Source: an uncultured Alistipes sp. (GTDB lineage: Bacteria > Bacteroidota > Bacteroidia > Bacteroidales > Rikenellaceae). Taken from it: 63,336 bases of DNA. Both the position numbers and the translations under genes were made by a program. The notes beneath the pieces were generated by a model that was not told where the DNA came from, did no database searches, and saw only the letters and a list, made by a program, of their open reading frames with translations. The stretch spans positions 1 through 63,336 of the forward strand of contig CAZHMX010000001.1 of assembly GCA_964533725.1 (NCBI GenBank), written 5' to 3'. Of the stretch, positions 1 to 63,336 are shown piece by piece; within the stretch, counting starts at the first letter, position 1, and each line of letters opens with the position of its first letter.

Positions 1-2
1 GA

Positions 3-269
3 TTCAAGGTAATTGTAGATGCGAACGGCAATCTGCTTACCGACATGGAACTGCTTGTTAAGTTACGTAACCTCAGACAAACCCTCGCGCAGGAAAACGG
101 GGTGTCCCCCTCTCGCGTTATGTATGATTCCGTATTGGTGCTTTTGGCGACGGACAGGCCGATGACACGTGAAGAATTTATCGACGTAAAAGAAATCACC
201 ATCACGACATACATGCGGTTCGGTGAACGGTTCATTGCCGAAATCAAGAAACACGCCGAAGCATCTTAA
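3..269 (+). CDS. HRDC-domain-containing protein, 3' part (probably starts before the window)
   Basis: Frame is open from the window edge; LLVKLRNLRQTLAQENGVSPSRVMYDSVLVLLATDRP...RFGERFIAEI resembles the HRDC helical domain of RecQ-type proteins. Confidence 0.65.
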   Translation, partial: FKVIVDANGNLLTDMELLVKLRNLRQTLAQENGVSPSRVMYDSVLVLLATDRPMTREEFIDVKEITITTYMRFGERFIAEIKKHAEAS

Positions 270-442
270 TCACAGAAATGTATATCAATCCTTGTGGATG
301 GATTAGAATATATTGAATCTTTATTGCAAGCAGTCGGAGGCTGCATGCGGAACCGATAACGGTTTGTTTGTATGAAATTGTTCGGTTTGTGTGAGAACCT
401 GTTCAAAATCTTGAACGGAACAGTACGCTCGACATAAAACGG

Positions 443-514
443 AAGAAATACGATTTACAACGTTTTGTCAACGCACAGGGATACGACTACATTACGGCAT
501 TGGTCGAGATAGGG
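443..514 (+). pseudogene. Remnant of a DUF1810-family N-terminus
   Basis: Translates KKYDLQRFVNAQGYDYITALVEIG, matching the recalled DUF1810 start (DLxRFxxAQ...YxxALxE); no start codon, and similarity stops abruptly. Confidence 0.5.
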
Positions 515-754
515 GTTTTCTGGATACAGTCGCACCTGAAAATATCATCCCACCTTAAAAAAGAGAATATCCTGCTAAAGGCTATCCGGACACCGGCGGG
601 GCGGATGCCGAAATATTACGGCGGGATTCATTTCATACACTCCCGCCGCCATTTCGTACAGTCGCGGGCAGAACGCGCGGTTGTACGAAAGCTTTTGTTG
701 ATCTTTGTATCATAGGAATCCTCATTTTGAAAGATTGTAAAACGTATAAATAAC

Positions 755-3700
755 ATGAAAAAAAATCTATTTGTCTTTTTGACGGCCATTGTGGCGATGG
801 TCGTGTCTTCGGCCTGCCGCAAGGAGGTGATGAGCGAGCAGGAGGCGACGAGATGGATTGCGGCCTACGCGCCGGAACGCATCAGCGTCAATTTACCCAT
901 ACGCGTTGAATTCACCGACAGGGTAGGGCCATTTTATTCGGACACGCCGCTTGACAAAGTGCTGGAATTCTCTCCCCGGCTGCGCGGAGAAGTGCGGGCG
1001 CCGTCGTGCCGATGTCTCGAATTCGTGCCGCAGACCGGAACGTTGAGGCCGGGACGGGAGTACACCTGCCGCGTGCGGCTTGCCGATCTTACGGGAATCG
1101 ACACGCTGCGTGATTTCAGCTTTACGTTTTTTGTCGCCGAACGTGAGACAAAGATGCAGGTGACGAGTGTCCGGGTCGATCCTGCTGACATCAAATATAT
1201 GCGGGTCGAGGGTTTCCTCATGTTCAGTGAGCCGCTCGAAGCGGATCGGGTCGACCCCAAACTGCTGCATTGCGACCTGCAGGGACGGGCTGCCCATACG
1301 GCGATCGAGCCGACCGAGGATCCGACCCGCTTTCGCTTTACCCTCACGCGCCTGAAACGTGACGAGAAAGAGACGCGGGTACATGTGTCGTTCAATGCCG
1401 AAAAGTTGAATTTCGCGGCACCGGAGCCGCAACTGATTGCCGTTCCGGGTATCCACGAGTTCAAATTGCTCGCGGCCGAGCGTCACGACGCCGCGCAACC
1501 GTATATCGGGCTGGAGTTCAGTGCGCCGCTTTCGGCTGAACAGGAGCTGGACGGACTGATCTCCATCGACCGCCTCGAACGGGTGCGCCTCGAGCGAAGC
1601 GGTACGAACGTGAAGGTCTTTTATGACGCCAAAGGGCTGCCCGATATCGTGCTCCGCATATCGGAACTGTTGCGTGGCAGAGACGGCCAGCTCCTCGGCA
1701 GCGAGGTCGTGCAGCACTTCGAGCAGGAGGTCATTCCGCCGGCCGTGGAGATTCCGCTGAGCGGCACGATCCTGCCCGACAACCGCAATCTGACACTGCC
1801 TTTCCGGGCGGTCAACCTCGCGGCTGTGGACGTCGAGGTCGTGAAAATCTACACCGACAATGTGATGACGCATTTTCAGGAGAACGAATTGCGAGAATCC
1901 TATTACCTGCGCCGTGTGGGACGTCTGATCTACCGCCGCACGGTGCGCCTGGACGACGATCCGAACCGCAATCTGCACGAGTGGCAGAACTTTTCGATCG
2001 ACTTGAAGAATCTGTTTCGGCAGGAGCGCGGTGCGATTTACAACGTCCGTCTGGCATTCCGTCAGGCCTATTCGCTTTACGACCGCACGGAGCAAAACGG
2101 GGAACTGGATTTCCCGCTGACAAATGGCGTGACAGACCGGGAGAACGAGGAGTGGGATGTAACCCGCGGGTACACCCGCCGGAGTGCTCCGGATTGTAAT
2201 TGGGACGATTATGAATGGCGCGAAGAGGACGATCCGTCGAAGCCTTCCTACTATATGTGCAGCAGCCGGATGCCGGAGTACAATTTAGTGGCCTCGAATC
2301 TCGGGTTAATCGTCAAGCGGGCCGACGATGCGCAACTGTGGACGGCGGTGTCGGACCTGATGACCGCCGCGCCGCTGGCCGGCGTGCGCGTGACGGCCTA
2401 CAACTACCAGCTGCAGGAGATCGGGCACGGTACGACGGACAGCAACGGATTCGCCGACTTCCGGGTCAGGAACAAGCCCTTCATCGTTACGGCCTCGAAT
2501 GGCGTCTCGACCAGCTATCTGAAAGTCGGTGACGGGTACGAGAAGTCGTTGAGCAATTTCGATGTCGGAGGCAAAACGAATCCTCAGGGGATCAAGGGTT
2601 TTGTCTATGGCGAGCGCGGTGTATGGCGGCCGGGCGACGAGGTGCACCTGACGCTCATTGTCGAAGACCGCCAGAAGGCATTGCCGGCCAACCATCCCGT
2701 CACGATGGAACTCTACACGCCCCAGGAGCAGCTCTACGAGCGCCGGACGCTGACCCGAAGCACCGACGGGTTCTATGTCTTCCATGTGCAGACGGGCGAG
2801 GATGCCCCGACGGGCCGTTGGAACGCGCGGTTCAAGGTGGGCGGCAAGACGATCGACTTTCCGGTCAAGATCGAGACGATCAAACCCAACCGCATCAAAA
2901 TCGGCATCGAGACCGACGAAATGTTGCAGGCTCCGGGCCATGCCGCCTGCTCCGTCGAGGCGCGCTGGCTGACGGGTCCGGTTGCGGGCAACCTGCCGGC
3001 GTTCCTGGAGCTGATGCTCTACAGCAATGCCAAACCGTTCAAGGAGTTCGGCGACTACCTCTTCTCGAATCCGCTGAACAGCTTCTCCACGGAGCATCTC
3101 GAACTGGCCAGCGGGGTTCTCGACTCGCTGGGACGCATGACCCGACAGATCGAACTGCCCGAAAAGGAGGATGCTCCGGGCATGTTGCAGGCCAACATCA
3201 TCGCGCGGGTCCTCGAGGCGGGCGGCGACGAGAGTTTGGCGGCCCGTAGCGTGCGCTGCTCCCCCTATCGGTCGTATGTGGGCATTCGCCTGGGCAACAA
3301 GGAGTTTGAGACCGACAGCGACCTGACGTTCCCCGTCGTGTGTGTCGATCCCCAAGGCAAGTTGCAGGGCCGGCGAAAGATCGAATACAAGGTCTACAAA
3401 CTCAACTGGAGCTGGTGGTGGGAAGGCTCGGCGGACGACTTGAGCCGTTACGTGCAGAGCACTTCGGCCGAGGTCGTGGCCTCGGGCCGTCTGGAGACCG
3501 CCGGCGGCAGGGCGCAGATTCCGTTCCGGGTCGACTATCCGGACTGGGGCCGATACCTGGTCTTCGTGCGCGACGTGCGGAGCGGCCACGCGACGGGCGG
3601 GGTCGTCCTCCTCGACTGGCCGGAGTGGCGGGGACACGCCGGAAAGGGGGATGCCAAGGCCAGTTCGATGCTCTCCTTCGCCCTCGACAAACGCAGCTAC

Positions 3701-6220
3701 GAAGTGGGCGAAACGGCTACGGTCTATCTGCCCAAATCCGAGGGCGGGCGCGTGCTGCTCTCGGTGGAGAACGCCTCGAAGGTCATCTCCCGCCGTTGGG
3801 TCGCCACCCGCGCCGACCGCGAAACCGCTTACAAGCTCCCGGTAACGAAGGAGATGGCGCCGAATTTCTACGTTCACGCCACACTGTTGCAGCCGCATGC
3901 CAAGAGCAACGACCTGCCGATCCGCATGTACGGCGTGGAGGGTGCCGAGGTCGTCGACCGCCGTTCGATCCTGGACCCCGAGATCGAGGTGCCCGACGAG
4001 GTCCGTCCCCAGCAGGAGTTTACGGTCAGGGTGCGGGAGCGCGACCGCAAGCCGATGACCTATACGCTCGCCATTGTCGACGAGGGCCTGCTGGACATCA
4101 CCTCGTTCCGCACGCCGCAGCCGTGGCGGGCCATGAACCAGCGCGAGGCGCTGGGCGTCAGGACGTGGGATATCTACGACCATGTGATCGGCGCCTACAC
4201 CGGCAAATTCACGAAGGTGTTGAGCATCGGCGGCGACGAGGCGTTGCGCCGTGCGGCAGGCAAGGAGAAACGCTTCAACCCGGCCGTGAAGTTCCTCGGT
4301 CCGTTCACCCTCCGGAGCGGTCAGGCGACGCACAAAATCACCCTGCCGATGTATGTAGGCTCGGTGCGCGTGATGGTCGTGGCGGCCCACGAGGCGACCT
4401 ACGGCCAGGCGGACAAGACGGTCACGGTCCGTTCGCCGCTGATGGTGCTGCCGACCCTGCCGCGCGTGCTCTCGTGCGGCGACCGCGTGAAGCTGCCGGT
4501 CAATGTCTTCTGCATGGACGACGGGTTGCGCCAGGCGAGGGTGAGCGTCTCGGTCGAGGGTCCGCTTTCCATAGCCGGCAAGTCGGCGTTGTCACTCGCC
4601 TTCGCCGCACCCTCCGAACAGCTGGCCGCCTTCGATCTGGTCTGCGACCCGGTGCGGAGCGGTCAGGCGAAGATCACCGTCACGGCCGAGGGCGGCGGGC
4701 ACACGGCCTCCGAGACGATCTGCATAGAGGTCCGCAATCCGCTGCCGGCAGTCGTCACGACCAGCGGCAAGACGTTGCATCCGGGTGAGAAATACGACTT
4801 CACGTGGACCCCGTTTGCCGACGGAACGGCACAGCTGGAGGTCGCCGCCATGCCCAAGATCGACTTCACGGGAGCCTTTGCCTTTGTGGAGGGTTACGGA
4901 CACTGCTGCACCGAGCAGCTCTCCGCACGGGCGATGTATATGCTCTACGCCCGCCGTTTCCTCCCGGAGGCCGAGCAGCGACAGGCGCGGGAGGCGCTGC
5001 CGAAGCTGCTGAAAGCGATAAGTTCCCGACAGCTTGCCGACGGCGGTTTTGCCTACTGGCCGGGAGGCGGCGAGGCGAACGAGTGGGCGACCTCGATGGC
5101 CGGAGAGGTGATGACCGAGGCCCGCCGGCAGGGATTTGCCGTGGCCGACCTATATATCAGGCGTTGGCGGGAGTATCAGCAGCGCATGGCGCGCGCCTAT
5201 CGCCACAAATACGAGCACGCCGAGGATCTGGTGCAGGCCTACCGCCTCTATACGCTGGTAAAAGCCGGCGACGAACCCGTAGCGGCGATGAACCGCCTGC
5301 GCGAATCGCGGGCGCTCTCCCGTCAGGCGCTGCTGCGTCTGGCCGCCGCCTACGCCGAGGCCGGAAAGGTCGAGGTGGCGCGACAGCTTGCCGCCCGGAC
5401 CGGCAACTGCGCCCTGGCGACCGGTGCGTGGTTTACCTTCCAGTCCCCGCTGCGCGACAAGGCCCTGGAGATCGAAACGCAGTTGCTCGCCGGGGATACG
5501 GACCGTGCGCTGAAGCTCGCTCGCGAAGTGGCCGCGGAGTTCTCCGCCACCCGCTGCACGACGCAGGAAGTCGCCTTCGTCAGTGCCGCGATGAGCCGTC
5601 TGGCCGCTCTCTTCGGCAATGCCGCGGCCGAAGTGCTCCTCCAGCCCCAGGGCGGCAAGGCCGTCTCGCTTCGTGAAATCAAGGGCATCCATACCCTGAC
5701 GGTCCGTCCGGACTGCGGTGCGGTCCGCGCCGAGAACAAAGGTGACCGGGATGTCTTCCTCTCGCTGACGACCCGCCGCCAGCCGCAGGCGACCGAGCTG
5801 CCGCCGGCCTCTGCCCGGGGTATTGCATTCGATATCCGCTACATCGACACCGACGGCAACGCCATCGCCCCCGAGCGGCTTACGCAGGGCGAGGAGTTCT
5901 ATGCCGAGATCACGGTTCGCCAGGCGGCGAAGGAGCGCCCGTCGCTGGCGCTGACCTTCGCCATCCCCTCCGGCTGGGAGATCTGGAACGAGCGCACGGT
6001 GAGCGAATCCGCCATCGAGCCGGGCGACTATACCGATATCCGCGACGACCGCATCAGCTGGTACTTCGGTCTGAACGCCGGTGAGAGCCGCACCTTCCGG
6101 GCGCGCCTGCGGGCTGCCTATTGCGGTCGCTGCCTGCTGCCGCCGACCGTGTGCGAGGATATGTACGACACCTCGTGCCGTGCCGTGTCGGCCGGCCGGT
6201 TCGTGGAGATCGCGAAATGA
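755..6220 (+). CDS. yfhM: Bacterial alpha-2-macroglobulin family lipoprotein
   Basis: 1821 aa; lipobox SSAC; ERGVWRPG MG2 motif; thioester motif CTEQ; DGGFAYW; stop overlaps the pbpC start (ATGA). Confidence 0.92.
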   Translation: MKKNLFVFLTAIVAMVVSSACRKEVMSEQEATRWIAAYAPERISVNLPIRVEFTDRVGPFYSDTPLDKVLEFSPRLRGEVRAPSCRCLEFVPQTGTLRPGREYTCRVRLADLTGIDTLRDFSFTFFVAERETKMQVTSVRVDPADIKYMRVEGFLMFSEPLEADRVDPKLLHCDLQGRAAHTAIEPTEDPTRFRFTLTRLKRDEKETRVHVSFNAEKLNFAAPEPQLIAVPGIHEFKLLAAERHDAAQPYIGLEFSAPLSAEQELDGLISIDRLERVRLERSGTNVKVFYDAKGLPDIVLRISELLRGRDGQLLGSEVVQHFEQEVIPPAVEIPLSGTILPDNRNLTLPFRAVNLAAVDVEVVKIYTDNVMTHFQENELRESYYLRRVGRLIYRRTVRLDDDPNRNLHEWQNFSIDLKNLFRQERGAIYNVRLAFRQAYSLYDRTEQNGELDFPLTNGVTDRENEEWDVTRGYTRRSAPDCNWDDYEWREEDDPSKPSYYMCSSRMPEYNLVASNLGLIVKRADDAQLWTAVSDLMTAAPLAGVRVTAYNYQLQEIGHGTTDSNGFADFRVRNKPFIVTASNGVSTSYLKVGDGYEKSLSNFDVGGKTNPQGIKGFVYGERGVWRPGDEVHLTLIVEDRQKALPANHPVTMELYTPQEQLYERRTLTRSTDGFYVFHVQTGEDAPTGRWNARFKVGGKTIDFPVKIETIKPNRIKIGIETDEMLQAPGHAACSVEARWLTGPVAGNLPAFLELMLYSNAKPFKEFGDYLFSNPLNSFSTEHLELASGVLDSLGRMTRQIELPEKEDAPGMLQANIIARVLEAGGDESLAARSVRCSPYRSYVGIRLGNKEFETDSDLTFPVVCVDPQGKLQGRRKIEYKVYKLNWSWWWEGSADDLSRYVQSTSAEVVASGRLETAGGRAQIPFRVDYPDWGRYLVFVRDVRSGHATGGVVLLDWPEWRGHAGKGDAKASSMLSFALDKRSYEVGETATVYLPKSEGGRVLLSVENASKVISRRWVATRADRETAYKLPVTKEMAPNFYVHATLLQPHAKSNDLPIRMYGVEGAEVVDRRSILDPEIEVPDEVRPQQEFTVRVRERDRKPMTYTLAIVDEGLLDITSFRTPQPWRAMNQREALGVRTWDIYDHVIGAYTGKFTKVLSIGGDEALRRAAGKEKRFNPAVKFLGPFTLRSGQATHKITLPMYVGSVRVMVVAAHEATYGQADKTVTVRSPLMVLPTLPRVLSCGDRVKLPVNVFCMDDGLRQARVSVSVEGPLSIAGKSALSLAFAAPSEQLAAFDLVCDPVRSGQAKITVTAEGGGHTASETICIEVRNPLPAVVTTSGKTLHPGEKYDFTWTPFADGTAQLEVAAMPKIDFTGAFAFVEGYGHCCTEQLSARAMYMLYARRFLPEAEQRQAREALPKLLKAISSRQLADGGFAYWPGGGEANEWATSMAGEVMTEARRQGFAVADLYIRRWREYQQRMARAYRHKYEHAEDLVQAYRLYTLVKAGDEPVAAMNRLRESRALSRQALLRLAAAYAEAGKVEVARQLAARTGNCALATGAWFTFQSPLRDKALEIETQLLAGDTDRALKLAREVAAEFSATRCTTQEVAFVSAAMSRLAALFGNAAAEVLLQPQGGKAVSLREIKGIHTLTVRPDCGAVRAENKGDRDVFLSLTTRRQPQATELPPASARGIAFDIRYIDTDGNAIAPERLTQGEEFYAEITVRQAAKERPSLALTFAIPSGWEIWNERTVSESAIEPGDYTDIRDDRISWYFGLNAGESRTFRARLRAAYCGRCLLPPTVCEDMYDTSCRAVSAGRFVEIAK

Positions 6221-8442
6221 AACGGCGGATCCTTCATACAGCAGCCGTGGCAGCAGGAATCCTCCTGCTGCTGTGGCTCTTTTGCCTGCCGCGGGACCTG
6301 TTCGAAAACACGCCTTATTCGACCGTCGTCACCGACCGCCACGGGCATTTGCTGGGGGCGCGCGTTGCTGACGACGGACAGTGGCGCTTCCCGTCGGGCG
6401 ACTCGCTGCCGCAAAAATTCGTCGCGGCACTCATCGAATTCGAGGATCGCACCTTCTATCGGCACCTTGGCGTGAGTCCGAGAGCCATAGCTCGTGCCGC
6501 CGTGCAGAACTTCCGCAGCGGCCGGGTAGTCAGCGGGGGCAGCACGATCTCGATGCAGGTCATCCGTCTCTCGCGACAGAAGCCGCGCACCCTGTGGCAG
6601 AAGGTCGTCGAGGTATTTATGGCCACCCGCCTGGAGGCCCACTATTCCAAAGAGGAGATCTTGCGGCTCTATGCCGCGCACGCCCCCTTCGGCGGTAATG
6701 TCGTGGGCATAGACGCGGCCCTGTGGCGCTGTTTGGGCAACGACGGCAGCGAACTCTCCTGGGCCGAGGCCGCGACACTGGCCATCCTGCAGAACGCCCC
6801 CTCGTCGGTCCACCTCTCCCGCAACCGCGATGCCCTGCTCGCCAAACGTAACCGCCTGTTGCGCCGGCTTTGCGAGCAAGGCTACCTCTCCGAACCGGAA
6901 TACGAACTCTCGGCCGCAGAGCCGCTGATCGGCGAGCCTTGTCCGATGCCGCAATATGCACCGCACCTGGTCGAGCATTGCCATGCCCTCCGCCGTGGCG
7001 AACGCACCCGCACGCAGGTCGACCTGCCGCTGCAAAGACGGCTCGAAGAGGTCACCGCCCGATGGAGCCGGGAGCTGTCGGCCGAGGGGGTGAACGACCT
7101 TGCGGCCGTCGTCGTCGAGGTCGGGAGCGGCGAAGTGGTCGCCTACTGCGGCAACAGCGACATCCTCCGCGAGCGTGAAGGCCGGTGGGTCGATATTGCC
7201 CGGGCGCCCCGCAGTTCGGGCAGCATCCTCAAACCGCTGCTCTACTGCGCCGCACTGCAGGAGGGCCTCCTGCTCCCGCAGATGCTGCTGCCCGACATCC
7301 CTACCGACTTCGGCGGCTTCGCACCCAAAAACTTCGACGGAACCTTCGCCGGAGCGGTTCCGGCCGACGAGGCCCTGTCGCTTTCGCTTAACGTGCCGAA
7401 TGTGCATCTGCTCAAAGAGTACGGAACGATGCGCTTTGCCGAACTGCTCCGGTCGGCAGGCCTCACCTCGATCGGCAAAGCCGACAGCCGCTATGGCCTG
7501 TCGCTCGTATTGGGCGGTGCGGAGGTGCGGCTGCTCGAGATGGTGCGGCTCTACGCGAATATGGCGGCCTGCTATCAGGGCGGCGACAGCGTCCGGCTCG
7601 CCCGCTTCCCGCTCACCGACCGCGCGGCACTCTACGCCACCTTCGAGGCGATGCGCAACGTGAACCGCCCCGACCGGATGGACTGGCGGCGGGCTACATC
7701 CGCGCGGCAGATCGCATGGAAAACCGGCACGAGCTACGGCTCGCGCGACGGCTGGGCGGTGGGTGTCACGCCCGAGTATGCCGTCGGCGTATGGGCCGGC
7801 AATGCCAGCGGCTCCTCCGCGCCCGACCTGACGGGAGCACGCACCGCAGGTCCCGTGCTTTTCGACCTCTTCAACCTGCTGCCTCCGACGGGCTGGTTCG
7901 CCGAGCCGGATGCCGCCGACGGCATCGAAGCGACGCTTTGCCGCCATTCGGGACATATCGCGGGCCGCAACTGCACCGAAACCGTGCAGGCCGTCGTGCC
8001 GAAAAACGCACTGAAAAGCCGTTCCTGCCCCTATTGTCAGGAGGTGGTTGCGACAGACGGCAGCGAAACGGAACGCCGCTTCGTGCTGCCGCCGGTGATG
8101 GAGCATTACTATCGGCAGACGCATTCGGCCTACCGGTCTGCGACCTTGTCAACGGCCCGGACCGCCGCCCGTGCCGATATCCAGCCCATGCGCTTTATCT
8201 ACCCGGCGGACGGGAACGTGGTGTCGCTGCCCCGGCAGGCCGACGGCACGGTGGCGGCCCTCAACTGCTCGGTGGCGCACAACGACCCCTCGACAGAGCT
8301 TTTCTGGCACCTGGACAACTCCTACCTCGGCTCCACGCGCGACATCCACCAGATGGCGGTTCCCCTGAACAGCGGCGTTCACCGCATCACCGTCATAGAC
8401 TCCCGCGGCTACGAACAGACCGTCTCGGTTGTTGTCGTATAA
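6217..8442 (+). CDS. pbpC: Penicillin-binding protein 1C
   Basis: Transglycosylase motifs EDRTFYRHLGV and GGSTISMQ; transpeptidase motifs SILK and KTG; classic partner of A2M; ATG at 6217. Confidence 0.93.
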   Translation: MKRRILHTAAVAAGILLLLWLFCLPRDLFENTPYSTVVTDRHGHLLGARVADDGQWRFPSGDSLPQKFVAALIEFEDRTFYRHLGVSPRAIARAAVQNFRSGRVVSGGSTISMQVIRLSRQKPRTLWQKVVEVFMATRLEAHYSKEEILRLYAAHAPFGGNVVGIDAALWRCLGNDGSELSWAEAATLAILQNAPSSVHLSRNRDALLAKRNRLLRRLCEQGYLSEPEYELSAAEPLIGEPCPMPQYAPHLVEHCHALRRGERTRTQVDLPLQRRLEEVTARWSRELSAEGVNDLAAVVVEVGSGEVVAYCGNSDILREREGRWVDIARAPRSSGSILKPLLYCAALQEGLLLPQMLLPDIPTDFGGFAPKNFDGTFAGAVPADEALSLSLNVPNVHLLKEYGTMRFAELLRSAGLTSIGKADSRYGLSLVLGGAEVRLLEMVRLYANMAACYQGGDSVRLARFPLTDRAALYATFEAMRNVNRPDRMDWRRATSARQIAWKTGTSYGSRDGWAVGVTPEYAVGVWAGNASGSSAPDLTGARTAGPVLFDLFNLLPPTGWFAEPDAADGIEATLCRHSGHIAGRNCTETVQAVVPKNALKSRSCPYCQEVVATDGSETERRFVLPPVMEHYYRQTHSAYRSATLSTARTAARADIQPMRFIYPADGNVVSLPRQADGTVAALNCSVAHNDPSTELFWHLDNSYLGSTRDIHQMAVPLNSGVHRITVIDSRGYEQTVSVVVV

Positions 8443-8472
8443 AAGCGGTCGAGACGAAAAATCCGGTTTTTG

Positions 8473-8504
8473 TTTGGATTATTGCGATAAAAGTTCTACT
8501 TTTG
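8473..8504 (+). promoter_or_regulatory. Bacteroidetes sigma-A promoter for the B12 operon
   Basis: TTTG-N20-TACTTTTG immediately 5' of the riboswitch. Confidence 0.75.
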
Positions 8505-8507
8505 CGA

Positions 8508-8682
8508 CGTTGTAGTTCCTTGAGGGGGTTAAAGCCCGAAAGGATTCAAAGGGAATCCGGTGTGAATCCGGAACAGTACCTGCTGCTGTAAGTCCCGTAT
8601 AACGTCACTGCACAAAGTCATTGCTCCCCACGGAGTGAGAAGGCGCAGAGGACGGGGATAAGTCAGAAGACCTGCTGCAACG
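8508..8682 (+). promoter_or_regulatory. Cobalamin riboswitch
   Basis: AAGGGAATCCGGTGTGAATCCGGAACAGTACC..GCTGTAAG, B12 box AGTCAGAAGACCTGC, closing helix CGTTGTAG/CTGCAACG; lies upstream of btu genes. Confidence 0.93.
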
Positions 8683-8791
8683 CGAGGCGATAATGTACCG
8701 CGGGCACTCGGCGATTATCTCAAACTGTATCGGTTCGCCGCTCCGTGCGGTTTTGCGCCGATCTCCGTTTCGGATATACCATACCGTCTTA

Positions 8792-8841
8792 TACCCAATT
8801 GGTTACGATTATCAATTCGTTCCCGGTTGGGTAATTTTTTT
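8792..8841 (+). terminator. Probable attenuator hairpin of the riboswitch expression platform
   Basis: TACCCAATTGG...CCGGTTGGGTA stem (two G-U pairs) followed by T7. Confidence 0.5.
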
Positions 8842-8963
8842 GTGCCATATAACAAACCTTTGACTTCAGGACGGTCAGACCGAACTTTTAGACTATGAAA
8901 CAACGAATCAACGGGTTGGCCCCGGATACGCGCCTATTCATTAATCTTTAAATCATACCTGTT

Positions 8964-10625
8964 ATGCGAAAATCTTTGATTATCATGTCACTCGCCGCTG
9001 TTCTGGCACTCCCGACAGCCTGCGACTACGACGATTCCGATCTTTGGGAAGCCGTAAACGGCATCGAGGATCGCGTTGAAAACCTCGAGAAGGCATCGGC
9101 TCAAATGAACACTGACATCAAGACGCTTCAGTCGCTTCTCGAAGCCATCCAGAAAAACGTCTTCATCTCCGCCGTCGCCAAGGACGACGAGGGGTACACC
9201 ATCAAATTCTCCGACGGCACCGAGGCCCGCATCACCAACGGCGTGGACGGCCTGTCGGCCCCGAAGATCTCCGTGCGCAAAGCCGAGGACGGGTTCTATT
9301 ACTGGACCCTGGACGGCGAATGGCTGCTCGACAACTCGGGCAACAAGGTCAAAGCCGAGGGTAAAGACGGCGAGAACGGTATCGACGGCATCACGCCGCA
9401 GTTGAGAATCAATGCCGACACGGGCGAATGGGAGATCTCCACCGACGAGGGAGCCACGTGGGTATCGACCGGCGTCTCGGCAAAGGGCGACTCGGGCGAC
9501 TCGATCTTCGCCAAAGTCGACACGACCAACGATGATTATGTGGAGTTTACGCTTGCTGACGGTTCGCTGCTGCGGGTTCAGCGCTATGACGCCGGCGCGC
9601 CGCTGTTCGTAGTCGAACAGGCCGAGGGCACGCAGGTGATCCCTTGCGGCGAAAGCAAGACCTACACCGTAAAGAAAGAGCGCGTAGCCTCCTCGGCCAT
9701 CGCCAAACCCGACGGATGGAGGGTCTCGTTGTCGGACAACACGCTGACCATCACGGCTCCCGCCGAGAACAACCCCTATGCCGAGACCGAGGGATCGGTG
9801 GATATCATGGCCGTTTCGGAGTCGGGCGCAAGCGTGATCGTGCGGGTTCAGGTATCTGTCTATGACCGTCGCGTGCTCACCTTCGAGGATGCCGACGCGA
9901 AGTTCCCGGCCTACACGCTGGGCTATTGCTCCAAAACGGTCGAAAAGTGGTCGGATCTGATCGACAGCCCGCAGTATGGGGGCATGATGCTTTACGGCGA
10001 TTCCGGCTACGGAATGGACGAACCTTACACCTGGTGGGACAAAGGCAACACCGAGCTCAAGCACGAGATGTGCATGGCGTACGGCATGTACTGCTACTGG
10101 GGCGGCGGCCACGCGATTTCCAACTATTCGAGCACCGATCTGTCGCAGGGCGACTATGCGCACCAGCTGATGGTCTACGGCGCCGCGGGACACAACGGCT
10201 CGGCCAACTTCGCCGTTCATTTCGGCTATCAGGACAACTCCCCCTACAATATGTCGGAGACCCTGCCGGCATTCGAGTTCGGCGACGGTTCGGAACATGT
10301 GATCGAGTCGATCTGGATCATGAACACGGTCTATGCCATGAACTGCTACATCTCGGGCAACGGTCTTACGGCCAAAATCGGTCCGGACGACTGGGTGAAG
10401 CTCGTGGCCACGGGTTATGACGCCGCCGGCAACAAGACCGGCGAGGTGACCTTCTACACCTGCGACGGTCCCGACCGGATCGTGCGCGACTGGACCCGCT
10501 GGGATCTGACAGCCTTAGGCAAGGTGGCGAAGGTCGAGTTCAACGTGACGGGTTCGAGCGACAACGGCGCCGGATTCAGCCAGCCGGCATACTTCGCCTA
10601 CGACGACGTGACCGTACTTTTCTAA
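8964..10625 (+). CDS. Lipoprotein with DUF4988/PL29-N-like stalk and C-terminal DUF4465-like domain
   Basis: Lipobox PTAC; YDDSDL..coiled coil..YYWTLDGEWL..GKDG..TPQLRI N-domain; C-terminus WTRWDLTALG...SSDNG..PAYFAYDD. Confidence 0.75.
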   Translation: MRKSLIIMSLAAVLALPTACDYDDSDLWEAVNGIEDRVENLEKASAQMNTDIKTLQSLLEAIQKNVFISAVAKDDEGYTIKFSDGTEARITNGVDGLSAPKISVRKAEDGFYYWTLDGEWLLDNSGNKVKAEGKDGENGIDGITPQLRINADTGEWEISTDEGATWVSTGVSAKGDSGDSIFAKVDTTNDDYVEFTLADGSLLRVQRYDAGAPLFVVEQAEGTQVIPCGESKTYTVKKERVASSAIAKPDGWRVSLSDNTLTITAPAENNPYAETEGSVDIMAVSESGASVIVRVQVSVYDRRVLTFEDADAKFPAYTLGYCSKTVEKWSDLIDSPQYGGMMLYGDSGYGMDEPYTWWDKGNTELKHEMCMAYGMYCYWGGGHAISNYSSTDLSQGDYAHQLMVYGAAGHNGSANFAVHFGYQDNSPYNMSETLPAFEFGDGSEHVIESIWIMNTVYAMNCYISGNGLTAKIGPDDWVKLVATGYDAAGNKTGEVTFYTCDGPDRIVRDWTRWDLTALGKVAKVEFNVTGSSDNGAGFSQPAYFAYDDVTVLF

Positions 10626-10647
10626 TCCAACATAAACAGCCCTGATA

Positions 10648-12429
10648 ATGAGGGGAAAACTCATCTCATTTTTGTGTATCCTTTCGGCCTTTATGGCCGG
10701 AGGGATACTTTCGTCCTGCAACAAGGATGAAGTGATCGAGGCGGATGCGCCGCCGGAGATCCTGCTCGACAGCCCGACCGGGATCTACGAGGTCTATGCC
10801 GGTTCGCAACTGGTTCTCGCGCCCGAATACCGGCATGCCGAGGGTGCCCGGTACAGCTGGCAGATAGAGCGGGAGGAGGTCTGCACGGAGCCCGTCTTCG
10901 CCTCGGTGTGGAACGATCCCGGCCAATATTATGTCGTGCTGACCGTCACCACCTCCGCAGGCCGCGTGTCGGAGGAGCTGCGGGTCGATGTGATCGAGCC
11001 GAGCATTCCCTGCATATCGCTGCCCTTCACCGGCGACAAGATGTTGCTGAAGGTGGGCACGGATTACCGCTTGGATCCGGAGATCGCCCACTCGGGCGCC
11101 GACGATCCGGAACTTGCGGTGAACTGGTTTGTCGACGGGAAGCCCTATTCGTCGGAACGGGTCTTCCGGTTCCGCGCCGAGCAGGTCGGCGATTATGCGG
11201 TGAGCGTAAGGGCGGAGAATGTCTTCGGCCGCGACGAGCGCTCGTTCACGATCAGCGTCGTGCAGCAGCTGCCCTACACGGTCGAATTCCCGGCGTTATC
11301 CTACCTCAACCGGTCGACCGCGCGCTACACGTTCCCGGGCAGGAAGGTGGTGCTGCGCCCCCGCATTACGGGGTTGGAGACGACGTCGGTGGAGTGGAGC
11401 GTCAACGGCGCCGCATCGGATTGCCGTTCGCTGCTGTTCTCCTTTGTCCCGGAGCAGGCCGGCGAGTATGTGGTCAACCTCACGGTCGACGGTTCGGCAA
11501 GCGCATCGGTCACCGTGGTGTGTGTCGACGCCACCGAAAGCACCCGACAGCGGAAAGTCTCCTCGCAGAGCGGAGCCTACGGCAACAAGGTCTTCGAGTG
11601 GATCCCTGCCCCGGGACAGTTTATCGGCGAGACCCAGACCGGCGGAATGACCGGCAACGAGACCACGCACGAGGCCGCCGTGGCATGGGCCGAAGGCCGT
11701 CTTGCCAAGAGCCAATACGTCTCGTTGGGCGGTTTCGGCGGCTATATCATCGTGGGATTCGACCACAGCGTCGAGAACACCGAGACGTCGTATGATTTCG
11801 CCATCGCCGCCAATGCCTTCTTCAATACGGCGACCGGCGACGGCGGATCGAACGAGCCGGGCATCGTCTACGTCAGTCAGGACGTGAACGGCAACGGGCT
11901 GCCCGACGACGAGTGGTACGAGCTGCGCGGTTCGGAGAGCGGGAAAGAGGAGACGATCGCCGACTATGCGGTGACCTATTACCGTCCCTCCGCCCCGAAG
12001 ATGAATGTTCTGTGGACCGACAATCGGGGATCGAGCGGAACCGTCGACTATCTTGCGGCCTTCCACCGTCAGGATTACTACTATCCGGCATGGATCGCCG
12101 AAGATCAATACACGCTCTACGGCACGCGGCTGAAGGACCGCACCACCCAAAACAGCGACACGGGCATGTGGGACAACAGCTGTTTTGCGTGGGGATATGC
12201 CGACAACATGGGCAGCGATGTGCTTTCGAGCAACGACAGCGGAGGCGGCGAAGGTCAGCGCAACGGTTTCCTGATCAAGAACGCCATGTATGCGGACGGA
12301 ACCCCCGTAAACCTGAAGTACATAGACTTCGTCCGTGTCCAGACCGGCGTGAACAGCAAAGCCGGATGGTTGGGCGAGGTTTCGACCGAGGTGTTCGGAT
12401 TCGAGGACCTGAATATGACGGCACGATGA
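10648..12429 (+). CDS. btuH: BtuH-like surface lipoprotein (PKD-like repeats plus C-terminal B12-binding domain)
   Basis: Lipobox LSSC; motifs PAPGQF, SLGGFGGYI, DVNGNGLPDDEWYEL, GWLGEVSTE; sits in a B12 locus. Confidence 0.72.
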   Translation: MRGKLISFLCILSAFMAGGILSSCNKDEVIEADAPPEILLDSPTGIYEVYAGSQLVLAPEYRHAEGARYSWQIEREEVCTEPVFASVWNDPGQYYVVLTVTTSAGRVSEELRVDVIEPSIPCISLPFTGDKMLLKVGTDYRLDPEIAHSGADDPELAVNWFVDGKPYSSERVFRFRAEQVGDYAVSVRAENVFGRDERSFTISVVQQLPYTVEFPALSYLNRSTARYTFPGRKVVLRPRITGLETTSVEWSVNGAASDCRSLLFSFVPEQAGEYVVNLTVDGSASASVTVVCVDATESTRQRKVSSQSGAYGNKVFEWIPAPGQFIGETQTGGMTGNETTHEAAVAWAEGRLAKSQYVSLGGFGGYIIVGFDHSVENTETSYDFAIAANAFFNTATGDGGSNEPGIVYVSQDVNGNGLPDDEWYELRGSESGKEETIADYAVTYYRPSAPKMNVLWTDNRGSSGTVDYLAAFHRQDYYYPAWIAEDQYTLYGTRLKDRTTQNSDTGMWDNSCFAWGYADNMGSDVLSSNDSGGGEGQRNGFLIKNAMYADGTPVNLKYIDFVRVQTGVNSKAGWLGEVSTEVFGFEDLNMTAR

Positions 12430-13508
12430 AAAGTTTTATTTACAGCGTATCCCGTCGTTTTGCCCTCCTGCTCTGTGCGGCCGCGCTCTTAAGCGGCTGC
12501 ATGGAGTGGGATTACGGCAACGTGCGGGAGGATTTCAATGCCGCGGGCGAGGGGCTGTTCATCACCAACGAGGGCAACTTCCAGTACGGCAACGCGACGC
12601 TGTCGTATTATGACCCGGCGACGCGTCAGGTGCAGAACGAGGTATTCTTCCGCGCCAACGGCATGAAGCTCGGCGACGTGGCGCAGTCGATGACCCTCCA
12701 CGACGGCAAGGGCTGGGTGGTGGTGAACAACTCCCATGTGATCTTCGCCATCGACCTGAACACCTTCAAGGAGATAGGGCGCATCGAGAACCTGACCTCG
12801 CCGCGCTACATCCACTTTTTGAGCGACGAGAAAGCCTATGTCACCCAGCTGTGGGACAACCGCATCTTCATCATCAACCCCAAAAAGTATGAAATCACCG
12901 GTTACATTCAGGTGCCCGACATGACGATGGAGAGCGGTTCTACCGAGCAGATGGTGCAGTACGGCAAATACGTCTATTGCAACTGCTGGTCGTACCAGAA
13001 CCGCATCATCAAGATCGACACCGAGACCGACCGGGTGGTCGATGAACTCAAAGTCGGCATACAGCCCACGTCGCTCGTGATGGACAAATACAATAAGCTG
13101 TGGACGGTGACCGACGGCGGTTACGAGGGCAGTCCCTACGGTTACGAAGCCCCCTCGCTCTATCGGATCGACGCCGAGACCTTCACCGTCGAGCAGCAGT
13201 TCAGATTCAGGCTCGGCGATGCGCCGAGCGAGGTCCAGCTCAACGGGACGCGCGACAGGCTCTACTGGATCAACCGGGATATCTGGAGCATGGAGGTGAC
13301 CGCCGACCGGGTGCCGGTGCGCCCGTTTCTCGAATACGGCGGCACGATCTACTACGGACTGACGGTGAACCCCGTCAACGGGGAGGTCTACGTCGCCGAC
13401 GCCATCGACTACCAGCAGCAGGGTATCATTTACCGCTACTCGCCCGAGGGGGAGCTGATGGATGAATTCTACGTCGGGATCATTCCCGGCGCCTTTTGTT
13501 GGAAATAA
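12426..13508 (+). CDS. btuG: BtuG-like beta-propeller B12-binding lipoprotein
   Basis: ATG at 12426 overlaps the upstream stop; lipobox LSGC; NEGNF, LGDVAQS, SPRYI, DAIDY motifs; directly upstream of btuB. Confidence 0.88.
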   Translation: MKSFIYSVSRRFALLLCAAALLSGCMEWDYGNVREDFNAAGEGLFITNEGNFQYGNATLSYYDPATRQVQNEVFFRANGMKLGDVAQSMTLHDGKGWVVVNNSHVIFAIDLNTFKEIGRIENLTSPRYIHFLSDEKAYVTQLWDNRIFIINPKKYEITGYIQVPDMTMESGSTEQMVQYGKYVYCNCWSYQNRIIKIDTETDRVVDELKVGIQPTSLVMDKYNKLWTVTDGGYEGSPYGYEAPSLYRIDAETFTVEQQFRFRLGDAPSEVQLNGTRDRLYWINRDIWSMEVTADRVPVRPFLEYGGTIYYGLTVNPVNGEVYVADAIDYQQQGIIYRYSPEGELMDEFYVGIIPGAFCWK

Positions 13509-13514
13509 AACGGT

Positions 13515-15605
13515 TTGATGATGAAACGAGTTTTCACCCTTCCACTGGTCCTTCTGTCGGCCTTGTGCCTTCCCGTCCCGCTCCTGGCGCAGCAGGCCGA
13601 AACCCGCCGGCAGACGGTCCGTCACCTCACCATACCGCAGGTGACGGTCTTCGGGCAGCGTCCCATGAAAGAGATCGGCATACAGACGACCCGGTTCGAC
13701 TCGCTCGCGCTGAAGGAGAATATCGCCCTGTCGATGGCGGACATCCTGACCTTCAACTCGTCGGTGTTCGTCAAAAGTTACGGCCGCGCCACGCTCTCCA
13801 CCGTCGCCTTCCGGGGTACGTCGCCCAGCCATACGCAGGTGACGTGGAACGGCATGCGGATCAATAACCCAATGCTCGGCATGACCGATTTCTCGACCAT
13901 ACCCTCCTATTTCATCGACCGCGCGTCGCTGTTGCACGGCACCTCGTCGGTGAACGAGACGGGCGGCGGATTGGGCGGCCTGGTCAGACTCGGCACCGAG
14001 CCTCCCGCCGGCGAGGGTTTCAATGCCCAGTACGTGCAGGGCATCGGTTCGTTCCGCACCTTCGACGAATTCGCCCGCTTCAGTTACGGCGGCGACCGCT
14101 GGCGCCTCTCCACCCGGGCCGTTTACTCCTCCTCGCCCAATGACTACGAATACACCAACCGCGACAAGAAGATCAACCGGTACGACGAGGCGATGAACAT
14201 CATCGGGCAGTATCATCCCCGGGAGCGCAACCGTTCCGGTTCGTTCCGGGATCTGCACCTGTTGCAGGAGGTCTACTACGACACGCACCAGGGCGACAGG
14301 GTGGGGCTGAACGCCTGGTTTCTCCGCTCCAACCGCGAGCTGCCCATGCTGACGACCGACTACGGCGACGAACGCAACTTCGAGAACCGCCAGCGGGAAC
14401 AGACCTTCCGCGGCGTTTTGTCGTGGGACCATCTCGGAAACCGCTGGAAAATCGGGGTGAAGGGCGGTTACATCCATACGTGGATGGCTTACGACTACCG
14501 CCGGGAGGTCGCGTCCGGCAACTGGGCCTCCATGACCCGTTCCCGCAGCCGGATCAACACCTTCTACGGTCAGGCCGAGGGAGAGTACAGCCCGTCGGCG
14601 CGGTGGTTCTTCACCGCCTGCATCTCGGTGCACCAGCATCTGGTGCGCAGCGAGGACAAGAACATCATCCTGCAGGACGGCGGCCGGGCGATCGTGGGCT
14701 ACGACAAAGGTCGTGTAGAGCTCTCCGGCTCCCTCTCGGCCAAGTGGCAGCCGATCGACCGGATCGGTCTGTCGGTGGTGCTGCGCGAGGAGATGTACGG
14801 CTCGGCGTGGGTCCCGCTCATTCCGGCCTTTTTCATGGACGGACTCCTGTCGCCGAAAGGGAATGTGATGCTGAAGGCCTCCGTTTCGCGCAACTACCGT
14901 TTCCCGACGCTCAACGACCTCTATTTCCTGCCCGGCGGCAATCCGGATCTGAAAAACGAACACGGCTTCACCTACGATGCGGGCATCAGCTTCGCGGTCG
15001 GCCGGGAGAACGGCTATACGTTGAGCGGCGGGGCGAACTGGTTCGACTCCCGCATCGACGACTGGATCATCTGGCTGCCGACGACCAAGGGATTCTTTTC
15101 GCCGCGCAACGTGAAGAATGTCCACGCCTACGGGGTCGAGCTCAAGGCGGACCTTGCCGTCCGTCCGGCCGAGGACTGGCGGATCGACCTGAACGGCTCC
15201 TACTCGTGGACCCCCTCGATAAACGAAGGCGAAAAGATGTCGCCCGCCGACCAGTCGGTGGGCAAACAACTGCCCTATGTGCCGAGACACTCCGCCTCGC
15301 TGACCGGCCGTCTGTCGTGGCAGTCGTGGGCCTTCCTCTACAAGTGGTCGTTCTACTCGGAGCGTTTCACCATGTCGAGCAACGACCGCACGCTGACGGG
15401 ACACCTGCCTCCCTATTTCATGAGCAACATCTCGCTGGAGAAGAACCTCTCTTTCCGGCCGATGGATATCCAGCTGAAATTCGCCGTCAACAACCTCTTC
15501 AACGAGGACTATCTCTCGGTGCTCTCCCGCCCGATGCCCGGCATCAACTTCGAGCTGTTTGTCGGCATCACCCCGAAATTCGGCAAAAACAGAAAAAAGC
15601 AGTAA
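13515..15605 (+). CDS. btuB: TonB-dependent cobalamin receptor
   Basis: Signal peptide; plug motif FRGTSPSHTQVTWNG; NPDLKNEHG; C-terminal RPMPGINF; riboswitch context. Confidence 0.9.
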   Translation: MMMKRVFTLPLVLLSALCLPVPLLAQQAETRRQTVRHLTIPQVTVFGQRPMKEIGIQTTRFDSLALKENIALSMADILTFNSSVFVKSYGRATLSTVAFRGTSPSHTQVTWNGMRINNPMLGMTDFSTIPSYFIDRASLLHGTSSVNETGGGLGGLVRLGTEPPAGEGFNAQYVQGIGSFRTFDEFARFSYGGDRWRLSTRAVYSSSPNDYEYTNRDKKINRYDEAMNIIGQYHPRERNRSGSFRDLHLLQEVYYDTHQGDRVGLNAWFLRSNRELPMLTTDYGDERNFENRQREQTFRGVLSWDHLGNRWKIGVKGGYIHTWMAYDYRREVASGNWASMTRSRSRINTFYGQAEGEYSPSARWFFTACISVHQHLVRSEDKNIILQDGGRAIVGYDKGRVELSGSLSAKWQPIDRIGLSVVLREEMYGSAWVPLIPAFFMDGLLSPKGNVMLKASVSRNYRFPTLNDLYFLPGGNPDLKNEHGFTYDAGISFAVGRENGYTLSGGANWFDSRIDDWIIWLPTTKGFFSPRNVKNVHAYGVELKADLAVRPAEDWRIDLNGSYSWTPSINEGEKMSPADQSVGKQLPYVPRHSASLTGRLSWQSWAFLYKWSFYSERFTMSSNDRTLTGHLPPYFMSNISLEKNLSFRPMDIQLKFAVNNLFNEDYLSVLSRPMPGINFELFVGITPKFGKNRKKQ

Positions 15606-15623
15606 CCTCAAATACACCATCGT

Positions 15624-16762
15624 ATGAATGCACTGAAGCATTTCAGCCTGGTCCTGTCGTTTGCGCTCGCCCTGACCGGCTGCAACAACAAAGATTCCCG
15701 GCTCGACGATTTCAACCGTCCGCTTTATATCCCCGAATAGCCTCCGGCTTCGAGATCCGGGGCGCCGAGGGCCGGCAAAGCATCCTGATTACCGTCACCG
15801 ACCCCTGGCAGGGCGCGGACCACGTCACGACACCGCTGTTCGTCGCCCGTGACGGGGAGCCTGTTCCCGACGGTTTCACGGGTCAGGTGCTTGAAGGGGA
15901 GGCCCGGCGCATCGTGGCGCTCTCCTCGACCCATATCGCCCTGCTCGACGCCATCGGTCAGGCGGGCCGCACGGTCGGCGTGTCGGGTCTCGACTACATC
16001 TCCAGCCCCGACATTCAGGCACGGCGGGACAGCATAGGAGATGTGGGCTACGAAGGGAACATCGACTACGAGCTGCTGCTCTCGCTCGATCCCGACCTCG
16101 TGTTGCTCTACGGCGTGAACGGCGCAAGCCCGATGGAGGGCAAACTCAACGAATTCGGCATCCCGTTCATGTACGTCGGCGACTATCTGGAGGAATCGCC
16201 CCTGGGCAAAGCCGAATGGCTGGTGGCGCTGTCGGAGGTTGTCGGAGAACGGGCGGAGGGCGAACGGGTCTTTGCCGGAATTCCGGTCCGGTACAACGCC
16301 CTGAAAAAGAGGGTGGCGGACAACGTCCCCGACGTCCCCTCGGTGATGCTCAATATGCCCTGCGGCGACAGCTGGTTCGTACCTTCGGCCGAAAGTTATG
16401 CGGTCCGGTTGATTGCCGATGCCGGCGGCGACTGCATCTGCAAGAGGAACACGGGAAACGCTTCCGCGCCCATCGACCTCGAAGAGGCGTATCTGCTGGC
16501 CTCGCAGGCCGATATGTGGTTGCATACGGGCCGGGCCAACACGCTCGATGAACTGAAAGCGGCCTGCCCGAAATTCGCCGATACCCGCTGCTTCCGAAAC
16601 GGCGATGTCTACAACAACAACGCCCGCACGAATGCCGCCGGCGGCAACGATTACTACGAATCGGCCGTCGTGAATCCCGACCTGGTGCTGCGCGATCTGG
16701 TAAAGATCTTCCACCCCGAACTGGTCACGGAAGATTTCGTCTACTACAAACAGCTGAAATAG
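15624..16762 (+). pseudogene. btuF: ABC substrate-binding lipoprotein BtuF, split by a 1-nt deletion near 15739
   Basis: MNALKHF...LTGC...LYIPE ends at TAG 15738-15740; the rest (ASGFEIRG...FHPEL) continues in another frame. Confidence 0.8.
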
Positions 16763-17746
16763 ATGCGCTCGCGTTCCGCCATATTGTTTGCCGCGCTGGC
16801 CGCCCTCACCCTCTTCCTGTTGCTGCTGGATCTGGCGGTGGGTGCTGTCCCCGTGCCGCTCGGCGAGGTGTGGGCGGCCCTGACGGGGGGCGACTGCCCG
16901 CGGGCGACGGCAAAAATCATCCTCGACATCCGTCTTGTCAAAGCCCTGGTGGCCTTGTCGGCCGGTGCGGCCCTGTCGGTCAGCGGCCTGCAGATGCAGA
17001 CCCTCTTCCGCAATCCGCTGGCCGGTCCCTACGTGCTCGGCATCAGTTCGGGCGCCGGCCTCGGCGTGGCCCTGGTGGTGCTCGCGGGCGTCGGTTCGTC
17101 GATAGGCATCGCGGGAGCGGCATGGACCGGATCCGCACTCGTGCTGGCCGTTATCGCCGCCGTCGGGCGCCGGGTCAGGGATATTATGGTGATTCTGATT
17201 CTCGGCATGATGTTCTCGTCGGGCGTCGGTGCGGCGGTTCAGATCTTGCAATACCTCAGCCGGGAGGAGTCCCTGAAAGCCTTTGTCCTCTGGACGATGG
17301 GGTCGCTCGGCGACGTGACGACGCAACAGCTCGCCATACTCCTGCCGTCGGTCGCGGTCGGACTGCTGCTGGCCCTCTGGAGCGTAAAACCGTTGAATAT
17401 CCTGCTTTTCGGCGAGGAGTACGCCGTGACGATGGGACTCAATATCCGGCATACGCGCGGGCTGCTGTTCCTCTCCACGACGCTGCTGGCCGGTACGGTG
17501 ACCGCCTTTTGCGGTCCGGTAGGCTTCATCGGTCTGGCCATGCCCCACGTCGCAAGGGCCCTGTTCCGCAACAGCGACCATCGGATCCTCGTGCCGGGAA
17601 CCGCTCTTTCGGGTGCCGCCGTGCTGTTGCTTTGCGACCTCGTTTCCAAAATATTCACCTTGCCGATAAACGCCATAACCGCACTGTCGGGCATTCCGAT
17701 CGTCGTATGGGTCGTGCTTCGCAACCAATCGCTTGCCGCAAGATGA
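16763..17746 (+). CDS. btuC: FecCD-family ABC permease
   Basis: Hydrophobic; QTLFRNPLAGPYVLGISSG and GPVGFIGL motifs. Confidence 0.9.
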   Translation: MRSRSAILFAALAALTLFLLLLDLAVGAVPVPLGEVWAALTGGDCPRATAKIILDIRLVKALVALSAGAALSVSGLQMQTLFRNPLAGPYVLGISSGAGLGVALVVLAGVGSSIGIAGAAWTGSALVLAVIAAVGRRVRDIMVILILGMMFSSGVGAAVQILQYLSREESLKAFVLWTMGSLGDVTTQQLAILLPSVAVGLLLALWSVKPLNILLFGEEYAVTMGLNIRHTRGLLFLSTTLLAGTVTAFCGPVGFIGLAMPHVARALFRNSDHRILVPGTALSGAAVLLLCDLVSKIFTLPINAITALSGIPIVVWVVLRNQSLAAR

Positions 17747-18489
17747 TCACGCTGCGCCATTTTACAATCGGATACGGCGCGCGGACCCTGCTCCGGGAGG
17801 TCTGCGCGGAGGTCCGGGGCGGGGAGCTGACGGCGCTCGTCGGCCGCAACGGTTCGGGAAAGTCGACCCTGCTGAAGGCGATAGCCGGCCTGAACCGGAG
17901 CGGTTCGGGCGAAATACTCCTTGACGGCACCTCATCCGTCGACCTCTCGCCCGAGATGCGGGCCAGGACATTGGCCTTCGTTTCGACGGAACGGATGCGC
18001 ATCCCCAATCTGCAGTGCCGCGACGTGGTCGCCGTCGGCCGGGCGCCCTATACCGACTGGACCGGAAGGTTGCGGCCGGCGGACCGGGAGATCGTGGCGC
18101 GATCCCTGGCTTCGGTAAATATGGAGGCCTGTGCGGACCGGACGATGGACGAGATGAGCGACGGCGAGTGCCAGCGGATCATGATCGCCCGTGCGTTGGC
18201 GCAATCGACGCCGATCATTTTGCTGGACGAGCCGACCTCGTTCCTCGATTTGCCCAACCGCTACGAATTGTGCTCGCTTTTGGTACGGCTGGCACACGAC
18301 GAAGGCAAATGTATCCTGTTTTCCACGCACGAGCTGGACATCGCCCTGTCGTTGAGCGATCGCATAGCCGTTATAGAAACCCCCGGTCTCTGTTGCCTGC
18401 CTCCGTCCGAACTGGTCCGGAGCGGCCGTCTCGACCGCCTGTTCCGCATGCCGGCCCTCTCCGCCGCCATGCGTCTCCGGTTGCCGTAA
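17743..18489 (+). CDS. btuD: ABC transporter ATPase
   Basis: ATG at 17743; Walker A GRNGSGKS, signature MSDGECQR, Walker B ILLDEP. Confidence 0.9.
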   Translation: MITLRHFTIGYGARTLLREVCAEVRGGELTALVGRNGSGKSTLLKAIAGLNRSGSGEILLDGTSSVDLSPEMRARTLAFVSTERMRIPNLQCRDVVAVGRAPYTDWTGRLRPADREIVARSLASVNMEACADRTMDEMSDGECQRIMIARALAQSTPIILLDEPTSFLDLPNRYELCSLLVRLAHDEGKCILFSTHELDIALSLSDRIAVIETPGLCCLPPSELVRSGRLDRLFRMPALSAAMRLRLP

Positions 18490-18546
18490 CTCCTGCGCAT
18501 CTTCCCGATTTTCCGGTCCGGTCGCCCCGGGCTGTTTTTCCGCCCA

Positions 18547-18582
18547 GTCCGAAGCCGGGCCGGGGCAAGCCCGGCTTCGGAC
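18547..18582. terminator. GC-rich hairpin between convergent genes
   Basis: GTCCGAAGCCGGGC-N8-GCCCGGCTTCGGAC perfect 14-bp stem. Confidence 0.6.
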
Positions 18583-18614
18583 ATGAGAACACCCGGCGGA
18601 ACCGGCTGCTTCGC

Positions 18615-19820
18615 CTATTTGATCCGCGTGACCACGGGGCGGCGGAGCGGACGCAACTCTTCGGCTGCCGCTGCGGCCCATTCATCTCCCCAGAAACGGG
18701 CGGGCAGCCAGCTGTTTTTCTGCCACAGCATCACCATACGATAATCCAGACGCCCCTCGGCGTCGGGACGGACAAGAACCAGGTGGCTCAGCGGATCCTC
18801 GACCGGCGCGACGACACGGGCACGGTCGACGGCTACGGCCAGGGTTACCCGCTCGGGCTGCCAGCGGACGGTGTCGTTTTCGGGGTAATCGGTGCCGGTG
18901 GAGCAGAGAATCATCTGTCGTTCGTCGCCCTGCGTGCCGTCATAGGCGCCGTTTTTGATCTTCATCACCCCGGTCACGAAGTCCAGACCCGCGAAATCGC
19001 CCTCAAGGCGGTTCTCGACCTGAACGTCGGCATGGCCGGCATAGAGAATGTAACGCGACGTCATCGTCAGCGTGCGACCGCCATATCGCCACCCCTCGAC
19101 CCGCATGTCGACTACCGTGCGGACCGGTCCCGCCGCGCGTATCGTCGCCTCGCGACGCGACATCTCGGTGATGTGGAGCATCTTCTGCTTTTTTGCATCC
19201 CAGCCCTTCAGCACGCCGACACTGATCGAGCCGAAGACCCGCAGATTGTCGTGTCCCGACCCTTCGGCCAGCTGCCCGTCCGTCGGATACCACATCGTCT
19301 CGCGCAACTCCAGCCCCGGCTGCTTCTTGCCGTAGGTGTCGATACTCTGCTTTTTGTCGAAATAGACGCGATAAGCCGCCCGGTCGGATTCGAACGCGGG
19401 CCCGTGGTGGTGCAGCTTGTGGTACATGTCGTCCTTTTCCGAGCTGACCGTCCGCACCTCCTGCAACGTTTTGTCGGGCTTCTTGAGCCACATCTGCGCG
19501 TTGACTTCGGCCGGATAGCTCACCGCCGGAGCCGCCGACGAATAGACCACGCGTACCTTCGTCCTGCCGCGCCCCCCGAGTACGAAAGCCAGCTCGTCAT
19601 AGCGGCCGTCGCCGTCGAGATCATCCAGTTGCGAGGGGATCTCCACGCGACCGACATATACGCGTGCGCTCTGCGTCCACTCGGGCAGATCGCTGATTAC
19701 AACCCCGTTGTCGGCCGACGAGATCTCGATCCGATAACGGGCCTCACCGCTTTGCGGGTTTTGCGCACCGGCCTGGAAGCCTCCGGCGACCAGGCATAAC
19801 AAAAAGATAAACCGTCTCAT
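18615..19820 (-). CDS. DUF4861-family exported protein
   Basis: Signal peptide; DLDGDGRYDEL, HHGPAFESD.AYRVYFD, GPVRTVV motifs. Confidence 0.75.
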   Translation of the reverse strand: MRRFIFLLCLVAGGFQAGAQNPQSGEARYRIEISSADNGVVISDLPEWTQSARVYVGRVEIPSQLDDLDGDGRYDELAFVLGGRGRTKVRVVYSSAAPAVSYPAEVNAQMWLKKPDKTLQEVRTVSSEKDDMYHKLHHHGPAFESDRAAYRVYFDKKQSIDTYGKKQPGLELRETMWYPTDGQLAEGSGHDNLRVFGSISVGVLKGWDAKKQKMLHITEMSRREATIRAAGPVRTVVDMRVEGWRYGGRTLTMTSRYILYAGHADVQVENRLEGDFAGLDFVTGVMKIKNGAYDGTQGDERQMILCSTGTDYPENDTVRWQPERVTLAVAVDRARVVAPVEDPLSHLVLVRPDAEGRLDYRMVMLWQKNSWLPARFWGDEWAAAAAEELRPLRRPVVTRIK

Positions 19821-21215
19821 TTATTTCAGTTTTTTGATGATTTCCTCCAATGCCTCGGCCGTACGGATCGCCCCCTCGGGCAGCTCACCGCCCAGGGCCT
19901 GCAACGCCTCCGCCGGCACAAGGTCGACCTGCTGTTCGTCGGCTTTCGAGAGATCCAGTCCGAAGACCTGCGCGAAAAATTCGTAGACCGCCCGCCGTTT
20001 GCTGGGCCCGAAGTCATGACGTTCGTCGGCGAAATGGCGGTTCTGCATCCCGTTTTCGGCCCCGTAGAACCCCCAGATCCGTTGCAGGAAGGGGTACTCC
20101 AACCGGGGATAGGTGTGGGTCCAGTCGCCTCCGTCGCTTACGGTCAGCACCGGTTTGGGCGCAAAGGTGGCCAGCAGTTCGGTCGTGCAGCTGCCCCCTG
20201 CCGCCAAGGTGACGGGCCGGGCGCTCTCGCAAGGACAGCCGCCGTCGAAGTGCGATACTAAATGCACCACGGGCGCCAGGGCCGTAAATCGTTCGTCGAA
20301 CAGTCCCAGCAGCATCACATGCGTCGCGCCACCCGATCCTCCGGTTGCCCCGATACGCTCCGTATCGATATCTTTCCGTGTCTTCAGAATCCAATCGGTT
20401 ACCGCCTCGGCCCACAGCGCCTGCACCTGCATCGCGCACGGTGCCCGGTGGAACTCCTCGCCCAGTTGCAACGCCGACTCGCCCCAGGCAAAGATATCGA
20501 CGTCGACGGCCACAATCCCCATCCGCGCCATCGAGGCCATCAGGTACTGATGATCCGCACGGTACCGTCCCTCGGCCCAGTGTCCCGATGGCGCCACCAC
20601 CATCGGATGTCGTCCGCGTCCTCCCGCAGGTGCGTAGATCGACCCGCAGGCATAGAGTCCCGGGAGCGTCTCGAGGGCGAAATTCCGGATCGTGTAGCCG
20701 TCGTGACGCGCGATAGGGGTCAGAATGACCTTCGGATCGGCCACCAGTCCGCGCAGATAGGGGTCGATATCGAAGAGTGCGCGGGCCTGCCGGCGCAACG
20801 TGTCGCGCCGTTGCTCCCACTGCGCGCGATCGTTGTATTGTGCCGAGAGCCACTCCAAAAGTGCCTCCCCTTCGGCGGGCGTACGGCGGTAATACTCATA
20901 AGGTTCGATCCGATAATGCCGTTTGCCCCGGTCGCTCCATTTGAGGTCGAGCGGCCGGCAGATCCCGTCGAGCGAAGCCTCCACCGACCAGGGCCGGATC
21001 CGGAAATCGGCATAATCCAGAAAGAGGGTGTCGGGATCGATGGCCCGCGGCGTGATCCTGACGCCGAACCGTTCGCCGACCTCTCGCATCACCTGCCCCA
21101 ACGATTTGCGGAATCTTGTTTCGAGCGTTTGCGCATGCGCCGCATAGCCCGCCGCTCCGAAGACCGCAACCGCCAGAAGCAGCAACATCCTCCCGTGTTT
21201 CAATATCTTTCTCAT
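19821..21215 (-). CDS. Acetylxylan-esterase-like alpha/beta hydrolase
   Basis: Start MRKILKHG; nucleophile elbow GGSGG; GGCPCES; HDFGPSKR. Confidence 0.8.
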   Translation of the reverse strand: MRKILKHGRMLLLLAVAVFGAAGYAAHAQTLETRFRKSLGQVMREVGERFGVRITPRAIDPDTLFLDYADFRIRPWSVEASLDGICRPLDLKWSDRGKRHYRIEPYEYYRRTPAEGEALLEWLSAQYNDRAQWEQRRDTLRRQARALFDIDPYLRGLVADPKVILTPIARHDGYTIRNFALETLPGLYACGSIYAPAGGRGRHPMVVAPSGHWAEGRYRADHQYLMASMARMGIVAVDVDIFAWGESALQLGEEFHRAPCAMQVQALWAEAVTDWILKTRKDIDTERIGATGGSGGATHVMLLGLFDERFTALAPVVHLVSHFDGGCPCESARPVTLAAGGSCTTELLATFAPKPVLTVSDGGDWTHTYPRLEYPFLQRIWGFYGAENGMQNRHFADERHDFGPSKRRAVYEFFAQVFGLDLSKADEQQVDLVPAEALQALGGELPEGAIRTAEALEEIIKKLK

Positions 21216-21488
21216 CGTGTAAATTCTTTGGTAGTTTGCTGCGAAGTTACAAAATAATCGCGAATTTTCATACGTCGAGACACGTAAAAGCGAAAAAGCC
21301 TGAACCGCGCAACTACTCGCAGTATGGAGCCGGACTGACGTTCGAACATTATATGACGAAGTACAAGCCCCCTTCGTGTACAAAGACAGCAACAATCCTT
21401 CCGCACCCCAAATATTCGGTTTTTAATGAAAATTGCCCGATGATCAGTCCTTCCGACCAGTTTCACGGCCCTGAAGGAGTGGTAGGAG

Positions 21489-22703
21489 GGTGTATTTATT
21501 TGTGTTCTACATCAAACCACAACTGAACCGGATCGCAATATCGGACGGAAGTGTTGTATTTTATTTGTGTTCTACATCAAACCACAACGAATTTTATTTC
21601 AATGCAGAGCCTTTTGTGTTGTATTTTATTTGTGTTCTACATCAAACCACAACGACTTCGGTTTCACAAACGACCCTACCGCGGTTGTATTTTATTTGTG
21701 TTCTACATCAAACCACAACGAATTTTATTTTAACGCGGAACCATTTGTCGTTGTATTTTATTTGTGTTCTACATCAAACCACAACTAACGGCGTAAGTCG
21801 GCATATCGTGTACGGTTGTATTTTATTTGTGTTCTACATCAAACCACAACTATGAGCGGTATTAAAGCGGTCGGTGCATTGTTGTATTTTATTTGTGTTC
21901 TACATCAAACCACAACTTTTGTTGCCTATGTTGATATTGTCCGTAAGTTGTATTTTATTTGTGTTCTACATCAAACCACAACATACCACTGTTTACCTGG
22001 TTTGTTACCAGTGTTGTATTTTATTTGTGTTCTACATCAAACCACAACAAACAAGGTTGTATTGTAAGATGGGATTTGTTGTATTTTATTTGTGTTCTAC
22101 ATCAAACCACAACAAACAAGGTTGTATTGTAAGATGGGATTTGTTGTATTTTATTTGTGTTCTACATCAAACCACAACTCCGTGATCACTCGTCCCTCCT
22201 GTCCATATGTTGTATTTTATTTGTGTTCTACATCAAACCACAACAGAAAACGCCAACACATAATGAAAGGCGTGGGTTGTATTTTATTTGTGTTCTACAT
22301 CAAACCACAACTTACGTATAAAGTAGATTTCCTCGATGTAGTTGTATTTTATTTGTGTTCTACATCAAACCACAACAATCCTGCTCTCGCTATGTCCGGC
22401 GGTGCGTTGTATTTTATTTGTGTTCTACATCAAACCACAACCATGAAAATCATACGAACTCCATGGATTAGTTGTATTTTATTTGTGTTCTACATCAAAC
22501 CACAACAGCACCCAGACGCCCGATCAGTTGTACTTTGTTGTATTTTATTTGTGTTCTACATCAAACCACAACTATCAAAGTTGCCAGGGAACAGGACGGC
22601 AAGTTGTATTTTATTTGTGTTCTACATCAAACCACAACCGGCCATGACGGCGACCATGGCGAAGAGTGTTGTATTTTATTTGTGTTCTACATCAAACCAC
22701 AAC
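21489..22703 (-). CRISPR. Type II-C CRISPR array: 19 repeats (36 bp), 18 spacers (29-31 bp)
   Basis: Repeat GTTGTGGTTTGATGTAGAACACAAATAAAATACAAC (minus strand); degenerate terminal repeat at 21489-21523; leader on the cas2 side. Confidence 0.98.
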
Positions 22704-22839
22704 CTCCGGGCTTTGAAAGTGTTGATTGTTTGTGAATTGCGAGGTTAAACCGTCGCAAAAAAATCAACTGGCACACTCCGGGGAAGTCGATTTGATGCAG
22801 ATTTTGCATTTTTGCAAGCACCTGTCTCATTTCAAAGAA

Positions 22840-22870
22840 CAAAGGTAATAAAAAAATCACCGAATGCAAA
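22840..22870 (-). promoter_or_regulatory. CRISPR leader promoter
   Basis: Minus strand TTTG-N19-TACCTTTG pointing into the array. Confidence 0.8.
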
Positions 22871-23061
22871 TTTTTACTATCGGACCTTGCTACGGTTTCG
22901 TTACACCGAGCGCGAGATCGAATTTGCTTCTGCTGTGCCGAGGCGAGAAAACGGCAGTGGTAAAAAGAACAACAGACCGCGACCCGTATAGGCATAATAT
23001 GCGATATGATCCATATTTATAAAAATCAAACAGTTGCCGCAGCAATTCATGAACTGTTCCA

Positions 23062-23400
23062 TTAAAAAAGTTCCAGTTGTTGCGGTGCCATCGGAGCGGC
23101 TCTTTCAACTTTGCCCCAGAAATTCATTATTTCGCCGTACTGCTTGTCTGTTACGCTCAAAATACTCGTGTAGCCTGTCGGCGGCATCGACTTTCGCACA
23201 CGTTTGATATGTACCTCCCGATTCTCTTTCGACGGGCAGTGGCGAACGTAGACGGAGTATTGCATCATGGTGAATCCGTCTTTTTCCAGCGCCTTTCGGA
23301 ATTGTGCGGCATGGCGTCGCTCGACTTTGGTCGTGGTCGGCAGGTCGAAAAACACAAAAAGCCACATAATCCGGTATGCGTTGAGGCGAATTTCCGACAT
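23062..23400 (-). CDS. cas2: CRISPR-associated endonuclease Cas2
   Basis: MSEIRLNAYRIMWLFVFFDLP...GFTMMQYSVY...TDKQY. Confidence 0.95.
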   Translation of the reverse strand: MSEIRLNAYRIMWLFVFFDLPTTTKVERRHAAQFRKALEKDGFTMMQYSVYVRHCPSKENREVHIKRVRKSMPPTGYTSILSVTDKQYGEIMNFWGKVERAAPMAPQQLELF

Positions 23401-23402
23401 GG

Positions 23403-24290
23403 TTATTCGAGCGACGGATAAACGATCTTTTTCTGTGTTCCGGCAAAACATTTGGCCAGCGAAGCTGTCGTCTGGGTCAGTCCTACATCGAGAGGTCGAG
23501 TAACCTTGCCGAATACGGCATCGACGAACAACAGGCCGAGCAGTTTCGCCTTCACCTCTTTGGTCAGCACCCGTTCGCCCCCGGCATACAATCCGAAGAC
23601 TATTTCGTCCACATACGGGCGGAATGGCTCCATGATATCGTCCGCCAGCGGGAATGCGTTGTAGCGGTTGCGGTGAAAAATCCCGAATGCCGGAAACAGC
23701 CCTGACCCCATAAGCGACCGCGCGACCGCGGCCCGCAGCAGCGTGTAGCCGTAATTCAGGAGGTTGTTGGGTTCGACGCCGTCGCGCGAACGGATGAATC
23801 CGCTGCCGAAAAGTTCCGACCAGTATATTTTGGCGGCTATACCCTCGCGATTGTCCGTGTCGCCGCTCTTGACGTTGGAATAATAGGGTTTCAGTTTGTT
23901 CCCGTCTTTACCGAGTTTGTTTAGCAGTGCCGCCTGATTGCGGATCTTCGCTTCGATGGTCTGTTTCCACAACCCCTTTTTCAACGGTTCGCTGGCTTCA
24001 GTCTGCGCACGGTAACTTTCGCCTTGCGTTTTGTTGGAATCGAGGTTCATCAACATGGCGTTGGGCATAAAGTCCTTGCCGCACAGAATCACCGCAACAT
24101 TATTGTCTGACAGTGCGTTCAGCAACGGCAGGGTGACAGACGTCTGCTGGTGTTCGAGTACAACGAAACCGATATCCTCTATCGGTATGCTTTTCTGCAT
24201 GTCGGGCATCTCCTTCGTGTGGATAATCATTTGATTGTCTCGAAGTTTCAAGCAGTAAGGCGTCGAGAAAAACAGTGCTCTTTTCAACAT
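23403..24290 (-). CDS. cas1: Type II Cas1
   Basis: IPIEDIG, NREGIAAKIYW, LNYGY, GIFH, ADDIMEPFRP motifs. Confidence 0.96.
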   Translation of the reverse strand: MLKRALFFSTPYCLKLRDNQMIIHTKEMPDMQKSIPIEDIGFVVLEHQQTSVTLPLLNALSDNNVAVILCGKDFMPNAMLMNLDSNKTQGESYRAQTEASEPLKKGLWKQTIEAKIRNQAALLNKLGKDGNKLKPYYSNVKSGDTDNREGIAAKIYWSELFGSGFIRSRDGVEPNNLLNYGYTLLRAAVARSLMGSGLFPAFGIFHRNRYNAFPLADDIMEPFRPYVDEIVFGLYAGGERVLTKEVKAKLLGLLFVDAVFGKVTRPLDVGLTQTTASLAKCFAGTQKKIVYPSLE

Positions 24291-24296
24291 GGCGCG

Positions 24297-27200
24297 TCAG
24301 TGTTTAAAGATGATCTCGCCGGTAACCGTTAGTTCGAAATCGTAACCTTCGACGTAGGCGTTTATATTAGAAATGCTTAATCTTAATTTAGCCGGTGGAT
24401 TATTAACGTCTATTTGCGATATACCCTTACCACATTCGGCTTTAATGGCATCGTCGCTACGGGCATCTTGGTGAAATATAAACTGAATACGTCCCTCATT
24501 TGCCATCGCTTTCACCTTGTACAAACGTTTTGCCAGTTCTTTTTTTGAACATTCATATAACTCTTCCGGCGAATTTTCGTAGAACAACACCATCGTTCCC
24601 GTGCGCAGGATGCACTTGAGCGGATTGTCGTTTGCGTCGGACAGCGGAACGAGGTGGTCCGTTCCGCTCTTGCCGTTGAAGTATCGGGCGGCCTCGAGGT
24701 TGTTGATCAACTTGAACGACCGCACGGGCTTTCCCTTTGCATTGGTGCCCTCGTATATGGCCATGCAGTAGTTGCTGTCGTTGACTACATGATAGCTGCG
24801 TTTGTACTCGAAACGGGATTCATCGCGATGTTTCTTCAGCTTGATCGGCTGTGTGATACCCGGCGCGAAGATGCGCACCTTTTTTATATATACACCCTTC
24901 TCGGCATTGAAACAGATCGGTTGGGATACCGCTTTCTTGAAACCGTCGCGTTCGATAGCCGCCTTGACACACTCGCGAACGGCTTTATCTACAATTTTGT
25001 CCACATCGGTTTCTTTAAATTTATCTGCGAGCAATTTGCGAATGACATACTTGACCTCGTCGTTGTGTTTTATCGCCCCGTAAAAATTTTCCTTATGTAG
25101 CATGCCACGTGCCGTATCTCCCTGCGTATATTCCACTTCGCCGCATTCGTTGCGCTTGATTTTCCCCCGTGTACGTAATTTTTTTCGGCTCTGTTTCGGC
25201 ATATTGTCCGCCGTGTGGTGGGAGACGAGCAGTTCGTCCGCGATCGACTTTACATCCTCGGTGAACGTCGGCCACGGTTTGGGGAAATGGGGGCGTTTAC
25301 CCGATTCCGTCCTTTCGTAGTGCTCGGTCTCGGCGACGAAATCTTTCCAGCTTTTATAGGTATTGCCGTCGATGCAGGCGATCGTCACGGCATCTATACA
25401 GTGATGGACGTGGTTCACGCGATTTTTCTTCTCGTACTCCGCCTGCAATCCCCACGCCTTGCGCAGATCTGCGGTCGTCGCGCCTTTGACGATGTAGATG
25501 TTGCTGAACACGGTTTTTAGATACAGCCGGGCATAACGTCCGATGATCCCGATGTCTACCCCCTGGCGGTTGCTGAATCCTTCGGGGACCTCCGTCATCG
25601 TGAAACGGTTGTATTTGCCCTCCCAATAGTCCAGCTCCATTTGCAACCTGTGCCGCTTCTGAATCTCCTGGTCCTTTTTCTCTTTGGTGGAGAAATTGCC
25701 TTTGGTCCTGCTTATTTGTACCCTTAGATCCTCTATTTTCTTCTTCCAACCGAAAGAGGTCTCGATCCGCTCCATGATTTCCTGGTGGTTGGCCAGTTCC
25801 GAGGGCAGTTTGGCGCCTTTGACCTCGCGGTTGAAATGGGCGTCGCACAACGTTTTGTTCATCTGCGAATTGTCGCCGCCTCGCGAGCGCGGAACCGTGT
25901 GCTCGATGTCGAACTGCGGCGACGCGCCAAGAAAATCGCGGATCTCGATTTCTTTGCCAGTGTAAGAACAGAGGCTGATCTTTTTGCCGGTGTAAGGACA
26001 AATGTGCTTTTGTTCCACCCAGAGTTGGTATTTCAGGATATCATCTTCGGTCGGCTCCGCCCCTCCGCCGTATTGTTTGTAATATTCACATATCTCTTCT
26101 TTGTATTTCAGACGCTTCTTATCGTTGTCACGCTGCCATGCCTCTATGGCACGACGCATGTTGGCCGTGTTCAATTCGCGGGCGAACTCGATGTTTACCT
26201 TCGTGTTTTCGTCGATCCGACCCTCTTTCAACAGCCGGTTGACCAAAGCGCGCAGACGGAACAAGGCGCGCATGACCATCGGGTTGCGGACCGATGACGT
26301 AAACGGCAGCCCGAGTTGTCGTATTCCATCCTGGTCGGGCTGGGCAACCTTGTAGGTCTCGATCATCGACGGATGATAGAGTTTGCGGCTGTCGATCTGT
26401 TCGTCGGTCAGTCCGCAATCCCGCAGGCATTCGCCTATCGCCCGCTCTTTTGTGTCGAATTTATCGTAGGGGTTGCGTCTGTAGTTCGCAATCGTATCGG
26501 TGACGCTCGCTTCGATCTCGGCTCTGCGCACTTCGTCGTTCCATACCTCTTTCGGTACGACCGCCGGCAGATTGGCCAGGAATACGGCCTCGTCATAGCG
26601 GCGACCTTGCCGCAAGTGGGGCAGTATTTTGTCTATGGCGTTAAGGCTCAATGCGGCATAACTTTGCGGCATGCGGATCTTGACAAATTCGTCGGCTTGT
26701 TTGTCGGTCAGTTGCAGATTGCATTTTGCCCATTCGCGCAATTTCTCGTCGTCGCTGAATGAAAACAGGGCATGCCATACGTCGTTTACGATCTGCGCTT
26801 CGGTCTTGCCGTCGCCTTTCAGGTAAAGGCTGTGAATCTCTGTTTGCCAGTCGTCGTCGAAAACAGTTTTCAGAGCGGCTGTGACGGGGCAACCTGCAAC
26901 CGATTGCGACATGCAGAAATTAAACCGGTACGGAGCCTCGCTGCGGTCGTCCCGGTAGGCGTAGCTGCCCTTTTTCCCGCCGGCCAACTTCTTGGCTATA
27001 TCCTCGAAGGTGAAATTGCCCTTGCTCTTGCGGTAAAACAGCGGCAGAATCTTCTCGACTTCGGCCTCGGTGAGCGGACGTTCTTCGGGGTCGAGCTGCG
27101 TTTTTATCCGGATGTTGTTGATGAATGACCGCATACGGAACTCCTCGAACCGCGGGTGCGAAATCGGACACCTTGCCTTTTTCTTCTCGAACGTACATCT

Positions 27201-27968
27201 TCCGACCGATCCTTTCTGCGATTTGAGCGGACGCTGGAAGAATATCGCTTTGTACAGGGTCCGGCGCAACTCCTCCCGCAGATTTTGCTTTTCGCAAATG
27301 GCCTGGAACTCCGCCTCGTAATGCTCCTTGCGGGCGGTGTATTGTGTCCGTATCTTTTTGTTTTCGTGATACAGCCTGTAAAAATATTCGCCCAGATAGT
27401 TGCATCCGCATGCCTTCATCTCCGCAGTCAGCTGGCCGATGGAGCTCTTGACTTTGCCGTTCTCTTCGTCTTCTGCCGTCTCTTTGCGGTTGCTCAAGAA
27501 ACCGCGCCGTTGTGCCAAATGATAGAGCGCCCGGCCGAGCAGATGGCGGTCCTGCCGGTTCGACATATCGAGCGTTGTCGTAAGGACCGTATTGCGGTCG
27601 TGATAGGGGTTTTTGTCCTTGTTGTCGTCGGTGCGCTGCCAAAGTAGAAACTCTTCCGTGGCCGGATATCGTTTTTCGTATCTCCACGCGTCTAACTGTT
27701 CGGTTGTCAGACTGGGACACATATCGTTGGCCGCAAGGACTTTAAGCAACTCGATCTTCCGCAGGCGGCGACGGAAATAGTGGCGGCGTGAGGCGCGTGC
27801 CTCGGTGCGGGTCTTTACCGTCGGTTCTTCTCCCTTTTGGGTGCGGTTCACCCCTTCCTGAAATATATCGACGCCCCGGTCTACCAGTTTGTAGCCTTCC
27901 TCTGTCCGTTCGGTAATTGCCCAACCCAATGAATTTGTACCCAGATCCAGTCCTAAAATCTTTGCCAT
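24297..27968 (-). CDS. cas9: Type II-C Cas9 (1223 aa)
   Basis: RuvC-I LGLDLGTNS; Arg-rich bridge helix; RuvC-II NIEFARE; HNH DIEHTVP...NKTLC; RuvC-III HHCIDA; no csn2 or cas4 in the locus. Confidence 0.97.
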   Translation of the reverse strand: MAKILGLDLGTNSLGWAITERTEEGYKLVDRGVDIFQEGVNRTQKGEEPTVKTRTEARASRRHYFRRRLRKIELLKVLAANDMCPSLTTEQLDAWRYEKRYPATEEFLLWQRTDDNKDKNPYHDRNTVLTTTLDMSNRQDRHLLGRALYHLAQRRGFLSNRKETAEDEENGKVKSSIGQLTAEMKACGCNYLGEYFYRLYHENKKIRTQYTARKEHYEAEFQAICEKQNLREELRRTLYKAIFFQRPLKSQKGSVGRCTFEKKKARCPISHPRFEEFRMRSFINNIRIKTQLDPEERPLTEAEVEKILPLFYRKSKGNFTFEDIAKKLAGGKKGSYAYRDDRSEAPYRFNFCMSQSVAGCPVTAALKTVFDDDWQTEIHSLYLKGDGKTEAQIVNDVWHALFSFSDDEKLREWAKCNLQLTDKQADEFVKIRMPQSYAALSLNAIDKILPHLRQGRRYDEAVFLANLPAVVPKEVWNDEVRRAEIEASVTDTIANYRRNPYDKFDTKERAIGECLRDCGLTDEQIDSRKLYHPSMIETYKVAQPDQDGIRQLGLPFTSSVRNPMVMRALFRLRALVNRLLKEGRIDENTKVNIEFARELNTANMRRAIEAWQRDNDKKRLKYKEEICEYYKQYGGGAEPTEDDILKYQLWVEQKHICPYTGKKISLCSYTGKEIEIRDFLGASPQFDIEHTVPRSRGGDNSQMNKTLCDAHFNREVKGAKLPSELANHQEIMERIETSFGWKKKIEDLRVQISRTKGNFSTKEKKDQEIQKRHRLQMELDYWEGKYNRFTMTEVPEGFSNRQGVDIGIIGRYARLYLKTVFSNIYIVKGATTADLRKAWGLQAEYEKKNRVNHVHHCIDAVTIACIDGNTYKSWKDFVAETEHYERTESGKRPHFPKPWPTFTEDVKSIADELLVSHHTADNMPKQSRKKLRTRGKIKRNECGEVEYTQGDTARGMLHKENFYGAIKHNDEVKYVIRKLLADKFKETDVDKIVDKAVRECVKAAIERDGFKKAVSQPICFNAEKGVYIKKVRIFAPGITQPIKLKKHRDESRFEYKRSYHVVNDSNYCMAIYEGTNAKGKPVRSFKLINNLEAARYFNGKSGTDHLVPLSDANDNPLKCILRTGTMVLFYENSPEELYECSKKELAKRLYKVKAMANEGRIQFIFHQDARSDDAIKAECGKGISQIDVNNPPAKLRLSISNINAYVEGYDFELTVTGEIIFKH

Positions 27969-28010
27969 AAGCTTGCTTTTCTGTAAATTTCCGTAAATTT
28001 AATGAAAAAG

Positions 28011-28041
28011 TTTGTAATGTGGCAAAAAAACACTACTTTTG
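28011..28041 (+). promoter_or_regulatory. tracrRNA promoter
   Basis: TTTG-N19-TACTTTTG. Confidence 0.8.
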
Positions 28042-28045
28042 TTGC

Positions 28046-28134
28046 GTAAGTATTCTACATCTTACCACAATAAGGCTATATGCCGAAGGTTGAAGAACCT
28101 TTCTCCCCCGCGTACTCCGTGGGGGAATTTTTTT
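28046..28134 (+). ncRNA. tracrRNA (5' end approximate)
   Basis: Anti-repeat TTCTACATC-TTA-CCACAAT pairs with repeat GTTGTGG-TTT-GATGTAGAA; nexus AAGGCTATATGCC; hairpin AGGTT/AACCT; terminator CCCCCGCG/CGTGGGGG plus T-tract. Confidence 0.88.
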
Positions 28135-28326
28135 GTGGTCAACCGCCCCGGTCGTCGCGATACCGGTGCTGTGCCCGGGCCATGCGGGGCGTAATCCCCT
28201 CGCAATAGAGGCTTTAGCGGTCGAACGGCTGATTTTCTGCCGATTTTCCGGTTGCGGTGAAAGTTTTTTTTGAATTGCGGACGATTTGCGTTATCTTTGC
28301 AGATTGCTTGAAGAAATGTTTTCGAA

Positions 28327-29766
28327 ATGGCTAAAGAGAACCGAATTGTCAACGAAATAGAGGACAACGAGTATAAATACGGTTTCCAAACCGAGATTGA
28401 AACCGATGTCATTCGCAAGGGACTGGACGAAGAGATCGTCCGGCTGATTTCGGCCAAAAAGGAGGAACCCGAGTGGATGACCCAAATGCGCGTGAAGGCC
28501 TTCCGCCACTGGCTGACGCTCGAGCCGCCGACGTGGGCCCATCTGGATATTCCGCCCATCGACTTTCAGGATATCATCTACTACGCCGCTCCGCGCCGCA
28601 AAAAGCTCGGATCGATGGACGAGGTGGATCCCGAACTCAAACGGACGTTCGACAAACTGGGCATTCCGCTCGAGGAGCAGATGGCGCTGGCGGGCGTGGC
28701 GGTCGATGCGGTGATGGACTCCGTGTCGGTCAAGACCACCTTCCGCGAGACGCTGGCCGAGCGGGGAATCATCTTCTGCTCGATCTCCGAGGCAATCAAG
28801 GAGCATCCCGAGCTGATCAAAAAATATCTGGGACGGGTCGTGCCCTACACCGACAACTATTACGCCGCGCTGAATGCCGCGGTCTTCTCCGACGGTTCGT
28901 TCTGCTACATTCCCAAGGGCGTGCGCTGCCCGATGGAGCTGTCGACCTATTTCCGCATCAATGCGGCGGGTACGGGACAGTTCGAACGCACGCTGATTGT
29001 GGCGGACGAGGGGGCCTACGTCAGCTATCTGGAGGGTTGCACGGCCCCGATGCGCGATGAGAACCAGCTGCATGCGGCGGTGGTGGAGATCGTGGTCGAG
29101 CGGGATGCCGAGGTGAAGTATTCGACGGTCCAGAACTGGTACCCGGGCGACAGGGAGGGCCGCGGCGGCATCTACAATTTCGTCACCAAACGGGGGCTTT
29201 GCCGCGAGCGGGCGCACCTGTCGTGGACGCAGGTGGAGACGGGCTCGGCCATCACGTGGAAATACCCGAGCTGCGTGCTGCAGGGCGACGGTTCGTCGGG
29301 CGAATTTTATTCGGTGGCGATGACCAACCATTTCCAGCAGGCCGATACCGGTACGAAGATGATCCACTTGGGGCGCAATACCCGCAGCCGGATCGTTTCG
29401 AAGGGTATTTCGGCGGGCCGGAGCCAGAACAGCTACCGCGGTCTGGTGCGTGTGGCTGCGGCGGCCGAGAATGCGCGCAACTACTCGCAGTGCGACTCGC
29501 TTTTGATCGGCGACCGTTGCGGCGCCCACACCTTCCCGGTGGTCGATTGCGCGAATCCTGCGGCGGTGCTCGAGCACGAGGCCACGACCTCGAAGATCTC
29601 CGAGGAGCAGCTCTTCTACTGCAACCAGCGGGGTCTCTCGACCGAAGATGCCGTGGGGCTGATCGTCAACGGTTACGCCCGCGAGGTGCTGAACAAGTTG
29701 CCGATGGAGTTCGCCGTCGAGGCGCAGAAACTGCTGGCCCTGCAACTGGAGGGTTCGGTCGGATAG
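28327..29766 (+). CDS. sufB: Fe-S cluster assembly protein SufB
   Basis: [27 protein letters not shown] motifs. Confidence 0.97.
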
Positions 29767-29794
29767 CATTATGTATATAATCTGTTAACGCGAT

Positions 29795-30547
29795 ATGTTA
29801 AGTATAAAAAATCTGCACGCCTCGGTCGAGGGCAAAGAGATTCTCCGGGGTATTGACCTTGAGGTCAAGGCCGGTGAGGTTCACGCCATTATGGGCCCTA
29901 ACGGCTCGGGCAAGTCGACATTGGCGTCGGTGCTGGCAGGCAACGAGAAATTTACGGTGACCGAGGGTTCCGCAACCTTCGGGGGGCAGGATCTTCTGGC
30001 GATGAAGATCGAGGACCGTGCCCGTGCGGGACTGTTTTTGGGATTCCAGTATCCGGTGGAGATTCCGGGGGTGACGATGGCCAACTTCATGAAGATCGCC
30101 GTCAACGAACAGCGCAAGTTCCGCGGCGAGGAGCCCCTCTCGGCGGCGCAGTTCCTGAAGCTCATGCGCGAGAAGAGCGCCGTGGTGGAGCTGGATTCGA
30201 AACTCACCTCGCGGGCCGTCAACGAGGGTTTCTCGGGCGGCGAGAAGAAGAAGAACGAGATCTTCCAGATGGCGATGCTCGACCCGAAATTAGCCATCCT
30301 GGACGAGACGGACTCGGGCCTCGACATCGACGCCCTGCGTATTGTGGCCACGGGCGTAAGCCGCCTGCACCGCGCGGATAACGCCACGGTGGTGATCACC
30401 CACTACCAGCGTCTGCTGGACTATATCGTCCCCGACTACGTCCACGTGCTGTACCGCGGACGGATCATTTACTCGGGCGACAAGTCGCTGGCGCTCAAAC
30501 TCGAACGTGAGGGATACGATTGGCTGATCAACGATTATAAGGAGTAG
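29795..30547 (+). CDS. sufC: Fe-S assembly ATPase SufC
   Basis: GPNGSGKS, FSGGEKK, LDETDSGLDID. Confidence 0.97.
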   Translation: MLSIKNLHASVEGKEILRGIDLEVKAGEVHAIMGPNGSGKSTLASVLAGNEKFTVTEGSATFGGQDLLAMKIEDRARAGLFLGFQYPVEIPGVTMANFMKIAVNEQRKFRGEEPLSAAQFLKLMREKSAVVELDSKLTSRAVNEGFSGGEKKKNEIFQMAMLDPKLAILDETDSGLDIDALRIVATGVSRLHRADNATVVITHYQRLLDYIVPDYVHVLYRGRIIYSGDKSLALKLEREGYDWLINDYKE

Positions 30548-30549
30548 GG

Positions 30550-31374
30550 ATGAGAGACGATTCAGCGATAAACACGGCCCTTTATGCCGAGCCGGCGGAC
30601 GATCGGCTGACCGTTGCCGACGGGACGTCGGAGGTACGCCCGTATCGGGTCACCGACCCCGGGACGCTGACGGTCGAGGTCGGCCGCGACGCCTCCGTGG
30701 AGCTTGTGGTGCTTTACCGCACGCCGGGCTGCACGAAGTTGTCTGTCCGGTTGGCCGAAGGGGCGCAGCTGCGCATGGTCGAGTGCTTTTGCGCGGCGCG
30801 ACAGACGGACAGCGAGATCCGGCAGGCGGCCCGAAGCCTTTGCCGCAGTCAGGTGCTGCAACTGACGGATTGCGTGTGGCAGTGCCGCGTAGCGCTTGAG
30901 GGTGCCCGCGCCGAGAGCCATATCGACGGCCTCTTTCTGCTGGCCGGCGGGGAGCATTCGCGTTGCGATCTGCGGGTCGACCACTGTGCGGCCGACTGCA
31001 CGAGCCGTTCGCTCGTCAAGGGCGTGGCTACGGATCGGGCGCGGGGCGAATTCGCGGGGCTGGTCTATGTGGCGCAGGATGCGCAGCGCACCGACGCCCG
31101 GCAGAGCAGCCGCAATATCGTCCTGTCGCCCGAGGCACGGATCCACACCGAGCCGCAGCTGGAGATCTATGCCGACGACGTGAAGTGTTCGCACGGCGCG
31201 ACGGTGGGGCAGCTGGACGGCGAGCAGATCTATTACATGCGTCAGCGCGGCCTGGACGAGCGCGTGGCGCGGCGCCTGCAATTGGAGGGTTTTGCCTCGG
31301 AGGTGGCCTGTCCGGTGGAGTCCTTCCGCGAGGAGGCCGATCGGTCGGTAGCCCGTAAACTGGAACGGATTTAG
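30550..31374 (+). CDS. sufD: SufD (short form)
   Basis: PQLEIYADDVKCSHGATVG; operon position. Confidence 0.9.
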   Translation: MRDDSAINTALYAEPADDRLTVADGTSEVRPYRVTDPGTLTVEVGRDASVELVVLYRTPGCTKLSVRLAEGAQLRMVECFCAARQTDSEIRQAARSLCRSQVLQLTDCVWQCRVALEGARAESHIDGLFLLAGGEHSRCDLRVDHCAADCTSRSLVKGVATDRARGEFAGLVYVAQDAQRTDARQSSRNIVLSPEARIHTEPQLEIYADDVKCSHGATVGQLDGEQIYYMRQRGLDERVARRLQLEGFASEVACPVESFREEADRSVARKLERI

Positions 31375-31384
31375 CTTTTGCGAA

Positions 31385-32611
31385 ATGAAGCGACCATTTG
31401 ATATTCAGGCCGTTCGTGCCGATTTTCCGATCCTGGAACAAGAGGTTTACGGCCGTCCGCTCGTCTATCTCGACAGCGGCGCCACGGCACAGAAACCTCG
31501 CGCGGTGATCGAACGGACCAACGCCCTTTACTGCGCGCTGAACGCCAATGTCCACCGCGGGGTCCACTATCTTTCGGAGCAGATGACCGAGGTCTACGAG
31601 CAGGCGCGCGAACGGGTACGCCGATTTATCGGAGCCTCGTCACGCGAGGAGGTGATCTTTACGGCGGGCGCCACGGCGTCGCTCAATACGGTGGCCTATG
31701 CGTGGTGCGAGCGGTTCCTGAACTGCGGCGACAACATCGTCGTGAGCGAACTGGAACACCACTCCAATCTGGTGCCCTGGCAGTTGGCTGCAGGCCGCAA
31801 AGGGGCGTCGATCCGCAAACTGCCCATCGACGGGCAGGGCGCGTTGCAACTGGACCGGTTGGACGATCTGATCGACAGCCGCACCCGTCTGGTGGCCGTT
31901 ACGCAGGCCTCCAATACGCTGGGCACGCGTCCCGACCTTGAACGGATCATCCGCCGTGCGCATGACGCGGGGGCGGCCGTGGTGGTCGACGGTTGCCAGG
32001 GTGTGGTGCATGGCGGCGTGAATGTCAGCGAGCTGGGTTGCGATTTTTATGCCTTCTCGGGCCACAAACTTTACGGTCCTACGGGGATCGGCGTGTTGTA
32101 CGGCCGCCGCGAATGGCTCGAGGAGATGCCGCCGTTTTTGAGCGGTGGCGATATGGTCGACCGGGTTTCGTTCGAGCGGACGACCTTTGCGCCCCTGCCT
32201 CTGAAATTCGAGGCCGGCACGTCGAATTTCGTCGGCGCCGCGGGGCTGGGCGAGGCCATCGCGTGGTTAGAGCAGTTCGAGGCGGGCGATATCGAACGCC
32301 ACGAGGCCGATTTGCTGGCCTATGCCACCGAAAGACTTCAGGCGATCAAAGGGTTGCGCATCTACGGCACGACGCCCGGCAAATGCGCGATCCTGTCGTT
32401 CAATATCGCGGGCGCGCACCCTTACGACGTGGGGATGATCCTCGACAAGTTGGGCGTGGCGATCCGCACGGGACAGCACTGCGCCGAACCGGTGATGACG
32501 CATTATGGTGTCGACGGGATGTGCCGCGCGTCGCTGGCCCTCTACAACGAGCGACGCGAAATCGACCTCCTGGCGGCGGGTCTCGAGCGGGCGTCGAGAA
32601 TGCTTATATAA
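31385..32611 (+). CDS. sufS: Cysteine desulfurase
   Basis: YLDSGAT, EHHSN, SGHK (PLP lysine), RTGQHCA. Confidence 0.95.
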   Translation: MKRPFDIQAVRADFPILEQEVYGRPLVYLDSGATAQKPRAVIERTNALYCALNANVHRGVHYLSEQMTEVYEQARERVRRFIGASSREEVIFTAGATASLNTVAYAWCERFLNCGDNIVVSELEHHSNLVPWQLAAGRKGASIRKLPIDGQGALQLDRLDDLIDSRTRLVAVTQASNTLGTRPDLERIIRRAHDAGAAVVVDGCQGVVHGGVNVSELGCDFYAFSGHKLYGPTGIGVLYGRREWLEEMPPFLSGGDMVDRVSFERTTFAPLPLKFEAGTSNFVGAAGLGEAIAWLEQFEAGDIERHEADLLAYATERLQAIKGLRIYGTTPGKCAILSFNIAGAHPYDVGMILDKLGVAIRTGQHCAEPVMTHYGVDGMCRASLALYNERREIDLLAAGLERASRMLI

Positions 32612-32635
32612 CTGAAAACAAGGAGGAACCGAGAT

Positions 32636-33331
32636 ATGTTGATCGTTTTGGAAGGTTTGGACGGTGCAGGCAAGTCGACGCAGATCGAACGCCTTCGCGC
32701 CTGCTTCGAGGCCCGCGGGCTGAAGACCGAATACCTGCATTTTCCGCGCTTCGATGCGCCGGTATACGGCGATATGATCGCCCGTTTCCTGCGCGGTGAA
32801 CTGGGTGCGGTCGATGTGGTCAATCCCTATGTCGTTGCGTTGCTGTTTGCCGGCGACCGGGCCGATGCCGCCGCGACGATCCGCCGCTGGATGGAGCAGG
32901 GCAGGGTAGTGATCCTGGACCGCTACGTCTATTCCAATATCGCCTATCAATGTTCGAAACTGGTTGAGGTAGAGGAGATCAACGCGCTGAAAGAGTGGAT
33001 ATTGCAGACCGAGTACGAGCATTTCGCCATTCCGCGCCCCGATCTTTCGCTCTTTCTGGACGTTCCGATCGGCTTTGTGGAGCGCAAACTCCGCGAACAG
33101 CGTGCCGGCGACGACCGCGAATACCTGCACGGGGCGCAGGATATCCACGAAGCCTCCATCGAGCTGCAACGCCGTGTCCGCCGGACCTATTTGGATGCAG
33201 CGCTCGGGGACGAGACTTTACGCGTTGTGGATTGTGCTGATGCAAAGGGAGATATGGCTTCGCCCGATGAAATTTTTGCGCGGATTGCCGCCTGTGTGGC
33301 GCCGCTCATGGAAAACACGCCGGACCGATGA
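32636..33331 (+). CDS. tmk: Thymidylate kinase
   Basis: EGLDGAGKST, DRY motifs. Confidence 0.93.
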   Translation: MLIVLEGLDGAGKSTQIERLRACFEARGLKTEYLHFPRFDAPVYGDMIARFLRGELGAVDVVNPYVVALLFAGDRADAAATIRRWMEQGRVVILDRYVYSNIAYQCSKLVEVEEINALKEWILQTEYEHFAIPRPDLSLFLDVPIGFVERKLREQRAGDDREYLHGAQDIHEASIELQRRVRRTYLDAALGDETLRVVDCADAKGDMASPDEIFARIAACVAPLMENTPDR

Positions 33332-34449
33332 AACGCCGCGATTGGATCTCATGGGTCTGCCGCCTGCTGCTGGGCGCCACGTTCCTCTTCTCGGGCTTTG
33401 TCAAGTCGGTCGACCCGTGGGGTACGGCGCTGAAAATCAATGAATATCTGTCGATTTACGGTGTGGAATACCTGCGGCCCGCCTCGATGGCCTTTTCGAT
33501 CTGGCTCTGCGGTGCGGAGCTGATGATGGGTTTGATGCTGCTGTTTGGTGTCCGGACGCGTTTGGTGTCGATCTTCGCCTTCGGGTCGATGATCTTTTTT
33601 ACGGCGCTGACCCTCCTGAGTGCGACGTGGCTCCCCGTCGAGGATTGCGGGTGCTTTGGCGACGCTGTGCGGCTGACCCCCTGGCAGACCTTTTTCAAGA
33701 ACCTGATACTCTTGCCGTTGTCGGCTGTGCTGTGGTACCGCTGCCGCCGCGAAAAGATCTTTTCGTTCAACCGCGCGGAGGTGGTGCTGACCCTTTGTTT
33801 CTTCGTGATCTCGATGGGGCTGGGGACGTGGTGCTACCGCCATCTGCCGCTGCTGGATTTCCTGCCCTATAAAGAGGGGGTCGACCTGCGTTCGGCGTGG
33901 ATGTCTCCCGAGGAGGGGCTTTATGGCGAGGAGGTGCAGACGACACTGGTTTACAGAAACCGGCAGACGGGCGAACTGCACGAATTTACGCTCGACGATA
34001 CCGAGTGGCAGGATCCCGACCTGTGGGAGTGGGTCGAGACGCGCACCGGGAGCGAGGAGGAACTGTTGAAGCAGCCGATGATCGGCGAATTCGCCCTGCG
34101 TGCCGACGATGAGGATGTCACGGAGGCGGTCCTGAATCTCGACGGTCGGGTCTATCTGTTCTGTACGTCCGACCCGCGGCGAATCGGTCGCCGTTGTGCC
34201 GAACGGTTCGGGTTGTTGGCCGAACAGGCGGTGGCGGAAGGGGCGGAACTCTTCTGCCTGACTCCTGCAAGATTGACCGAAACGCAGACTTATGCGTTTG
34301 GAAACCAGGATGTTGAAATATTTAATATCGACGCCACGACGCTGAAAACCTTGTTGCGTGCCGACGCGGGGGTGGTCGTGCTGGAAGACGGCGTGATCCG
34401 GGCCAAGCGCAATTGCCGCGATATACCCTCGCTCCTCGAGGTCCGTTAG
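33328..34449 (+). CDS. DoxX/MauE-like membrane protein (BT_3928-like)
   Basis: FSGFVKSVDP, DCGCFGD, LDFLPY motifs; several TM segments. Confidence 0.8.
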   Translation: MKRRDWISWVCRLLLGATFLFSGFVKSVDPWGTALKINEYLSIYGVEYLRPASMAFSIWLCGAELMMGLMLLFGVRTRLVSIFAFGSMIFFTALTLLSATWLPVEDCGCFGDAVRLTPWQTFFKNLILLPLSAVLWYRCRREKIFSFNRAEVVLTLCFFVISMGLGTWCYRHLPLLDFLPYKEGVDLRSAWMSPEEGLYGEEVQTTLVYRNRQTGELHEFTLDDTEWQDPDLWEWVETRTGSEEELLKQPMIGEFALRADDEDVTEAVLNLDGRVYLFCTSDPRRIGRRCAERFGLLAEQAVAEGAELFCLTPARLTETQTYAFGNQDVEIFNIDATTLKTLLRADAGVVVLEDGVIRAKRNCRDIPSLLEVR

Positions 34450-34506
34450 CTGCGGCGCGCGTGGTACGAAAATTGAGTTGACGGTGGTAAAATCGTCAAC
34501 TTTTTT

Positions 34507-35547
34507 ATGCGTATTCTCTTCTGTTCTATTGTCCTGGCGGGGCTGGCGGCGTGTCGTGCGTCGATCGCTCCGCAAGTCCCCCTGCCGCGTCCCGTGAAGG
34601 TCACCGTTGCGGCCGACGCCTCGACTCTGGACCGCGATTTTGTCGGTCTGGCCACCCCGGACGATGCGGTGAACCTCTCGTTTCGGCTGGCGGGTCAGGT
34701 GGCGGCCATCCCCATCTCGCGCGGCGAATCGGTGCGTGCGGGGGCTTTGCTGGCCGAGCTGGATGCCCGTGAGATCCGTTCGCAGGTCGCGGCCGACCGC
34801 GCGGCTTACGAGCAGGCCAACTCGCAATTCGACCGCATGAAACGGCTGCTGGACCATCAGGCCATCTCGATGCAGGAGTACGAGTCGGCCCGCACGGCCT
34901 ATGCGCGCGCCCGCTCGACGTGGGAGAACAGCCGCAACCTGTTGGACGAGACCAAGATACGGGCGCCGTTTGCGGGCGTGATCGAGGCCACCTACGTCGA
35001 TACGTGGCAACAGGTCTCGGCCGGTCAGACGATCGTGCGCATCGTCAATCCGTTGACCTCCACCGTGCAATTCACCCTGCCCGAGAGCGCTTTGCGGCTG
35101 TTGGAACTTCCGTCGACCCGTTTCGAGGTGCGTTTCGACGCCTGGCCCGCGGAACATTTTGCGGCGCGGCTGAAGGATTATGCCCCCACGTCGTCCGACG
35201 CCTCGGGGTTTCCCGTGTCGCTGACGGTGGAGAATCCCGATCCGAAACGCTTCGCGCTGACTCCGGGCATGGCCTGCACGATTACGCTGATTGCGGCCGA
35301 TCCCGTGGCGGGTGCGGTGACCCTGCCGCTGACGGCGCTCTATGCTCCGGTTGCGGGCGACACGTCGGTCTGGGTGGTCCGCAACGGGCGGGTCGAGCGG
35401 CACGGGGTGCGGCTGGGTTCGCCGGTGGGGCGCGACCGGGTGGCTGTCGTGTCGGGTGTGCGTGCGGGCGATACGGTGGTGACGGCGGGCGTCTACAAAC
35501 TGGAGGAGGGCGAATATGTGCAACCTGTTGAAAACGAACAGCAATGA
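34507..35547 (+). CDS. RND efflux periplasmic adaptor
   Basis: Lipobox LAAC; lipoyl/hairpin motif IRAPFAG; adjacent to an RND permease. Confidence 0.9.
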   Translation: MRILFCSIVLAGLAACRASIAPQVPLPRPVKVTVAADASTLDRDFVGLATPDDAVNLSFRLAGQVAAIPISRGESVRAGALLAELDAREIRSQVAADRAAYEQANSQFDRMKRLLDHQAISMQEYESARTAYARARSTWENSRNLLDETKIRAPFAGVIEATYVDTWQQVSAGQTIVRIVNPLTSTVQFTLPESALRLLELPSTRFEVRFDAWPAEHFAARLKDYAPTSSDASGFPVSLTVENPDPKRFALTPGMACTITLIAADPVAGAVTLPLTALYAPVAGDTSVWVVRNGRVERHGVRLGSPVGRDRVAVVSGVRAGDTVVTAGVYKLEEGEYVQPVENEQQ

Positions 35548-38500
35548 ATCTACCTGCATGGACTTTCGGCCACCGCAAGGCGGCGGCCTTTCTGCTTCTG
35601 ATGCTGCTCGCGGGCGGCGCGATGGGGTTCCTTCGGATGGAGAAAAAGGAGGATGCGACGTTTATGATCAAGAGCGCCGTGCTCTTGTGCAGCTACCCGG
35701 GGGCCTCGCCTTTCGAGATCGAGAAACTGATCACCGAACCTATCGGCCGCGAGGTGCAGGCGATGCGGCGGCTGCACAAACTGATCTCGGAGTCATCGTG
35801 GGGCCGTTCGCGGGTGATGGTCGAACTGGATCCCGGGACGCCTGCGCGCGAGATTCCGCAGCTGTGGGACGAATTGCGGCGGCGTGTGACGGCTGTACAG
35901 ACGCAACTGCCCGCGGGGGCGTCGCCGATCGTCGTGGGGGACGATTTCGGCGATGTCTTCGGGATCTACTACGGCCTTTCGGCGGGTGAGGGGTTCTCGT
36001 GGAACGAACTGCGGAAGTGGGCGCAACAGATTCAGACGCAGCTGGTTCCGCTGGACGGCGTGCGTCGGGTGACGCTCTTCGGCGAACAGTCGCCCGTCGT
36101 GAATATCTACATCTCCCTGGCCACGCTGGCCGGTTTCTCGATTCGTCCCGAGACGATCGTGGCGACCATCGCCGAGCAGAACCGTGTGGTCGGCAGCGGC
36201 CTGAAACAGGCGGGCGAGCTGACGATCCGCATCGCCGAGGAGGGGACCTATCGCTCGGTCGAGGAGTTGTCCGACCAGCTGCTCTTCGCGCAGGACGGCA
36301 AACAGTACCGGTTGGGCGATCTGGCCCGCGTCGAACTGGAATACCAACGTCCGCCCGAGCGGCTGATGAGTGTCGACGGCCGGCCCGCCATCGGGATCGG
36401 CGTCGCCTCAGAACAGGGGGCCGATGTGGTGCGCACGGGGCGCGAGGTGGCGCGGGTGCTCTCGCGTTTAGAGGCACAGATGCCTGTGGGTGTGGAGCTT
36501 ACGTCGCTCTACCCCGAGGACCGGATCGCCCGCGAGGCCAACAATACCTTTCTGTGGAATCTGCTGCTGTCGGTGGTGATCGTGGTGGCGGTGATGGTGC
36601 TGTTCATGGGCGTACGGGCGGGTACGGTGATCGGCTCGTCGCTGCTGTTTGCGATCGGCGGCACGCTGCTGGTGATGTATTACGCGGGCGAGGGGCTGAA
36701 CCGCACCTCGTTGGCCGGTTTTATCATCGTGATGGGGATGCTGGTCGACAACGCCATCGTGGTGGTCGACAATGCGCGTCAGGGGCTGGCGCAGGGACTC
36801 CTGCCGCGTGAGGCCGTCAGCCGCGGGGCGATGCGGCCCGCGTGGAGTCTGGCGGGGGCGACGGTGATCGCCATTCTGTCGTTTTTGCCGCTCTATCTGG
36901 CCCCCTCGTCGGTGGCCGAGATCGTCAAACCGCTCTTCGTGGTGGTGGCCGTGTCGTTGCTGCTGAGCTGGCTGCTGGCCATGACGCAGACGCCGCTGTG
37001 GGGCGAACGGCTGTTGCGGAAACCGGCGACGCAGGCCGAATCAAGGGTCTATGCGCACGTGTTGGAGGCTGTGCTGCGCCACCGTTGGGCGACGTTGCTG
37101 ACGACCGTGGCGCTCTTTGCCGCGGCGCTCGTGGTGATGGGCCGGCTGCCGCAGAATTTCTTTCCGGAGATGGACAAACCCTATTTCCGCGCCGATGTGA
37201 TTCTGCCCGACGGCTACGATATCGGGGCTACGTCCAACCGTCTGGAGCGGATGGAGCGGTGGCTGCTCGACCGTCCGGAGGTCGTGCACGTCTCGACTAC
37301 GGCCGGAGGAACGCCGCCGCGCTACTATCTGGCCAGCGGAAGCGTGACGGGACGGCCCAATTTCGGCAACCTGCTGGTGGAACTGCACGACAAGGCGGAG
37401 ACCCGGTCCGTCGAGCAGGCCTTCGCGCAGTGGGTCGAGGCCTCGATGCCCGATGTGTGGTTGCGTTCGTCGCTCTTCAAACTCTCGCCCGTGCCCGATG
37501 CCGCCATCGAATTCGGGTTTATCGGTCCGCAGATCGACACGCTGGTGCGGCTGACCGGGACCGTGCAGCAGATGATGCGGCGCACGGGCCGCGCCACCAA
37601 CATCCGCAACAGCTGGGGCAACCGGATCCCCCTCTGGCAGCCCGTCTATTCGCAGATGCGGGGCCAGCGGATCGGCATCTCGCGCAGCCGTCTGGCCGCG
37701 GGGCTGACCATTGCGACCGAAGGGTATTCGTTGGGCGATTACCGCCTGGAGGACCGTGTGATTCCCATCCTGCTGAAGGACGAGCGGATCGACAGCTACA
37801 ACCTTCCCAACCTCCAAGCCCTGCCGCTCTTCTCGCCCCGCGAACGGGTCTATCCGCTGGCGCAGGCGGTCGATTCGTTCCGTTTCGACTATCGTATCGG
37901 GCGGATAGAACGCTTTAACCGCCAGCGTGTGATGAAGGCGCAGTGCGACCCGCAGCGCGGCGTGGAGACGGCCTCGCTGTTTGCGCAGCTGGCTTCGGAG
38001 GTGGCGGCAATCAAGTTGCCCGACGGCTATTCGATGCGCATTTTCGGCGAACAGGAGAGCCAGGCCGAGTCGAACCGTGCGCTGGCCGAGTATATGCCGC
38101 TGACGATGGTGCTTATTCTGTTAGTGCTGATCTTCTTGCAGGGGAACTACCGCGACCCGCTGTTGATCCTGCTGATGATCCCGACGGTGGTGATCGGTGT
38201 GGTCGCCGGATTAGCGTTGTCGGGACGGCCGTTTAACTTCTTCGCGCTGTTGGGATTGCTGGGATTGGCGGGTATGAATATCAAGAACACGGTGGTGCTG
38301 GTCGACCGGATCGGCGAACTGCGCCGTTCGGGCATGCCGGCACCGCAGGCGGTCCGCGAGGCGGCACGGGGACGTATGCTTCCTGTGGCGATGGCCTCCG
38401 TGACGACGATCCTGGGGATGCTGCCGCTGGCTTTCGACTCGCTCTTCGGGGCGATGGCGGCGACGATTATGGGCGGTTTGGTAGCCTCGACGCTGCTGAC

Positions 38501-38558
38501 GGTTCTGGTGCTGCCCGCCCTGTATGCTTTGTTCCACGCTATAAAATTCGACCGTTAA
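35544..38558 (+). CDS. RND efflux permease
   Basis: 1004 aa; YPGAS, GMLVDNAIVV, GMNIKN, TTILGMLPL. Confidence 0.93.
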   Translation: MNLPAWTFGHRKAAAFLLLMLLAGGAMGFLRMEKKEDATFMIKSAVLLCSYPGASPFEIEKLITEPIGREVQAMRRLHKLISESSWGRSRVMVELDPGTPAREIPQLWDELRRRVTAVQTQLPAGASPIVVGDDFGDVFGIYYGLSAGEGFSWNELRKWAQQIQTQLVPLDGVRRVTLFGEQSPVVNIYISLATLAGFSIRPETIVATIAEQNRVVGSGLKQAGELTIRIAEEGTYRSVEELSDQLLFAQDGKQYRLGDLARVELEYQRPPERLMSVDGRPAIGIGVASEQGADVVRTGREVARVLSRLEAQMPVGVELTSLYPEDRIAREANNTFLWNLLLSVVIVVAVMVLFMGVRAGTVIGSSLLFAIGGTLLVMYYAGEGLNRTSLAGFIIVMGMLVDNAIVVVDNARQGLAQGLLPREAVSRGAMRPAWSLAGATVIAILSFLPLYLAPSSVAEIVKPLFVVVAVSLLLSWLLAMTQTPLWGERLLRKPATQAESRVYAHVLEAVLRHRWATLLTTVALFAAALVVMGRLPQNFFPEMDKPYFRADVILPDGYDIGATSNRLERMERWLLDRPEVVHVSTTAGGTPPRYYLASGSVTGRPNFGNLLVELHDKAETRSVEQAFAQWVEASMPDVWLRSSLFKLSPVPDAAIEFGFIGPQIDTLVRLTGTVQQMMRRTGRATNIRNSWGNRIPLWQPVYSQMRGQRIGISRSRLAAGLTIATEGYSLGDYRLEDRVIPILLKDERIDSYNLPNLQALPLFSPRERVYPLAQAVDSFRFDYRIGRIERFNRQRVMKAQCDPQRGVETASLFAQLASEVAAIKLPDGYSMRIFGEQESQAESNRALAEYMPLTMVLILLVLIFLQGNYRDPLLILLMIPTVVIGVVAGLALSGRPFNFFALLGLLGLAGMNIKNTVVLVDRIGELRRSGMPAPQAVREAARGRMLPVAMASVTTILGMLPLAFDSLFGAMAATIMGGLVASTLLTVLVLPALYALFHAIKFDR

Positions 38559-38561
38559 ACG

Positions 38562-39803
38562 ATGAAACACCTTGTATTTTTGTGGGCTTTGCTCGTCGTC
38601 GCCCAGGCGCGCGGGCAGCTGACCGTCGACTCCTACCGTGCCGAGGTGTCGGCCTATAGTCACGAACTGAAAATAGCGGAGGAACAGGTGACCGAGGCCG
38701 CCGAACAGGAGCTGCGCACGCGTACCAACCGGCTGCCCGAACTCTCGGCCGCAGGGGTGTTCTCGGTGGCGATGCGGCAGCACGACGGGGTCAAACCGTG
38801 GTCCTTTTCGCTCGAGCCGGCCATCGTGCAGACGCTCTATGCAGGCGGGTCCTTGCGGGCCGATCGCCGGCGGGCGGCACTGGCTTACGGCGCGGCACTC
38901 GAACAGCAGACCTTTACGCGTTTCGATGTGCGTTATGCGGCCGATTATGCCTATCGGAATCTGGCGGCGATGCGCAGCTACGAGGTGGTGACGGCCGAAT
39001 ATGTCGGGTTGGTCGACTCGCTGAAGCGGGTGGTCGACCTGCGGTTTGCGGAGGGGTATACGGCACGGGGCGATGTGCTGATGATGGAGGCGCAGCTGGC
39101 CCAGGCGCGTTACGACCTGACGGTGGCGGGACAGCAGAGCGAGGTGGCGCTGCACAATTTCAATATCCTGCGCGGTCACGGCGGAGACGAAGGGGTGGTG
39201 CTGGCACAGTCGATCCTCGACAGTCCCGCCATGCCGCGGCGGGTGGCGCTGGGCGAGGTGCTGGCCCGCCGCAACGACTTAGAGGCCGCGCGGTTGCAGT
39301 CGCTCAGCGCCGAGGAGGCTGTCCGGCAGGCCCGCGCCCCCTTCCTTCCGCGGCTTGGGGTAGGGGTGAGCGGTCAGTGGCATCCGCATACGCCCAACCG
39401 CACGGGCCGTACGCTTGTGGACGGAGCCGTGGTGGCCGAGGTGTCGGTTCCGATCTTCCACTGGGGCGAACGTCGGCATGCGGTGTCGGCGGCGCGTGCG
39501 GCGGCCGTGCAGCAGGAACGGCGTGTGGAGCAGCTGCGCGACGAGATCATCCGGCAGGAGCTGAACGGCTGGACGGCGGTGGAGAAGAGCGTCGGGCGGA
39601 TGGTCGCGGTGCGCGAAAACCTGCGCATCGCCCGCGAAAACCTCGATTTGAGCGCCTATTCCTATGGCGAGGGGCTGGTGACGATCCTCGACGTGCTGCA
39701 GGCGCAGCTCAACTGGATTCAGCTGTATACTCATTTGATCGACGCCTACTATGCCTACGCCGTGGCCGTTGCGGACTACGAGCGCGTGGTGGCCGAGCCG
39801 TAG
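38562..39803 (+). CDS. TolC-family outer membrane channel
   Basis: Signal peptide; duplicated OEP pattern; PIFHWG; GLVTILDVLQAQ. Confidence 0.88.
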   Translation: MKHLVFLWALLVVAQARGQLTVDSYRAEVSAYSHELKIAEEQVTEAAEQELRTRTNRLPELSAAGVFSVAMRQHDGVKPWSFSLEPAIVQTLYAGGSLRADRRRAALAYGAALEQQTFTRFDVRYAADYAYRNLAAMRSYEVVTAEYVGLVDSLKRVVDLRFAEGYTARGDVLMMEAQLAQARYDLTVAGQQSEVALHNFNILRGHGGDEGVVLAQSILDSPAMPRRVALGEVLARRNDLEAARLQSLSAEEAVRQARAPFLPRLGVGVSGQWHPHTPNRTGRTLVDGAVVAEVSVPIFHWGERRHAVSAARAAAVQQERRVEQLRDEIIRQELNGWTAVEKSVGRMVAVRENLRIARENLDLSAYSYGEGLVTILDVLQAQLNWIQLYTHLIDAYYAYAVAVADYERVVAEP

Positions 39804-39949
39804 ATTTCTCGGTGCCGCGCGGGCCCGTCGGTCGTCGCGGCGAATAGTGCGGGCGCGGTATCCGGGAGGGGTGCGGCGCTCGATTTTTTTCTCCGTCGCT
39901 GTCGCAAAATCGATTTATTATGTTACCTTTGTGACATAATAGTACGATT

Positions 39950-42940
39950 ATGAAACGATGTATTTTCGCGTTGACCCTGACGTTGTGGCTGCTCGTTCCG
40001 GCGGTGGCTGCGGCAGACGGTCACGACGACGAACAAAGGCGGCGATTTGCCCGTGCCTGCGACCTCTTCGACCGCGGACACTGGACGGACGCGCGCCTGA
40101 TTTTAAGTCGGCTGCGCGATGCGTGGCACTCCGCCGACGCGTTGCCGATTGAGGAGATCGAATATCGTCTGGCCGTATGCGCCGTCGAGTCGGATGCACC
40201 CGAAGCCCCCGAACTGTTGCGCGGTTTTGTCGCCCGTTATCCCGCCTCGTCGCACGGCAATGACATCGAGCTGGCCCTGGCTTCGTGGTGCTGCATCCGC
40301 GAGCGGTGGGAGGAGGCCGAAGCCTCGTTCGCGCGGGTCGATTATGATGCACTCGACGCCGCCGGACGCGAACGTTACGATATGCGGCGCGGCTATATCG
40401 CCTTTATGAACCGGAATTATCCCGCGGCCCGCAACTATTTCGCCAGGATCGACCCGGAGGGGGCGTGCGGCGACCACGCCGTCTATTATCGGGCCTATAT
40501 GGACTACACCGAAGGACAGTACGACGCGGCCGAAACGGGTTTCCGCCGGCTGCTGAAGAGCGCCTCCTACGGTTCGCTGGTCCCCTTCTATCTGTTGCAG
40601 ATCGACTACCGCCGCGGCCGTTACGATCAGGTGATCGAACGGGCTGCGGAGTTGCTCCCGCGTGCGGCGGCCTCGCAGCAGCCCGACCTGCACCGTCTTC
40701 TGGCCGGTGCGCATTTCCATCGCGAGGAGTTCCCGAAGGTGCTCGACGGGCTGAAGAATTACCGCGCGACGGGGGGCGAGGAGGACCGCGAGACCCGCTA
40801 TTTAGAGGGTTACGCCCTCTACCGTCTGGCCCGTTATCCGGAGGCGGCGCCGTTGCTCCGCCAGGTCTGCGGTGCGGACGACGAGCTGACCCAGAATGCC
40901 GCTTATCACCTGGCCGACTGTTATTTGCGTACGGGCGACAAACCCTCGGCCATGCAGGCCTTCGCGATGGCTGCGGGAAACCGGTCCAACCCTTCGCTGG
41001 CCGAAGAGGCCCTCTACAATTACGGTAAACTGCAATACGAACTGGGCGGCGGGCGCTTTAATGAGGCGATCCACATCCTGACGCGCTATCTGAACGACTA
41101 TCCCCGCTCGTCGCGGGCGGTCGAAGTGCGGCGCCTGCTGGCTGCGGCCTATTACAATTCTCGCGATTACGAGGAGGCCTACCGGGCGATGCGCGCACTG
41201 CCCGAACGCGATGCCGAGATGAATGCCGCATTGCAGAAAATCACCTATTTCCGCGGTCTGGATGCCTGGGAGCAGGGCGATCTGACGCGGGCGCAGTCGA
41301 GCCTGAAGGAGTCGGCCGCCATGCGGATCAGCCCGCGTTATGCCTCGCTGGCCAACTTCTGGTTGGGCGAGATCGACTATGCGCAGGAGCGATATGAGGC
41401 CGCCCGCGAACGTTTCGACGACTATCTGCGCCGGGCGCCCCGGACGGAACGCGAATATGCCTTGGCGTGGTACAATCGCGGCTATTGCAGTTTCTCGCAG
41501 GGCCGTTACGACGATGCCGGAGCCGATTTCGACCGCTTTTTGGAACTGTACGCCGCCCGCGACGACTACCGGACCGACGGCCTGAACCGCCGCGCCGACT
41601 GTTTCTATGCGCAGCGGCAGTTCCCGAAGGCCCTTGCGACGTTCGATGCCGCCTTGGCTTCTGGCGGGCGCGGCGCACATTATGCCCGCTACCGCAAAGC
41701 GTTGACTCTGGGCGCCATGGAACGGACCGACGAGAAGATCGCGCTGTTGGAGTCGATCGTGCGTGACGATCGCGGCGACTATGTCTCCGACGCCCTCTAC
41801 GAGCAGGGACATACCTGCCTGACGGCCGAACGCTACGAGGCGGGCGCGCGGGCTCTGGAGGCTTTTGTCGCCCGTTATCCCCGTTCGCCGCGGCTGACGC
41901 AGGCGCTGTTGGACCTGGGACTGGTCCATCTGAATCTGGGGAACGATGCCAAGGCCCTCGACTATTACGGCCGCGTCGTCTCCACGGCTGCGGGAACCAC
42001 CGAGGCGCGTTCGGCACTGAAGGCCGTGCGCGAGATCTATGTTGCGCGCGGCGATGCCTCGGGATACTTCGATTTTGCGAGCCGTGCGGGGGTGGAGCAG
42101 GATATCTCGACCGTGCAGCGCGATTCGCTGACCTTTGCGGCGGCCCGTTCGCTCTACCTCGACGCGCCTTCCGAGGCGGCGGCCCGTTCGCTGCGCAGCT
42201 ATGTGAAGAGCTACGGCGACGGCGCCTATGTTACCGACGCCCTGTACTATCTGTCGCTCTGCCCGCAACCCGACGAACGCGAACGTATTGCGGTGTTGCA
42301 GCAATTGGTGGACCGCGGTGAATCGCCCTACCGGATCGAGGCTCTGGGATCGTTGGCCGCGGCGGCCGAGCAGGAGCGGATGTACGACACCTCGGCTGCA
42401 GCCTGGCAGCAGCTGGCGACGGCGGCTCCGACGGCCCGGCAGCGGCAGCAGGCCTCCGAAGGCTTTGTCCGCATGACCGTGGCGCAGGGTGACGACGGCG
42501 TGTTGCTCGGCGGCTGGGCCGATGCGGTGGCCGCGCTGCCCGATCCGACGGAGCGGGCCTTGCGTGAATCCCGTTTTGCCCGTGCCGGTGCGCTGGAGCG
42601 GGCCGGTCGTCAGGCCGAGGCGCTGGAACTTTACCGCACGTTGAGCGCGGAGGTGCGTTCGGCCGAGGGGGCGGAGTCCAAATATCGTGTGATCGCTGCC
42701 CTGCGCGCCGCGGGGGAGAACGATGCCGCCGAAAAGGCCGTCTTCGAATTTTCGGAGAGCAACTCGCCCCACAACGACTGGCTGGCCCGTGCCTTTATCC
42801 TCCTGGGCGACATCTATCTCGACCGCGGCGACAGTTTCCAGGCGCGAGCCACCTGGCAGAGCGTCGTCGACGGATATACGCCCCGAAATGACGGAATCGT
42901 GGATCAGGCGCGCGGCCGGATCCAACAACTCAATGATTGA
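39950..42940 (+). CDS. Exported tetratricopeptide-repeat protein
   Basis: Signal peptide; many Y/A-patterned TPR helices over 996 aa. Confidence 0.88.
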   Translation: MKRCIFALTLTLWLLVPAVAAADGHDDEQRRRFARACDLFDRGHWTDARLILSRLRDAWHSADALPIEEIEYRLAVCAVESDAPEAPELLRGFVARYPASSHGNDIELALASWCCIRERWEEAEASFARVDYDALDAAGRERYDMRRGYIAFMNRNYPAARNYFARIDPEGACGDHAVYYRAYMDYTEGQYDAAETGFRRLLKSASYGSLVPFYLLQIDYRRGRYDQVIERAAELLPRAAASQQPDLHRLLAGAHFHREEFPKVLDGLKNYRATGGEEDRETRYLEGYALYRLARYPEAAPLLRQVCGADDELTQNAAYHLADCYLRTGDKPSAMQAFAMAAGNRSNPSLAEEALYNYGKLQYELGGGRFNEAIHILTRYLNDYPRSSRAVEVRRLLAAAYYNSRDYEEAYRAMRALPERDAEMNAALQKITYFRGLDAWEQGDLTRAQSSLKESAAMRISPRYASLANFWLGEIDYAQERYEAARERFDDYLRRAPRTEREYALAWYNRGYCSFSQGRYDDAGADFDRFLELYAARDDYRTDGLNRRADCFYAQRQFPKALATFDAALASGGRGAHYARYRKALTLGAMERTDEKIALLESIVRDDRGDYVSDALYEQGHTCLTAERYEAGARALEAFVARYPRSPRLTQALLDLGLVHLNLGNDAKALDYYGRVVSTAAGTTEARSALKAVREIYVARGDASGYFDFASRAGVEQDISTVQRDSLTFAAARSLYLDAPSEAAARSLRSYVKSYGDGAYVTDALYYLSLCPQPDERERIAVLQQLVDRGESPYRIEALGSLAAAAEQERMYDTSAAAWQQLATAAPTARQRQQASEGFVRMTVAQGDDGVLLGGWADAVAALPDPTERALRESRFARAGALERAGRQAEALELYRTLSAEVRSAEGAESKYRVIAALRAAGENDAAEKAVFEFSESNSPHNDWLARAFILLGDIYLDRGDSFQARATWQSVVDGYTPRNDGIVDQARGRIQQLND

Positions 42941-42941
42941 T

Positions 42942-44666
42942 ATGAAACGACTTGCACTGCTTCTTCTCTTGGTGATGCCCGCGCTTGCGGGTGCGCAGAT
43001 CGATACCCGGGTCGAGGTTTCGAAGGCCTATGTGCCCGACGTCGACCCCGCCGCCAAATTAGCTATCGAACCCGATCGTACGGACACCGTCAGGTTGCGT
43101 CCCGACATCGACTATTCGATCACGCCGTCGGCCTATTCGGCTCCTTTTGCCGTGCGGCCCTTTGTGCCGTCGCGCATCTCGTACTGGGAGCTGGACCGCC
43201 CCGATCCTTACTATCTGAAGGCGGGTGTGGGGTTGCCGCTGCGCTCGGTGGTCGACCTCCACGCCTCGACCCAGCACCCCGATGTGGGATATGCCGCGGG
43301 GTGGCTCAACCATGACGGTTTCTACGGCAGGATCCGCAATCTGGCGGACGAAAAGGCGCGGGCGACCCGTACGGACAACCGTTTGGGCGGTGCCGCGGGC
43401 CACTACTTCGGCCGCCATCTGTTGGAGGGGCGTCTGGAGGGCAGTTTGCAGACCGTCAGACGTTACGGCGCCATCGATCCGCTCTTCACCGCGGGCGTGG
43501 GCGATCCCGCGCATTATGCCGACGCGACGGTGGACGTGCGTTTCGGCGACGATTTCAGCGATCTCGGGAAGTTCAACTTCAACATGACGGCCTCGCTGGA
43601 CTATTTCAACGGGCGCAACAAAGGGGTTGCGGGCGGCAAAAACGGACAGTGGGGCGGTGATTTCGGCCTGCGTCTGGGGCGTCGCTTCGGCCATCACGAT
43701 CTGGTTCTGAATGCGGGTTACGGTTTCTGCAAGTTCCTGCCCGACAACGGGTTCGACAAATACCGCATGCGGCGTCTGGACCTCGGGCTGCGTTATGATT
43801 TCCGGGTGCGGTCGATCGATTTCTGCGTGGGTCTGGACTACGTGCACACGGCGACGCTGGACGTCGTGCCCGACGAACGCAACCACTACGTGCTGCCATG
43901 GGCGCAGATCCGTTTCAAGTCCCTCGGCAACGGTCTGGTGCCTTTTATCGAGGTGGACGGCGCCGTCGAGCGCAACGACTACCGTACGTTGGCCCGGGAG
44001 AATCCCTATGTGCTGGCGGGGCTGTTCGGCGTCAAGCCGACCGTGGATTATCGGTTGCGCGGCGGTTTTGCGGGTGCGTTGCGCGAGGGGCGGTTCACCT
44101 ATTCGCTGCGCCTGGAGATCAAGTGGCAGGAGAATGCCCGCTACTGGTATCTGACCGGGGTGCTGCCGACGGACGGAACCTATACGGGCAATCCGCTGTG
44201 GTACAATATGATGACGGCGCGGCGGACCGTCTCGTCGCTCCTCTTCGACCTGCATTGGCACACCCTCTCGGGATTCTATACCGAGGCGCGGGTCCGGGGT
44301 TCGATCCTTGACGACCGCGGACGGGTCGGCGGTGAGCTAATCGGGGGCGGACTGCCGCAGCTGGAGGCTTCGTGCACGGTGGGACTCAAGCGCAGGAAGT
44401 TCGGGGTCTCGGCCCGTGCCGAGGTCGAGAGTGTCCGCAGCTGGTCGGCTTTGCGGCGGAGCATCTCGCCCGACAACCCCTTCACGCTGACCCGCCTGCG
44501 TGTGCCGGTCACCTGCAATCTCTCGTTGCGGGCCGATTGGCACTATTCGCGCCGGCTGACCCTCTTTGCCGAGGGCGACAACCTGGCCGGCGCACGGCTC
44601 TTTCGCTGGGGCGCCTATCCCGAGCCTGGGGTCGGCGTTACGGCGGGCGTGAAGATGACCTTCTGA
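42942..44666 (+). CDS. Outer-membrane beta-barrel protein (TBDT-like, no evident plug)
   Basis: ATG at 42942; signal peptide; alternating beta-strand pattern; C-terminal GVKMTF. Confidence 0.75.
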   Translation: MKRLALLLLLVMPALAGAQIDTRVEVSKAYVPDVDPAAKLAIEPDRTDTVRLRPDIDYSITPSAYSAPFAVRPFVPSRISYWELDRPDPYYLKAGVGLPLRSVVDLHASTQHPDVGYAAGWLNHDGFYGRIRNLADEKARATRTDNRLGGAAGHYFGRHLLEGRLEGSLQTVRRYGAIDPLFTAGVGDPAHYADATVDVRFGDDFSDLGKFNFNMTASLDYFNGRNKGVAGGKNGQWGGDFGLRLGRRFGHHDLVLNAGYGFCKFLPDNGFDKYRMRRLDLGLRYDFRVRSIDFCVGLDYVHTATLDVVPDERNHYVLPWAQIRFKSLGNGLVPFIEVDGAVERNDYRTLARENPYVLAGLFGVKPTVDYRLRGGFAGALREGRFTYSLRLEIKWQENARYWYLTGVLPTDGTYTGNPLWYNMMTARRTVSSLLFDLHWHTLSGFYTEARVRGSILDDRGRVGGELIGGGLPQLEASCTVGLKRRKFGVSARAEVESVRSWSALRRSISPDNPFTLTRLRVPVTCNLSLRADWHYSRRLTLFAEGDNLAGARLFRWGAYPEPGVGVTAGVKMTF

Positions 44667-44756
44667 TCAAGATACGACTGCGCTCGTCGGGGCGGGGTCC
44701 CGATCCCGTCCCTTGCCGCGCGGCAGTCTGTGTAAGAGGCCTGGCCTACGACACCG

Positions 44757-44784
44757 AAAACCGCGGCGGCCGAAGCCACCGCGG
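44757..44784 (-). terminator. Hairpin between convergent genes
   Basis: AAAA-CCGCGGCGGC-CGAA-GCCACCGCGG. Confidence 0.55.
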
Positions 44785-44845
44785 AGGAAAAGCGAACCGA
44801 TCGGGCCGAATAGAGAGGAGCGGCCGCAGAACGGGGATTGAGATA

Positions 44846-45289
44846 TCAGTCGCTGATTTTCATCAAACGATATTCGCGGTCGAATTTTAAGTCGAGGTCG
44901 TTATCGAGTTCCAGTTTGTAACCGCGCATATTGCGTTTGATGGCGACGATTCGGCGGCCCGGGTGGTTTTTGTTGACGAAATCGAGCAGTTTTTGCGGAA
45001 TAATCGCCTCGGGGACAGCCCCGTGCTCACATTCGATCTCCATCCACTCGCCCTGGGCGTCGAATTCGATCTCGGTACCGTTGACAAAATGCACCTCGTA
45101 TTTCTTGGATCCCTTGTCGCTTACGACGGCGTGATCCACTTGAATATCACCGAAGTACTTCTTGATGAAATGTTGCGAGGCTGCGGGCATCTGTGCCACC
45201 TGAATAGGGGTGTCGCCGACAGCGGCTCGTACGGCGGTGAGGCCCGCGAGGGCCAGCACGGCCAGTAGTAGGAATCGTTTCATCGTCAT
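44846..45289 (-). CDS. PepSY-like/BLIP-like periplasmic protein
   Basis: Signal peptide; two repeats of P...FI/V.K..P/F...Y.V/L...N...I/L.FD. Confidence 0.8.
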   Translation of the reverse strand: MTMKRFLLLAVLALAGLTAVRAAVGDTPIQVAQMPAASQHFIKKYFGDIQVDHAVVSDKGSKKYEVHFVNGTEIEFDAQGEWMEIECEHGAVPEAIIPQKLLDFVNKNHPGRRIVAIKRNMRGYKLELDNDLDLKFDREYRLMKISD

Positions 45290-45297
45290 GGCCTCCG

Positions 45298-45597
45298 TTA
45301 TCGGTTGTTGCCCGTCAGTTTGCTTTTGGGGGTGTACTGGTTGTGCCCCTCGGGGTTGTTGACCTGGCCGGTGCGGCCCGACGAGGCGCAGGTGCTGCCG
45401 CTGCGCTGGTTGGTCGTTGCGGTGCCGGTGCCACGGCTGCCCGAATTGTTGGAGATGCGGCCGTTGCTGGCCTCATTTTTGACGCCCGTGCTGCGGCTTG
45501 TGCCCGACGTACGGGTCGAGGCTTGGGCTTTGACCGAGCGGGAGGAACCGCTGCGCAAACCGGTTTTGGTCTCTTTGGTGTCTTTGATCTCTTTCAT
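45298..45597 (-). CDS. Small hydrophilic low-complexity protein
   Basis: 99 aa rich in S/T/G/N/R; AT-rich sequence before the ATG; host-like codons; ends with NNPEGHNQYT. Confidence 0.65.
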   Translation of the reverse strand: MKEIKDTKETKTGLRSGSSRSVKAQASTRTSGTSRSTGVKNEASNGRISNNSGSRGTGTATTNQRSGSTCASSGRTGQVNNPEGHNQYTPKSKLTGNNR

Positions 45598-45853
45598 AAT
45601 CGAAAATATTAAGGTGTTACCATGTTTCGGCGTTTTTCAACGCGTTCGATAGATCAAAAAACAAGATCCGTGCCATATTTGGACCCGCGTGGTGGTCTGG
45701 CGGTTTCCGGCAAGGGTGGGGTCCCGATCCTGCCTCGACGAGCGCAGGGTTATCAAGATGCGTTTCCTGGCCTGTCAAGGAGATTGCTCGATAATTCTGT
45801 CTGGTCGATCCCGGTCCGGTTTCACTTGAGGCGTTGGAAGGAGAATAAAAAAA

Positions 45854-45950
45854 GGGTAAGCTACTTATATCGCACCGCTACAACCGCATACCCTTGCTCA
45901 ATTCCTTGCCTGGGGGATTCTGCAGGAGCTGGTCGTATAAGACTTACCCG
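45854..45950 (-). ncRNA. ffs: Signal recognition particle RNA (4.5S)
   Basis: Terminal stem GGGTAAG/CTTACCC; helix-8 core CAGG-CAA-GGAA-TTG-AGCA; promoter TTTG-N19-TACCTTTG at 45955-45985; followed by a T-tract. Confidence 0.9.
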
Positions 45951-46217
45951 AATGCAAAGGTACTGCTTTTTTTCGTTTTGCCAAACAAAAACGGTAAAAA
46001 AGCCGGGACACCCCATCAAAATAGGGTCCGGATGGCAGGATTCATGACCGCGCGGTTTCGTCGCGGCGGTGTCGCGGTCGTGCCGAACTGTAAAAGCTCC
46101 GAATATTTCGTGAATTTTCATGCGATTTAATGCGTAATAATAACGACGAATCGTCGTTTGCATTTGTTGTTTAGGCTGAAAAAAACAGTATATTTGTGTG
46201 TTAAAACGACCCGAACC

Positions 46218-47666
46218 ATGGCTTACGAAATATTTATCAGCTACCGGCGAAGCAACGAGCAATTGTGGACCAACGGCACGGAGATCGCCCGATCCATAAA
46301 ACAGCAGCTCGAACTGTGCGGGTATCGCGGGCGCATCTTCTTCGATTACAGCGTCGAGGAGATGGACGATTATTTCGAGACCGTCATCCTCTCCAGTCTC
46401 GAGAAATGCAAACTGTTGATCCTGGTGCTGTCGCGCGACTCGATGGGGCGCGTCGTGAACGACGGGGACTGGGTGCGTCGCGAAGTGTTGCGTGCCAAAC
46501 AGTGCGGGTTGAAGATTATCCCCGTCGACCCCGACAAACAGTTCGACGGATTTCCGGCCGGACTGCCCGAGGAACTCTCTTTCCTGCCGCGTATACAACG
46601 CACGGTAATTCATATGGACGAGGGTTTCGAGAATGATATCGACCGACTTATCGAACGCAGAATCAAGGCGGTAGTGCCGCCGTCGGGGACGTCGTATTGG
46701 GGCCGCTACGGGACGACTATCATTAGTGCGATCGTTGCGGTGGGTGTCGTTATGGGCTTTGCGTTGTTTCGGTCCACAGCGGATCCGAGTCTCACGCCGA
46801 CTACAGAATCCGATACCGAGGTGTTAGCCGACGGGAATGTTACTCCGGGATCTTCGAACCAAGAGAAGCCCTCGTCCAAGGTGAACCACCAAGAGGAATT
46901 CGCCGATGCGCAACGGAAGAAAGATGAAGAGGCCAAACGTCAACAGCAACTCGAGGAACAACGGAAGAAGGAAGAGGAAGCCAAGCGCAGTTCGGCCTTG
47001 AATATCGAGATGGTCTATGTCGCTGGCGGAACGTTTATGATGGGCGCATCTTTATATGATCCGGGGGCTTACGGTGATGAGAGACCTGCCCACAGCGTTA
47101 CGTTGTCGGGCTATTATATCGGGAGGTACGAGGTTACGCAGAAGCAGTGGGTGAGGATAATGGGTTCGAACCCGAGCAGATGGAAAGGCGATAACTTACC
47201 TGTGGAGAATGTAAGCTGGGAAGATATTCAGGAATTTCTTCGTAAGCTGAATGCGAGGACGGGAAAGAACTATCGTCTGCCGACGGAGGCGGAATGGGAG
47301 TTTGCGGCGCGCGGTGGCAACAGCAGCTGTGGTTACAAATACAGCGGGAGCGATAATATCGGTAATGTAGCGTGGTACAAAGACAACTCCGGTTCAAAGA
47401 CACATCCGGTAGGCACCCAATCTCCGAATGAGTTAGGGATTTATGATATGGCGGGAAACGTTTATGAGTGGTGCCAGGATTGGTACGATGGTTACAGCAG
47501 TGCGGCGCAGACAAATCCCACGGGTCCGTCCTCGGGTGCTCTCCGCGTGCTCCGCGGTGGTAGTTGTTTCAACTACGCAAAGTACTGCCGTGTTTCGAGC
47601 CGGTACGACTACGCGCCGGGCAGCAGGTTCATCAACTGCGGCTTTCGCCTCGCGACCTCTCTTTAG
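46218..47666 (+). CDS. TIR domain - transmembrane helix - FGE-sulfatase (C-type lectin fold) protein
   Basis: TIR: IFISYRR...WVRRE...IIPV; TM: IISAIVAVGVVMGFALF; FGE: GGTFMMG, YEVTQ, RLPTEAEWEFAARGG, PNELGIYDMAGNVYEW, RGGS...GFR. Confidence 0.9.
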   Translation: MAYEIFISYRRSNEQLWTNGTEIARSIKQQLELCGYRGRIFFDYSVEEMDDYFETVILSSLEKCKLLILVLSRDSMGRVVNDGDWVRREVLRAKQCGLKIIPVDPDKQFDGFPAGLPEELSFLPRIQRTVIHMDEGFENDIDRLIERRIKAVVPPSGTSYWGRYGTTIISAIVAVGVVMGFALFRSTADPSLTPTTESDTEVLADGNVTPGSSNQEKPSSKVNHQEEFADAQRKKDEEAKRQQQLEEQRKKEEEAKRSSALNIEMVYVAGGTFMMGASLYDPGAYGDERPAHSVTLSGYYIGRYEVTQKQWVRIMGSNPSRWKGDNLPVENVSWEDIQEFLRKLNARTGKNYRLPTEAEWEFAARGGNSSCGYKYSGSDNIGNVAWYKDNSGSKTHPVGTQSPNELGIYDMAGNVYEWCQDWYDGYSSAAQTNPTGPSSGALRVLRGGSCFNYAKYCRVSSRYDYAPGSRFINCGFRLATSL

Positions 47667-47865
47667 TTTGTTTGGAGTATATCCAATCCGCAACTTAAGC
47701 TAAAAAGAAGAAATGAGGTCTCGTGACCGCTGTGTACATCAGGCATGCGGCTGTCCCGATGCCGAATAAGCGCGGCTTTCGCAAGAGTCTGTAAATTTCA
47801 TCCTCCGTGATCTGCGGGGCGCTGTTGCCGATGGTGTGCGGGCGGGGCGGCCGGAGCGCAAGGAT

Positions 47866-47895
47866 AAAAAAAGCCCCTTCGGGTGACGAAGGGGC
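47866..47895 (-). terminator. rpsT intrinsic terminator
   Basis: GCCCCTTCG/CGAAGGGGC stem with T7 on the minus strand. Confidence 0.75.
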
Positions 47896-47917
47896 GGGTG
47901 ATGTATCCGCAGGGGGA

Positions 47918-48169
47918 TTACAACGCGTTCACGTGGAGCTGCAGGGCACCTTTGAGGTTGCCGGCCTTGTTCTTGTGGATGATGTTGGTCTTGGCCAACT
48001 TGTCCAGCATCGAGGTTACCTTCGGGAGGAGTGCCTCGGCGGCGGCTTTGTCGGTGGTGTTGCGCAGGGCCTTCACGGCGTTGCGAGCGGTCTTGTGATA
48101 CAGACGGTTGTGCAGACGCTTGGTTGCCGTCTGACGGATACGTTTTTTCGATGACTTATGGTTTGCCAT
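47918..48169 (-). CDS. rpsT: 30S ribosomal protein S20
   Basis: [13 protein letters not shown]...IIHKNKA. Confidence 0.97.
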
Positions 48170-48422
48170 AATTTTTGTTTATCTTTTTTAATTTCTCCTT
48201 CTCTTTTTACGCTCACGGCCGTAGCCGGTTTCGGATAGGCTTGCGCCCGCTCCCTCGAGACCTCGCGGTCTCCGCTCTTTTTTCCACCCGTGGGTTCAGG
48301 TTCCGAAAAACTGCCAAAAACACCTCTGTCGACTCGTGCGGCCTGTCCCAGCTTTTTACACCGGAGGCCCTTTTGCCCGTGCGGGTTGTTTTTGCAGCTC
48401 TTCACTACCCCCCCCCTCGTTG

Positions 48423-48494
48423 TAGCCCATAGCAGAATCGAACTGCTCTTTCAAGAATGAAAATCTTGCGTCCTAACCGATAGACGAATGGGCC
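48423..48494 (-). tRNA. tRNA-Glu(TTC)
   Basis: GGCCCATTCGTCTATCGGTTAGGACGCAAGATTTTCATTCTTG...GTTCGATTC...ATGGGCTA cloverleaf. Confidence 0.95.
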
Positions 48495-48610
48495 TTACCG
48501 CTATCGCTTCACGTGGAGAGTTTCGCTTTAGCGGGGGCAAAGGTAAGATAAAAATGTTATTTGTGCAAACGAAAATGGAAAAAAGTGCGTCCGGGATGGA
48601 CGAAATGTGT

Positions 48611-48662
48611 AAAAATCGGATCGACAGCGAGCCATGCGCCCGGGTGTCGATCCGATTTTTTT
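48611..48662. terminator. Inverted repeat downstream of the peptidase operon
   Basis: AAAAATCGGATCGACA...TGTCGATCCGATTTTT. Confidence 0.6.
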
Positions 48663-48677
48663 GTGCCGGCCGGGCTG

Positions 48678-49961
48678 TTACTCGGCCAACCAGGCCTCGA
48701 TGGTGGCGTAGGCCTCGTCGCGCATCTGCTCGGGCAGGGTGTTGATGCGGGTGCGGTGGCTGCCGTCAGGCTCGATGTAGACCTTCATGTTCTGTTTGCC
48801 GAGCTTTGAAACCCACGTGGCACCCGGAACGGTCCAGGGGTCGTTGCCGCCGTAGATGAAGATCATCTTGGGGTCGTTCCGCTTCAGGAACCGGGTCACG
48901 CGGTTGCAGAGCGTCTTGTCGAACTTGTCGTTCTGCAACTCCTCGGGCAGGAAGATGCGGCGCAGGTAGTCTTTCGACGACTTGATCTTCAGCTCCTTGC
49001 GGAACGGACGGAGGTCGTAGGGGTAGTAGCCCAGTTCGCGGGCGGCCTGCACGAAGAAGGGCGAGGTGTCGCTCACCTTGATGAAATAGTCGGGGTCGCA
49101 GTTGCGCAGCAGGTGTTCCCCCAGCTCCTTGGCCGAGGCCTCCGGGGCGGGCAGGATGTCGGCCTTGCGGCCCCACTGCCAGAACGAGAAGGCGTACTCC
49201 AGGACGCAATAGTCGTAGACCTCCTCCACGGGGATGCGGAATTCGTAACCTTTCGAGGTGCAGTATTGCTCGAACATCGGCATGATCTCGTCTCGGTGGG
49301 CCAGCAGGCGGTGCTGGTAGTCGGTCACGGCCTCGCGGGTGGCGGCGTCGCCCACGCGCCCGAAGAAACCGTTGAAGCGCTTGTCCTCGGTCGACCGGCA
49401 GAGCGGACCGACGTAGGGAACCCAGATGTCGCAGTCCTCGGGGAACCAGGCGCAGAAGAGCATCGTGGTCGAACCGCCCTTGCTGATGCCCGAGGCGATC
49501 CATTTGCCGTTGTAGAGCCTGCCGAAGAGCTGACGCACGCGGTGGAGGTCATAGGCCGAGTTTTCGGCCGTGAGGTACTTCCAGTCGCAGGGTTCGGGGG
49601 TCGATTTGGCGAAGTAGCGGTGCTCGACAAAGACGATGTTGGTGTTGAACTTGCGGGAGATCTCCTCGCGGTAGCGGGGGTTCAGGCCGAAGGCGGCCCC
49701 GTAACCCTGCGTGATGAGCATCGTCGGACGGTCGTCGCCGGCGTGCATCACCAGCACGCGCTGCCGGAACGTCCCCGTGCCCGGGTGCAACTGGTCCAGT
49801 TCCTGGTCGATCATCACCTCGTAGCGCGATTCGAATTCGCCTGCGGGCAGCTCCGTGACGGCTTTCACGCCGTCGAGGCCCTCCAGGCGGGTCTTGAGGT
49901 CTTGTGCGGCGACGGTCAGCACGGCCAGAAGCAGCACCCATGTCAAAAGGTATCTTTTCAT
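48678..49961 (-). CDS. S28/S37-like serine aminopeptidase
   Basis: Signal peptide; VEHRYF, GISKGG, YGGNDPW motifs. Confidence 0.85.
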   Translation of the reverse strand: MKRYLLTWVLLLAVLTVAAQDLKTRLEGLDGVKAVTELPAGEFESRYEVMIDQELDQLHPGTGTFRQRVLVMHAGDDRPTMLITQGYGAAFGLNPRYREEISRKFNTNIVFVEHRYFAKSTPEPCDWKYLTAENSAYDLHRVRQLFGRLYNGKWIASGISKGGSTTMLFCAWFPEDCDIWVPYVGPLCRSTEDKRFNGFFGRVGDAATREAVTDYQHRLLAHRDEIMPMFEQYCTSKGYEFRIPVEEVYDYCVLEYAFSFWQWGRKADILPAPEASAKELGEHLLRNCDPDYFIKVSDTSPFFVQAARELGYYPYDLRPFRKELKIKSSKDYLRRIFLPEELQNDKFDKTLCNRVTRFLKRNDPKMIFIYGGNDPWTVPGATWVSKLGKQNMKVYIEPDGSHRTRINTLPEQMRDEAYATIEAWLAE

Positions 49962-49985
49962 CTGTTTCGGTATGGTTTGTTTCGG

Positions 49986-52112
49986 TTATTTTTCGCGGTC
50001 GAGCCCCATGCGGTCAATCAGGGCTTTGGTCTCGGGCTTGTGGCCGCGGAAGTCGACGTAGAGTTTCATCGGGTGCTCGCTGCCGCCCTTCGAGAGGAGT
50101 GTACGGAACTTCGAGGCCACCTCGGGGTTGTAGATGCCCTTCTCCTTGAAGAACGAGAAGGCGTCGGCATCCAGCACTTCGGCCCATTTGTAGCTGTAAT
50201 AGCCTGCGGCGTAACCGCCCGAGAAGATATGGCCGAACGAGGTGGCGCGGGTCGTCCCCTCCACGGCGGGCAGGATATCCGTCGGGGCGATCGCCTCGTG
50301 TTCGAATGCCTCGACATCGCCCGCGAAGGGTTTCTCGATCATGTGCCAGGCCATGTCGCCCATGCCGAACGACAGCTGACGCATGTTGAGGTAGGCGGCC
50401 AGATAGTTCTGTGCGTCGACGATCTTCTGGACCAGCTCCCCGGGGATCTTCTCGCCCGTCTGGTAGTGCACGGCCCAGAGGTCGAGGAAATCCTTCTCGA
50501 CGGCCCAGTTCTCCATGATCTGCGACGGCAGCTCCACGAAATCGCGATAGACGTTCGTGCCGTTCAGTGTCTCGTAACGGCCCTCGGCCAGCATGCCGTG
50601 CAGCGAGTGGCCGAATTCGTGGAGGAACGTGACGACCTCATCGAAGGTCAGCAGCGAGGGTTTGGTCTCGGTGGGCTTGGTGAAGTTCATCACTAACGAC
50701 ACTAACGGGCGGGTCTCCACGCCGTCGAACGACGACGAACCGCGGAATTCGGTCATCCAGGCGCCGGCGCGCTTCGAATCGCGCGGGAAGAAGTCCAGAT
50801 AGAGGATCGCCATCAGCCGGCCGTCGGCATCCGAGACCTCATAGGCCGTTACGTCGGGGTGATAGACCGCAATATCGGCCGAGGGTTTGAATTGCAGGCC
50901 GTAGAGTTTCGTGGCCAGCATGAAGACGCCCTGTTTGACGTGTTCGAGCTCGAAGTAGGGCTTGACGGCCTCGTCGTTGAGGCTGTAGACGTTCTGTTTG
51001 TATTGCTCCGACCAGTAGCCCCAGTCCCACGGCATCAGCCGTTCGCCGCCGAAACCGTTGGCTTTGGCGTAGGCGTCCACGCGGTCGTATTCGGCGCGGG
51101 CGTACTCCTTGGTGGCGTCCAGAAGCTCCTGCAGGAAGGCGTTGACCGTCTCGGGGTTCTCGGCCATGCGCTCCTCCAGGACGTAGGAGGCGTAGTTCTT
51201 GTAACCCAGCAGGTTGGCGATGGCCAAACGTTTGTTGACGATCTCGGTCAGCAGCGCGCAGTTGTCCCACCGGTCCTTGTAGGCCACGGTGTTGTAGGCG
51301 CGCCAGACCTGCTCTTTCAGCGCGCTGTCGGACGAGTAGGTCATGAAGGGGACGTAGCTCGGCGCCTTGAGGGTCACCGTCCAGCCCTTCTGGCCCCGGG
51401 CCTTGGCGTCGGCCGCCATCGATTCGCGCACGAAGTCGGGCAATTCGGCGACGCGTTTGGCATCGGTGATATTCAGCGCAAAGGCGTTGGTCGAGGCGAG
51501 CGAATTCTGACCGAATTGCAGTGAGGCCTTCGACAGGTCGCCCGAATATTGGCGATAGAGGGCCTTTTTCTCGTCGTCCAGTGCGGCGCCGTTGCGCGAG
51601 AAGCTCTTGTAAGTCTTCTCCAGCAGCATCTTGTCCTCGGCCGTGAGTCCGCAGCCGGGTTTCTCGTAGACGGCCTTGACGCGGGCGAACAGCTCGGGAT
51701 TCAGCGAGATGTCGTTCCGGTATTCGGTCATCTTGGGTTGCAGGCGCAAGGCGATCTCCTGCATCTCGTCCGACGTGTCGGCCTCCAACAGGTTGTAGAA
51801 GATGCCCGAGATCCGCTCCAAAAGCGAACCGCTGCGTTCCAGGGCGACGACCGTATTATAAAAGGTGGGCTTGTCGGGATTCTTGACGATGGCGTCGATC
51901 TCGGCGCGGGCGCAGGCTAATGCGGCGTCGAACGCGGGTTCGTAATCCGAGAGCGCGATACGGTCGAACGGGGGCGTCTGGCAGGGCGTCTCCCACGGGG
52001 CCAGAAGCGGATTGTCGGTGTCGATTTCGGGCAATACGGCCACGGGCATTTTGCGATCCACGCAGCCGCTCCCCCAAGCAGTAAGTGCCATAAGCAAGAG
52101 TAATTTTTTCAT
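49986..52112 (-). CDS. dcp: M3 metallopeptidase (peptidyl-dipeptidase Dcp-like)
   Basis: HEFGH, DFVELPSQ, GYYSYKWAEVLD. Confidence 0.92.
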   Translation of the reverse strand: MKKLLLLMALTAWGSGCVDRKMPVAVLPEIDTDNPLLAPWETPCQTPPFDRIALSDYEPAFDAALACARAEIDAIVKNPDKPTFYNTVVALERSGSLLERISGIFYNLLEADTSDEMQEIALRLQPKMTEYRNDISLNPELFARVKAVYEKPGCGLTAEDKMLLEKTYKSFSRNGAALDDEKKALYRQYSGDLSKASLQFGQNSLASTNAFALNITDAKRVAELPDFVRESMAADAKARGQKGWTVTLKAPSYVPFMTYSSDSALKEQVWRAYNTVAYKDRWDNCALLTEIVNKRLAIANLLGYKNYASYVLEERMAENPETVNAFLQELLDATKEYARAEYDRVDAYAKANGFGGERLMPWDWGYWSEQYKQNVYSLNDEAVKPYFELEHVKQGVFMLATKLYGLQFKPSADIAVYHPDVTAYEVSDADGRLMAILYLDFFPRDSKRAGAWMTEFRGSSSFDGVETRPLVSLVMNFTKPTETKPSLLTFDEVVTFLHEFGHSLHGMLAEGRYETLNGTNVYRDFVELPSQIMENWAVEKDFLDLWAVHYQTGEKIPGELVQKIVDAQNYLAAYLNMRQLSFGMGDMAWHMIEKPFAGDVEAFEHEAIAPTDILPAVEGTTRATSFGHIFSGGYAAGYYSYKWAEVLDADAFSFFKEKGIYNPEVASKFRTLLSKGGSEHPMKLYVDFRGHKPETKALIDRMGLDREK

Positions 52113-52204
52113 TGTATAACGGTTTTATTCATTTTTTCGTCTGTCGGTTTTCGTTGCCGCGGTTTCGATTTCGGCTATTGGGCGCTCTTCGCTCCGGCCG
52201 AAGA

Positions 52205-54439
52205 TCATTTCACCTCCTGCATATCCTCGGCCCGTTCTATGGGGGCGGGAAGATCCTTGATCCGGGATCCGGCGGCAACGGAGGCCGTGGCGGTCTCGGC
52301 CGGCTCCTCGGCGGGTTCGTCGACCAAACCGCGCGAGCGGAGCATGTGGATGGCTTCGGGTTCCTGGCCGCGGAAAGCACGGTACATCGTCATGCCGTCG
52401 GCCTCGCCGCCGCGTTTGAGGATCTCGTTGCGGAATGCGGCGGCCTTTTTGCGGTCGCAGATGTCGTCGCCCTCGGCAAAGTAGGCGAAGGCGTCCTTGT
52501 CGAGCACCTCGGCCCAAAGATAGAAGTAGTACCCCGACGAGTAGCCGCCCGAGAAGATGTGGGCGAAGTAGGGGTAGTGATAGCGCGGTTCGATCTGCGG
52601 AATCAGCCCCCGTTTTTGGTTCAGCACCCGGTGTTCGAAGGCGTTGACGTCGAGGTTCTTCAGCTCGGGCGATGCGGCCGTCAGCGAGTGGATCTCCAGG
52701 TCGCTCAATGCGGCGGCGGCCAGCTCGGTGGTCGTGAAGCCCTGGTTGAAGAGCCGGCTGCGCTGGAGACGCTCCATGATCGTTCGGGGAATCTCGCGGT
52801 GGTCGCGGTAGTGGGTGGCGTAGCGGGTCAGCAGTTCGGGATGGAAGGCCCAGTTCTCCATCACCTGCGAGGGCAGTTCGACGAAATCGCCCTCGACCTC
52901 CGACAGACCGCGGTAGCGTACGTCGTGGAAGAGGAAGTGCAGCGCGTGGCCGAATTCATGGAAGAGCGTCTCGGTCTCGTCGACGGTCAGCAGGGCCGGT
53001 GCCGACGAGGTGGGGCGGGTGAAGTTGGCCACGATGCCGACGACGGGGGCGATCCGCTCGCCGTCCGCGTAGCGCTGTTCGCGGAAATAGCCGCACCAGG
53101 CGCCGCCGCTCTTGCTCTTGCGCGGATGCAGGTCGAAGTAGAGGATGCCGATGTGGCTATCGTCCTCGTCGAGCACCTCGTAGGCCGTGGCCTCGGGGTT
53201 GTAGAGGGGCACCGACACGGGACGGAACGCGATGCCGTAGAGGCGGTTGGCCAAAAAGAAGATCCCGTCCATCACGTTCTCCAGAGCCAGATAGGGGCGG
53301 ATCATCTCCTCGTCGAAGTTGTAGTTGGCCTTGCGGACCTTCTCGGCGTAATACCACCAGTCCCACGAGGCGAATTCACTGTCGGGGAAATCCTTCCTGA
53401 AGAGGATCTCCATGGCGGCCAGCTCCTCTTTGGCGCGGTTCAGGGCGGGGGTCCACATATCGTCCAGCAACTTGAACGCGGCCTCGGGCGTGCGGGCCAT
53501 CTGGTCGGCGGTGACGTAGGCGGCGTAGCTCTTGTAACCCAAAAGGGTGGCCTTCTGCTGGCGAAGTTCGGTCATGCGGACGATCAACCCCTTGTTGTCG
53601 TTTCCGTTGCCGTTGTTGCCGCGCGAGATGTAACCCTTGTAGAGCTGTTCGCGCAGGTCGCGGCGCTGGGAGTAGGTCAGGAAGGGCAGCATCGAGGGCT
53701 TGGAGAGCGTGAAGAGGTATTTGTCGTTGTCCAATTCGGCCTGGGCGGCAGCCTCGCGGGCGGCCTCGATCACCCCTTGCGGAAGCCCCTTCAGGTCCTC
53801 TTTGGTGAGAACCAGACGGAAGGCGTCGTTCTCGGCCAGCAGGTTGTTCGAGAACTGTACCGACAGCAGGGCCAGTTCGCTGTTGATCTTCTGCAATTCG
53901 GCCTTGCCTGCGGCGTCCAGCCGGGCACCCGCACGCACGAAACGGTCGTAGGTCTTCTCCGTCAGGCGCAGTTGCGTGGGTGTCAGATCCAGACCCTCGC
54001 GCTTTTCGTAGACGGCGGCAATGCGGCCGAAGAGCTTTTCGTTCATCATGATGGCGTCGCTGTGGGCCGACAGCCGCGGCATCAGCTCCTGCTGGATGGC
54101 CTGGATCTCGGCGTCGGAATCCGATTCGGAGAGCATCCCGAAGATCGAACCGACGCGTTCCAGCTCACCGCCCGTGCTGTCGTAGGCCTCGATCACGTTG
54201 GCGAACGTCGGCTCGCTTTTGTCCGACGCGATGGCGTCGATCTCGGCGTTTTGGAGCGACATGGCCCGTTCGAAGGCGGGCATATAGTGCTCGGGGCGGA
54301 TCCGGTCGAAGGGCGGGATGCCGTAGGGGGTGTCCCACGCGCTGAAGAAGGGATTTTCGGTGGGCTGCTCGTGGCGGCAGGAGGTGTTGATCGATAACAT
54401 GGCAAGTGCGGTTGTCGCGGCTAAAAGAAGACGTTTCAT
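52205..54439 (-). CDS. M3 metallopeptidase, second paralogue (lipoprotein)
   Basis: Start MKRLLLAA, lipobox-like NTSC; HEFGH, DFVELPSQ, GYYFYLWAEVLD. Confidence 0.92.
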   Translation of the reverse strand: MKRLLLAATTALAMLSINTSCRHEQPTENPFFSAWDTPYGIPPFDRIRPEHYMPAFERAMSLQNAEIDAIASDKSEPTFANVIEAYDSTGGELERVGSIFGMLSESDSDAEIQAIQQELMPRLSAHSDAIMMNEKLFGRIAAVYEKREGLDLTPTQLRLTEKTYDRFVRAGARLDAAGKAELQKINSELALLSVQFSNNLLAENDAFRLVLTKEDLKGLPQGVIEAAREAAAQAELDNDKYLFTLSKPSMLPFLTYSQRRDLREQLYKGYISRGNNGNGNDNKGLIVRMTELRQQKATLLGYKSYAAYVTADQMARTPEAAFKLLDDMWTPALNRAKEELAAMEILFRKDFPDSEFASWDWWYYAEKVRKANYNFDEEMIRPYLALENVMDGIFFLANRLYGIAFRPVSVPLYNPEATAYEVLDEDDSHIGILYFDLHPRKSKSGGAWCGYFREQRYADGERIAPVVGIVANFTRPTSSAPALLTVDETETLFHEFGHALHFLFHDVRYRGLSEVEGDFVELPSQVMENWAFHPELLTRYATHYRDHREIPRTIMERLQRSRLFNQGFTTTELAAAALSDLEIHSLTAASPELKNLDVNAFEHRVLNQKRGLIPQIEPRYHYPYFAHIFSGGYSSGYYFYLWAEVLDKDAFAYFAEGDDICDRKKAAAFRNEILKRGGEADGMTMYRAFRGQEPEAIHMLRSRGLVDEPAEEPAETATASVAAGSRIKDLPAPIERAEDMQEVK

Positions 54440-54624
54440 CGGTTTATGCTGTTTTTTGCTTTTCTGTATTTCGGTGTTTCCGGTTGCGGTGTAAATGCGC
54501 GGTGCGTTCACACTTCGAGATCGACAAAGCGAAAAAGCCGCTGCGAAAGTGCGCTTTTCCTTTGCCGATTTCCGCGGTATTTACTACCTTTGCATTCTGC
54601 AAAGATACAAAAATATTTTCTCAA

Positions 54625-55374
54625 ATGCAACTCTTTTACGCTCCCGGTTTCACCGGCCCGCAATATACCCTCCCCGAGGAGGAGTCCAAACACTGCATCC
54701 GCGTCCTGCGGCTCCGTTGCGGCGACAGGCTGCACCTGACCGACGGGCGCGGCAACCTGTACGTCTGCCGCATCGCGGATGACCATCCGAAACGCTGCCG
54801 TGTGGAGGTGCTCTCGACCGAGACGCAGCGCGAGCCTTTGGGCTACCGCCTTCAGATGGCGGTGGCGCCGACCAAGAACGCCGACCGTTACGAGTGGTTT
54901 TTGGAGAAGGCCACCGAGATCGGTTGCACGGAGTTTGTACCGTTGGAGAGCCGGCACAGCGAACGGCGTTCGCTGAATCCGGACCGTTGCGCGAAGGTGG
55001 TGGTGGCGGCGATGAAACAGTCGCTCAAACGGTGGCTCCCCGAGTTGCGTCCGCTGACTCCGTTTTCGGCGCTGGTGGCGGCTCCGTTCGAGGGCCGGCG
55101 GTTTATCGCCCACTGCGACAGAGCGCAGACGGCTGCGGGCAAACGCCACCTGGCGGCGTTGCTGAAGGCGGGTGAGGCGGCGCAGATTCTGGTCGGTCCC
55201 GAGGGCGATTTTTCGCCCGAGGAGATTGCCGAGGCCGTCCGCGCGGGGTTCGAGGAGATCACGCTGGGGCGGCAGCGGCTGCGTACCGAGACGGCGGCCA
55301 CCGTGGCGGTGTCGATGGTGGCCGTACTGAACGATGTGGCGGCCGAAACGGGGGCCGAGGCAACGGCCGAATAG
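54625..55374 (+). CDS. rsmE: 16S rRNA m3U1498 methyltransferase
   Basis: HCIRVLR, EKATEIG, VGPEGDFS, LRTETA. Confidence 0.94.
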   Translation: MQLFYAPGFTGPQYTLPEEESKHCIRVLRLRCGDRLHLTDGRGNLYVCRIADDHPKRCRVEVLSTETQREPLGYRLQMAVAPTKNADRYEWFLEKATEIGCTEFVPLESRHSERRSLNPDRCAKVVVAAMKQSLKRWLPELRPLTPFSALVAAPFEGRRFIAHCDRAQTAAGKRHLAALLKAGEAAQILVGPEGDFSPEEIAEAVRAGFEEITLGRQRLRTETAATVAVSMVAVLNDVAAETGAEATAE

Positions 55375-55466
55375 AATCCGGGTCCGTCGGGCCGGCTGCG
55401 AGGATCGGAGGGTTCGCGCGGCGGCGGGGCAAAGACGGATGAAACAACGAAAAAAAAGATGACAGG

Positions 55467-56012
55467 ATGACAACAACGCTTTGGACGCTCTTTGTGTCGT
55501 TTTTCAAGATCGGGGTCTTCACCTTCGGCGGAGGGTATGCGATGATCCCGCTCATACAGCGCGAGGTGATCGACCGCCGGCGGTGGATCGACGGACACGA
55601 ATTTCTGGATCTGCTGACCCTGGCGCAATCTTCGCCCGGGCCTATTTCGCTCAATACGGCCATCTTCGTGGGGTACAAATTGCGCGGGGTAAGGGGGGCG
55701 GTGTCGTCGCTTTTGGGCGTGGTGGTGCCGTCGTTCGTCATTATTTTGCTGATCGCCCTCTTTTTTGCCGAATTCCGCACCAACCGCTGGGTCGATGCGG
55801 CTTTCCGGGGGATGCGTCCCGCGGTGGTGGCCTTGATTCTGGCGCCTGTGCTGTCGATGTCGCGGGGGATGCACCGGGTGCTGTATGCGGTCATCGCGGG
55901 TACGGCGCTGTTGATCTGGGGCGTGGGATTTTCGCCCGTCTATCTGCTTCTGCTGGGGGGCATCGGGGGTGTGATTTGGAGTTCGAAAACCGCTAAACGG
56001 CTGAAACGATGA
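55467..56012 (+). CDS. chrA: Short-chain chromate transporter subunit
   Basis: FGGGYAM, PGPISLN. Confidence 0.88.
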   Translation: MTTTLWTLFVSFFKIGVFTFGGGYAMIPLIQREVIDRRRWIDGHEFLDLLTLAQSSPGPISLNTAIFVGYKLRGVRGAVSSLLGVVVPSFVIILLIALFFAEFRTNRWVDAAFRGMRPAVVALILAPVLSMSRGMHRVLYAVIAGTALLIWGVGFSPVYLLLLGGIGGVIWSSKTAKRLKR

Positions 56013-56575
56013 TCTTTCTGCAACTCTTCTACAGCTATCTGAAAATCGGACTTTTCGGATTCGGAGGCGGTTATGCCATGCTCTCGCTGGTACAGAACGA
56101 AGTGGTCGTGCAGCACGGATGGATCTCGAACGCCGAATTTACCGATATCGTTGCCGTGTCGCAGATCACCCCCGGGCCGATCGCCATCAACTCGGCCACC
56201 TATATCGGCTACACGGTCGCTGCGCACGAGACGGGCAGCCCGTGGCTGGGACTTCTGGGGGCGCTGGTGGCCACGGTCTCGGTCTGCCTGCCCGCGCTGA
56301 CGATCATGCTTCTGCTGACGCGGTTTTTCCTGAAAATCCACGGCCATCCTTTGGTGACGGGGATCATGTCGGGTATGCGGCCCGTGGTGATCGGCATGAT
56401 CGCCTCGGCGGCCCTGCTGCTGATGTTCCCGTCGGAGGCCGAGGGCGGCAGTTTTATCGACGCGTGGAGCTGGATTCTTTTCGGCGGTGTCTTCGCCGCC
56501 TCGCTCAAAAAGCTGAACCCCATTCTCCTGATCGTCCTGTCGGCCGTCGCAGGGGTGTTGATCTACGGCATTTAA
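56009..56575 (+). CDS. chrA: Short-chain chromate transporter subunit
   Basis: FGGGYAM, TPGPIAIN; overlaps its partner gene (ATGA). Confidence 0.88.
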   Translation: MIFLQLFYSYLKIGLFGFGGGYAMLSLVQNEVVVQHGWISNAEFTDIVAVSQITPGPIAINSATYIGYTVAAHETGSPWLGLLGALVATVSVCLPALTIMLLLTRFFLKIHGHPLVTGIMSGMRPVVIGMIASAALLLMFPSEAEGGSFIDAWSWILFGGVFAASLKKLNPILLIVLSAVAGVLIYGI

Positions 56576-56817
56576 GCGTGTTGCGGCCCGGTCTCCGGAG
56601 ATGCCGGCAGTCCCAGCAGCTCGGCGGCGCGTCGGGCGTCGCCGGAACGGACCGTCAGACGCGCGGGCAGGGCGCCGGTAGGGTAGAGGGTCGCGGCATA
56701 TTCGTTGTCGATGCGGGCCTCGATGCCGCCGGCTTGCAGGCGCGAAAGGGCCAGTTCGGCCTCCATGACCTGGCCGTATTCGGCCAGGACGATCATTTTC
56801 TGCTCTTTTGTATCCAT
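56572..56817 (-). CDS. DUF2007-like small protein
   Basis: EAELALSRLQAGGIEARIDNE...LTVRSGDARRAAELL. Confidence 0.7.
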   Translation of the reverse strand: MDTKEQKMIVLAEYGQVMEAELALSRLQAGGIEARIDNEYAATLYPTGALPARLTVRSGDARRAAELLGLPASPETGPQHA

Positions 56818-56992
56818 TCTCGTAAAGTTTTTCGGGCCGTTACCGCAAAGGTTCTGAAACGGTTGGGCGAAGATTTCCGAACCGCTCCGCGAAAATTCTT
56901 TGTGCGGGTGGCGTTTTTTCTTGGCAAGTTGCAAGGATGCTGCCACGGTTTTTCGGGAAAAAGAGTTATCTTTGCGAAACAATTCGGAAACT

Positions 56993-59900
56993 ATGCAACA
57001 GTTCGTCCATCTACACGTCCATTCGCAATATTCGATCCTCGACGGTCAGGCCTCCATCGCCCGGTTAGTCGATAAGGCCATGGCGGACGGACAACCCGGA
57101 ATAGCGATTACCGACCACGGCAATATGTTCGGTATCAAGGAGTTTTATAACTACGTCAAAAAGAAGAACGGCAAGAAGCACGACCAGATCAAGGAGTCGA
57201 AAAAACTCCTCACGCAGATGGAGGTGCTGCTCAGGGAGCAGAGCGACCCCGCGGGCTATCTCGAGGGGCTGCGAGCGCAGCTGGCCGAGGCCGAACGGCG
57301 GAAGGAGGAGTCGCTGGATGCGGCGGAGGCCTATCTGAAGATCAGGGAGCAGGCCGATGCCGTCGGGAAGATGGCGAAGGATTTCGGTTTCGACGTGGAG
57401 CGGGCGAAGGAGAGGATCGCCGAAATGGAGGCCGTGCCCGACTTCAAACCCATCATCGGCTGCGAGGTCTATGTGGCCCGCCGCCGGTTGCAGGACCGCG
57501 AGGGCAAGCAGGACCAGAGCGGTTACCACCTGATCCTGCTGGCCAAGAACCTGACGGGATACAAAAACCTCGTCAAGATCGTCTCGAAGGCCTGGACCGA
57601 GGGCTTCTATATGCGTCCGCGTACGGATCACGCCGAACTGGAAAAGTATCACGAGGGGCTGATCTGCTGCTCGGCCTGTCTGGCGGGCGAGGTGCCGCGG
57701 GCCATCACGGCGGGCGATCTGGCGCGTGCCGAGGAGGCTGTTCTGTGGCACAAGCGGCTCTTCGGCGACGACTACTTTTTAGAGTTGCAGCTCCATAAGG
57801 CGACGGTCGAGCTGGCCAACCATGAGGCCTATCCGATGCAGCTGGAGGTCAACCGCCAGCTGCGCGAAATAGCCCGGAAACACAACGTCCGGATGGTCTG
57901 CACCAACGATGTGCACTTCGTCGACGGGGAGAACGCCGAGGCGCACGACCGCCTGATCTGCCTCTCGACGGGCAAGGATCTGGACGACCCGAAGCGGATG
58001 CGCTACTCGATGCAGGAGTGGATGAAGACCCGCGCGGAGATGGCGGCGATCTTCGGCGAGAGCGACCCCGAGGCGATGGCTACGACGGTCGACATTTGCA
58101 ACCGGGTGGAGTTCTATTCGATCGACCATGCCCCGATCATGCCCAACTTCGAGATCCCCGCGTCGTTCGGCACCGAGGCCCAATACCGCGAGCGCCTGAC
58201 CGAACGCGACCTCTTCGACGAGTTTACGCGCGACGAGAACGGCCAGGTGATCATGAGCGAGGAGGAGGGACAGAAGAAGATCGACAAGCTGGGCGGTTAT
58301 GACAAGCTCTACCGTATCAAATTCGAGGCCGACTACCTGCGCGAGCTGACGATGCAGGGCGCGGCCAAACGTTACGGCACGCCCCTTTCGGAGGAGGTGG
58401 TCGAGCGGCTGAACTTCGAGCTGCACGTGATGAAGACGATGGGTTTTCCGGGTTACTTCCTTATCGTGCAGGACTTTATCCGTGCGGCCCGCGAGGAACT
58501 GGACGTCTCGGTGGGTCCGGGCCGAGGTTCGGCGGCGGGTTCGGCGGTGGCCTATTGTTTGGGCATCACGCAGATCGACCCGATCGCCTACGACCTGCTG
58601 TTCGAGCGTTTCCTGAACCCCGACCGTATTTCGCTGCCCGATATCGACGTCGACTTCGACGACGACGGCCGCGGCCGCGTGCTGAACTGGGTGACCCAGA
58701 AGTACGGCAAGGAGAAGGTGGCCCACATCATCACCTACGGCACGATGGCCACCAAACTGGCCATCAAGGATGTGGCCCGGGTGCAGAAGCTGCCGCTGGC
58801 CGAGTCGGACCGCCTGTGCAAATTAGTGCCCGACAAACTGCCCAACGGCAAGCTCAATTTACAGAACGCCATCGACTATGTGCCCGACCTCAAGGCGGCC
58901 GAACAGTCCGACAATCCGGTGTTGAGCAACACGATCAAATATGCCAAGATGCTGGAGGGCAACGTCCGCAACACGGGCGTGCACGCCTGCGGCACGATCA
59001 TCTGCCGCGACGACATTACGGACTGGGTGCCCGTGTCGACGGCCGACGACAAGGAGACGGGCGAGAAGATGCTGGTGACGCAGTACGAGGGTTCGGTGAT
59101 CGAGGATACGGGCTTGATCAAGATGGACTTCCTCGGACTGAAGACCCTGTCGATTCTGAAGGAGGCGGTCGACAACATCCGCCAGACCAAGGGCATAGCG
59201 GTCGATATCGACGATTTTACGATCATCAACGATCCGGCAACCTATAAACTCTATTGCGAGGGCCGCACCGTCGGAACGTTCCAGTTCGAGTCCCCCGGCA
59301 TGCAGAAATACCTGCGCGAGCTGCAGCCCTCGACGTTCGAGGACCTGATCGCCATGAACGCCCTCTATCGCCCCGGCCCGATGGACTACATCCCCGACTT
59401 CATCGCCCGCAAGCACGGCCGCAGCCCCATCGTGTACGACATCGCGGTGATGGAGAAGTATCTAAAGGACACCTACGGCGTGACGGTCTATCAGGAGCAG
59501 GTGATGTTGCTGTCGCGACTTCTGGCCAACTTCACGCGCGGCGAGTCCGACACGCTGCGCAAGGCGATGGGCAAGAAACTCAAGGACAAGCTGGATGCGC
59601 TGAAGCCCAAGTTTATCCGCGGCGGACAGAAAAACGGACACGACCCCAAGGTGCTCGAAAAGATCTGGGCCGACTGGGAGAAATTCGCCTCCTATGCCTT
59701 CAACAAGTCGCACGCCACGTGCTACTCGTGGGTGGCGTATCAGACGGCCTACCTGAAAGCCAACTACCCGTCGGAATATATGGCCGCCGTGTTGAGCCGA
59801 AACCTCAACAACATCGAGCAGTTGACCGTCTATATGAACGAGTGCAAGCGCATGGGTATCCGTGTGATGGGTTCCGATATCAACGAATCGATGCGGTCGT

Positions 59901-60940
59901 TCTCGGCCAACCGGTCGGGCGACGTGCGCTTCGGTCTGGCGGCCGTCAAGGGCGTGGGCGAGGCGGCGGCGTTGAGCATCATCAGGGAACGCGACGAAAA
60001 CGGCCGCTATACCGACATCTACGACTTCTTCCGCCGGCTGAACTATTCGGTCGTCAACCGCAAGTGTCTGGAGAATCTGGCCTATGCCGGGGCGTTCGAC
60101 TCGCTGTGCAGTTTCCACCGCGGCAAGTTCTTCGGCGTGGACGCGCGCGATGCCGGCGCCACCCCTTTCCTCGAGCTGCTGATGCGTTACGGCCAGCGTT
60201 ACCAGGCCGAGCAGAACAATGCCCAGCAGAGCCTGTTCGGTTTCGGCGGCACGGTCGACATCCAGCCCCCGACGATGCCCCAGTGCGAGGACTGGAGCCA
60301 GCTCGCCACCCTGAACAAGGAGCGCGAGGTGCTGGGCCTCTATCTGTCGGCCCACCCGCTGGATGCTTACAGCGTGATTCTCAACAATATGTGCCAGACG
60401 CAGCTCTCGGCGTTAGACGATCTGGACTCCATGGAGGGTATGGAGTTCGGCGTGGCGGGCATGGTGACCAAGGTGCAGAACCTGATGACCAAGAACAACA
60501 AGCCGTGGGGCAAATTCACGCTCGAGGATTACAACAGCACCCACGAGTTCGCCCTCTTCGGCCGCGACTACGAGAACTTCCGCAAATATATGTTCGAGAA
60601 CTATTTCCTCTACGTGCGCGGCAAGGTGCAGCGGCGGCCGTTCGGCGACAATGCGCCGCTGGAGTTCAAGATCAACTCGATGATGCAGCTGTCGGAGATG
60701 ATGGACAACCTCTCGACCCTGACGGTGCAGCTGCCCCTCGACCGTTTGGACGAATATTTGATACAGGAGCTCTCGCGGCACGTCAAACGCTCGAAGGGCG
60801 GGACCCGGTTGCAGTTTATGGTCTACGACCCCGAGTCGCAGGTGGTCGTGAAATACGTCTCGCTCAAGCACCGTGTCGCCATCTCGTCGGAGTTCCTCGG
60901 CTTCTTCGACGACAACGGACTCGGCTACTCGGTGGCCTGA
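56993..60940 (+). CDS. dnaE: DNA polymerase III alpha subunit
   Basis: HLHVHSQYSILDG, GRGSAAGS, PDIDVDF, YAFNKSH. Confidence 0.97.
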   Translation: MQQFVHLHVHSQYSILDGQASIARLVDKAMADGQPGIAITDHGNMFGIKEFYNYVKKKNGKKHDQIKESKKLLTQMEVLLREQSDPAGYLEGLRAQLAEAERRKEESLDAAEAYLKIREQADAVGKMAKDFGFDVERAKERIAEMEAVPDFKPIIGCEVYVARRRLQDREGKQDQSGYHLILLAKNLTGYKNLVKIVSKAWTEGFYMRPRTDHAELEKYHEGLICCSACLAGEVPRAITAGDLARAEEAVLWHKRLFGDDYFLELQLHKATVELANHEAYPMQLEVNRQLREIARKHNVRMVCTNDVHFVDGENAEAHDRLICLSTGKDLDDPKRMRYSMQEWMKTRAEMAAIFGESDPEAMATTVDICNRVEFYSIDHAPIMPNFEIPASFGTEAQYRERLTERDLFDEFTRDENGQVIMSEEEGQKKIDKLGGYDKLYRIKFEADYLRELTMQGAAKRYGTPLSEEVVERLNFELHVMKTMGFPGYFLIVQDFIRAAREELDVSVGPGRGSAAGSAVAYCLGITQIDPIAYDLLFERFLNPDRISLPDIDVDFDDDGRGRVLNWVTQKYGKEKVAHIITYGTMATKLAIKDVARVQKLPLAESDRLCKLVPDKLPNGKLNLQNAIDYVPDLKAAEQSDNPVLSNTIKYAKMLEGNVRNTGVHACGTIICRDDITDWVPVSTADDKETGEKMLVTQYEGSVIEDTGLIKMDFLGLKTLSILKEAVDNIRQTKGIAVDIDDFTIINDPATYKLYCEGRTVGTFQFESPGMQKYLRELQPSTFEDLIAMNALYRPGPMDYIPDFIARKHGRSPIVYDIAVMEKYLKDTYGVTVYQEQVMLLSRLLANFTRGESDTLRKAMGKKLKDKLDALKPKFIRGGQKNGHDPKVLEKIWADWEKFASYAFNKSHATCYSWVAYQTAYLKANYPSEYMAAVLSRNLNNIEQLTVYMNECKRMGIRVMGSDINESMRSFSANRSGDVRFGLAAVKGVGEAAALSIIRERDENGRYTDIYDFFRRLNYSVVNRKCLENLAYAGAFDSLCSFHRGKFFGVDARDAGATPFLELLMRYGQRYQAEQNNAQQSLFGFGGTVDIQPPTMPQCEDWSQLATLNKEREVLGLYLSAHPLDAYSVILNNMCQTQLSALDDLDSMEGMEFGVAGMVTKVQNLMTKNNKPWGKFTLEDYNSTHEFALFGRDYENFRKYMFENYFLYVRGKVQRRPFGDNAPLEFKINSMMQLSEMMDNLSTLTVQLPLDRLDEYLIQELSRHVKRSKGGTRLQFMVYDPESQVVVKYVSLKHRVAISSEFLGFFDDNGLGYSVA

Positions 60941-60983
60941 CCGGAAAACGGAATCAAATCATTAACTAAATACACTTAAAACC

Positions 60984-61298
60984 ATGGCATTAGCTATCAA
61001 CAACAACAATTTCGAGGAAATTGCCTCGACCGACAAAGTGGTCCTGATCGACTTCTGGGCCGAGTGGTGCGGTCCCTGCCGCATGATGAGCCCCATTGTG
61101 GACGAGCTGGCCGCCGAATACGGCGATCGGGCCGTCATCTGCAAGTGCGATGTCGAGGAGAGCGACGATGTGGCCGCCCGCTTCATGATCCGCAATATCC
61201 CCACCATCATCCTCCTGAAGAACGGCCAGGTGGTCGACAAACAGGTGGGCGCCTGCTCCAAGGCCGAATTGGTGGCCAAACTCGAAAAGGCGCTGTAG
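60984..61298 (+). CDS. trxA: Thioredoxin
   Basis: WCGPC active site. Confidence 0.96.
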   Translation: MALAINNNNFEEIASTDKVVLIDFWAEWCGPCRMMSPIVDELAAEYGDRAVICKCDVEESDDVAARFMIRNIPTIILLKNGQVVDKQVGACSKAELVAKLEKAL

Positions 61299-61301
61299 GC
61301 C

Positions 61302-62291
61302 ATGATCCGAGCGATCGATTACTGCGGTCTTCGCGCCGTGGAGTTCTCGAAGGGGGATTATGTGGCTGTGGTCGTCCCCGGGGTGGGCGCCAACCTGATC
61401 CGCCTGGCCAACACGCGTCTCGGGATCGAGATCCTGCACACGCCCGCGGCCGAAGAGGTCGACAACTTCCGCACCCGTCCCCAGATCTACGGTCTGCCGC
61501 TCCTCTTCCCGCCCAACCGCATCGAGGACGGCCGCTATGCGTTCGAGGGCCGCACCTATCAATATCCCATCACCATCGCCAAGGAGAACAACTACCACCA
61601 CGGCATTCTGAAGGGCGAGCCTTTCCAGGTCTCCAAGGCCTGTGAGACGGAGGACGAGGTGATTATCGAGTGCCGCTACTACTCCAATGCGGCTGCCGAT
61701 GCCGTATACCGCCACTTCCCCCACGCCTTCAAGTGCAAGATGATCTACCGGCTCTCGGCCGAAGGTCTGACGCACGAGGTGGTCTTCTTCAACCGCAGCG
61801 ACGCGAATATGCCCGTCGGCGTGGGCTATCACACCCCGATCATGATGCCTTTCGAGGGCGGTGCCCCCGAGGAGTACCGCCTGCGGGTGGCGGTCGGCGA
61901 GCGGGTCGAGCTCGGCGACCGTAACCTCCCCACGGGCAAGCTGCTGCCTCTCGGCGAATTTGCCCCGTTGCGCGAGGAGGGCCTGCAGGTGACCGGCTGC
62001 CGGGCGATGGAGGCCGGTTTCACCCTGCGCGAGATCGAGGTCGACGGTGCGAACTACCGCGGTGCCGTGGCCGAGCACCTCACTACGGGCCGCAAGGTCT
62101 ATTACGAGGTCGACGACCGCACGTGCTACTGGACGATCTGGAACAATGGCGGCGACCAGCCCTATTGCTGCCCCGAACCCCAGTCTTGGATCACCAACGC
62201 CCCCAATGCCGCCGACCCGCAGGCCGCCGGTTTCCGCTGGATCGCTCCCGGGGAGAAGTTCTCGATGGCGTTCCGGCTCTACGCGCGGTAA
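61302..62291 (+). CDS. Aldose 1-epimerase family protein
   Basis: LFPPNRI.DG, HHG, GYHT, CPEP motifs. Confidence 0.85.
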   Translation: MIRAIDYCGLRAVEFSKGDYVAVVVPGVGANLIRLANTRLGIEILHTPAAEEVDNFRTRPQIYGLPLLFPPNRIEDGRYAFEGRTYQYPITIAKENNYHHGILKGEPFQVSKACETEDEVIIECRYYSNAAADAVYRHFPHAFKCKMIYRLSAEGLTHEVVFFNRSDANMPVGVGYHTPIMMPFEGGAPEEYRLRVAVGERVELGDRNLPTGKLLPLGEFAPLREEGLQVTGCRAMEAGFTLREIEVDGANYRGAVAEHLTTGRKVYYEVDDRTCYWTIWNNGGDQPYCCPEPQSWITNAPNAADPQAAGFRWIAPGEKFSMAFRLYAR

Positions 62292-62315
62292 GTCTTCGGA
62301 TTTTCGTGATTTTAT

Positions 62316-62355
62316 CGACAAGACCGACAGGAAGTGCTTCCTGCCGGTCTTGTCG
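62316..62355. repeat. Long inverted repeat upstream of htpG
   Basis: CGACAAGACCGACAGGAAG-TG-CTTCCTGCCGGTCTTGTCG, 19-bp arms with one mismatch. Confidence 0.6.
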
Positions 62356-62458
62356 TGTCAGTCAAAATCTGCCAATATGGCAGATTTTTCCGCGTGGCAC
62401 ACCGTTTGATCTGTCGGTCGGCAAAAACGCTAACAAAAACAAAAAAGATAAAGACAGT

Positions 62459-63336
62459 ATGAAAAACGGAAAAATCGGTGTTACGTCGGAAAATATCTTC
62501 CCCGTCATCAAAAAATTCCTCTATTCGGACCACGAAATCTTCCTTCGTGAGTTGATCTCCAATGCCGTGGATGCCACGCAGAAACTCAAGACCCTCTCCT
62601 CGATCGGCGAGATGAAGGGCGAGCTGGGCGACGTGAAGATCCGCGTGGCGGTCGACAAGGAGAAGAAGACCCTGACGGTGACCGACCACGGTATCGGCAT
62701 GACGGCCGAGGAGGTCGACCGCTATATCAACCAGATCGCCTTCTCGGGTGCCGAGGAGTTTATGGCCAAATACCAGAACCAGGCCATCATCGGCCACTTC
62801 GGCTTGGGCTTCTATTCGTCGTTTATGGTTGCGGACCGCGTCGAGATCTTTACGCAGTCGTGGCGCGAGGGGAGCAAGGCCGTGCACTGGAGCTGCACCG
62901 GTTCGCCCGAGTTCGAGATGGAGGAGCTGGATGAGACGCGCGACCGCGGTACCGAGATCGTCCTGCACCTCTCGGACGACTGTGCCGAGTATGCCGAGGA
63001 GTCGAAGGCCGAGGAGCTGTTGAAGAAATATTGCCGTTTCCTGCCCGTGGAGATCGTCTTCGGCAAGGTCAAGGAGTGGAAAGACGGAAAATATGTCGAT
63101 ACCGAGAAGGACAACGTGATCAACAACGTGGCACCGCTCTGGACGCGTAAGCCCACCGAGATCACCGAGGAGCAATACAAGGAGTTCTACCGCGAACTCT
63201 ATCCCATGAGCGACGATCCCCTTTTCTCGATTCATCTGAATATCGACTATCCCTTCCACCTGACGGGTATTCTTTACTTCCCGAAGATCCACAACAACTT
63301 CGAGATTCAGAAGAACAAGATCCAGCTCTACTGCAA
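62459..63336 (+). CDS. htpG: Chaperone HtpG (Hsp90), runs off the window end
   Basis: MKNGKIGVTSENIFPVIKKFLYSDHEIFLRELISNAVDA..., IGHFGLGFYS; absent from the ORF track because it has no stop in the window. Confidence 0.95.
   Translation, partial: MKNGKIGVTSENIFPVIKKFLYSDHEIFLRELISNAVDATQKLKTLSSIGEMKGELGDVKIRVAVDKEKKTLTVTDHGIGMTAEEVDRYINQIAFSGAEEFMAKYQNQAIIGHFGLGFYSSFMVADRVEIFTQSWREGSKAVHWSCTGSPEFEMEELDETRDRGTEIVLHLSDDCAEYAEESKAEELLKKYCRFLPVEIVFGKVKEWKDGKYVDTEKDNVINNVAPLWTRKPTEITEEQYKEFYRELYPMSDDPLFSIHLNIDYPFHLTGILYFPKIHNNFEIQKNKIQLYC

What the first reader, a model, noticed from the sequence alone, without database searches (positions are those of the whole stretch)
21589..22405. Spacers tile a microvirus capsid motif and a pilot-protein motif: repeated ssDNA phage encounters
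Seen: spacer 2 ends TTTTGT and spacer 7 (21917-21946) begins TTTTGT; joined they read EFYFNAEPFVAYVDIVR(N/K). Spacer 14 (22377-22405) reads NPALAMSGGA. Recalled: Bacteroidetes-infecting Microviridae VP1 carries NAxPxxAYxDIxxNYY, and pilot protein VP2 carries AGLNPAL. Inference: at least 4 of 18 spacers, from old to recent positions, target microviruses, giving a host link.
Basis: partly seen in the sequence, partly recalled or inferred. Interest (0 to 1): 0.7.

Follow-up and report, generated by a model that had tools for sequence, protein, structure and literature searches.

The report
Alistipes CRISPR array records microvirus attacks
An ordinary CRISPR-Cas9 array of a gut bacterium (likely Alistipes) holds six spacers that likely come from small single-stranded-DNA phages (microviruses), a kind of host link already reported; the one unusual trait is that five of the six fall in two tight spots of the capsid gene.

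Summary
The array (18 spacers, 17 unique) belongs to a type II-C cas9-cas1-cas2 locus of a likely Alistipes genome. A capsid (VP1) profile built without spacers 2, 4 and 7 places them at columns 155, 155 and 163, the register their 6-nt overlap predicts (p 0.004, 0.004, 0.001). The overlap alone is weak (17% by chance). Spacer 14 matches a microvirus pilot gene at 26/29 nt. Two further spacers, 1 and 11, hit a second VP1 site in the proposed 'Family 4', on opposite strands 53 nt apart. So 6 of 17 unique spacers are microviral, likely from at least two virus groups; spacer 3 targets a tailed-phage terminase. No exact protospacer was found, so adjacency of spacers 2 and 7 in one genome is inferred. 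CRISPR-based Alistipes-microvirus links, Family 4 included, are already published. What remains interesting is the clustering: one site was captured twice from two synonymous variants, with a third spacer 23 nt away. This fits Cas9-primed acquisition or retention of spacers on conserved motifs.

The parts
21488..22703 (-). CRISPR array: 18 exact 36-nt repeats plus a degenerate trailer repeat at the left end; 18 spacers of 29-31 nt; likely transcribed from the minus strand, so spacer 1 is oldest and 18 newest
   Evidence: orientation inferred from the degenerate repeat, the position of cas2 and the tracrRNA
21524..21552 (+). spacer 1: microvirus VP1 motif NRIAISDGS (Family 4-like)
   Evidence: top blastn hit is VP1 of PQ007004, 23/25 nt, E 0.07; peptide p 0.0033 on 186 proteins not chosen with it
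21589..21617 (+). spacer 2: VP1 motif EFYFNAEPF
   Evidence: profile column 155, p 0.004
21654..21683 (+). spacer 3: tailed-phage large terminase motif DFGFTNDPTA (not microviral)
   Evidence: 13 terminase records; 59 IMG/VR loci for a degenerate pattern, best 2 mismatches
21720..21749 (+). spacer 4: same VP1 site as spacer 2, from a variant with 5 synonymous differences
   Evidence: 24/29 identical, same left end; profile column 155, p 0.004; blastn alone gave only chance hits
21917..21946 (+). spacer 7: VP1 motif FVAYVDIVR, in register directly after spacers 2/4
   Evidence: profile column 163, p 0.001; the 7 blastn hits covering 80% or more are all microvirus VP1, though E is only 0.6-8
22179..22208 (-). 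spacer 11: its reverse complement reads VP1 peptide YGQEGRVIT, about 17 codons after the spacer 1 site, opposite strand
   Evidence: 24/30 nt to PQ007004; 4 VP1 proteins carry both spacer 1 and spacer 11 peptides exactly; p 0.0033; blastn alone gave only chance hits
22377..22405 (+). spacer 14: microvirus DNA pilot protein (VP2) motif NPALAMSGG
   Evidence: 26/29 nt, 3 synonymous changes, to PQ006936, E 0.01; two more VP2 hits
22704..23061 (-). likely leader between the array and cas2
   Evidence: position only; A+T 55-59% in a 60% GC genome
23062..23451 (-). cas2 (true start may lie further in)
   Evidence: TIGR01573, 60 bits
23403..24290 (-). cas1, type II-C (NMENI) form
   Evidence: TIGR03639, 286 bits
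24297..27968 (-). cas9, 1223 aa, RuvC and HNH motifs present
   Evidence: TIGR01865, 457 bits; translation shows LGLDLG, NIEFARE, IEHTVP, HHCIDA
28041..28134 (+). predicted tracrRNA: anti-repeat, hairpins and T-run, divergent from cas9
   Evidence: anti-repeat 28053-28070; co-fold with the minus-strand repeat; no Rfam hit in 19000-30000

Best explanation
This is the CRISPR array of a type II-C cas9-cas1-cas2 locus in a likely Alistipes genome, and six of its 17 unique spacers were likely captured from at least two groups of gut microviruses. Shown: the locus anatomy, and the matches of spacers 1, 2, 4, 7, 11 to capsid (VP1) and 14 to pilot (VP2) sequences. Inferred from how type II systems work: Cas1-Cas2 with Cas9 sampled the double-stranded replicative form (spacers 1 and 11 face opposite strands), likely at an N4CC-type PAM, and the guides would direct Cas9 to cut that form. 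Spacers 1 and 11 likely come from one Family 4-like virus. Spacers 2, 4 and 7 come from unidentified relatives that differ at synonymous sites. The tight clustering is most likely Cas9-primed acquisition next to an earlier cut, amplified by retention and detection of spacers on conserved motifs; this last step is the weakest.
For: Locus. Host: the six best SufC relatives (85-92%) are all Alistipes MAGs (80 kept of 597). Unguided blastn of single spacers against 50,697 phage records put microvirus VP1/VP2 first for spacers 1, 7 and 14. Profile register 155/155/163. Four VP1 proteins of the 120 listed hold both the spacer 1 and the spacer 11 peptide exactly. PQ007004 VP1 is 44-46% identical over about 690 aa to MG945396 and MG945515, which PMC9239249 Table S1 lists as Family 4 with CRISPR-predicted Alistipes host. 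17 of 375 congeneric genomes match the microvirus capsid family phrog_514, 15 strongly. PAM side: spacers 2 and 4 share their left end. Positions 5-6 beyond that end are CC for spacers 3, 11 and 14 (background CC about 5%); B. fragilis II-C targets have C at position 6 (PMC9367070 passage). Clustering: same site twice plus a third within 30 nt has p of 0.0002 or less to 0.05 under uniform PAM sampling, by assumed number of spacers.
Against: No exact or 1-mismatch protospacer for any microviral spacer in IMG/VR, JGI metagenomes or GTDB patterns or in the protein searches. The best DNA matches have 3-6 mismatches, beyond usual host-prediction cut-offs. Spacers 2, 4 and 7 were not significant against single sequences; spacers 4 and 11 gave only chance blastn hits. 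The motifs hit are conserved across families, so the exact virus is not pinned down. The PAM is read from relatives and forced by conserved Gly/Pro codons; spacer 1's flank (TCATTT, TCATGT, TCATTC) does not fit it, and spacer 7's fits only at position 5. The clustering test is post hoc, and conserved sites are the only ones detectable. None of 16 congeneric prophage VP1s falls in the spacer 1/11 clade (quick tree; the careful tree did not finish).
Confidence: 0.88

Rival explanations
1. The microviral origin is right, but the clustering has nothing to do with priming: spacers were acquired independently, and those on invariant capsid motifs were kept by selection and are the only ones a database search can still recognise.
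For: All six hit conserved motifs. A large survey reports over-representation of spacers on conserved genes (10.1101/2025.06.12.659409, passages). Two VP1 spacers within 53 nt has p about 0.05 alone. Spacers 2 and 4 differ at five consecutive wobble positions, which suggests divergent strains and not stepwise escape. Ten unique spacers are unassigned and could come from variable parts of the same viruses.
Against: VP1 has many conserved motifs, yet three spacers sit within 53 nt and two share an identical PAM-side end. Even if all 17 spacers came from one virus, p is 0.01-0.05. For the spacer 1/11 clade, VP1 relatives at 70-76% identity were in hand, and no further spacer matched.
Confidence: 0.45
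2. The spacers were taken from microvirus DNA that does not productively infect this bacterium: either the cas locus moved in by horizontal transfer with its old spacers, or phage DNA entered a non-host cell. The array then gives no host link for this Alistipes.
For: Only 8 of 375 congeners carry a related repeat, none identical, and no spacer is shared with their 117 unique spacers. No microvirus prophage in the own genome, which is 82% complete. Non-host targeting is reported in 10.1101/2025.06.12.659409 (abstract passage).
Against: Microviral spacers span positions 1 to 14 of 18, so acquisition was repeated over time. The spacer 1/11 group is related to Family 4 phages independently CRISPR-linked to Alistipes.
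Confidence: 0.1
3. The peptide matches are chance, or come from a non-microviral element.
For: Individual blastn E-values are weak (0.01-8). The end overlap arises in 17% of shuffles. No exact target was found.
Against: Six spacers point to the same virus family by separate tests, with a predicted register and exact 9-residue matches; the same screen called 1 of 117 unique spacers in congeneric arrays.
Confidence: 0.03

Closest known systems
CRISPR-predicted Alistipes microviruses, proposed Families 4, 15, 18 (Kirchberger et al. 2022, PMC9239249; seen: passages, Table S4 whole, 30 of 33 Rikenellaceae rows of Table S1)
   Same: Same kind of evidence (host spacers matching microvirus genomes), same host genus. 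The spacer 1/11 target group is 44-46% identical in VP1 to two Family 4 genomes listed with Alistipes.
   Different: Here the targets are not in any searched collection (3-6 mismatches at best). The virus behind spacers 2/4/7 cannot be placed: its motif resembles Dulem virus 200 and Family 4-associated VP1s, and less so Family 18. The best match for spacer 14 (PQ006936) has a VP1 only about 26% identical to the Family 4-associated and Family 18 references tested.
Type II-C CRISPR-Cas9 of Bacteroidota (B. fragilis, PMC9367070; F. columnare, PMC8092290; passages seen)
   Same: cas9-cas1-cas2 with no csn2 or cas4 between cas2 and the array, a 36-nt repeat, 29-31-nt spacers and a predicted tracrRNA; a C-containing PAM around position 6 as in B. 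fragilis; a B. fragilis host-MGE network also contains a microvirus.
   Different: About a third of the unique spacers are microviral here, against 1 of 117 in congeneric arrays with a related repeat (the reference set was built around this array, so the contrast is inflated).
Primed adaptation in type II systems (described in PMC8265633 and PMC8092290 passages; the primary papers PMC6546363 and PMC7558852 were not held)
   Same: Later spacers lie near an earlier protospacer, on either strand.
   Different: Those cases concern dsDNA phages and distances of hundreds to thousands of bases; here the target is an ssDNA phage and the distances are 0, 23 and 53 nt. This is a single natural array with no experiment.

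Membership tests
Type II-C CRISPR-Cas | cas9, cas1 and cas2 in one operon with no csn2 or cas4 | tested here: met
   TIGR01865, TIGR03639, TIGR01573 adjacent; no other cas gene between cas2 and the array; no second cas1 or cas9 in the genome
Type II-C CRISPR-Cas | tracrRNA with an anti-repeat | tested here: met
   anti-repeat at 28053-28070 and co-fold; predicted only, no Rfam hit
Type II-C CRISPR-Cas | active interference and acquisition | not testable with these tools
   catalytic motifs are present; activity not measured
Microviridae as target (spacers 2, 4, 7) | protospacer lies in the VP1 major capsid family (PF02305 / phrog_514) | tested here: met
   independent profile, columns 155/155/163, p 0.004/0.004/0.001; not significant against single sequences
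Microviridae as target (spacers 1, 11) | protospacer lies in VP1 | tested here: met
   exact 9-residue matches in four VP1 proteins; DNA 23/29 and 24/30 on PQ007004
Microviridae as target (spacer 14) | protospacer lies in the VP2 pilot gene | tested here: met
   26/29 nt in the annotated DNA pilot protein of PQ006936, phrog_8689
Microviridae as target | 0-1 mismatch protospacer in a complete 4-7 kb VP1-VP2-VP4 genome (usual host-link standard) | tested here: not met
   none found; best is 3 mismatches
Proposed microvirus Family 4 (spacers 1, 11) | protein-sharing network membership at 30% identity or more | tested here: inconclusive
   only VP1 of the nearest relative was compared: 44-46% to two Family 4 members; the paper's network was not rerun
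Primed adaptation | new spacers enriched near an existing protospacer, dependent on Cas9 cleavage | tested here: inconclusive
   clustering p of 0.0002 or less to 0.05, post hoc; dependence on Cas9 not testable

The most novel reading that the evidence does not exclude
The array is a natural record of Cas9-primed adaptation by a type II-C system against single-stranded-DNA phages. After spacer 2, a relative differing only at wobble positions was re-sampled at exactly the same PAM (spacer 4) and then 23 nt away (spacer 7); spacer 1 likewise primed spacer 11 on the opposite strand. Priming would then act within tens of bases of the cut on a microvirus replicative form, and spacers 2/4/7 would define a still unsequenced Alistipes microvirus lineage.
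Probability: 0.35. Interest if true: 0.55.

Novelty: new member of a known kind. Interest (0 to 1): 0.3.

Why it matters
Bacteroidota microviruses are abundant in gut viromes but almost uncultured; PMC13064476 (passages seen) describes its 2025 isolate as the first. Each host link helps direct isolation. This array adds one more Alistipes link for a Family 4-like clade and predicts an unsequenced virus with a defined capsid motif. The link itself is of a known kind. If the clustering is priming, it would extend type II-C priming to ssDNA phages; two paper searches listed no such study, but they cover only the open-access library.

Tried and rejected
Exact or degenerate pattern scans found no target: spacer 7 in IMG/VR; the spacer 2/4 motif in IMG/VR, JGI metagenomes and 400 family genomes; a wider VP1 motif in IMG/VR, GTDB and metagenomes; the spacer 11 motif in IMG/VR. 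The search for related loci with two VP1 queries found nothing in IMG/VR. A word search with a motif alignment gave 11 VP1 hits among 19 candidates, none the target. A full HMMER scan of 1.84 billion representatives gave 99 hits, none with the spacer peptides. Their tally of offset 8 (74 of 99) is circular and was not used. The profile p-value for spacer 1 is circular too; one search was used. Spacer 6 (MSGIKAVGA) resembles the VP1 start of PQ006936 but is not significant (p 0.43, 0.17), so it was not counted. Spacer 12 scored p 0.006 and 0.06 in different frames and places, so it was not counted. A coding-strand bias (RNA targeting) was considered and dropped when spacer 11 proved to face the other way. 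No self-targeting at up to 6 mismatches and no microvirus genes in the own genome. Spacers 5, 8, 9/10, 13 and 15-18 stay unassigned. No sequencing run was listed. No earlier findings were listed. The capsid tree is the quick version only.

Full report
Locus. The region is a CRISPR array of 18 exact 36-nt repeats plus a degenerate copy at the left end, giving 18 spacers of 29-31 nt; spacers 9 and 10 are identical. To its right, on the minus strand, lie cas2, cas1 (II-C form) and a 1223-aa cas9 with RuvC and HNH motifs present. A predicted tracrRNA lies upstream of cas9 on the plus strand: anti-repeat at 28053-28070, then hairpins and a T-run. It pairs with the minus-strand repeat, so crRNA likely comes from the minus strand, spacer 1 is oldest, and the PAM side of each spacer is its left end as written. 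The six best SufC relatives among the 80 kept are Alistipes MAGs at 85-92%, so the host is likely Alistipes.

The observation. Spacer 2 ends and spacer 7 begins with the same six bases, and the peptides are as stated. An end overlap of six or more bases occurred in 17% of 2000 shuffles of the 17 unique spacers, so it is not evidence alone. I built a VP1 profile from 42 non-redundant of 159 capsids that were not chosen with these spacers. It placed spacers 2 and 4 at column 155 and spacer 7 at column 163, the offset of 8 residues that the overlap predicts, with p 0.004, 0.004 and 0.001 against 1000 shuffles each. Dulem virus 200 shows the same register directly (ARYFNAHPILAYYDIVRNY). Against single sequences the three spacers were not significant (p 0.33, 0.54, 0.22). 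In blastn of spacer 7 against 50,697 phage records, all 7 hits covering 80% or more were microvirus VP1, at weak E-values of 0.6-8; spacer 4 gave only chance hits. Spacer 14 matches the pilot gene of PQ006936 at 26 of 29 bases with three synonymous changes, E 0.01; without the records it selected, its peptide p is 0.027.

Two more spacers. Spacer 1 reads NRIAISDGS. It matched VP1 proteins fetched for other reasons (p 0.0033 on 186 proteins not chosen with it), and its top blastn hit is VP1 of PQ007004 (23/25, E 0.07). On that genome spacer 11 matches the opposite strand at 24 of 30 bases, 53 nt further on. Four of the 120 VP1 relatives listed carry both peptides exactly. Spacer 11 alone gave only chance blastn hits. 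So 6 of 17 unique spacers are microviral. Spacer 3 hits a conserved terminase motif of tailed phages. Spacers 6 and 12 gave hints that did not pass, and the rest are unassigned.

What was not found. No exact target exists in the collections scanned, nor a protein with the spacer 2/4/7 peptides. The own genome (82% complete) has no microvirus genes and no self-targets.

Which viruses. PQ007004 VP1 is 44-46% identical to MG945396 and MG945515. PMC9239249 Table S1 lists both as Family 4 with a CRISPR-predicted Alistipes host, and lists Alistipes for Families 3, 15 and 18 as well. In a quick tree of 53 capsids this clade is separate from all 16 congeneric prophage capsids included. 17 of 375 congeners match phrog_514, 15 strongly; some of these may be binned viral contigs, not prophages. 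The spacer 2/4/7 motif differs from the same site in PQ007004, so a second virus group is likely. It cannot be placed.

Mechanism. Shown: the locus and the matches. Inferred from established type II biology: acquisition from, and cutting of, the double-stranded replicative form; spacers on both strands agree with this. PAM: positions 5-6 beyond the PAM-side end are CC for spacer 14 (3 records), spacer 11 and spacer 3 (C in 53 and 51 of 55 loci), against a background of about 5%. These flanks come from relatives and are fixed by conserved Gly or Pro codons. Spacer 7 fits at position 5 only and spacer 1 does not fit. N4CC is therefore a prediction, in line with the C at position 6 reported for B. 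fragilis II-C.

Clustering. Spacers 2 and 4 start at the same base and differ at positions 12, 15, 18, 21 and 24 from the PAM side, all wobble positions; spacer 7 starts 23 nt away. Under uniform sampling of PAM sites on real microvirus genomes, the same site twice plus a third within 30 nt has p of 0.0002 or less for 3 spacers and 0.01-0.05 if all 17 came from one virus; two VP1 spacers within 53 nt has p 0.05. The test is post hoc. Priming from Cas9-cut ends is described for II-A and suggested for II-C (passages of PMC8265633 and PMC8092290). Preferential retention of spacers on conserved genes is also reported, and detection favours conserved motifs. I cannot separate these and rate them about equally.

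Comparison with congeners. 8 of 375 genomes carry a related repeat. The same screen called 1 of their 117 unique spacers, against 6 of 17 here, with none shared. The reference set was built around this array, so the contrast is inflated.

Verdict. It is a new instance of a known kind of host link in an ordinary II-C system. The clustered, repeated capture of the same capsid sites is the only feature that might interest a specialist.

Noticed in passing
L001 (MT838156.1) 1-5623: A record filed as 'Bacteriophage sp.' looks like a bacterial fragment: ORFs resembling RtcB and MnmE (names recalled, not from a call) and the edge of a related CRISPR array at 5521-5623.
   Followed up: partly
window 21851-21880: Spacer 6 reads MSGIKAVGA, like the VP1 start of PQ006936 (MYSSMKTVGAL). 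Not significant, but it could be a seventh microviral spacer.
   Followed up: yes
window 22049-22142: Spacers 9 and 10 are identical: a repeat-spacer duplication or an assembly artefact.
   Followed up: no
L006-L025 (G-handle genomes): 15 of 375 congeneric genomes carry strong microvirus capsid matches that fall in several deep clades; 16 capsids were put in the tree, G387 giving two.
   Followed up: partly
L218 (G277:C5), spacer 10: A congeneric array has one spacer reading VTLVPIVDY that matches VP1 profile column 406.
   Followed up: no
window 22507-22536: Spacer 16 has a 19/20-nt partial match on own contig C2 (E 0.007) but more than 6 mismatches over its full length; likely chance.
   Followed up: partly
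window 28327-33331: The cas locus abuts a suf gene cluster (sufC, sufD, sufS by NCBIfam) followed by a thymidylate kinase-like gene.
   Followed up: no

Follow-up and report, generated by a model that had tools for sequence, protein, structure and literature searches.

The 63,336-nucleotide stretch of DNA analysed here (the window), from an uncultured Alistipes sp., holds between two housekeeping genes a gene that raises the question of whether this bacterium carries a Toll-like receptor, as a preliminary description of the locus proposed, and what such a protein would sense and do. The gene (P0001; 46218..47666, + strand) encodes a 482-aa protein in which ORF and domain matches place a TIR domain, a transmembrane (TM) helix, a stalk and an FGE-type C-type lectin (CLec) domain, in that order. 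Its ORF is uninterrupted, with zero internal stops over 482 codons' worth of protein. The gene had been described as stand-alone, and this was borne out: it is flanked upstream by the Bacteroidales small SRP RNA (ffs; 45850..45956, −, an RNA family match) and downstream by rpsT (47918..48169, −, ORF and Pfam), both outside the system, with no partner gene. A candidate promoter element lies at 46189..46196 (+), a sequence match to the Bacteroidetes −7 box, whose consensus we take to be TAnnTTTG; the same match precedes two paralogues described below, and a sigma-70 promoter scan gave no useful result. GC content by part of the gene is 0.52-0.60, against 0.598 for the window. The assembly of this genome (G000) comprises 1.98 Mb in 191 contigs and is 82% complete. 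P0001 forms a singleton cluster in the protein collection searched, and no match to it occurs at rpsT in any of the 29 congener loci scanned; an empty site was undefinable, the SRP RNA being absent within 1.5 kb of rpsT in 20 of these loci.

The TIR domain occupies residues 1-154 (46218..46679, +). Although Pfam TIR_2 matches residues 5-108 barely above its cut-off (28.4 vs 28 bits), the AlphaFold2 model of the domain has a pLDDT of 91.7, and a fold search with it returned SARM1 at Z 19.9 (rmsd 2.0, 135 residues aligned), compared with Z 14.2 for the best non-SARM1 chain, 13-14 for TIRs of the IL-1R family and MyD88, and 9.2 for TLR1. A profile of 52 TIR relatives gave E 3e-37 for SARM1/TIR-1 against 1e-3 for the family ranked next, and even as a single sequence the P0001 TIR matched SARM1 at E 6e-9. 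Profile, sequence and fold thus all point to SARM1/TIR-1 (PDB 9HQ0, 8P2M) as the nearest TIR of solved structure, a resemblance from which we make no claim of origin. E89 (46482..46484, +), within the WVRRE motif that the preliminary description had singled out as bearing a putative catalytic Glu, aligns with catalytic E642 of SARM1 (numbering counted on chain 7knq) and is unchanged in 52/52 aligned TIRs. Across the same alignment F6, Y9, R10, R11, D43 and F53 are likewise invariant and W85 is present in at least 90%. The model, the fold search and this alignment all agree with an N-terminal TIR, and the SARM1-like fold, E89 and the retained pocket residues, which are shared with SARM1, support one of the catalytic type.

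The likeness has limits, however. P0001 is 29% identical to SARM1 and lacks its ARM and SAM domains, and its BB loop (SVEEMDD) carries a one-residue insertion and does not match the SARM1 motif E(R/K)LEAG. The BB-loop Gly, listed as important for SARM1 catalysis in the accessible part of PMC7075850, is absent from P0001 and present in both paralogues, and the family Cys79 is replaced by Val; we count these changes against TIR activity. Weighing both sides, we consider the P0001 TIR rather probably an active NADase. The accessible part of PMC7075850 reports that no bacterial SARM1 homologues were found, while that of PMC13142454 notes a mainly bacterial clade with SARM1 inside and states that oligomerisation is the trigger of TIR activity. 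A homodimer prediction for the P0001 TIR scored 0.21 (mark 0.42). Among named relatives of the TIR, the nearest bears the label Alistipes sp., and a search of phage records for the TIR gave zero matches.

Only about 105 residues (helix, linker and stalk) separate the TIR from the lectin fold. Residues 166-184 (46713..46769, +) are the sole segment of the protein to exceed a Kyte-Doolittle threshold of 1.6 over 19 residues, with a mean hydropathy of 2.32, and hydropathy, family charge bias and the model together predict a single transmembrane helix here. It is followed by a low-confidence linker rich in Ser, Thr, Pro and acidic residues (185-221; 46770..46880, +), for which no relative was found among the fetched sequences, and by a charged helical stalk (222-259; 46881..46994, +). 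The duplicated decapeptide QRKK(D/E)EEAKR noticed earlier is indeed present in the stalk, at residues 232-241 and 248-257 (46911-46940 and 46959-46988, +), the two copies being identical at 24/30 nt. The full-length model (10 sequences; mean pLDDT 67.7) shows a helix at 163-182 with pLDDT <50, disorder to 221, a helix at 222-259 and then the FGE domain. The protein opens directly with the TIR, at the Met shared with its relatives, which leaves no space for a signal peptide; the preliminary description had likewise reported none.

For the orientation of the protein we turned to its family. Among 41 TIR+FGE proteins, 36 taken from the best 120 of 2258 matches and 5 from elsewhere, a sample biased to membrane forms because the query itself is one, 34 have a hydrophobic helix between both domains, and in 32 of these 34 the TIR-side flank is the richer in Lys/Arg. 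The two exceptions include P0001, with Lys/Arg at 1 vs 1 within 15 residues of the helix; at wider flanks of 20-25 residues it follows the rule (4-5 vs 1), and its C-terminal flank is acidic. The proposed topology of TIR inside and lectin outside therefore stands as a prediction, and P0001 very likely spans the inner membrane once.

The C-terminal domain (residues 264-479; 47007..47654, +) matches Pfam FGE-sulfatase at E 1e-51. Its best PDB match by sequence is TvpA (E 4e-42, the next at 8e-25), and TvpA is also the best match in a fold search. Alignments to the FGE enzyme structures 6s07, 5nxl and 6muj sharpen the earlier remark that an obvious catalytic Cys pair is lacking: the first Cys of the CxxxxC motif aligns with N452, whereas the second is kept as C457, and the NRY insert is absent. 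With TvpA as the best match and the Cys pair not intact, the domain is best regarded as a non-enzymatic binding scaffold of the TvpA-like type.

Two features were missing from the preliminary description, namely a DGR variable repeat (VR) at the tip of the lectin domain and two paralogues elsewhere in the genome. The VR covers the last 37 codons (47541..47651, +), as the stretch compared between paralogues and templates; its exact ends depend on the cognate template, and it was scored here against templates from congeners of the same genus. Over 47541-47651, in three genes against seven congener templates, 18-24/27 variable columns face a template A, vs 8-14/84 constant columns, an adenine bias with Fisher p of 9e-8 to 2e-13, although the seven templates are kin and the p-values are therefore not independent. 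Template AAC codons are faced by residues 442, 451-453, 456, 463-465, 469 and 471-474 of P0001, and each of the 13 AAC codons in the closest template corresponds to NNC in P0001 and both paralogues. Codon positions give the same contrast: in the last 110 nt, 22/25 variable columns fall at positions 1-2, vs 36/111 in the upstream FGE region (p 5e-7), where 75/111 variable columns of the three genes fall at third positions. Third-position differences number 3/36 in the VR vs 59/157 upstream, and 2/36 vs 62/157, a greater likeness that is expected from overwriting by a shared template. The tip of P0001 thus carries the marks of adenine-directed DGR rewriting, and all three genes were very probably served in trans by one template.

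The paralogues, P0077 (G000 C20:18049-19545, −) and P0078 (G000 C152:1160-2737, −), were found by genome search and each stand alone among unrelated genes. Both have a TIR, a beta domain, a coil and an FGE domain, without a membrane helix, and they carry the same tip, whose use is consequently not confined to the periplasm. Differences between their VRs are nearly restricted to template-A columns: of the 21 columns at which the two disagree, 19 have A in the majority of templates. Each also retains a strongly folding 3′ hairpin, so that as DGR targets the pair seem fresher than P0001. P0001 departs from them at columns other than template A in 4/18 and 4/21 differences, and active target/template pairs show 0-3 such mismatches, which makes it borderline. 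It differs from both paralogues at the non-template-A sites 47564 and 47567, the latter converting the conserved GGSW Trp to Cys (W450C), and three further changes relative to the paralogues lie in its last codons. A 3′ tract common to all three genes (47652..47704, +) runs through and past the stop codon and is likely a homing (IMH-type) element; the hairpin inside it (47662-47704) is kept in P0001. By folding and alignment a second hairpin (47715..47770, +) has a fully paired 8-bp core stem in P0077 and P0078 and is eroded in P0001 (z −1.56 vs −4.91 and −5.45).

Searches of the 82%-complete genome with the VR (blastn), for AAC-rich stretches, with PF00078 and with two congener RTs (tblastn) brought up neither a DGR RT nor an accessory gene or template. 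Taken with the non-A changes and the eroded distal hairpin, this suggests that P0001, probably a remote target, is somewhat more probably than otherwise no longer rewritten. The sole RT of the genome (G000 C14:26320-28083, +) is retron-like, with a long C-terminal extension and a best match, under the cut-off, to retron Ec67-type fusions.

The congeners show what such machinery looks like when it is intact. An RT related to a congener DGR RT occurs in 22/376 genus genomes, in 9 of those at an identity of at least 51%, and a template was recovered at 7 of these 9 loci; the cassettes run in the order target-HRDC-RT-TR. Remote targeting by these HRDC-type DGRs occurs within the genus. A target on C117 of genome G393 differs from the template on C6 at 17/35 A and 1/76 non-A positions, and two in G003 differ from theirs at 18/31 A and 0/80 non-A (C39) and at 20/31 A and 2/80 non-A (C17); two G266 genes have 17-19/77 non-A mismatches to the template, and at two congener loci checked for trans targets no match was found. 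One cassette each in G393 and G171 contains a kinase-TM-stalk-FGE target, a use of the receptor layout with another cytoplasmic output. These Ser/Thr kinase targets lie at L040:1588-3606, L144 and L131:2146-3996, one of them in trans. Some 470 nt beyond the VR of one remote G003 target we also observed a nearly template-like second repeat (L047:1094-1205; 7/31 A and 5/80 non-A changes).

Relatives of the P0001 VR itself are distant. A DNA search matched 9/375 other genus genomes, at 83% identity at most and with two candidates scored per genome, and pattern scans gave 9 distant loci in genome contigs and 0 in metagenome contigs. A motif screen added 80 loci with neither a close VR nor a TIR-FGE gene beside the RT. 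No full-length TIR-TM-FGE match appeared in a search of 301 genomes of the order, none of the loci and genomes searched has such a gene in cis with a DGR cassette, and a profile search of 1.84 billion representatives was dominated by tandem-FGE proteins. The DGR cassette on C55 of G003 (L128:404-5236) sits directly upstream of an orthologue (43% identity) of the window's TPR gene at 39950-44666; in the 150-nt gap before the latter (39800-39950) no cassette remnant was found by eye or blastn.

The two ends of P0001 have different nearest kin. Its FGE domain is closest to those of the helix-less paralogues (78-81% identity), and its TIR is sister to that of a helix-less TIR-Sel1-DUF1566-like protein (85% identity, SH-aLRT 100) in a quick tree of 84 rows, whose labels miscall some FGE proteins as "other". 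By sequence comparison P0001 is thus a recent mosaic. Among the 34 helix-bearing TIR+FGE proteins, inspected by eye, only P0001, P0255 and P0280 have VR-like tips, the rest being conserved. P0063, P0228-P0248 and P0252-P0272 are TIR-TM-FGE proteins of this second kind, seemingly fixed-specificity versions of the layout. Three more genus genes (L056, L061, L063) combine TM and FGE with another TIR type, and of the 7 TIR genes in the P0001 genome, 4 encode a helix C-terminal to this domain. Besides those above it holds three TIR-helix proteins and one TIR-Pro-rich-Lcl_C protein (G000 C71:4363-6075, C11:4090-5331, C13:15836-17026 and C85:2736-3722); the C-terminal regions of the three match no Pfam family, and the set gives this genome of 2 Mb a small repertoire of TIR receptors.

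Building on the domain order, the type of TIR and the origin of the tip, and on the predicted topology, we infer that P0001 may be a self-contained, DGR-written sensor in which ligand clustering leads to SARM1-like NAD+ cleavage, likely as abortive defence; we give this reading about an even chance. A lectin tip selected from a DGR library would bind a multivalent ligand in the periplasm, the bound ligand would draw the stalks and helices together, and the clustered TIRs would then assemble and start to cleave NAD+. Activation by ligand clustering is, taken alone, an evenly balanced proposition. The disordered linker of about 40 residues between helix and stalk would loosen mechanical coupling. 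That the ligand is part of a phage or another invader reaching the periplasm is conceivable but doubtful. Genomic context gives no support for defence, as no PADLOC model matched P0001 and its immediate neighbours, ffs and rpsT, are housekeeping genes; SIR2_2, STALD and ThsA_Macro had no match in the genome, in a search in which two of the three controls matched nowhere. A broader and quite tentative extension, which we regard as rather unlikely, is that one DGR template in gut Bacteroidales rewrites in trans the tips of membrane and cytoplasmic sensors, whether SARM1-like NADases or Ser/Thr kinases, as an adaptive repertoire beside fixed-tip relatives. P0001 would then be its envelope-watching member, a hypermutated single-pass receptor sensing invaders before they enter the cytoplasm.

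One may postulate instead that P0001 is a retired mosaic of little or no current function, a lectin shuffled onto a TIR and helix, with the DGR since lost and the TIR weak or uncoupled. Its singleton status, the different kin of its TIR and FGE domains, W450C, the eroded hairpin and the altered BB loop all fit such a history, and the accessible part of PMC4891356 describes, for Treponema, leftover targets that persist with neither RT nor TR. The ORF is intact, however, with a promoter-box match and the catalytic-pocket residues retained, and the layout recurs with other TIR clades (L056, L061 and L063, and 34/41 proteins in the biased sample), which points to selection for the architecture; we hold retirement to be a serious but fairly unlikely explanation.

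A second alternative would make P0001 a signalling receptor and not a killer, answering to an envelope, host or community ligand by producing a cyclic-ADPR-type messenger, or by nucleating the TIR paralogues of the cytoplasm, and so acting on an effector whose gene lies elsewhere. The accessible part of 10.64898/2025.12.03.692087 describes cADPR as a product of SARM1 and as a signal used by some bacterial TIRs. The pairing of the same ectodomain with Ser/Thr kinases and the number of helix-bearing TIR genes in the genome lend this some weight. Yet no effector gene adjoins P0001, whereas Thoeris TIR genes lie in operons with their effector, and we judge a purely signalling role distinctly unlikely.

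A third alternative is that the hydrophobic segment fails to span the membrane, or that the TIR is freed by proteolysis, with sensing in the cytoplasm as in the helix-less paralogues. The shared tip of P0077 and P0078, the low pLDDT of the helix and the weak local charge bias of P0001 would be consistent with this; against it stand the 19-residue mean hydropathy of 2.32, the acidic C-terminal flank and the positive-inside pattern in 32/34 family members, leaving it a small probability. The last would make the C-terminal domain a genuine enzyme of the formylglycine-generating or EgtB/PvdO type. It draws on Pfam and NCBIfam matches to those families and is largely refuted already, and so very nearly negligible: every NCBIfam score of P0001 is far under its cut-off, a hypervariable codon lies opposite the first catalytic Cys, no NRY insert is present and TvpA scores far higher.

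Returning to P0001 as a proposed ligand-gated, DGR-written TIR sensor, we compared it with known systems. Of the proposed Toll-like architecture, the single-span receptor layout is upheld as a prediction; homology to TLRs is not. Animal Toll-like/IL-1 receptors, as laid out in the accessible part of PMC7075850, pass the membrane once with the sensor outside and the TIR inside, the logic predicted here, but have N-terminal LRR or Ig domains, whereas P0001 has an N-terminal TIR of SARM1-like type, a C-terminal lectin fold and no LRR match, and its orientation is reversed. It is by analogy comparable to a Toll-type receptor and is not a member of that class. Thoeris, CBASS and Pycsar have an effector or cyclase operon; P0001 has none and no PADLOC match, its ThcB4 score being 18 bits against a cut-off of 220.

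Other parallels come from DGR targets. STAND NTPase-FGS conflict systems and DGR "antigen sensors" pair a TIR effector with a hypervariable FGS/CLec sensor, as P0001 does, and such TIR-STAND-FGS sensors, some predicted periplasmic, have been proposed as adaptive-immunity analogues (accessible parts of PMC8195603 and PMC10907252). They are, however, built around a central NTPase, whereas P0001 has no NTPase, adaptor, MoxR or vWA, and its host is not known to be a multicellular bacterium. Across 12/13 supplement files of PMC8195603 the string "TIR+TM+FGS" has a single occurrence, for a gene neighbour listed in an Anaerolineales row. FGE domains are drawn as predicted STAND sensors in a figure legend of PMC13581612. 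TvpA and the remote FGE-type targets of the HRDC-type Treponema denticola DGR (PDB 2Y3C; accessible part of PMC4891356) carry, like P0001, a C-terminal VR on an FGE-type CLec, and the congener cassettes share that DGR's target-HRDC-RT-TR layout. The available portion of PMC5758913 classes these targets as architecture C, category b, and together with that of PMC4891356 describes several dispersed targets per genome and leftover and remote targets, some in genomes without RT or TR; in these portions most Treponema targets are predicted lipoproteins, in contrast to the cytoplasmic TIR and membrane helix of this Bacteroidales protein. TIR-CLec DGR targets are given for Nostoc CENA543 in a supplement row of PMC7517822. 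Cyanobacterial TIR-CLec and kinase-CLec targets in the same source resemble P0001 in having an effector grafted onto a diversified CLec, with remote paralogues, but are mostly predicted cytosolic and from multicellular hosts; the membrane-spanning TIR form was not encountered in its accessible part.

The term "TIR" is absent from the main texts of 10.1101/2024.11.15.621889, PMC8144416 and PMC11661182, whose supplements could list such targets, and "FGE" is absent from 10.64898/2025.12.03.692087 and PMC9092222; our literature searches returned no paper that tests a TIR-TM-CLec receptor or takes one as its subject. The idea of TIR-lectin DGR sensors is already in print, and P0001 adds a one-gene form, predicted to span the membrane, with a SARM1-like TIR. 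The function of cellular DGR targets is called an open question in the accessible part of PMC10907252, and the hypervariable immune sensors proposed so far are large multi-gene or NTPase systems. P0001 is minimal by comparison and would place a bacterial SARM1-like TIR family under receptor control. With an NAD+ readout, a one-residue null (E89A), helix-less paralogues as controls and intact congener cassettes, it could probe whether a DGR-written tip controls a death or signalling enzyme across a membrane, within the limits that the concept has been published, that this copy has probably ceased to vary and that its host is represented only by an incomplete assembly.

Three further features of the window were observed. 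A low-complexity ORF of 99 aa without a Pfam match (45298-45597, −) lies between a PepSY-like gene and the SRP RNA, a cobalamin riboswitch is present at 8496-8693 (+), and about 18 kb from P0001, at 22134-27968, are genes for Cas9 and Cas1, a likely cas2 and a putative repeat array.

Follow-up and report, generated by a model that had tools for sequence, protein, structure and literature searches.

Targets of the TvpA type are surface lipoproteins. In the Treponema denticola DGR, TvpA combines a formylglycine-generating enzyme (FGE)-type C-type lectin (CLec) fold with a C-terminal variable region (VR) (2Y3C; PMC4891356; architecture C of PMC5758913), and the same system has several remote targets and an HRDC gene that overlaps the reverse transcriptase (RT) gene. 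Non-adjacent targets were recorded for 45 of 372 DGRs in PMC5758913, where HRDC cassettes are also described and where nine FGE targets combine Toll-like receptor, NTPase and other domains. Remote CLec paralogs and TIR-like domains are reported from cyanobacteria (PMC7517822), and multicellular bacteria are described as carrying TIR effectors on CLec sensors with activity in trans (PMC10907252). Together, these TIR-FGE/CLec targets (b7-b11 of Wu 2018, PMC5758913; PMC7517822; the clade 5 conflict systems of PMC10907252) join a TIR domain to a diversified CLec domain that has been proposed to act as an antigen sensor, and their dispersed paralogs are diversified in trans. The gene described here resembles them in all of these respects; however, the published proteins often occur with STAND/NACHT NTPases or in ternary systems of multicellular bacteria, whereas the present gene, from a gut Alistipes, has no NTPase and encodes a lone TIR-membrane-CLec protein. 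The TIR-CLec target class and remote targeting are already published; the new parts are the membrane-receptor form in Alistipes and a covarying primer site. Hypermutated TIR sensors have been described mainly from multicellular bacteria, and this gene extends the idea to a single-celled gut genus. The main text of a preprint on Bacteroides DGRs (10.1101/2024.11.15.621889) contains no mention of TIR, HRDC, Alistipes or remote, and PMC8144416 contains none of TIR.

The window analysed is a stretch of 63,336 nucleotides from an uncultured Alistipes sp. (contig CAZHMX010000001.1), in which the target gene occupies positions 46218..47666 on the forward strand, as do all of its features given below. 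Domain searches and a structure model (mean pLDDT 86.7) resolve the 482-residue product into a TIR domain, a membrane helix, a linker/coiled coil and an FGE-type CLec domain; domain matches comprise TIR_2 over residues 5-108 (E 2.6e-6) and FGE-sulfatase over residues 264-479 (E 1.4e-51). A single membrane helix is predicted at residues 166-184 (46713..46769) from hydropathy and from a helix at 160-183 in the model, and a second model helix at residues 224-259 (46887..46994) forms a charged stalk that is probably a coiled coil. The CLec domain (47004..47663) has TvpA (2Y3C) as its nearest solved structure, both by sequence search (E 3.3e-42) and by fold comparison, where it ranks first with an rmsd of 1.7 A. 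It differs from TvpA in that proteins of this type have a TIR domain at the N-terminus, with or without a membrane helix, and in that the cognate template repeat (TR) was not found in our searches. Identity as a formylglycine-generating enzyme was judged by the presence of two active-site cysteines together with the enzyme's insertion, and was rejected, as the alignment to FGE (6S07) is gapped at the motif and has a single Cys in register. There is no complete DGR cassette at the locus, where the neighbours are small ORFs, an rpsT-like gene and tRNA-Glu. Upstream of the target, a 99-residue ORF rich in Ser, Thr, Gly and Asn (45298-45597, reverse strand) adjoins a gene for a 147-residue secreted repeat-domain protein.

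The VR comprises 37 codons (47541..47651), about 14 of which are rewritten AAC-type codons. The initial annotation had listed 16 NNC codons near the 3' end as candidate sites of mutagenesis; all 16 are present and end in C. Of the pyrimidine-ending codons, 22/29 have C as their last base in the last 37 codons as compared to 40/91 upstream, a bias that is modest by itself at 60% GC. A whole-genome BLASTn of the tail, proposed as a way of finding a non-coding copy beside an RT gene, returned no such copy but did return two other genes that share the tail. These are unlinked paralogs on other contigs, C152 (525 aa) and C20 (498 aa), both of which encode TIR and CLec domains without the membrane helix (hydropathy peaks of 1.26 and 1.09, versus 2.32 in the window protein). 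Their blastn identity to the 3' end of the window gene is 83.6% over 226 nt for C152 and 79.7% over 227 nt for C20, and the stretch common to the three copies consists of the last ~135 coding bases and ~35 non-coding bases behind the stop. Fourteen of the 16 listed codons differ among the copies, the second CTC and the GGC being constant, and in all 14 main variable codons positions 1 and 2 change while position 3 stays C. Four extra codon positions also vary (GCA/GCG, AAG/AGG, GCG/ACG and AGG/GGG). Sorted by codon position 1/2/3, variable sites number 13/11/3 in the 111-nt VR; a block of 384 nt further upstream in the same domain has 10/15/58 (p from 7e-5 to 1e-6 in pairwise comparisons). Variation is concentrated at columns that are adenine in the TR, with columns defined not from the cognate TR but from seven homologous ones, which mismatch these VRs at 9-28 non-A positions: 22/30 such columns vary as compared to 5/81 of the others (Fisher p 3e-12). 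In three of these five, one copy or more has an A, which is compatible with a template adenine; the remaining two changes occur in the window copy alone. The adenine-column bias among the three tail-sharing copies bears out the earlier proposal for the 3' end of this FGE-fold gene, and confirms that it is a VR written by a DGR. Third-position differences are few in the VR (1-3 of 37 codons) and many upstream (25-49 of 128), which indicates that, once the genes had diverged, a shared source overwrote their scaffold.

Complete versions of this anatomy occur in relatives. Among 375 congeners, 60 have a similar CLec (FGE) gene and nine have an HRDC-type DGR RT with at least 51% identity to the RT of genome G003; where inspected, the cassettes are ordered target-HRDC-RT-TR, the HRDC gene overlapping the RT gene as in Treponema. 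The congener targets are kinase-membrane-CLec or secreted proteins, and seven cis targets differ from their own intact TR at 12-23 adenines and 0-3 other sites. Genome G038, which belongs to another family, has the order targets-TR-HRDC-RT, with an RT frame that is interrupted in its assembly, and has the same TIR-CLec architecture as the window gene together with its template: this remote target differs from a TR on another contig at 13/31 adenines and 0/74 other positions. One remote target in G003 mismatches at 19/29 A versus 2/76 non-A positions and lacks the downstream element considered below, and five more TIR-CLec homologs with VR-like tails were found in metagenomes. Several loci show displaced or altered templates. 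G003 has extra TR copies without an RT beside remote targets (L084 and L086; C39 1098 and C41 4040), one identical to the cassette TR and the other mutated like a VR in its 3' half. The TR at L081 (G141 C31, ~7990-8110) carries VR-like substitutions and a frameshift and is apparently an overwritten or decayed template, and at L090 (G279 C59, 7663) a CLec gene has a VR-like end followed by a TR-type flank in direct orientation, resembling a fusion of template and gene.

We favour, with a probability of roughly 0.86, the reading that a trans-acting HRDC-type DGR wrote the three TIR-CLec tails from one TR, and that the window protein is a TIR receptor that would sense ligands in the periplasm. 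The initial annotation had proposed present or past diversification of the tip of a TIR receptor by a DGR acting in trans, and this stands on the shared tails, the adenine-specific differences and the matching DGRs in the genus. Since the mutation signature is common to two sister genes elsewhere in the genome, the window gene likely belongs to a set of three receptors that are rewritten remotely.

Searches of the window agree with the earlier statement that it holds no RT, avd or TR, and were extended to the whole assembly (1.98 Mb, 191 contigs, 82% complete). No cognate TR was found there by blastn, by motif scans or by an adenine-tolerant scan that covered every one of the 191 contigs on both strands; the best non-self matches of the latter were the two paralogs, followed by a candidate with 36 non-A mismatches. 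Nor was a DGR RT, HRDC or avd accessory gene found in this 82%-complete assembly. The sole RT it contains is not of the DGR type and was rejected as the writer, being a 577-residue retron Ec67-like RT fusion (L001; G000 C14, 26350-28083), and a weak HRDC match on contig C23 was rejected as an accessory gene, being a RecQ-like helicase. Larger collections were scanned with exact patterns, and near genomes may lie outside those collections: the VR/TR scaffold pattern had 0 matches in viral contigs and 0 in metagenome contigs, and the TR-plus-flank pattern matched two loci in genome contigs (both in one congener's DGR), 0 in viral and 0 in metagenome contigs. Blastn with two candidates scored per genome found no close TR among the 375 congeners, and blastn against phages and plasmids gave no match. 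In an exact cluster look-up in a protein collection, the window, C152 and C20 proteins were all singletons, and no orthologous strain variants were found.

There is about an even chance that, as a special case of the favoured reading, the window gene is a frozen relic with one fixed specificity, the DGR having been lost or this copy having moved out of its reach. The absence of any DGR part within 1.98 Mb agrees with this, as does the contrast between the 60 congeners with FGE genes and the nine with the matching RT type; in G138, which is 98% complete, a VR-like tail occurs without any match to the RT, and the TIR-CLec genes of G248 and G230 have tails that have drifted. The window copy itself has two private non-adenine changes in the VR, one of which turns a conserved Trp into Cys, three more in the otherwise invariant, IMH-like 3' end of the repeat (47640..47666), and a further one at the putative primer-pairing site; its distal hairpin (47719..47761; -9.9 kcal/mol) has decayed but is intact downstream of both paralogs (-18.6 and -19.6 kcal/mol). 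However, the assembly that lacks the DGR is only 82% complete and in 191 pieces, and the sister copies look fresh: C152 and C20 agree at every scaffold site and show no difference in the VR or 3' end that a template adenine would leave unexplained, although their upstream third positions differ at 25/128. This clean end beside a diverged upstream region indicates that C152 and C20 were rewritten recently; the last rewriting of the window copy probably lies further back.

Behind the stop lies a weak TTGGA/TCCAA hairpin that had been noted before. It exists, but its reading as a hairpin is probably wrong and is rejected here because C20 breaks the hairpin yet keeps an inverted match to the TR flank. 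The hairpin falls within a stretch (47666..47700) that is homologous to the reverse complement of related TR 3' flanks and that we predict to be a primer-pairing site. In complete cassettes, the ~30 bp after the target stop are the reverse complement of the TR 3' flank, the mirrored stretch being the TR-flank loop from (G)CTTA to TAAAC. The inverted match covers 187/233 bases in 7 of 10 complete DGRs; in the remaining three it is confined to the first 6-11 bases, behind which comes a long inverted repeat. The flank of the genome's own TR scored best for 13 of 15 targets, a count that includes the G232 target, with 22 non-A mismatches to a TR that is not its cognate, and G141, whose TR is a frameshifted and partly mutated copy. 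None of 300 dinucleotide shuffles reached the observed score for each of the element-bearing targets of G003, G038, G195 and G393. All three copies in the present genome carry the element, with the G003 flank as their best match (scores 35, 39 and 31). The ~30 bp behind the VR are probably better read, on this comparative evidence, as a primer-pairing site than as a weak hairpin.

The best characterized precedent is phage BPP-1, where the spacer folds back on the TR and primes cDNA synthesis from A56, with the RNA remaining covalently linked (PMC6182149, PMC5703328). Naorem 2017 proposed that the BPP-1 primer pairs better with IMH than with IMH* and called integration unanswered (PMC5703328); both PMC5703328 and PMC12875486 treat the route by which the cDNA of a DGR locates and enters its target as an open question. 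The present element resembles BPP-1 in that the target sequence immediately past the copied region is complementary to the RNA primer, and more so than the template is (PMC5703328). It differs in that the BPP-1 paired stretch is short and gives way to a GC hairpin, whereas in the HRDC-type clade it is ~30 bp long and covaries across lineages. A control run on BPP-1 reproduced its short IMH/primer pairing. In the mechanism we propose, the template RNA would fold back its 3' flank and prime error-prone reverse transcription, with the RNA-cDNA junction predicted where the TAAAC motif of the flank ends. The resulting RNA-cDNA product would be colinear with the target's bottom strand, which would allow its RNA part to pair with the ~30 bp past the stop and its cDNA with the VR. 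The cDNA would then replace the VR, randomising ~14 AAC-type codons on the binding face of the CLec domain. No description of the long inverted match was found in the available text of PMC3240598, PMC5758913, PMC4891356, PMC12875486, 10.1101/2023.10.23.563531 and 10.1101/2025.03.24.644984, or in wider literature searches, although figures, supplements and subscription papers may hold one. In BPP-1 itself (L096, 3390-3462 versus spacer 1-56), spacer positions ~22-41 could also pair with the target hairpin, along its loop and 3' arm, and with the bases that follow, a complementarity that goes beyond the known IMH pairing (local score 30, reached by 2/300 shuffles).

It is possible, though we consider it the less probable case, that the inverted match is a mere footprint without a role in recognition, left by primer RNA copied in during homing or by an old inverted duplication. 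The G003 remote target that lacks the element still appears diversified, the match is limited to 6-11 nt in three of the ten DGRs, and 17 of the 36 substitutions in the element are transversions. Against a footprint, the element covaries with the TR flank of each lineage (the 13 of 15 above), and its transitions favour changes compatible with G-T/U-G pairing by 15:4 (p 0.02, although the lineages are not independent and AT drift could contribute; C>T versus G>A alone gives p 0.09). Immediately past the shared end, the first base can pair with the predicted primer at the VR but not at the TR, which is the logic proposed for BPP-1 (PMC5703328). As a primer-complementary site, the element would account for the ability of a single DGR to reach remote genes with no strong hairpin, and the HRDC-type clade, offering a long site that covaries with lineage, makes the open question of cDNA targeting testable. 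If, more speculatively, each receptor is addressed through such a site, these ~30 bp would be what determines cDNA integration, a feature long sought, and could serve as a portable tag with which a DGR is aimed at any gene.

At the other end of the protein, the TIR domain (46224..46664; predicted cytoplasmic) resembles those of SARM1 and C. elegans TIR-1, which are its best solved matches in profile and single-sequence searches. A profile of 27 homologs matches TIR-1/SARM1 with E values of 2e-35 to 2e-31, versus 2.5e-4 for the next TIR, and the single sequence matches with E 6e-9. The DWVHKE motif of SARM1 aligns, and its Glu, the catalytic residue of SARM1, corresponds to Glu89 (46482..46484), invariant in 27/27 aligned homologs; the window protein has both the TIR fold and the Glu at the catalytic position that mark SARM1-like NADases. 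Unlike SARM1 and TIR-1, it lacks ARM and SAM domains, and its NAD+ hydrolase activity is putative. Because the TIR domain precedes the single helix, it is likely located inside the cell and the CLec domain in the periplasm. The protein would be a single-pass inner-membrane receptor in which binding of a periplasmic ligand clusters the cytoplasmic SARM1-like TIR domains and switches on NAD+ cleavage, the output being signalling or growth arrest and most likely defence; C152 and C20 would be cytoplasmic versions. The genome has seven TIR genes. Besides the window gene and its two paralogs, four (G000 C85, C71, C11 and C13) are lone TIR genes, one with a TIR-Lcl-like tail (328 aa) and three with a TIR-membrane-unknown domain layout, possibly a receptor family with homotypic TIR contacts.

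A DGR target need not be an immune receptor, and it is conceivable, if not our preference, that the TIR domain serves as a scaffold or in metabolic signalling while the CLec domain senses envelope or host glycans or partner proteins. The same type of DGR in congeners targets kinase-membrane-CLec and secreted proteins, and the gene, a solitary one next to rpsT and tRNA-Glu, has no visible effector partner. PADLOC has no family for the window protein, which also has no system-model or partner-gene match among the described anti-phage TIR systems (Thoeris, TIR-SAVED and pAgo-TIR) and matches NCBIfam ThcB4 far below the cut-off (E 9e-4). This must be set against the invariance of the Glu at the catalytic position, the matches of the C152 and G038 proteins to defence-TIR models in PADLOC, and the modularity of the family, whose close TIR homologs are fused to exchangeable sensor domains that include Lcl_C, Sel1, PEGA, WG and FGE. 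For the preferred reading of a periplasmic-sensing receptor, lone TIR-membrane-CLec proteins are compact and suited to ligand and NADase work, although this copy may be frozen.

It is very improbable that no retroelement was involved and that ordinary gene conversion homogenised the tails while binding residues diverged under positive selection: the TR was not found and paralogs that are 75-76% identical across the CLec domain could recombine, but conversion would not spare exactly the TR-adenine columns (p 3e-12), position 3 remains C throughout the 14 main variable codons, the element downstream is an inverted match to a TR flank, and relatives show identical anatomy with a TR. More speculatively, the trans-acting DGR and its targets might amount to a Toll-like repertoire with somatic hypermutation in gut Alistipes and relatives, composed of lone SARM1-type NADase receptors, some membrane-bound and some cytoplasmic, with tips rewritten in trans and each addressed by a ~30-bp landing site that pairs with the RNA primer of the retroelement itself; taken as a whole, we regard this as unlikely.

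The same TIR family looks, judging from protein and template alignments, to be actively DGR-diversified through a second, Lcl_C-type fold in Bacteroidales populations. Ten TIR proteins (P0147-P0165) are nearly identical over residues 1-160 (98.6% mean identity), their Lcl_C-type tails are 67% identical, and at the 25 variable columns of these tails 247/250 residues can be encoded by NNC codons. Most of the variable columns are Asn in the TR-like frame of G038 C64. That contig (L045, 808-2394) and G273 C23 (L043, 1051-2448) hold avd-type DGRs whose RT ORF includes, in frame at its 5' end, an AAC-rich template.
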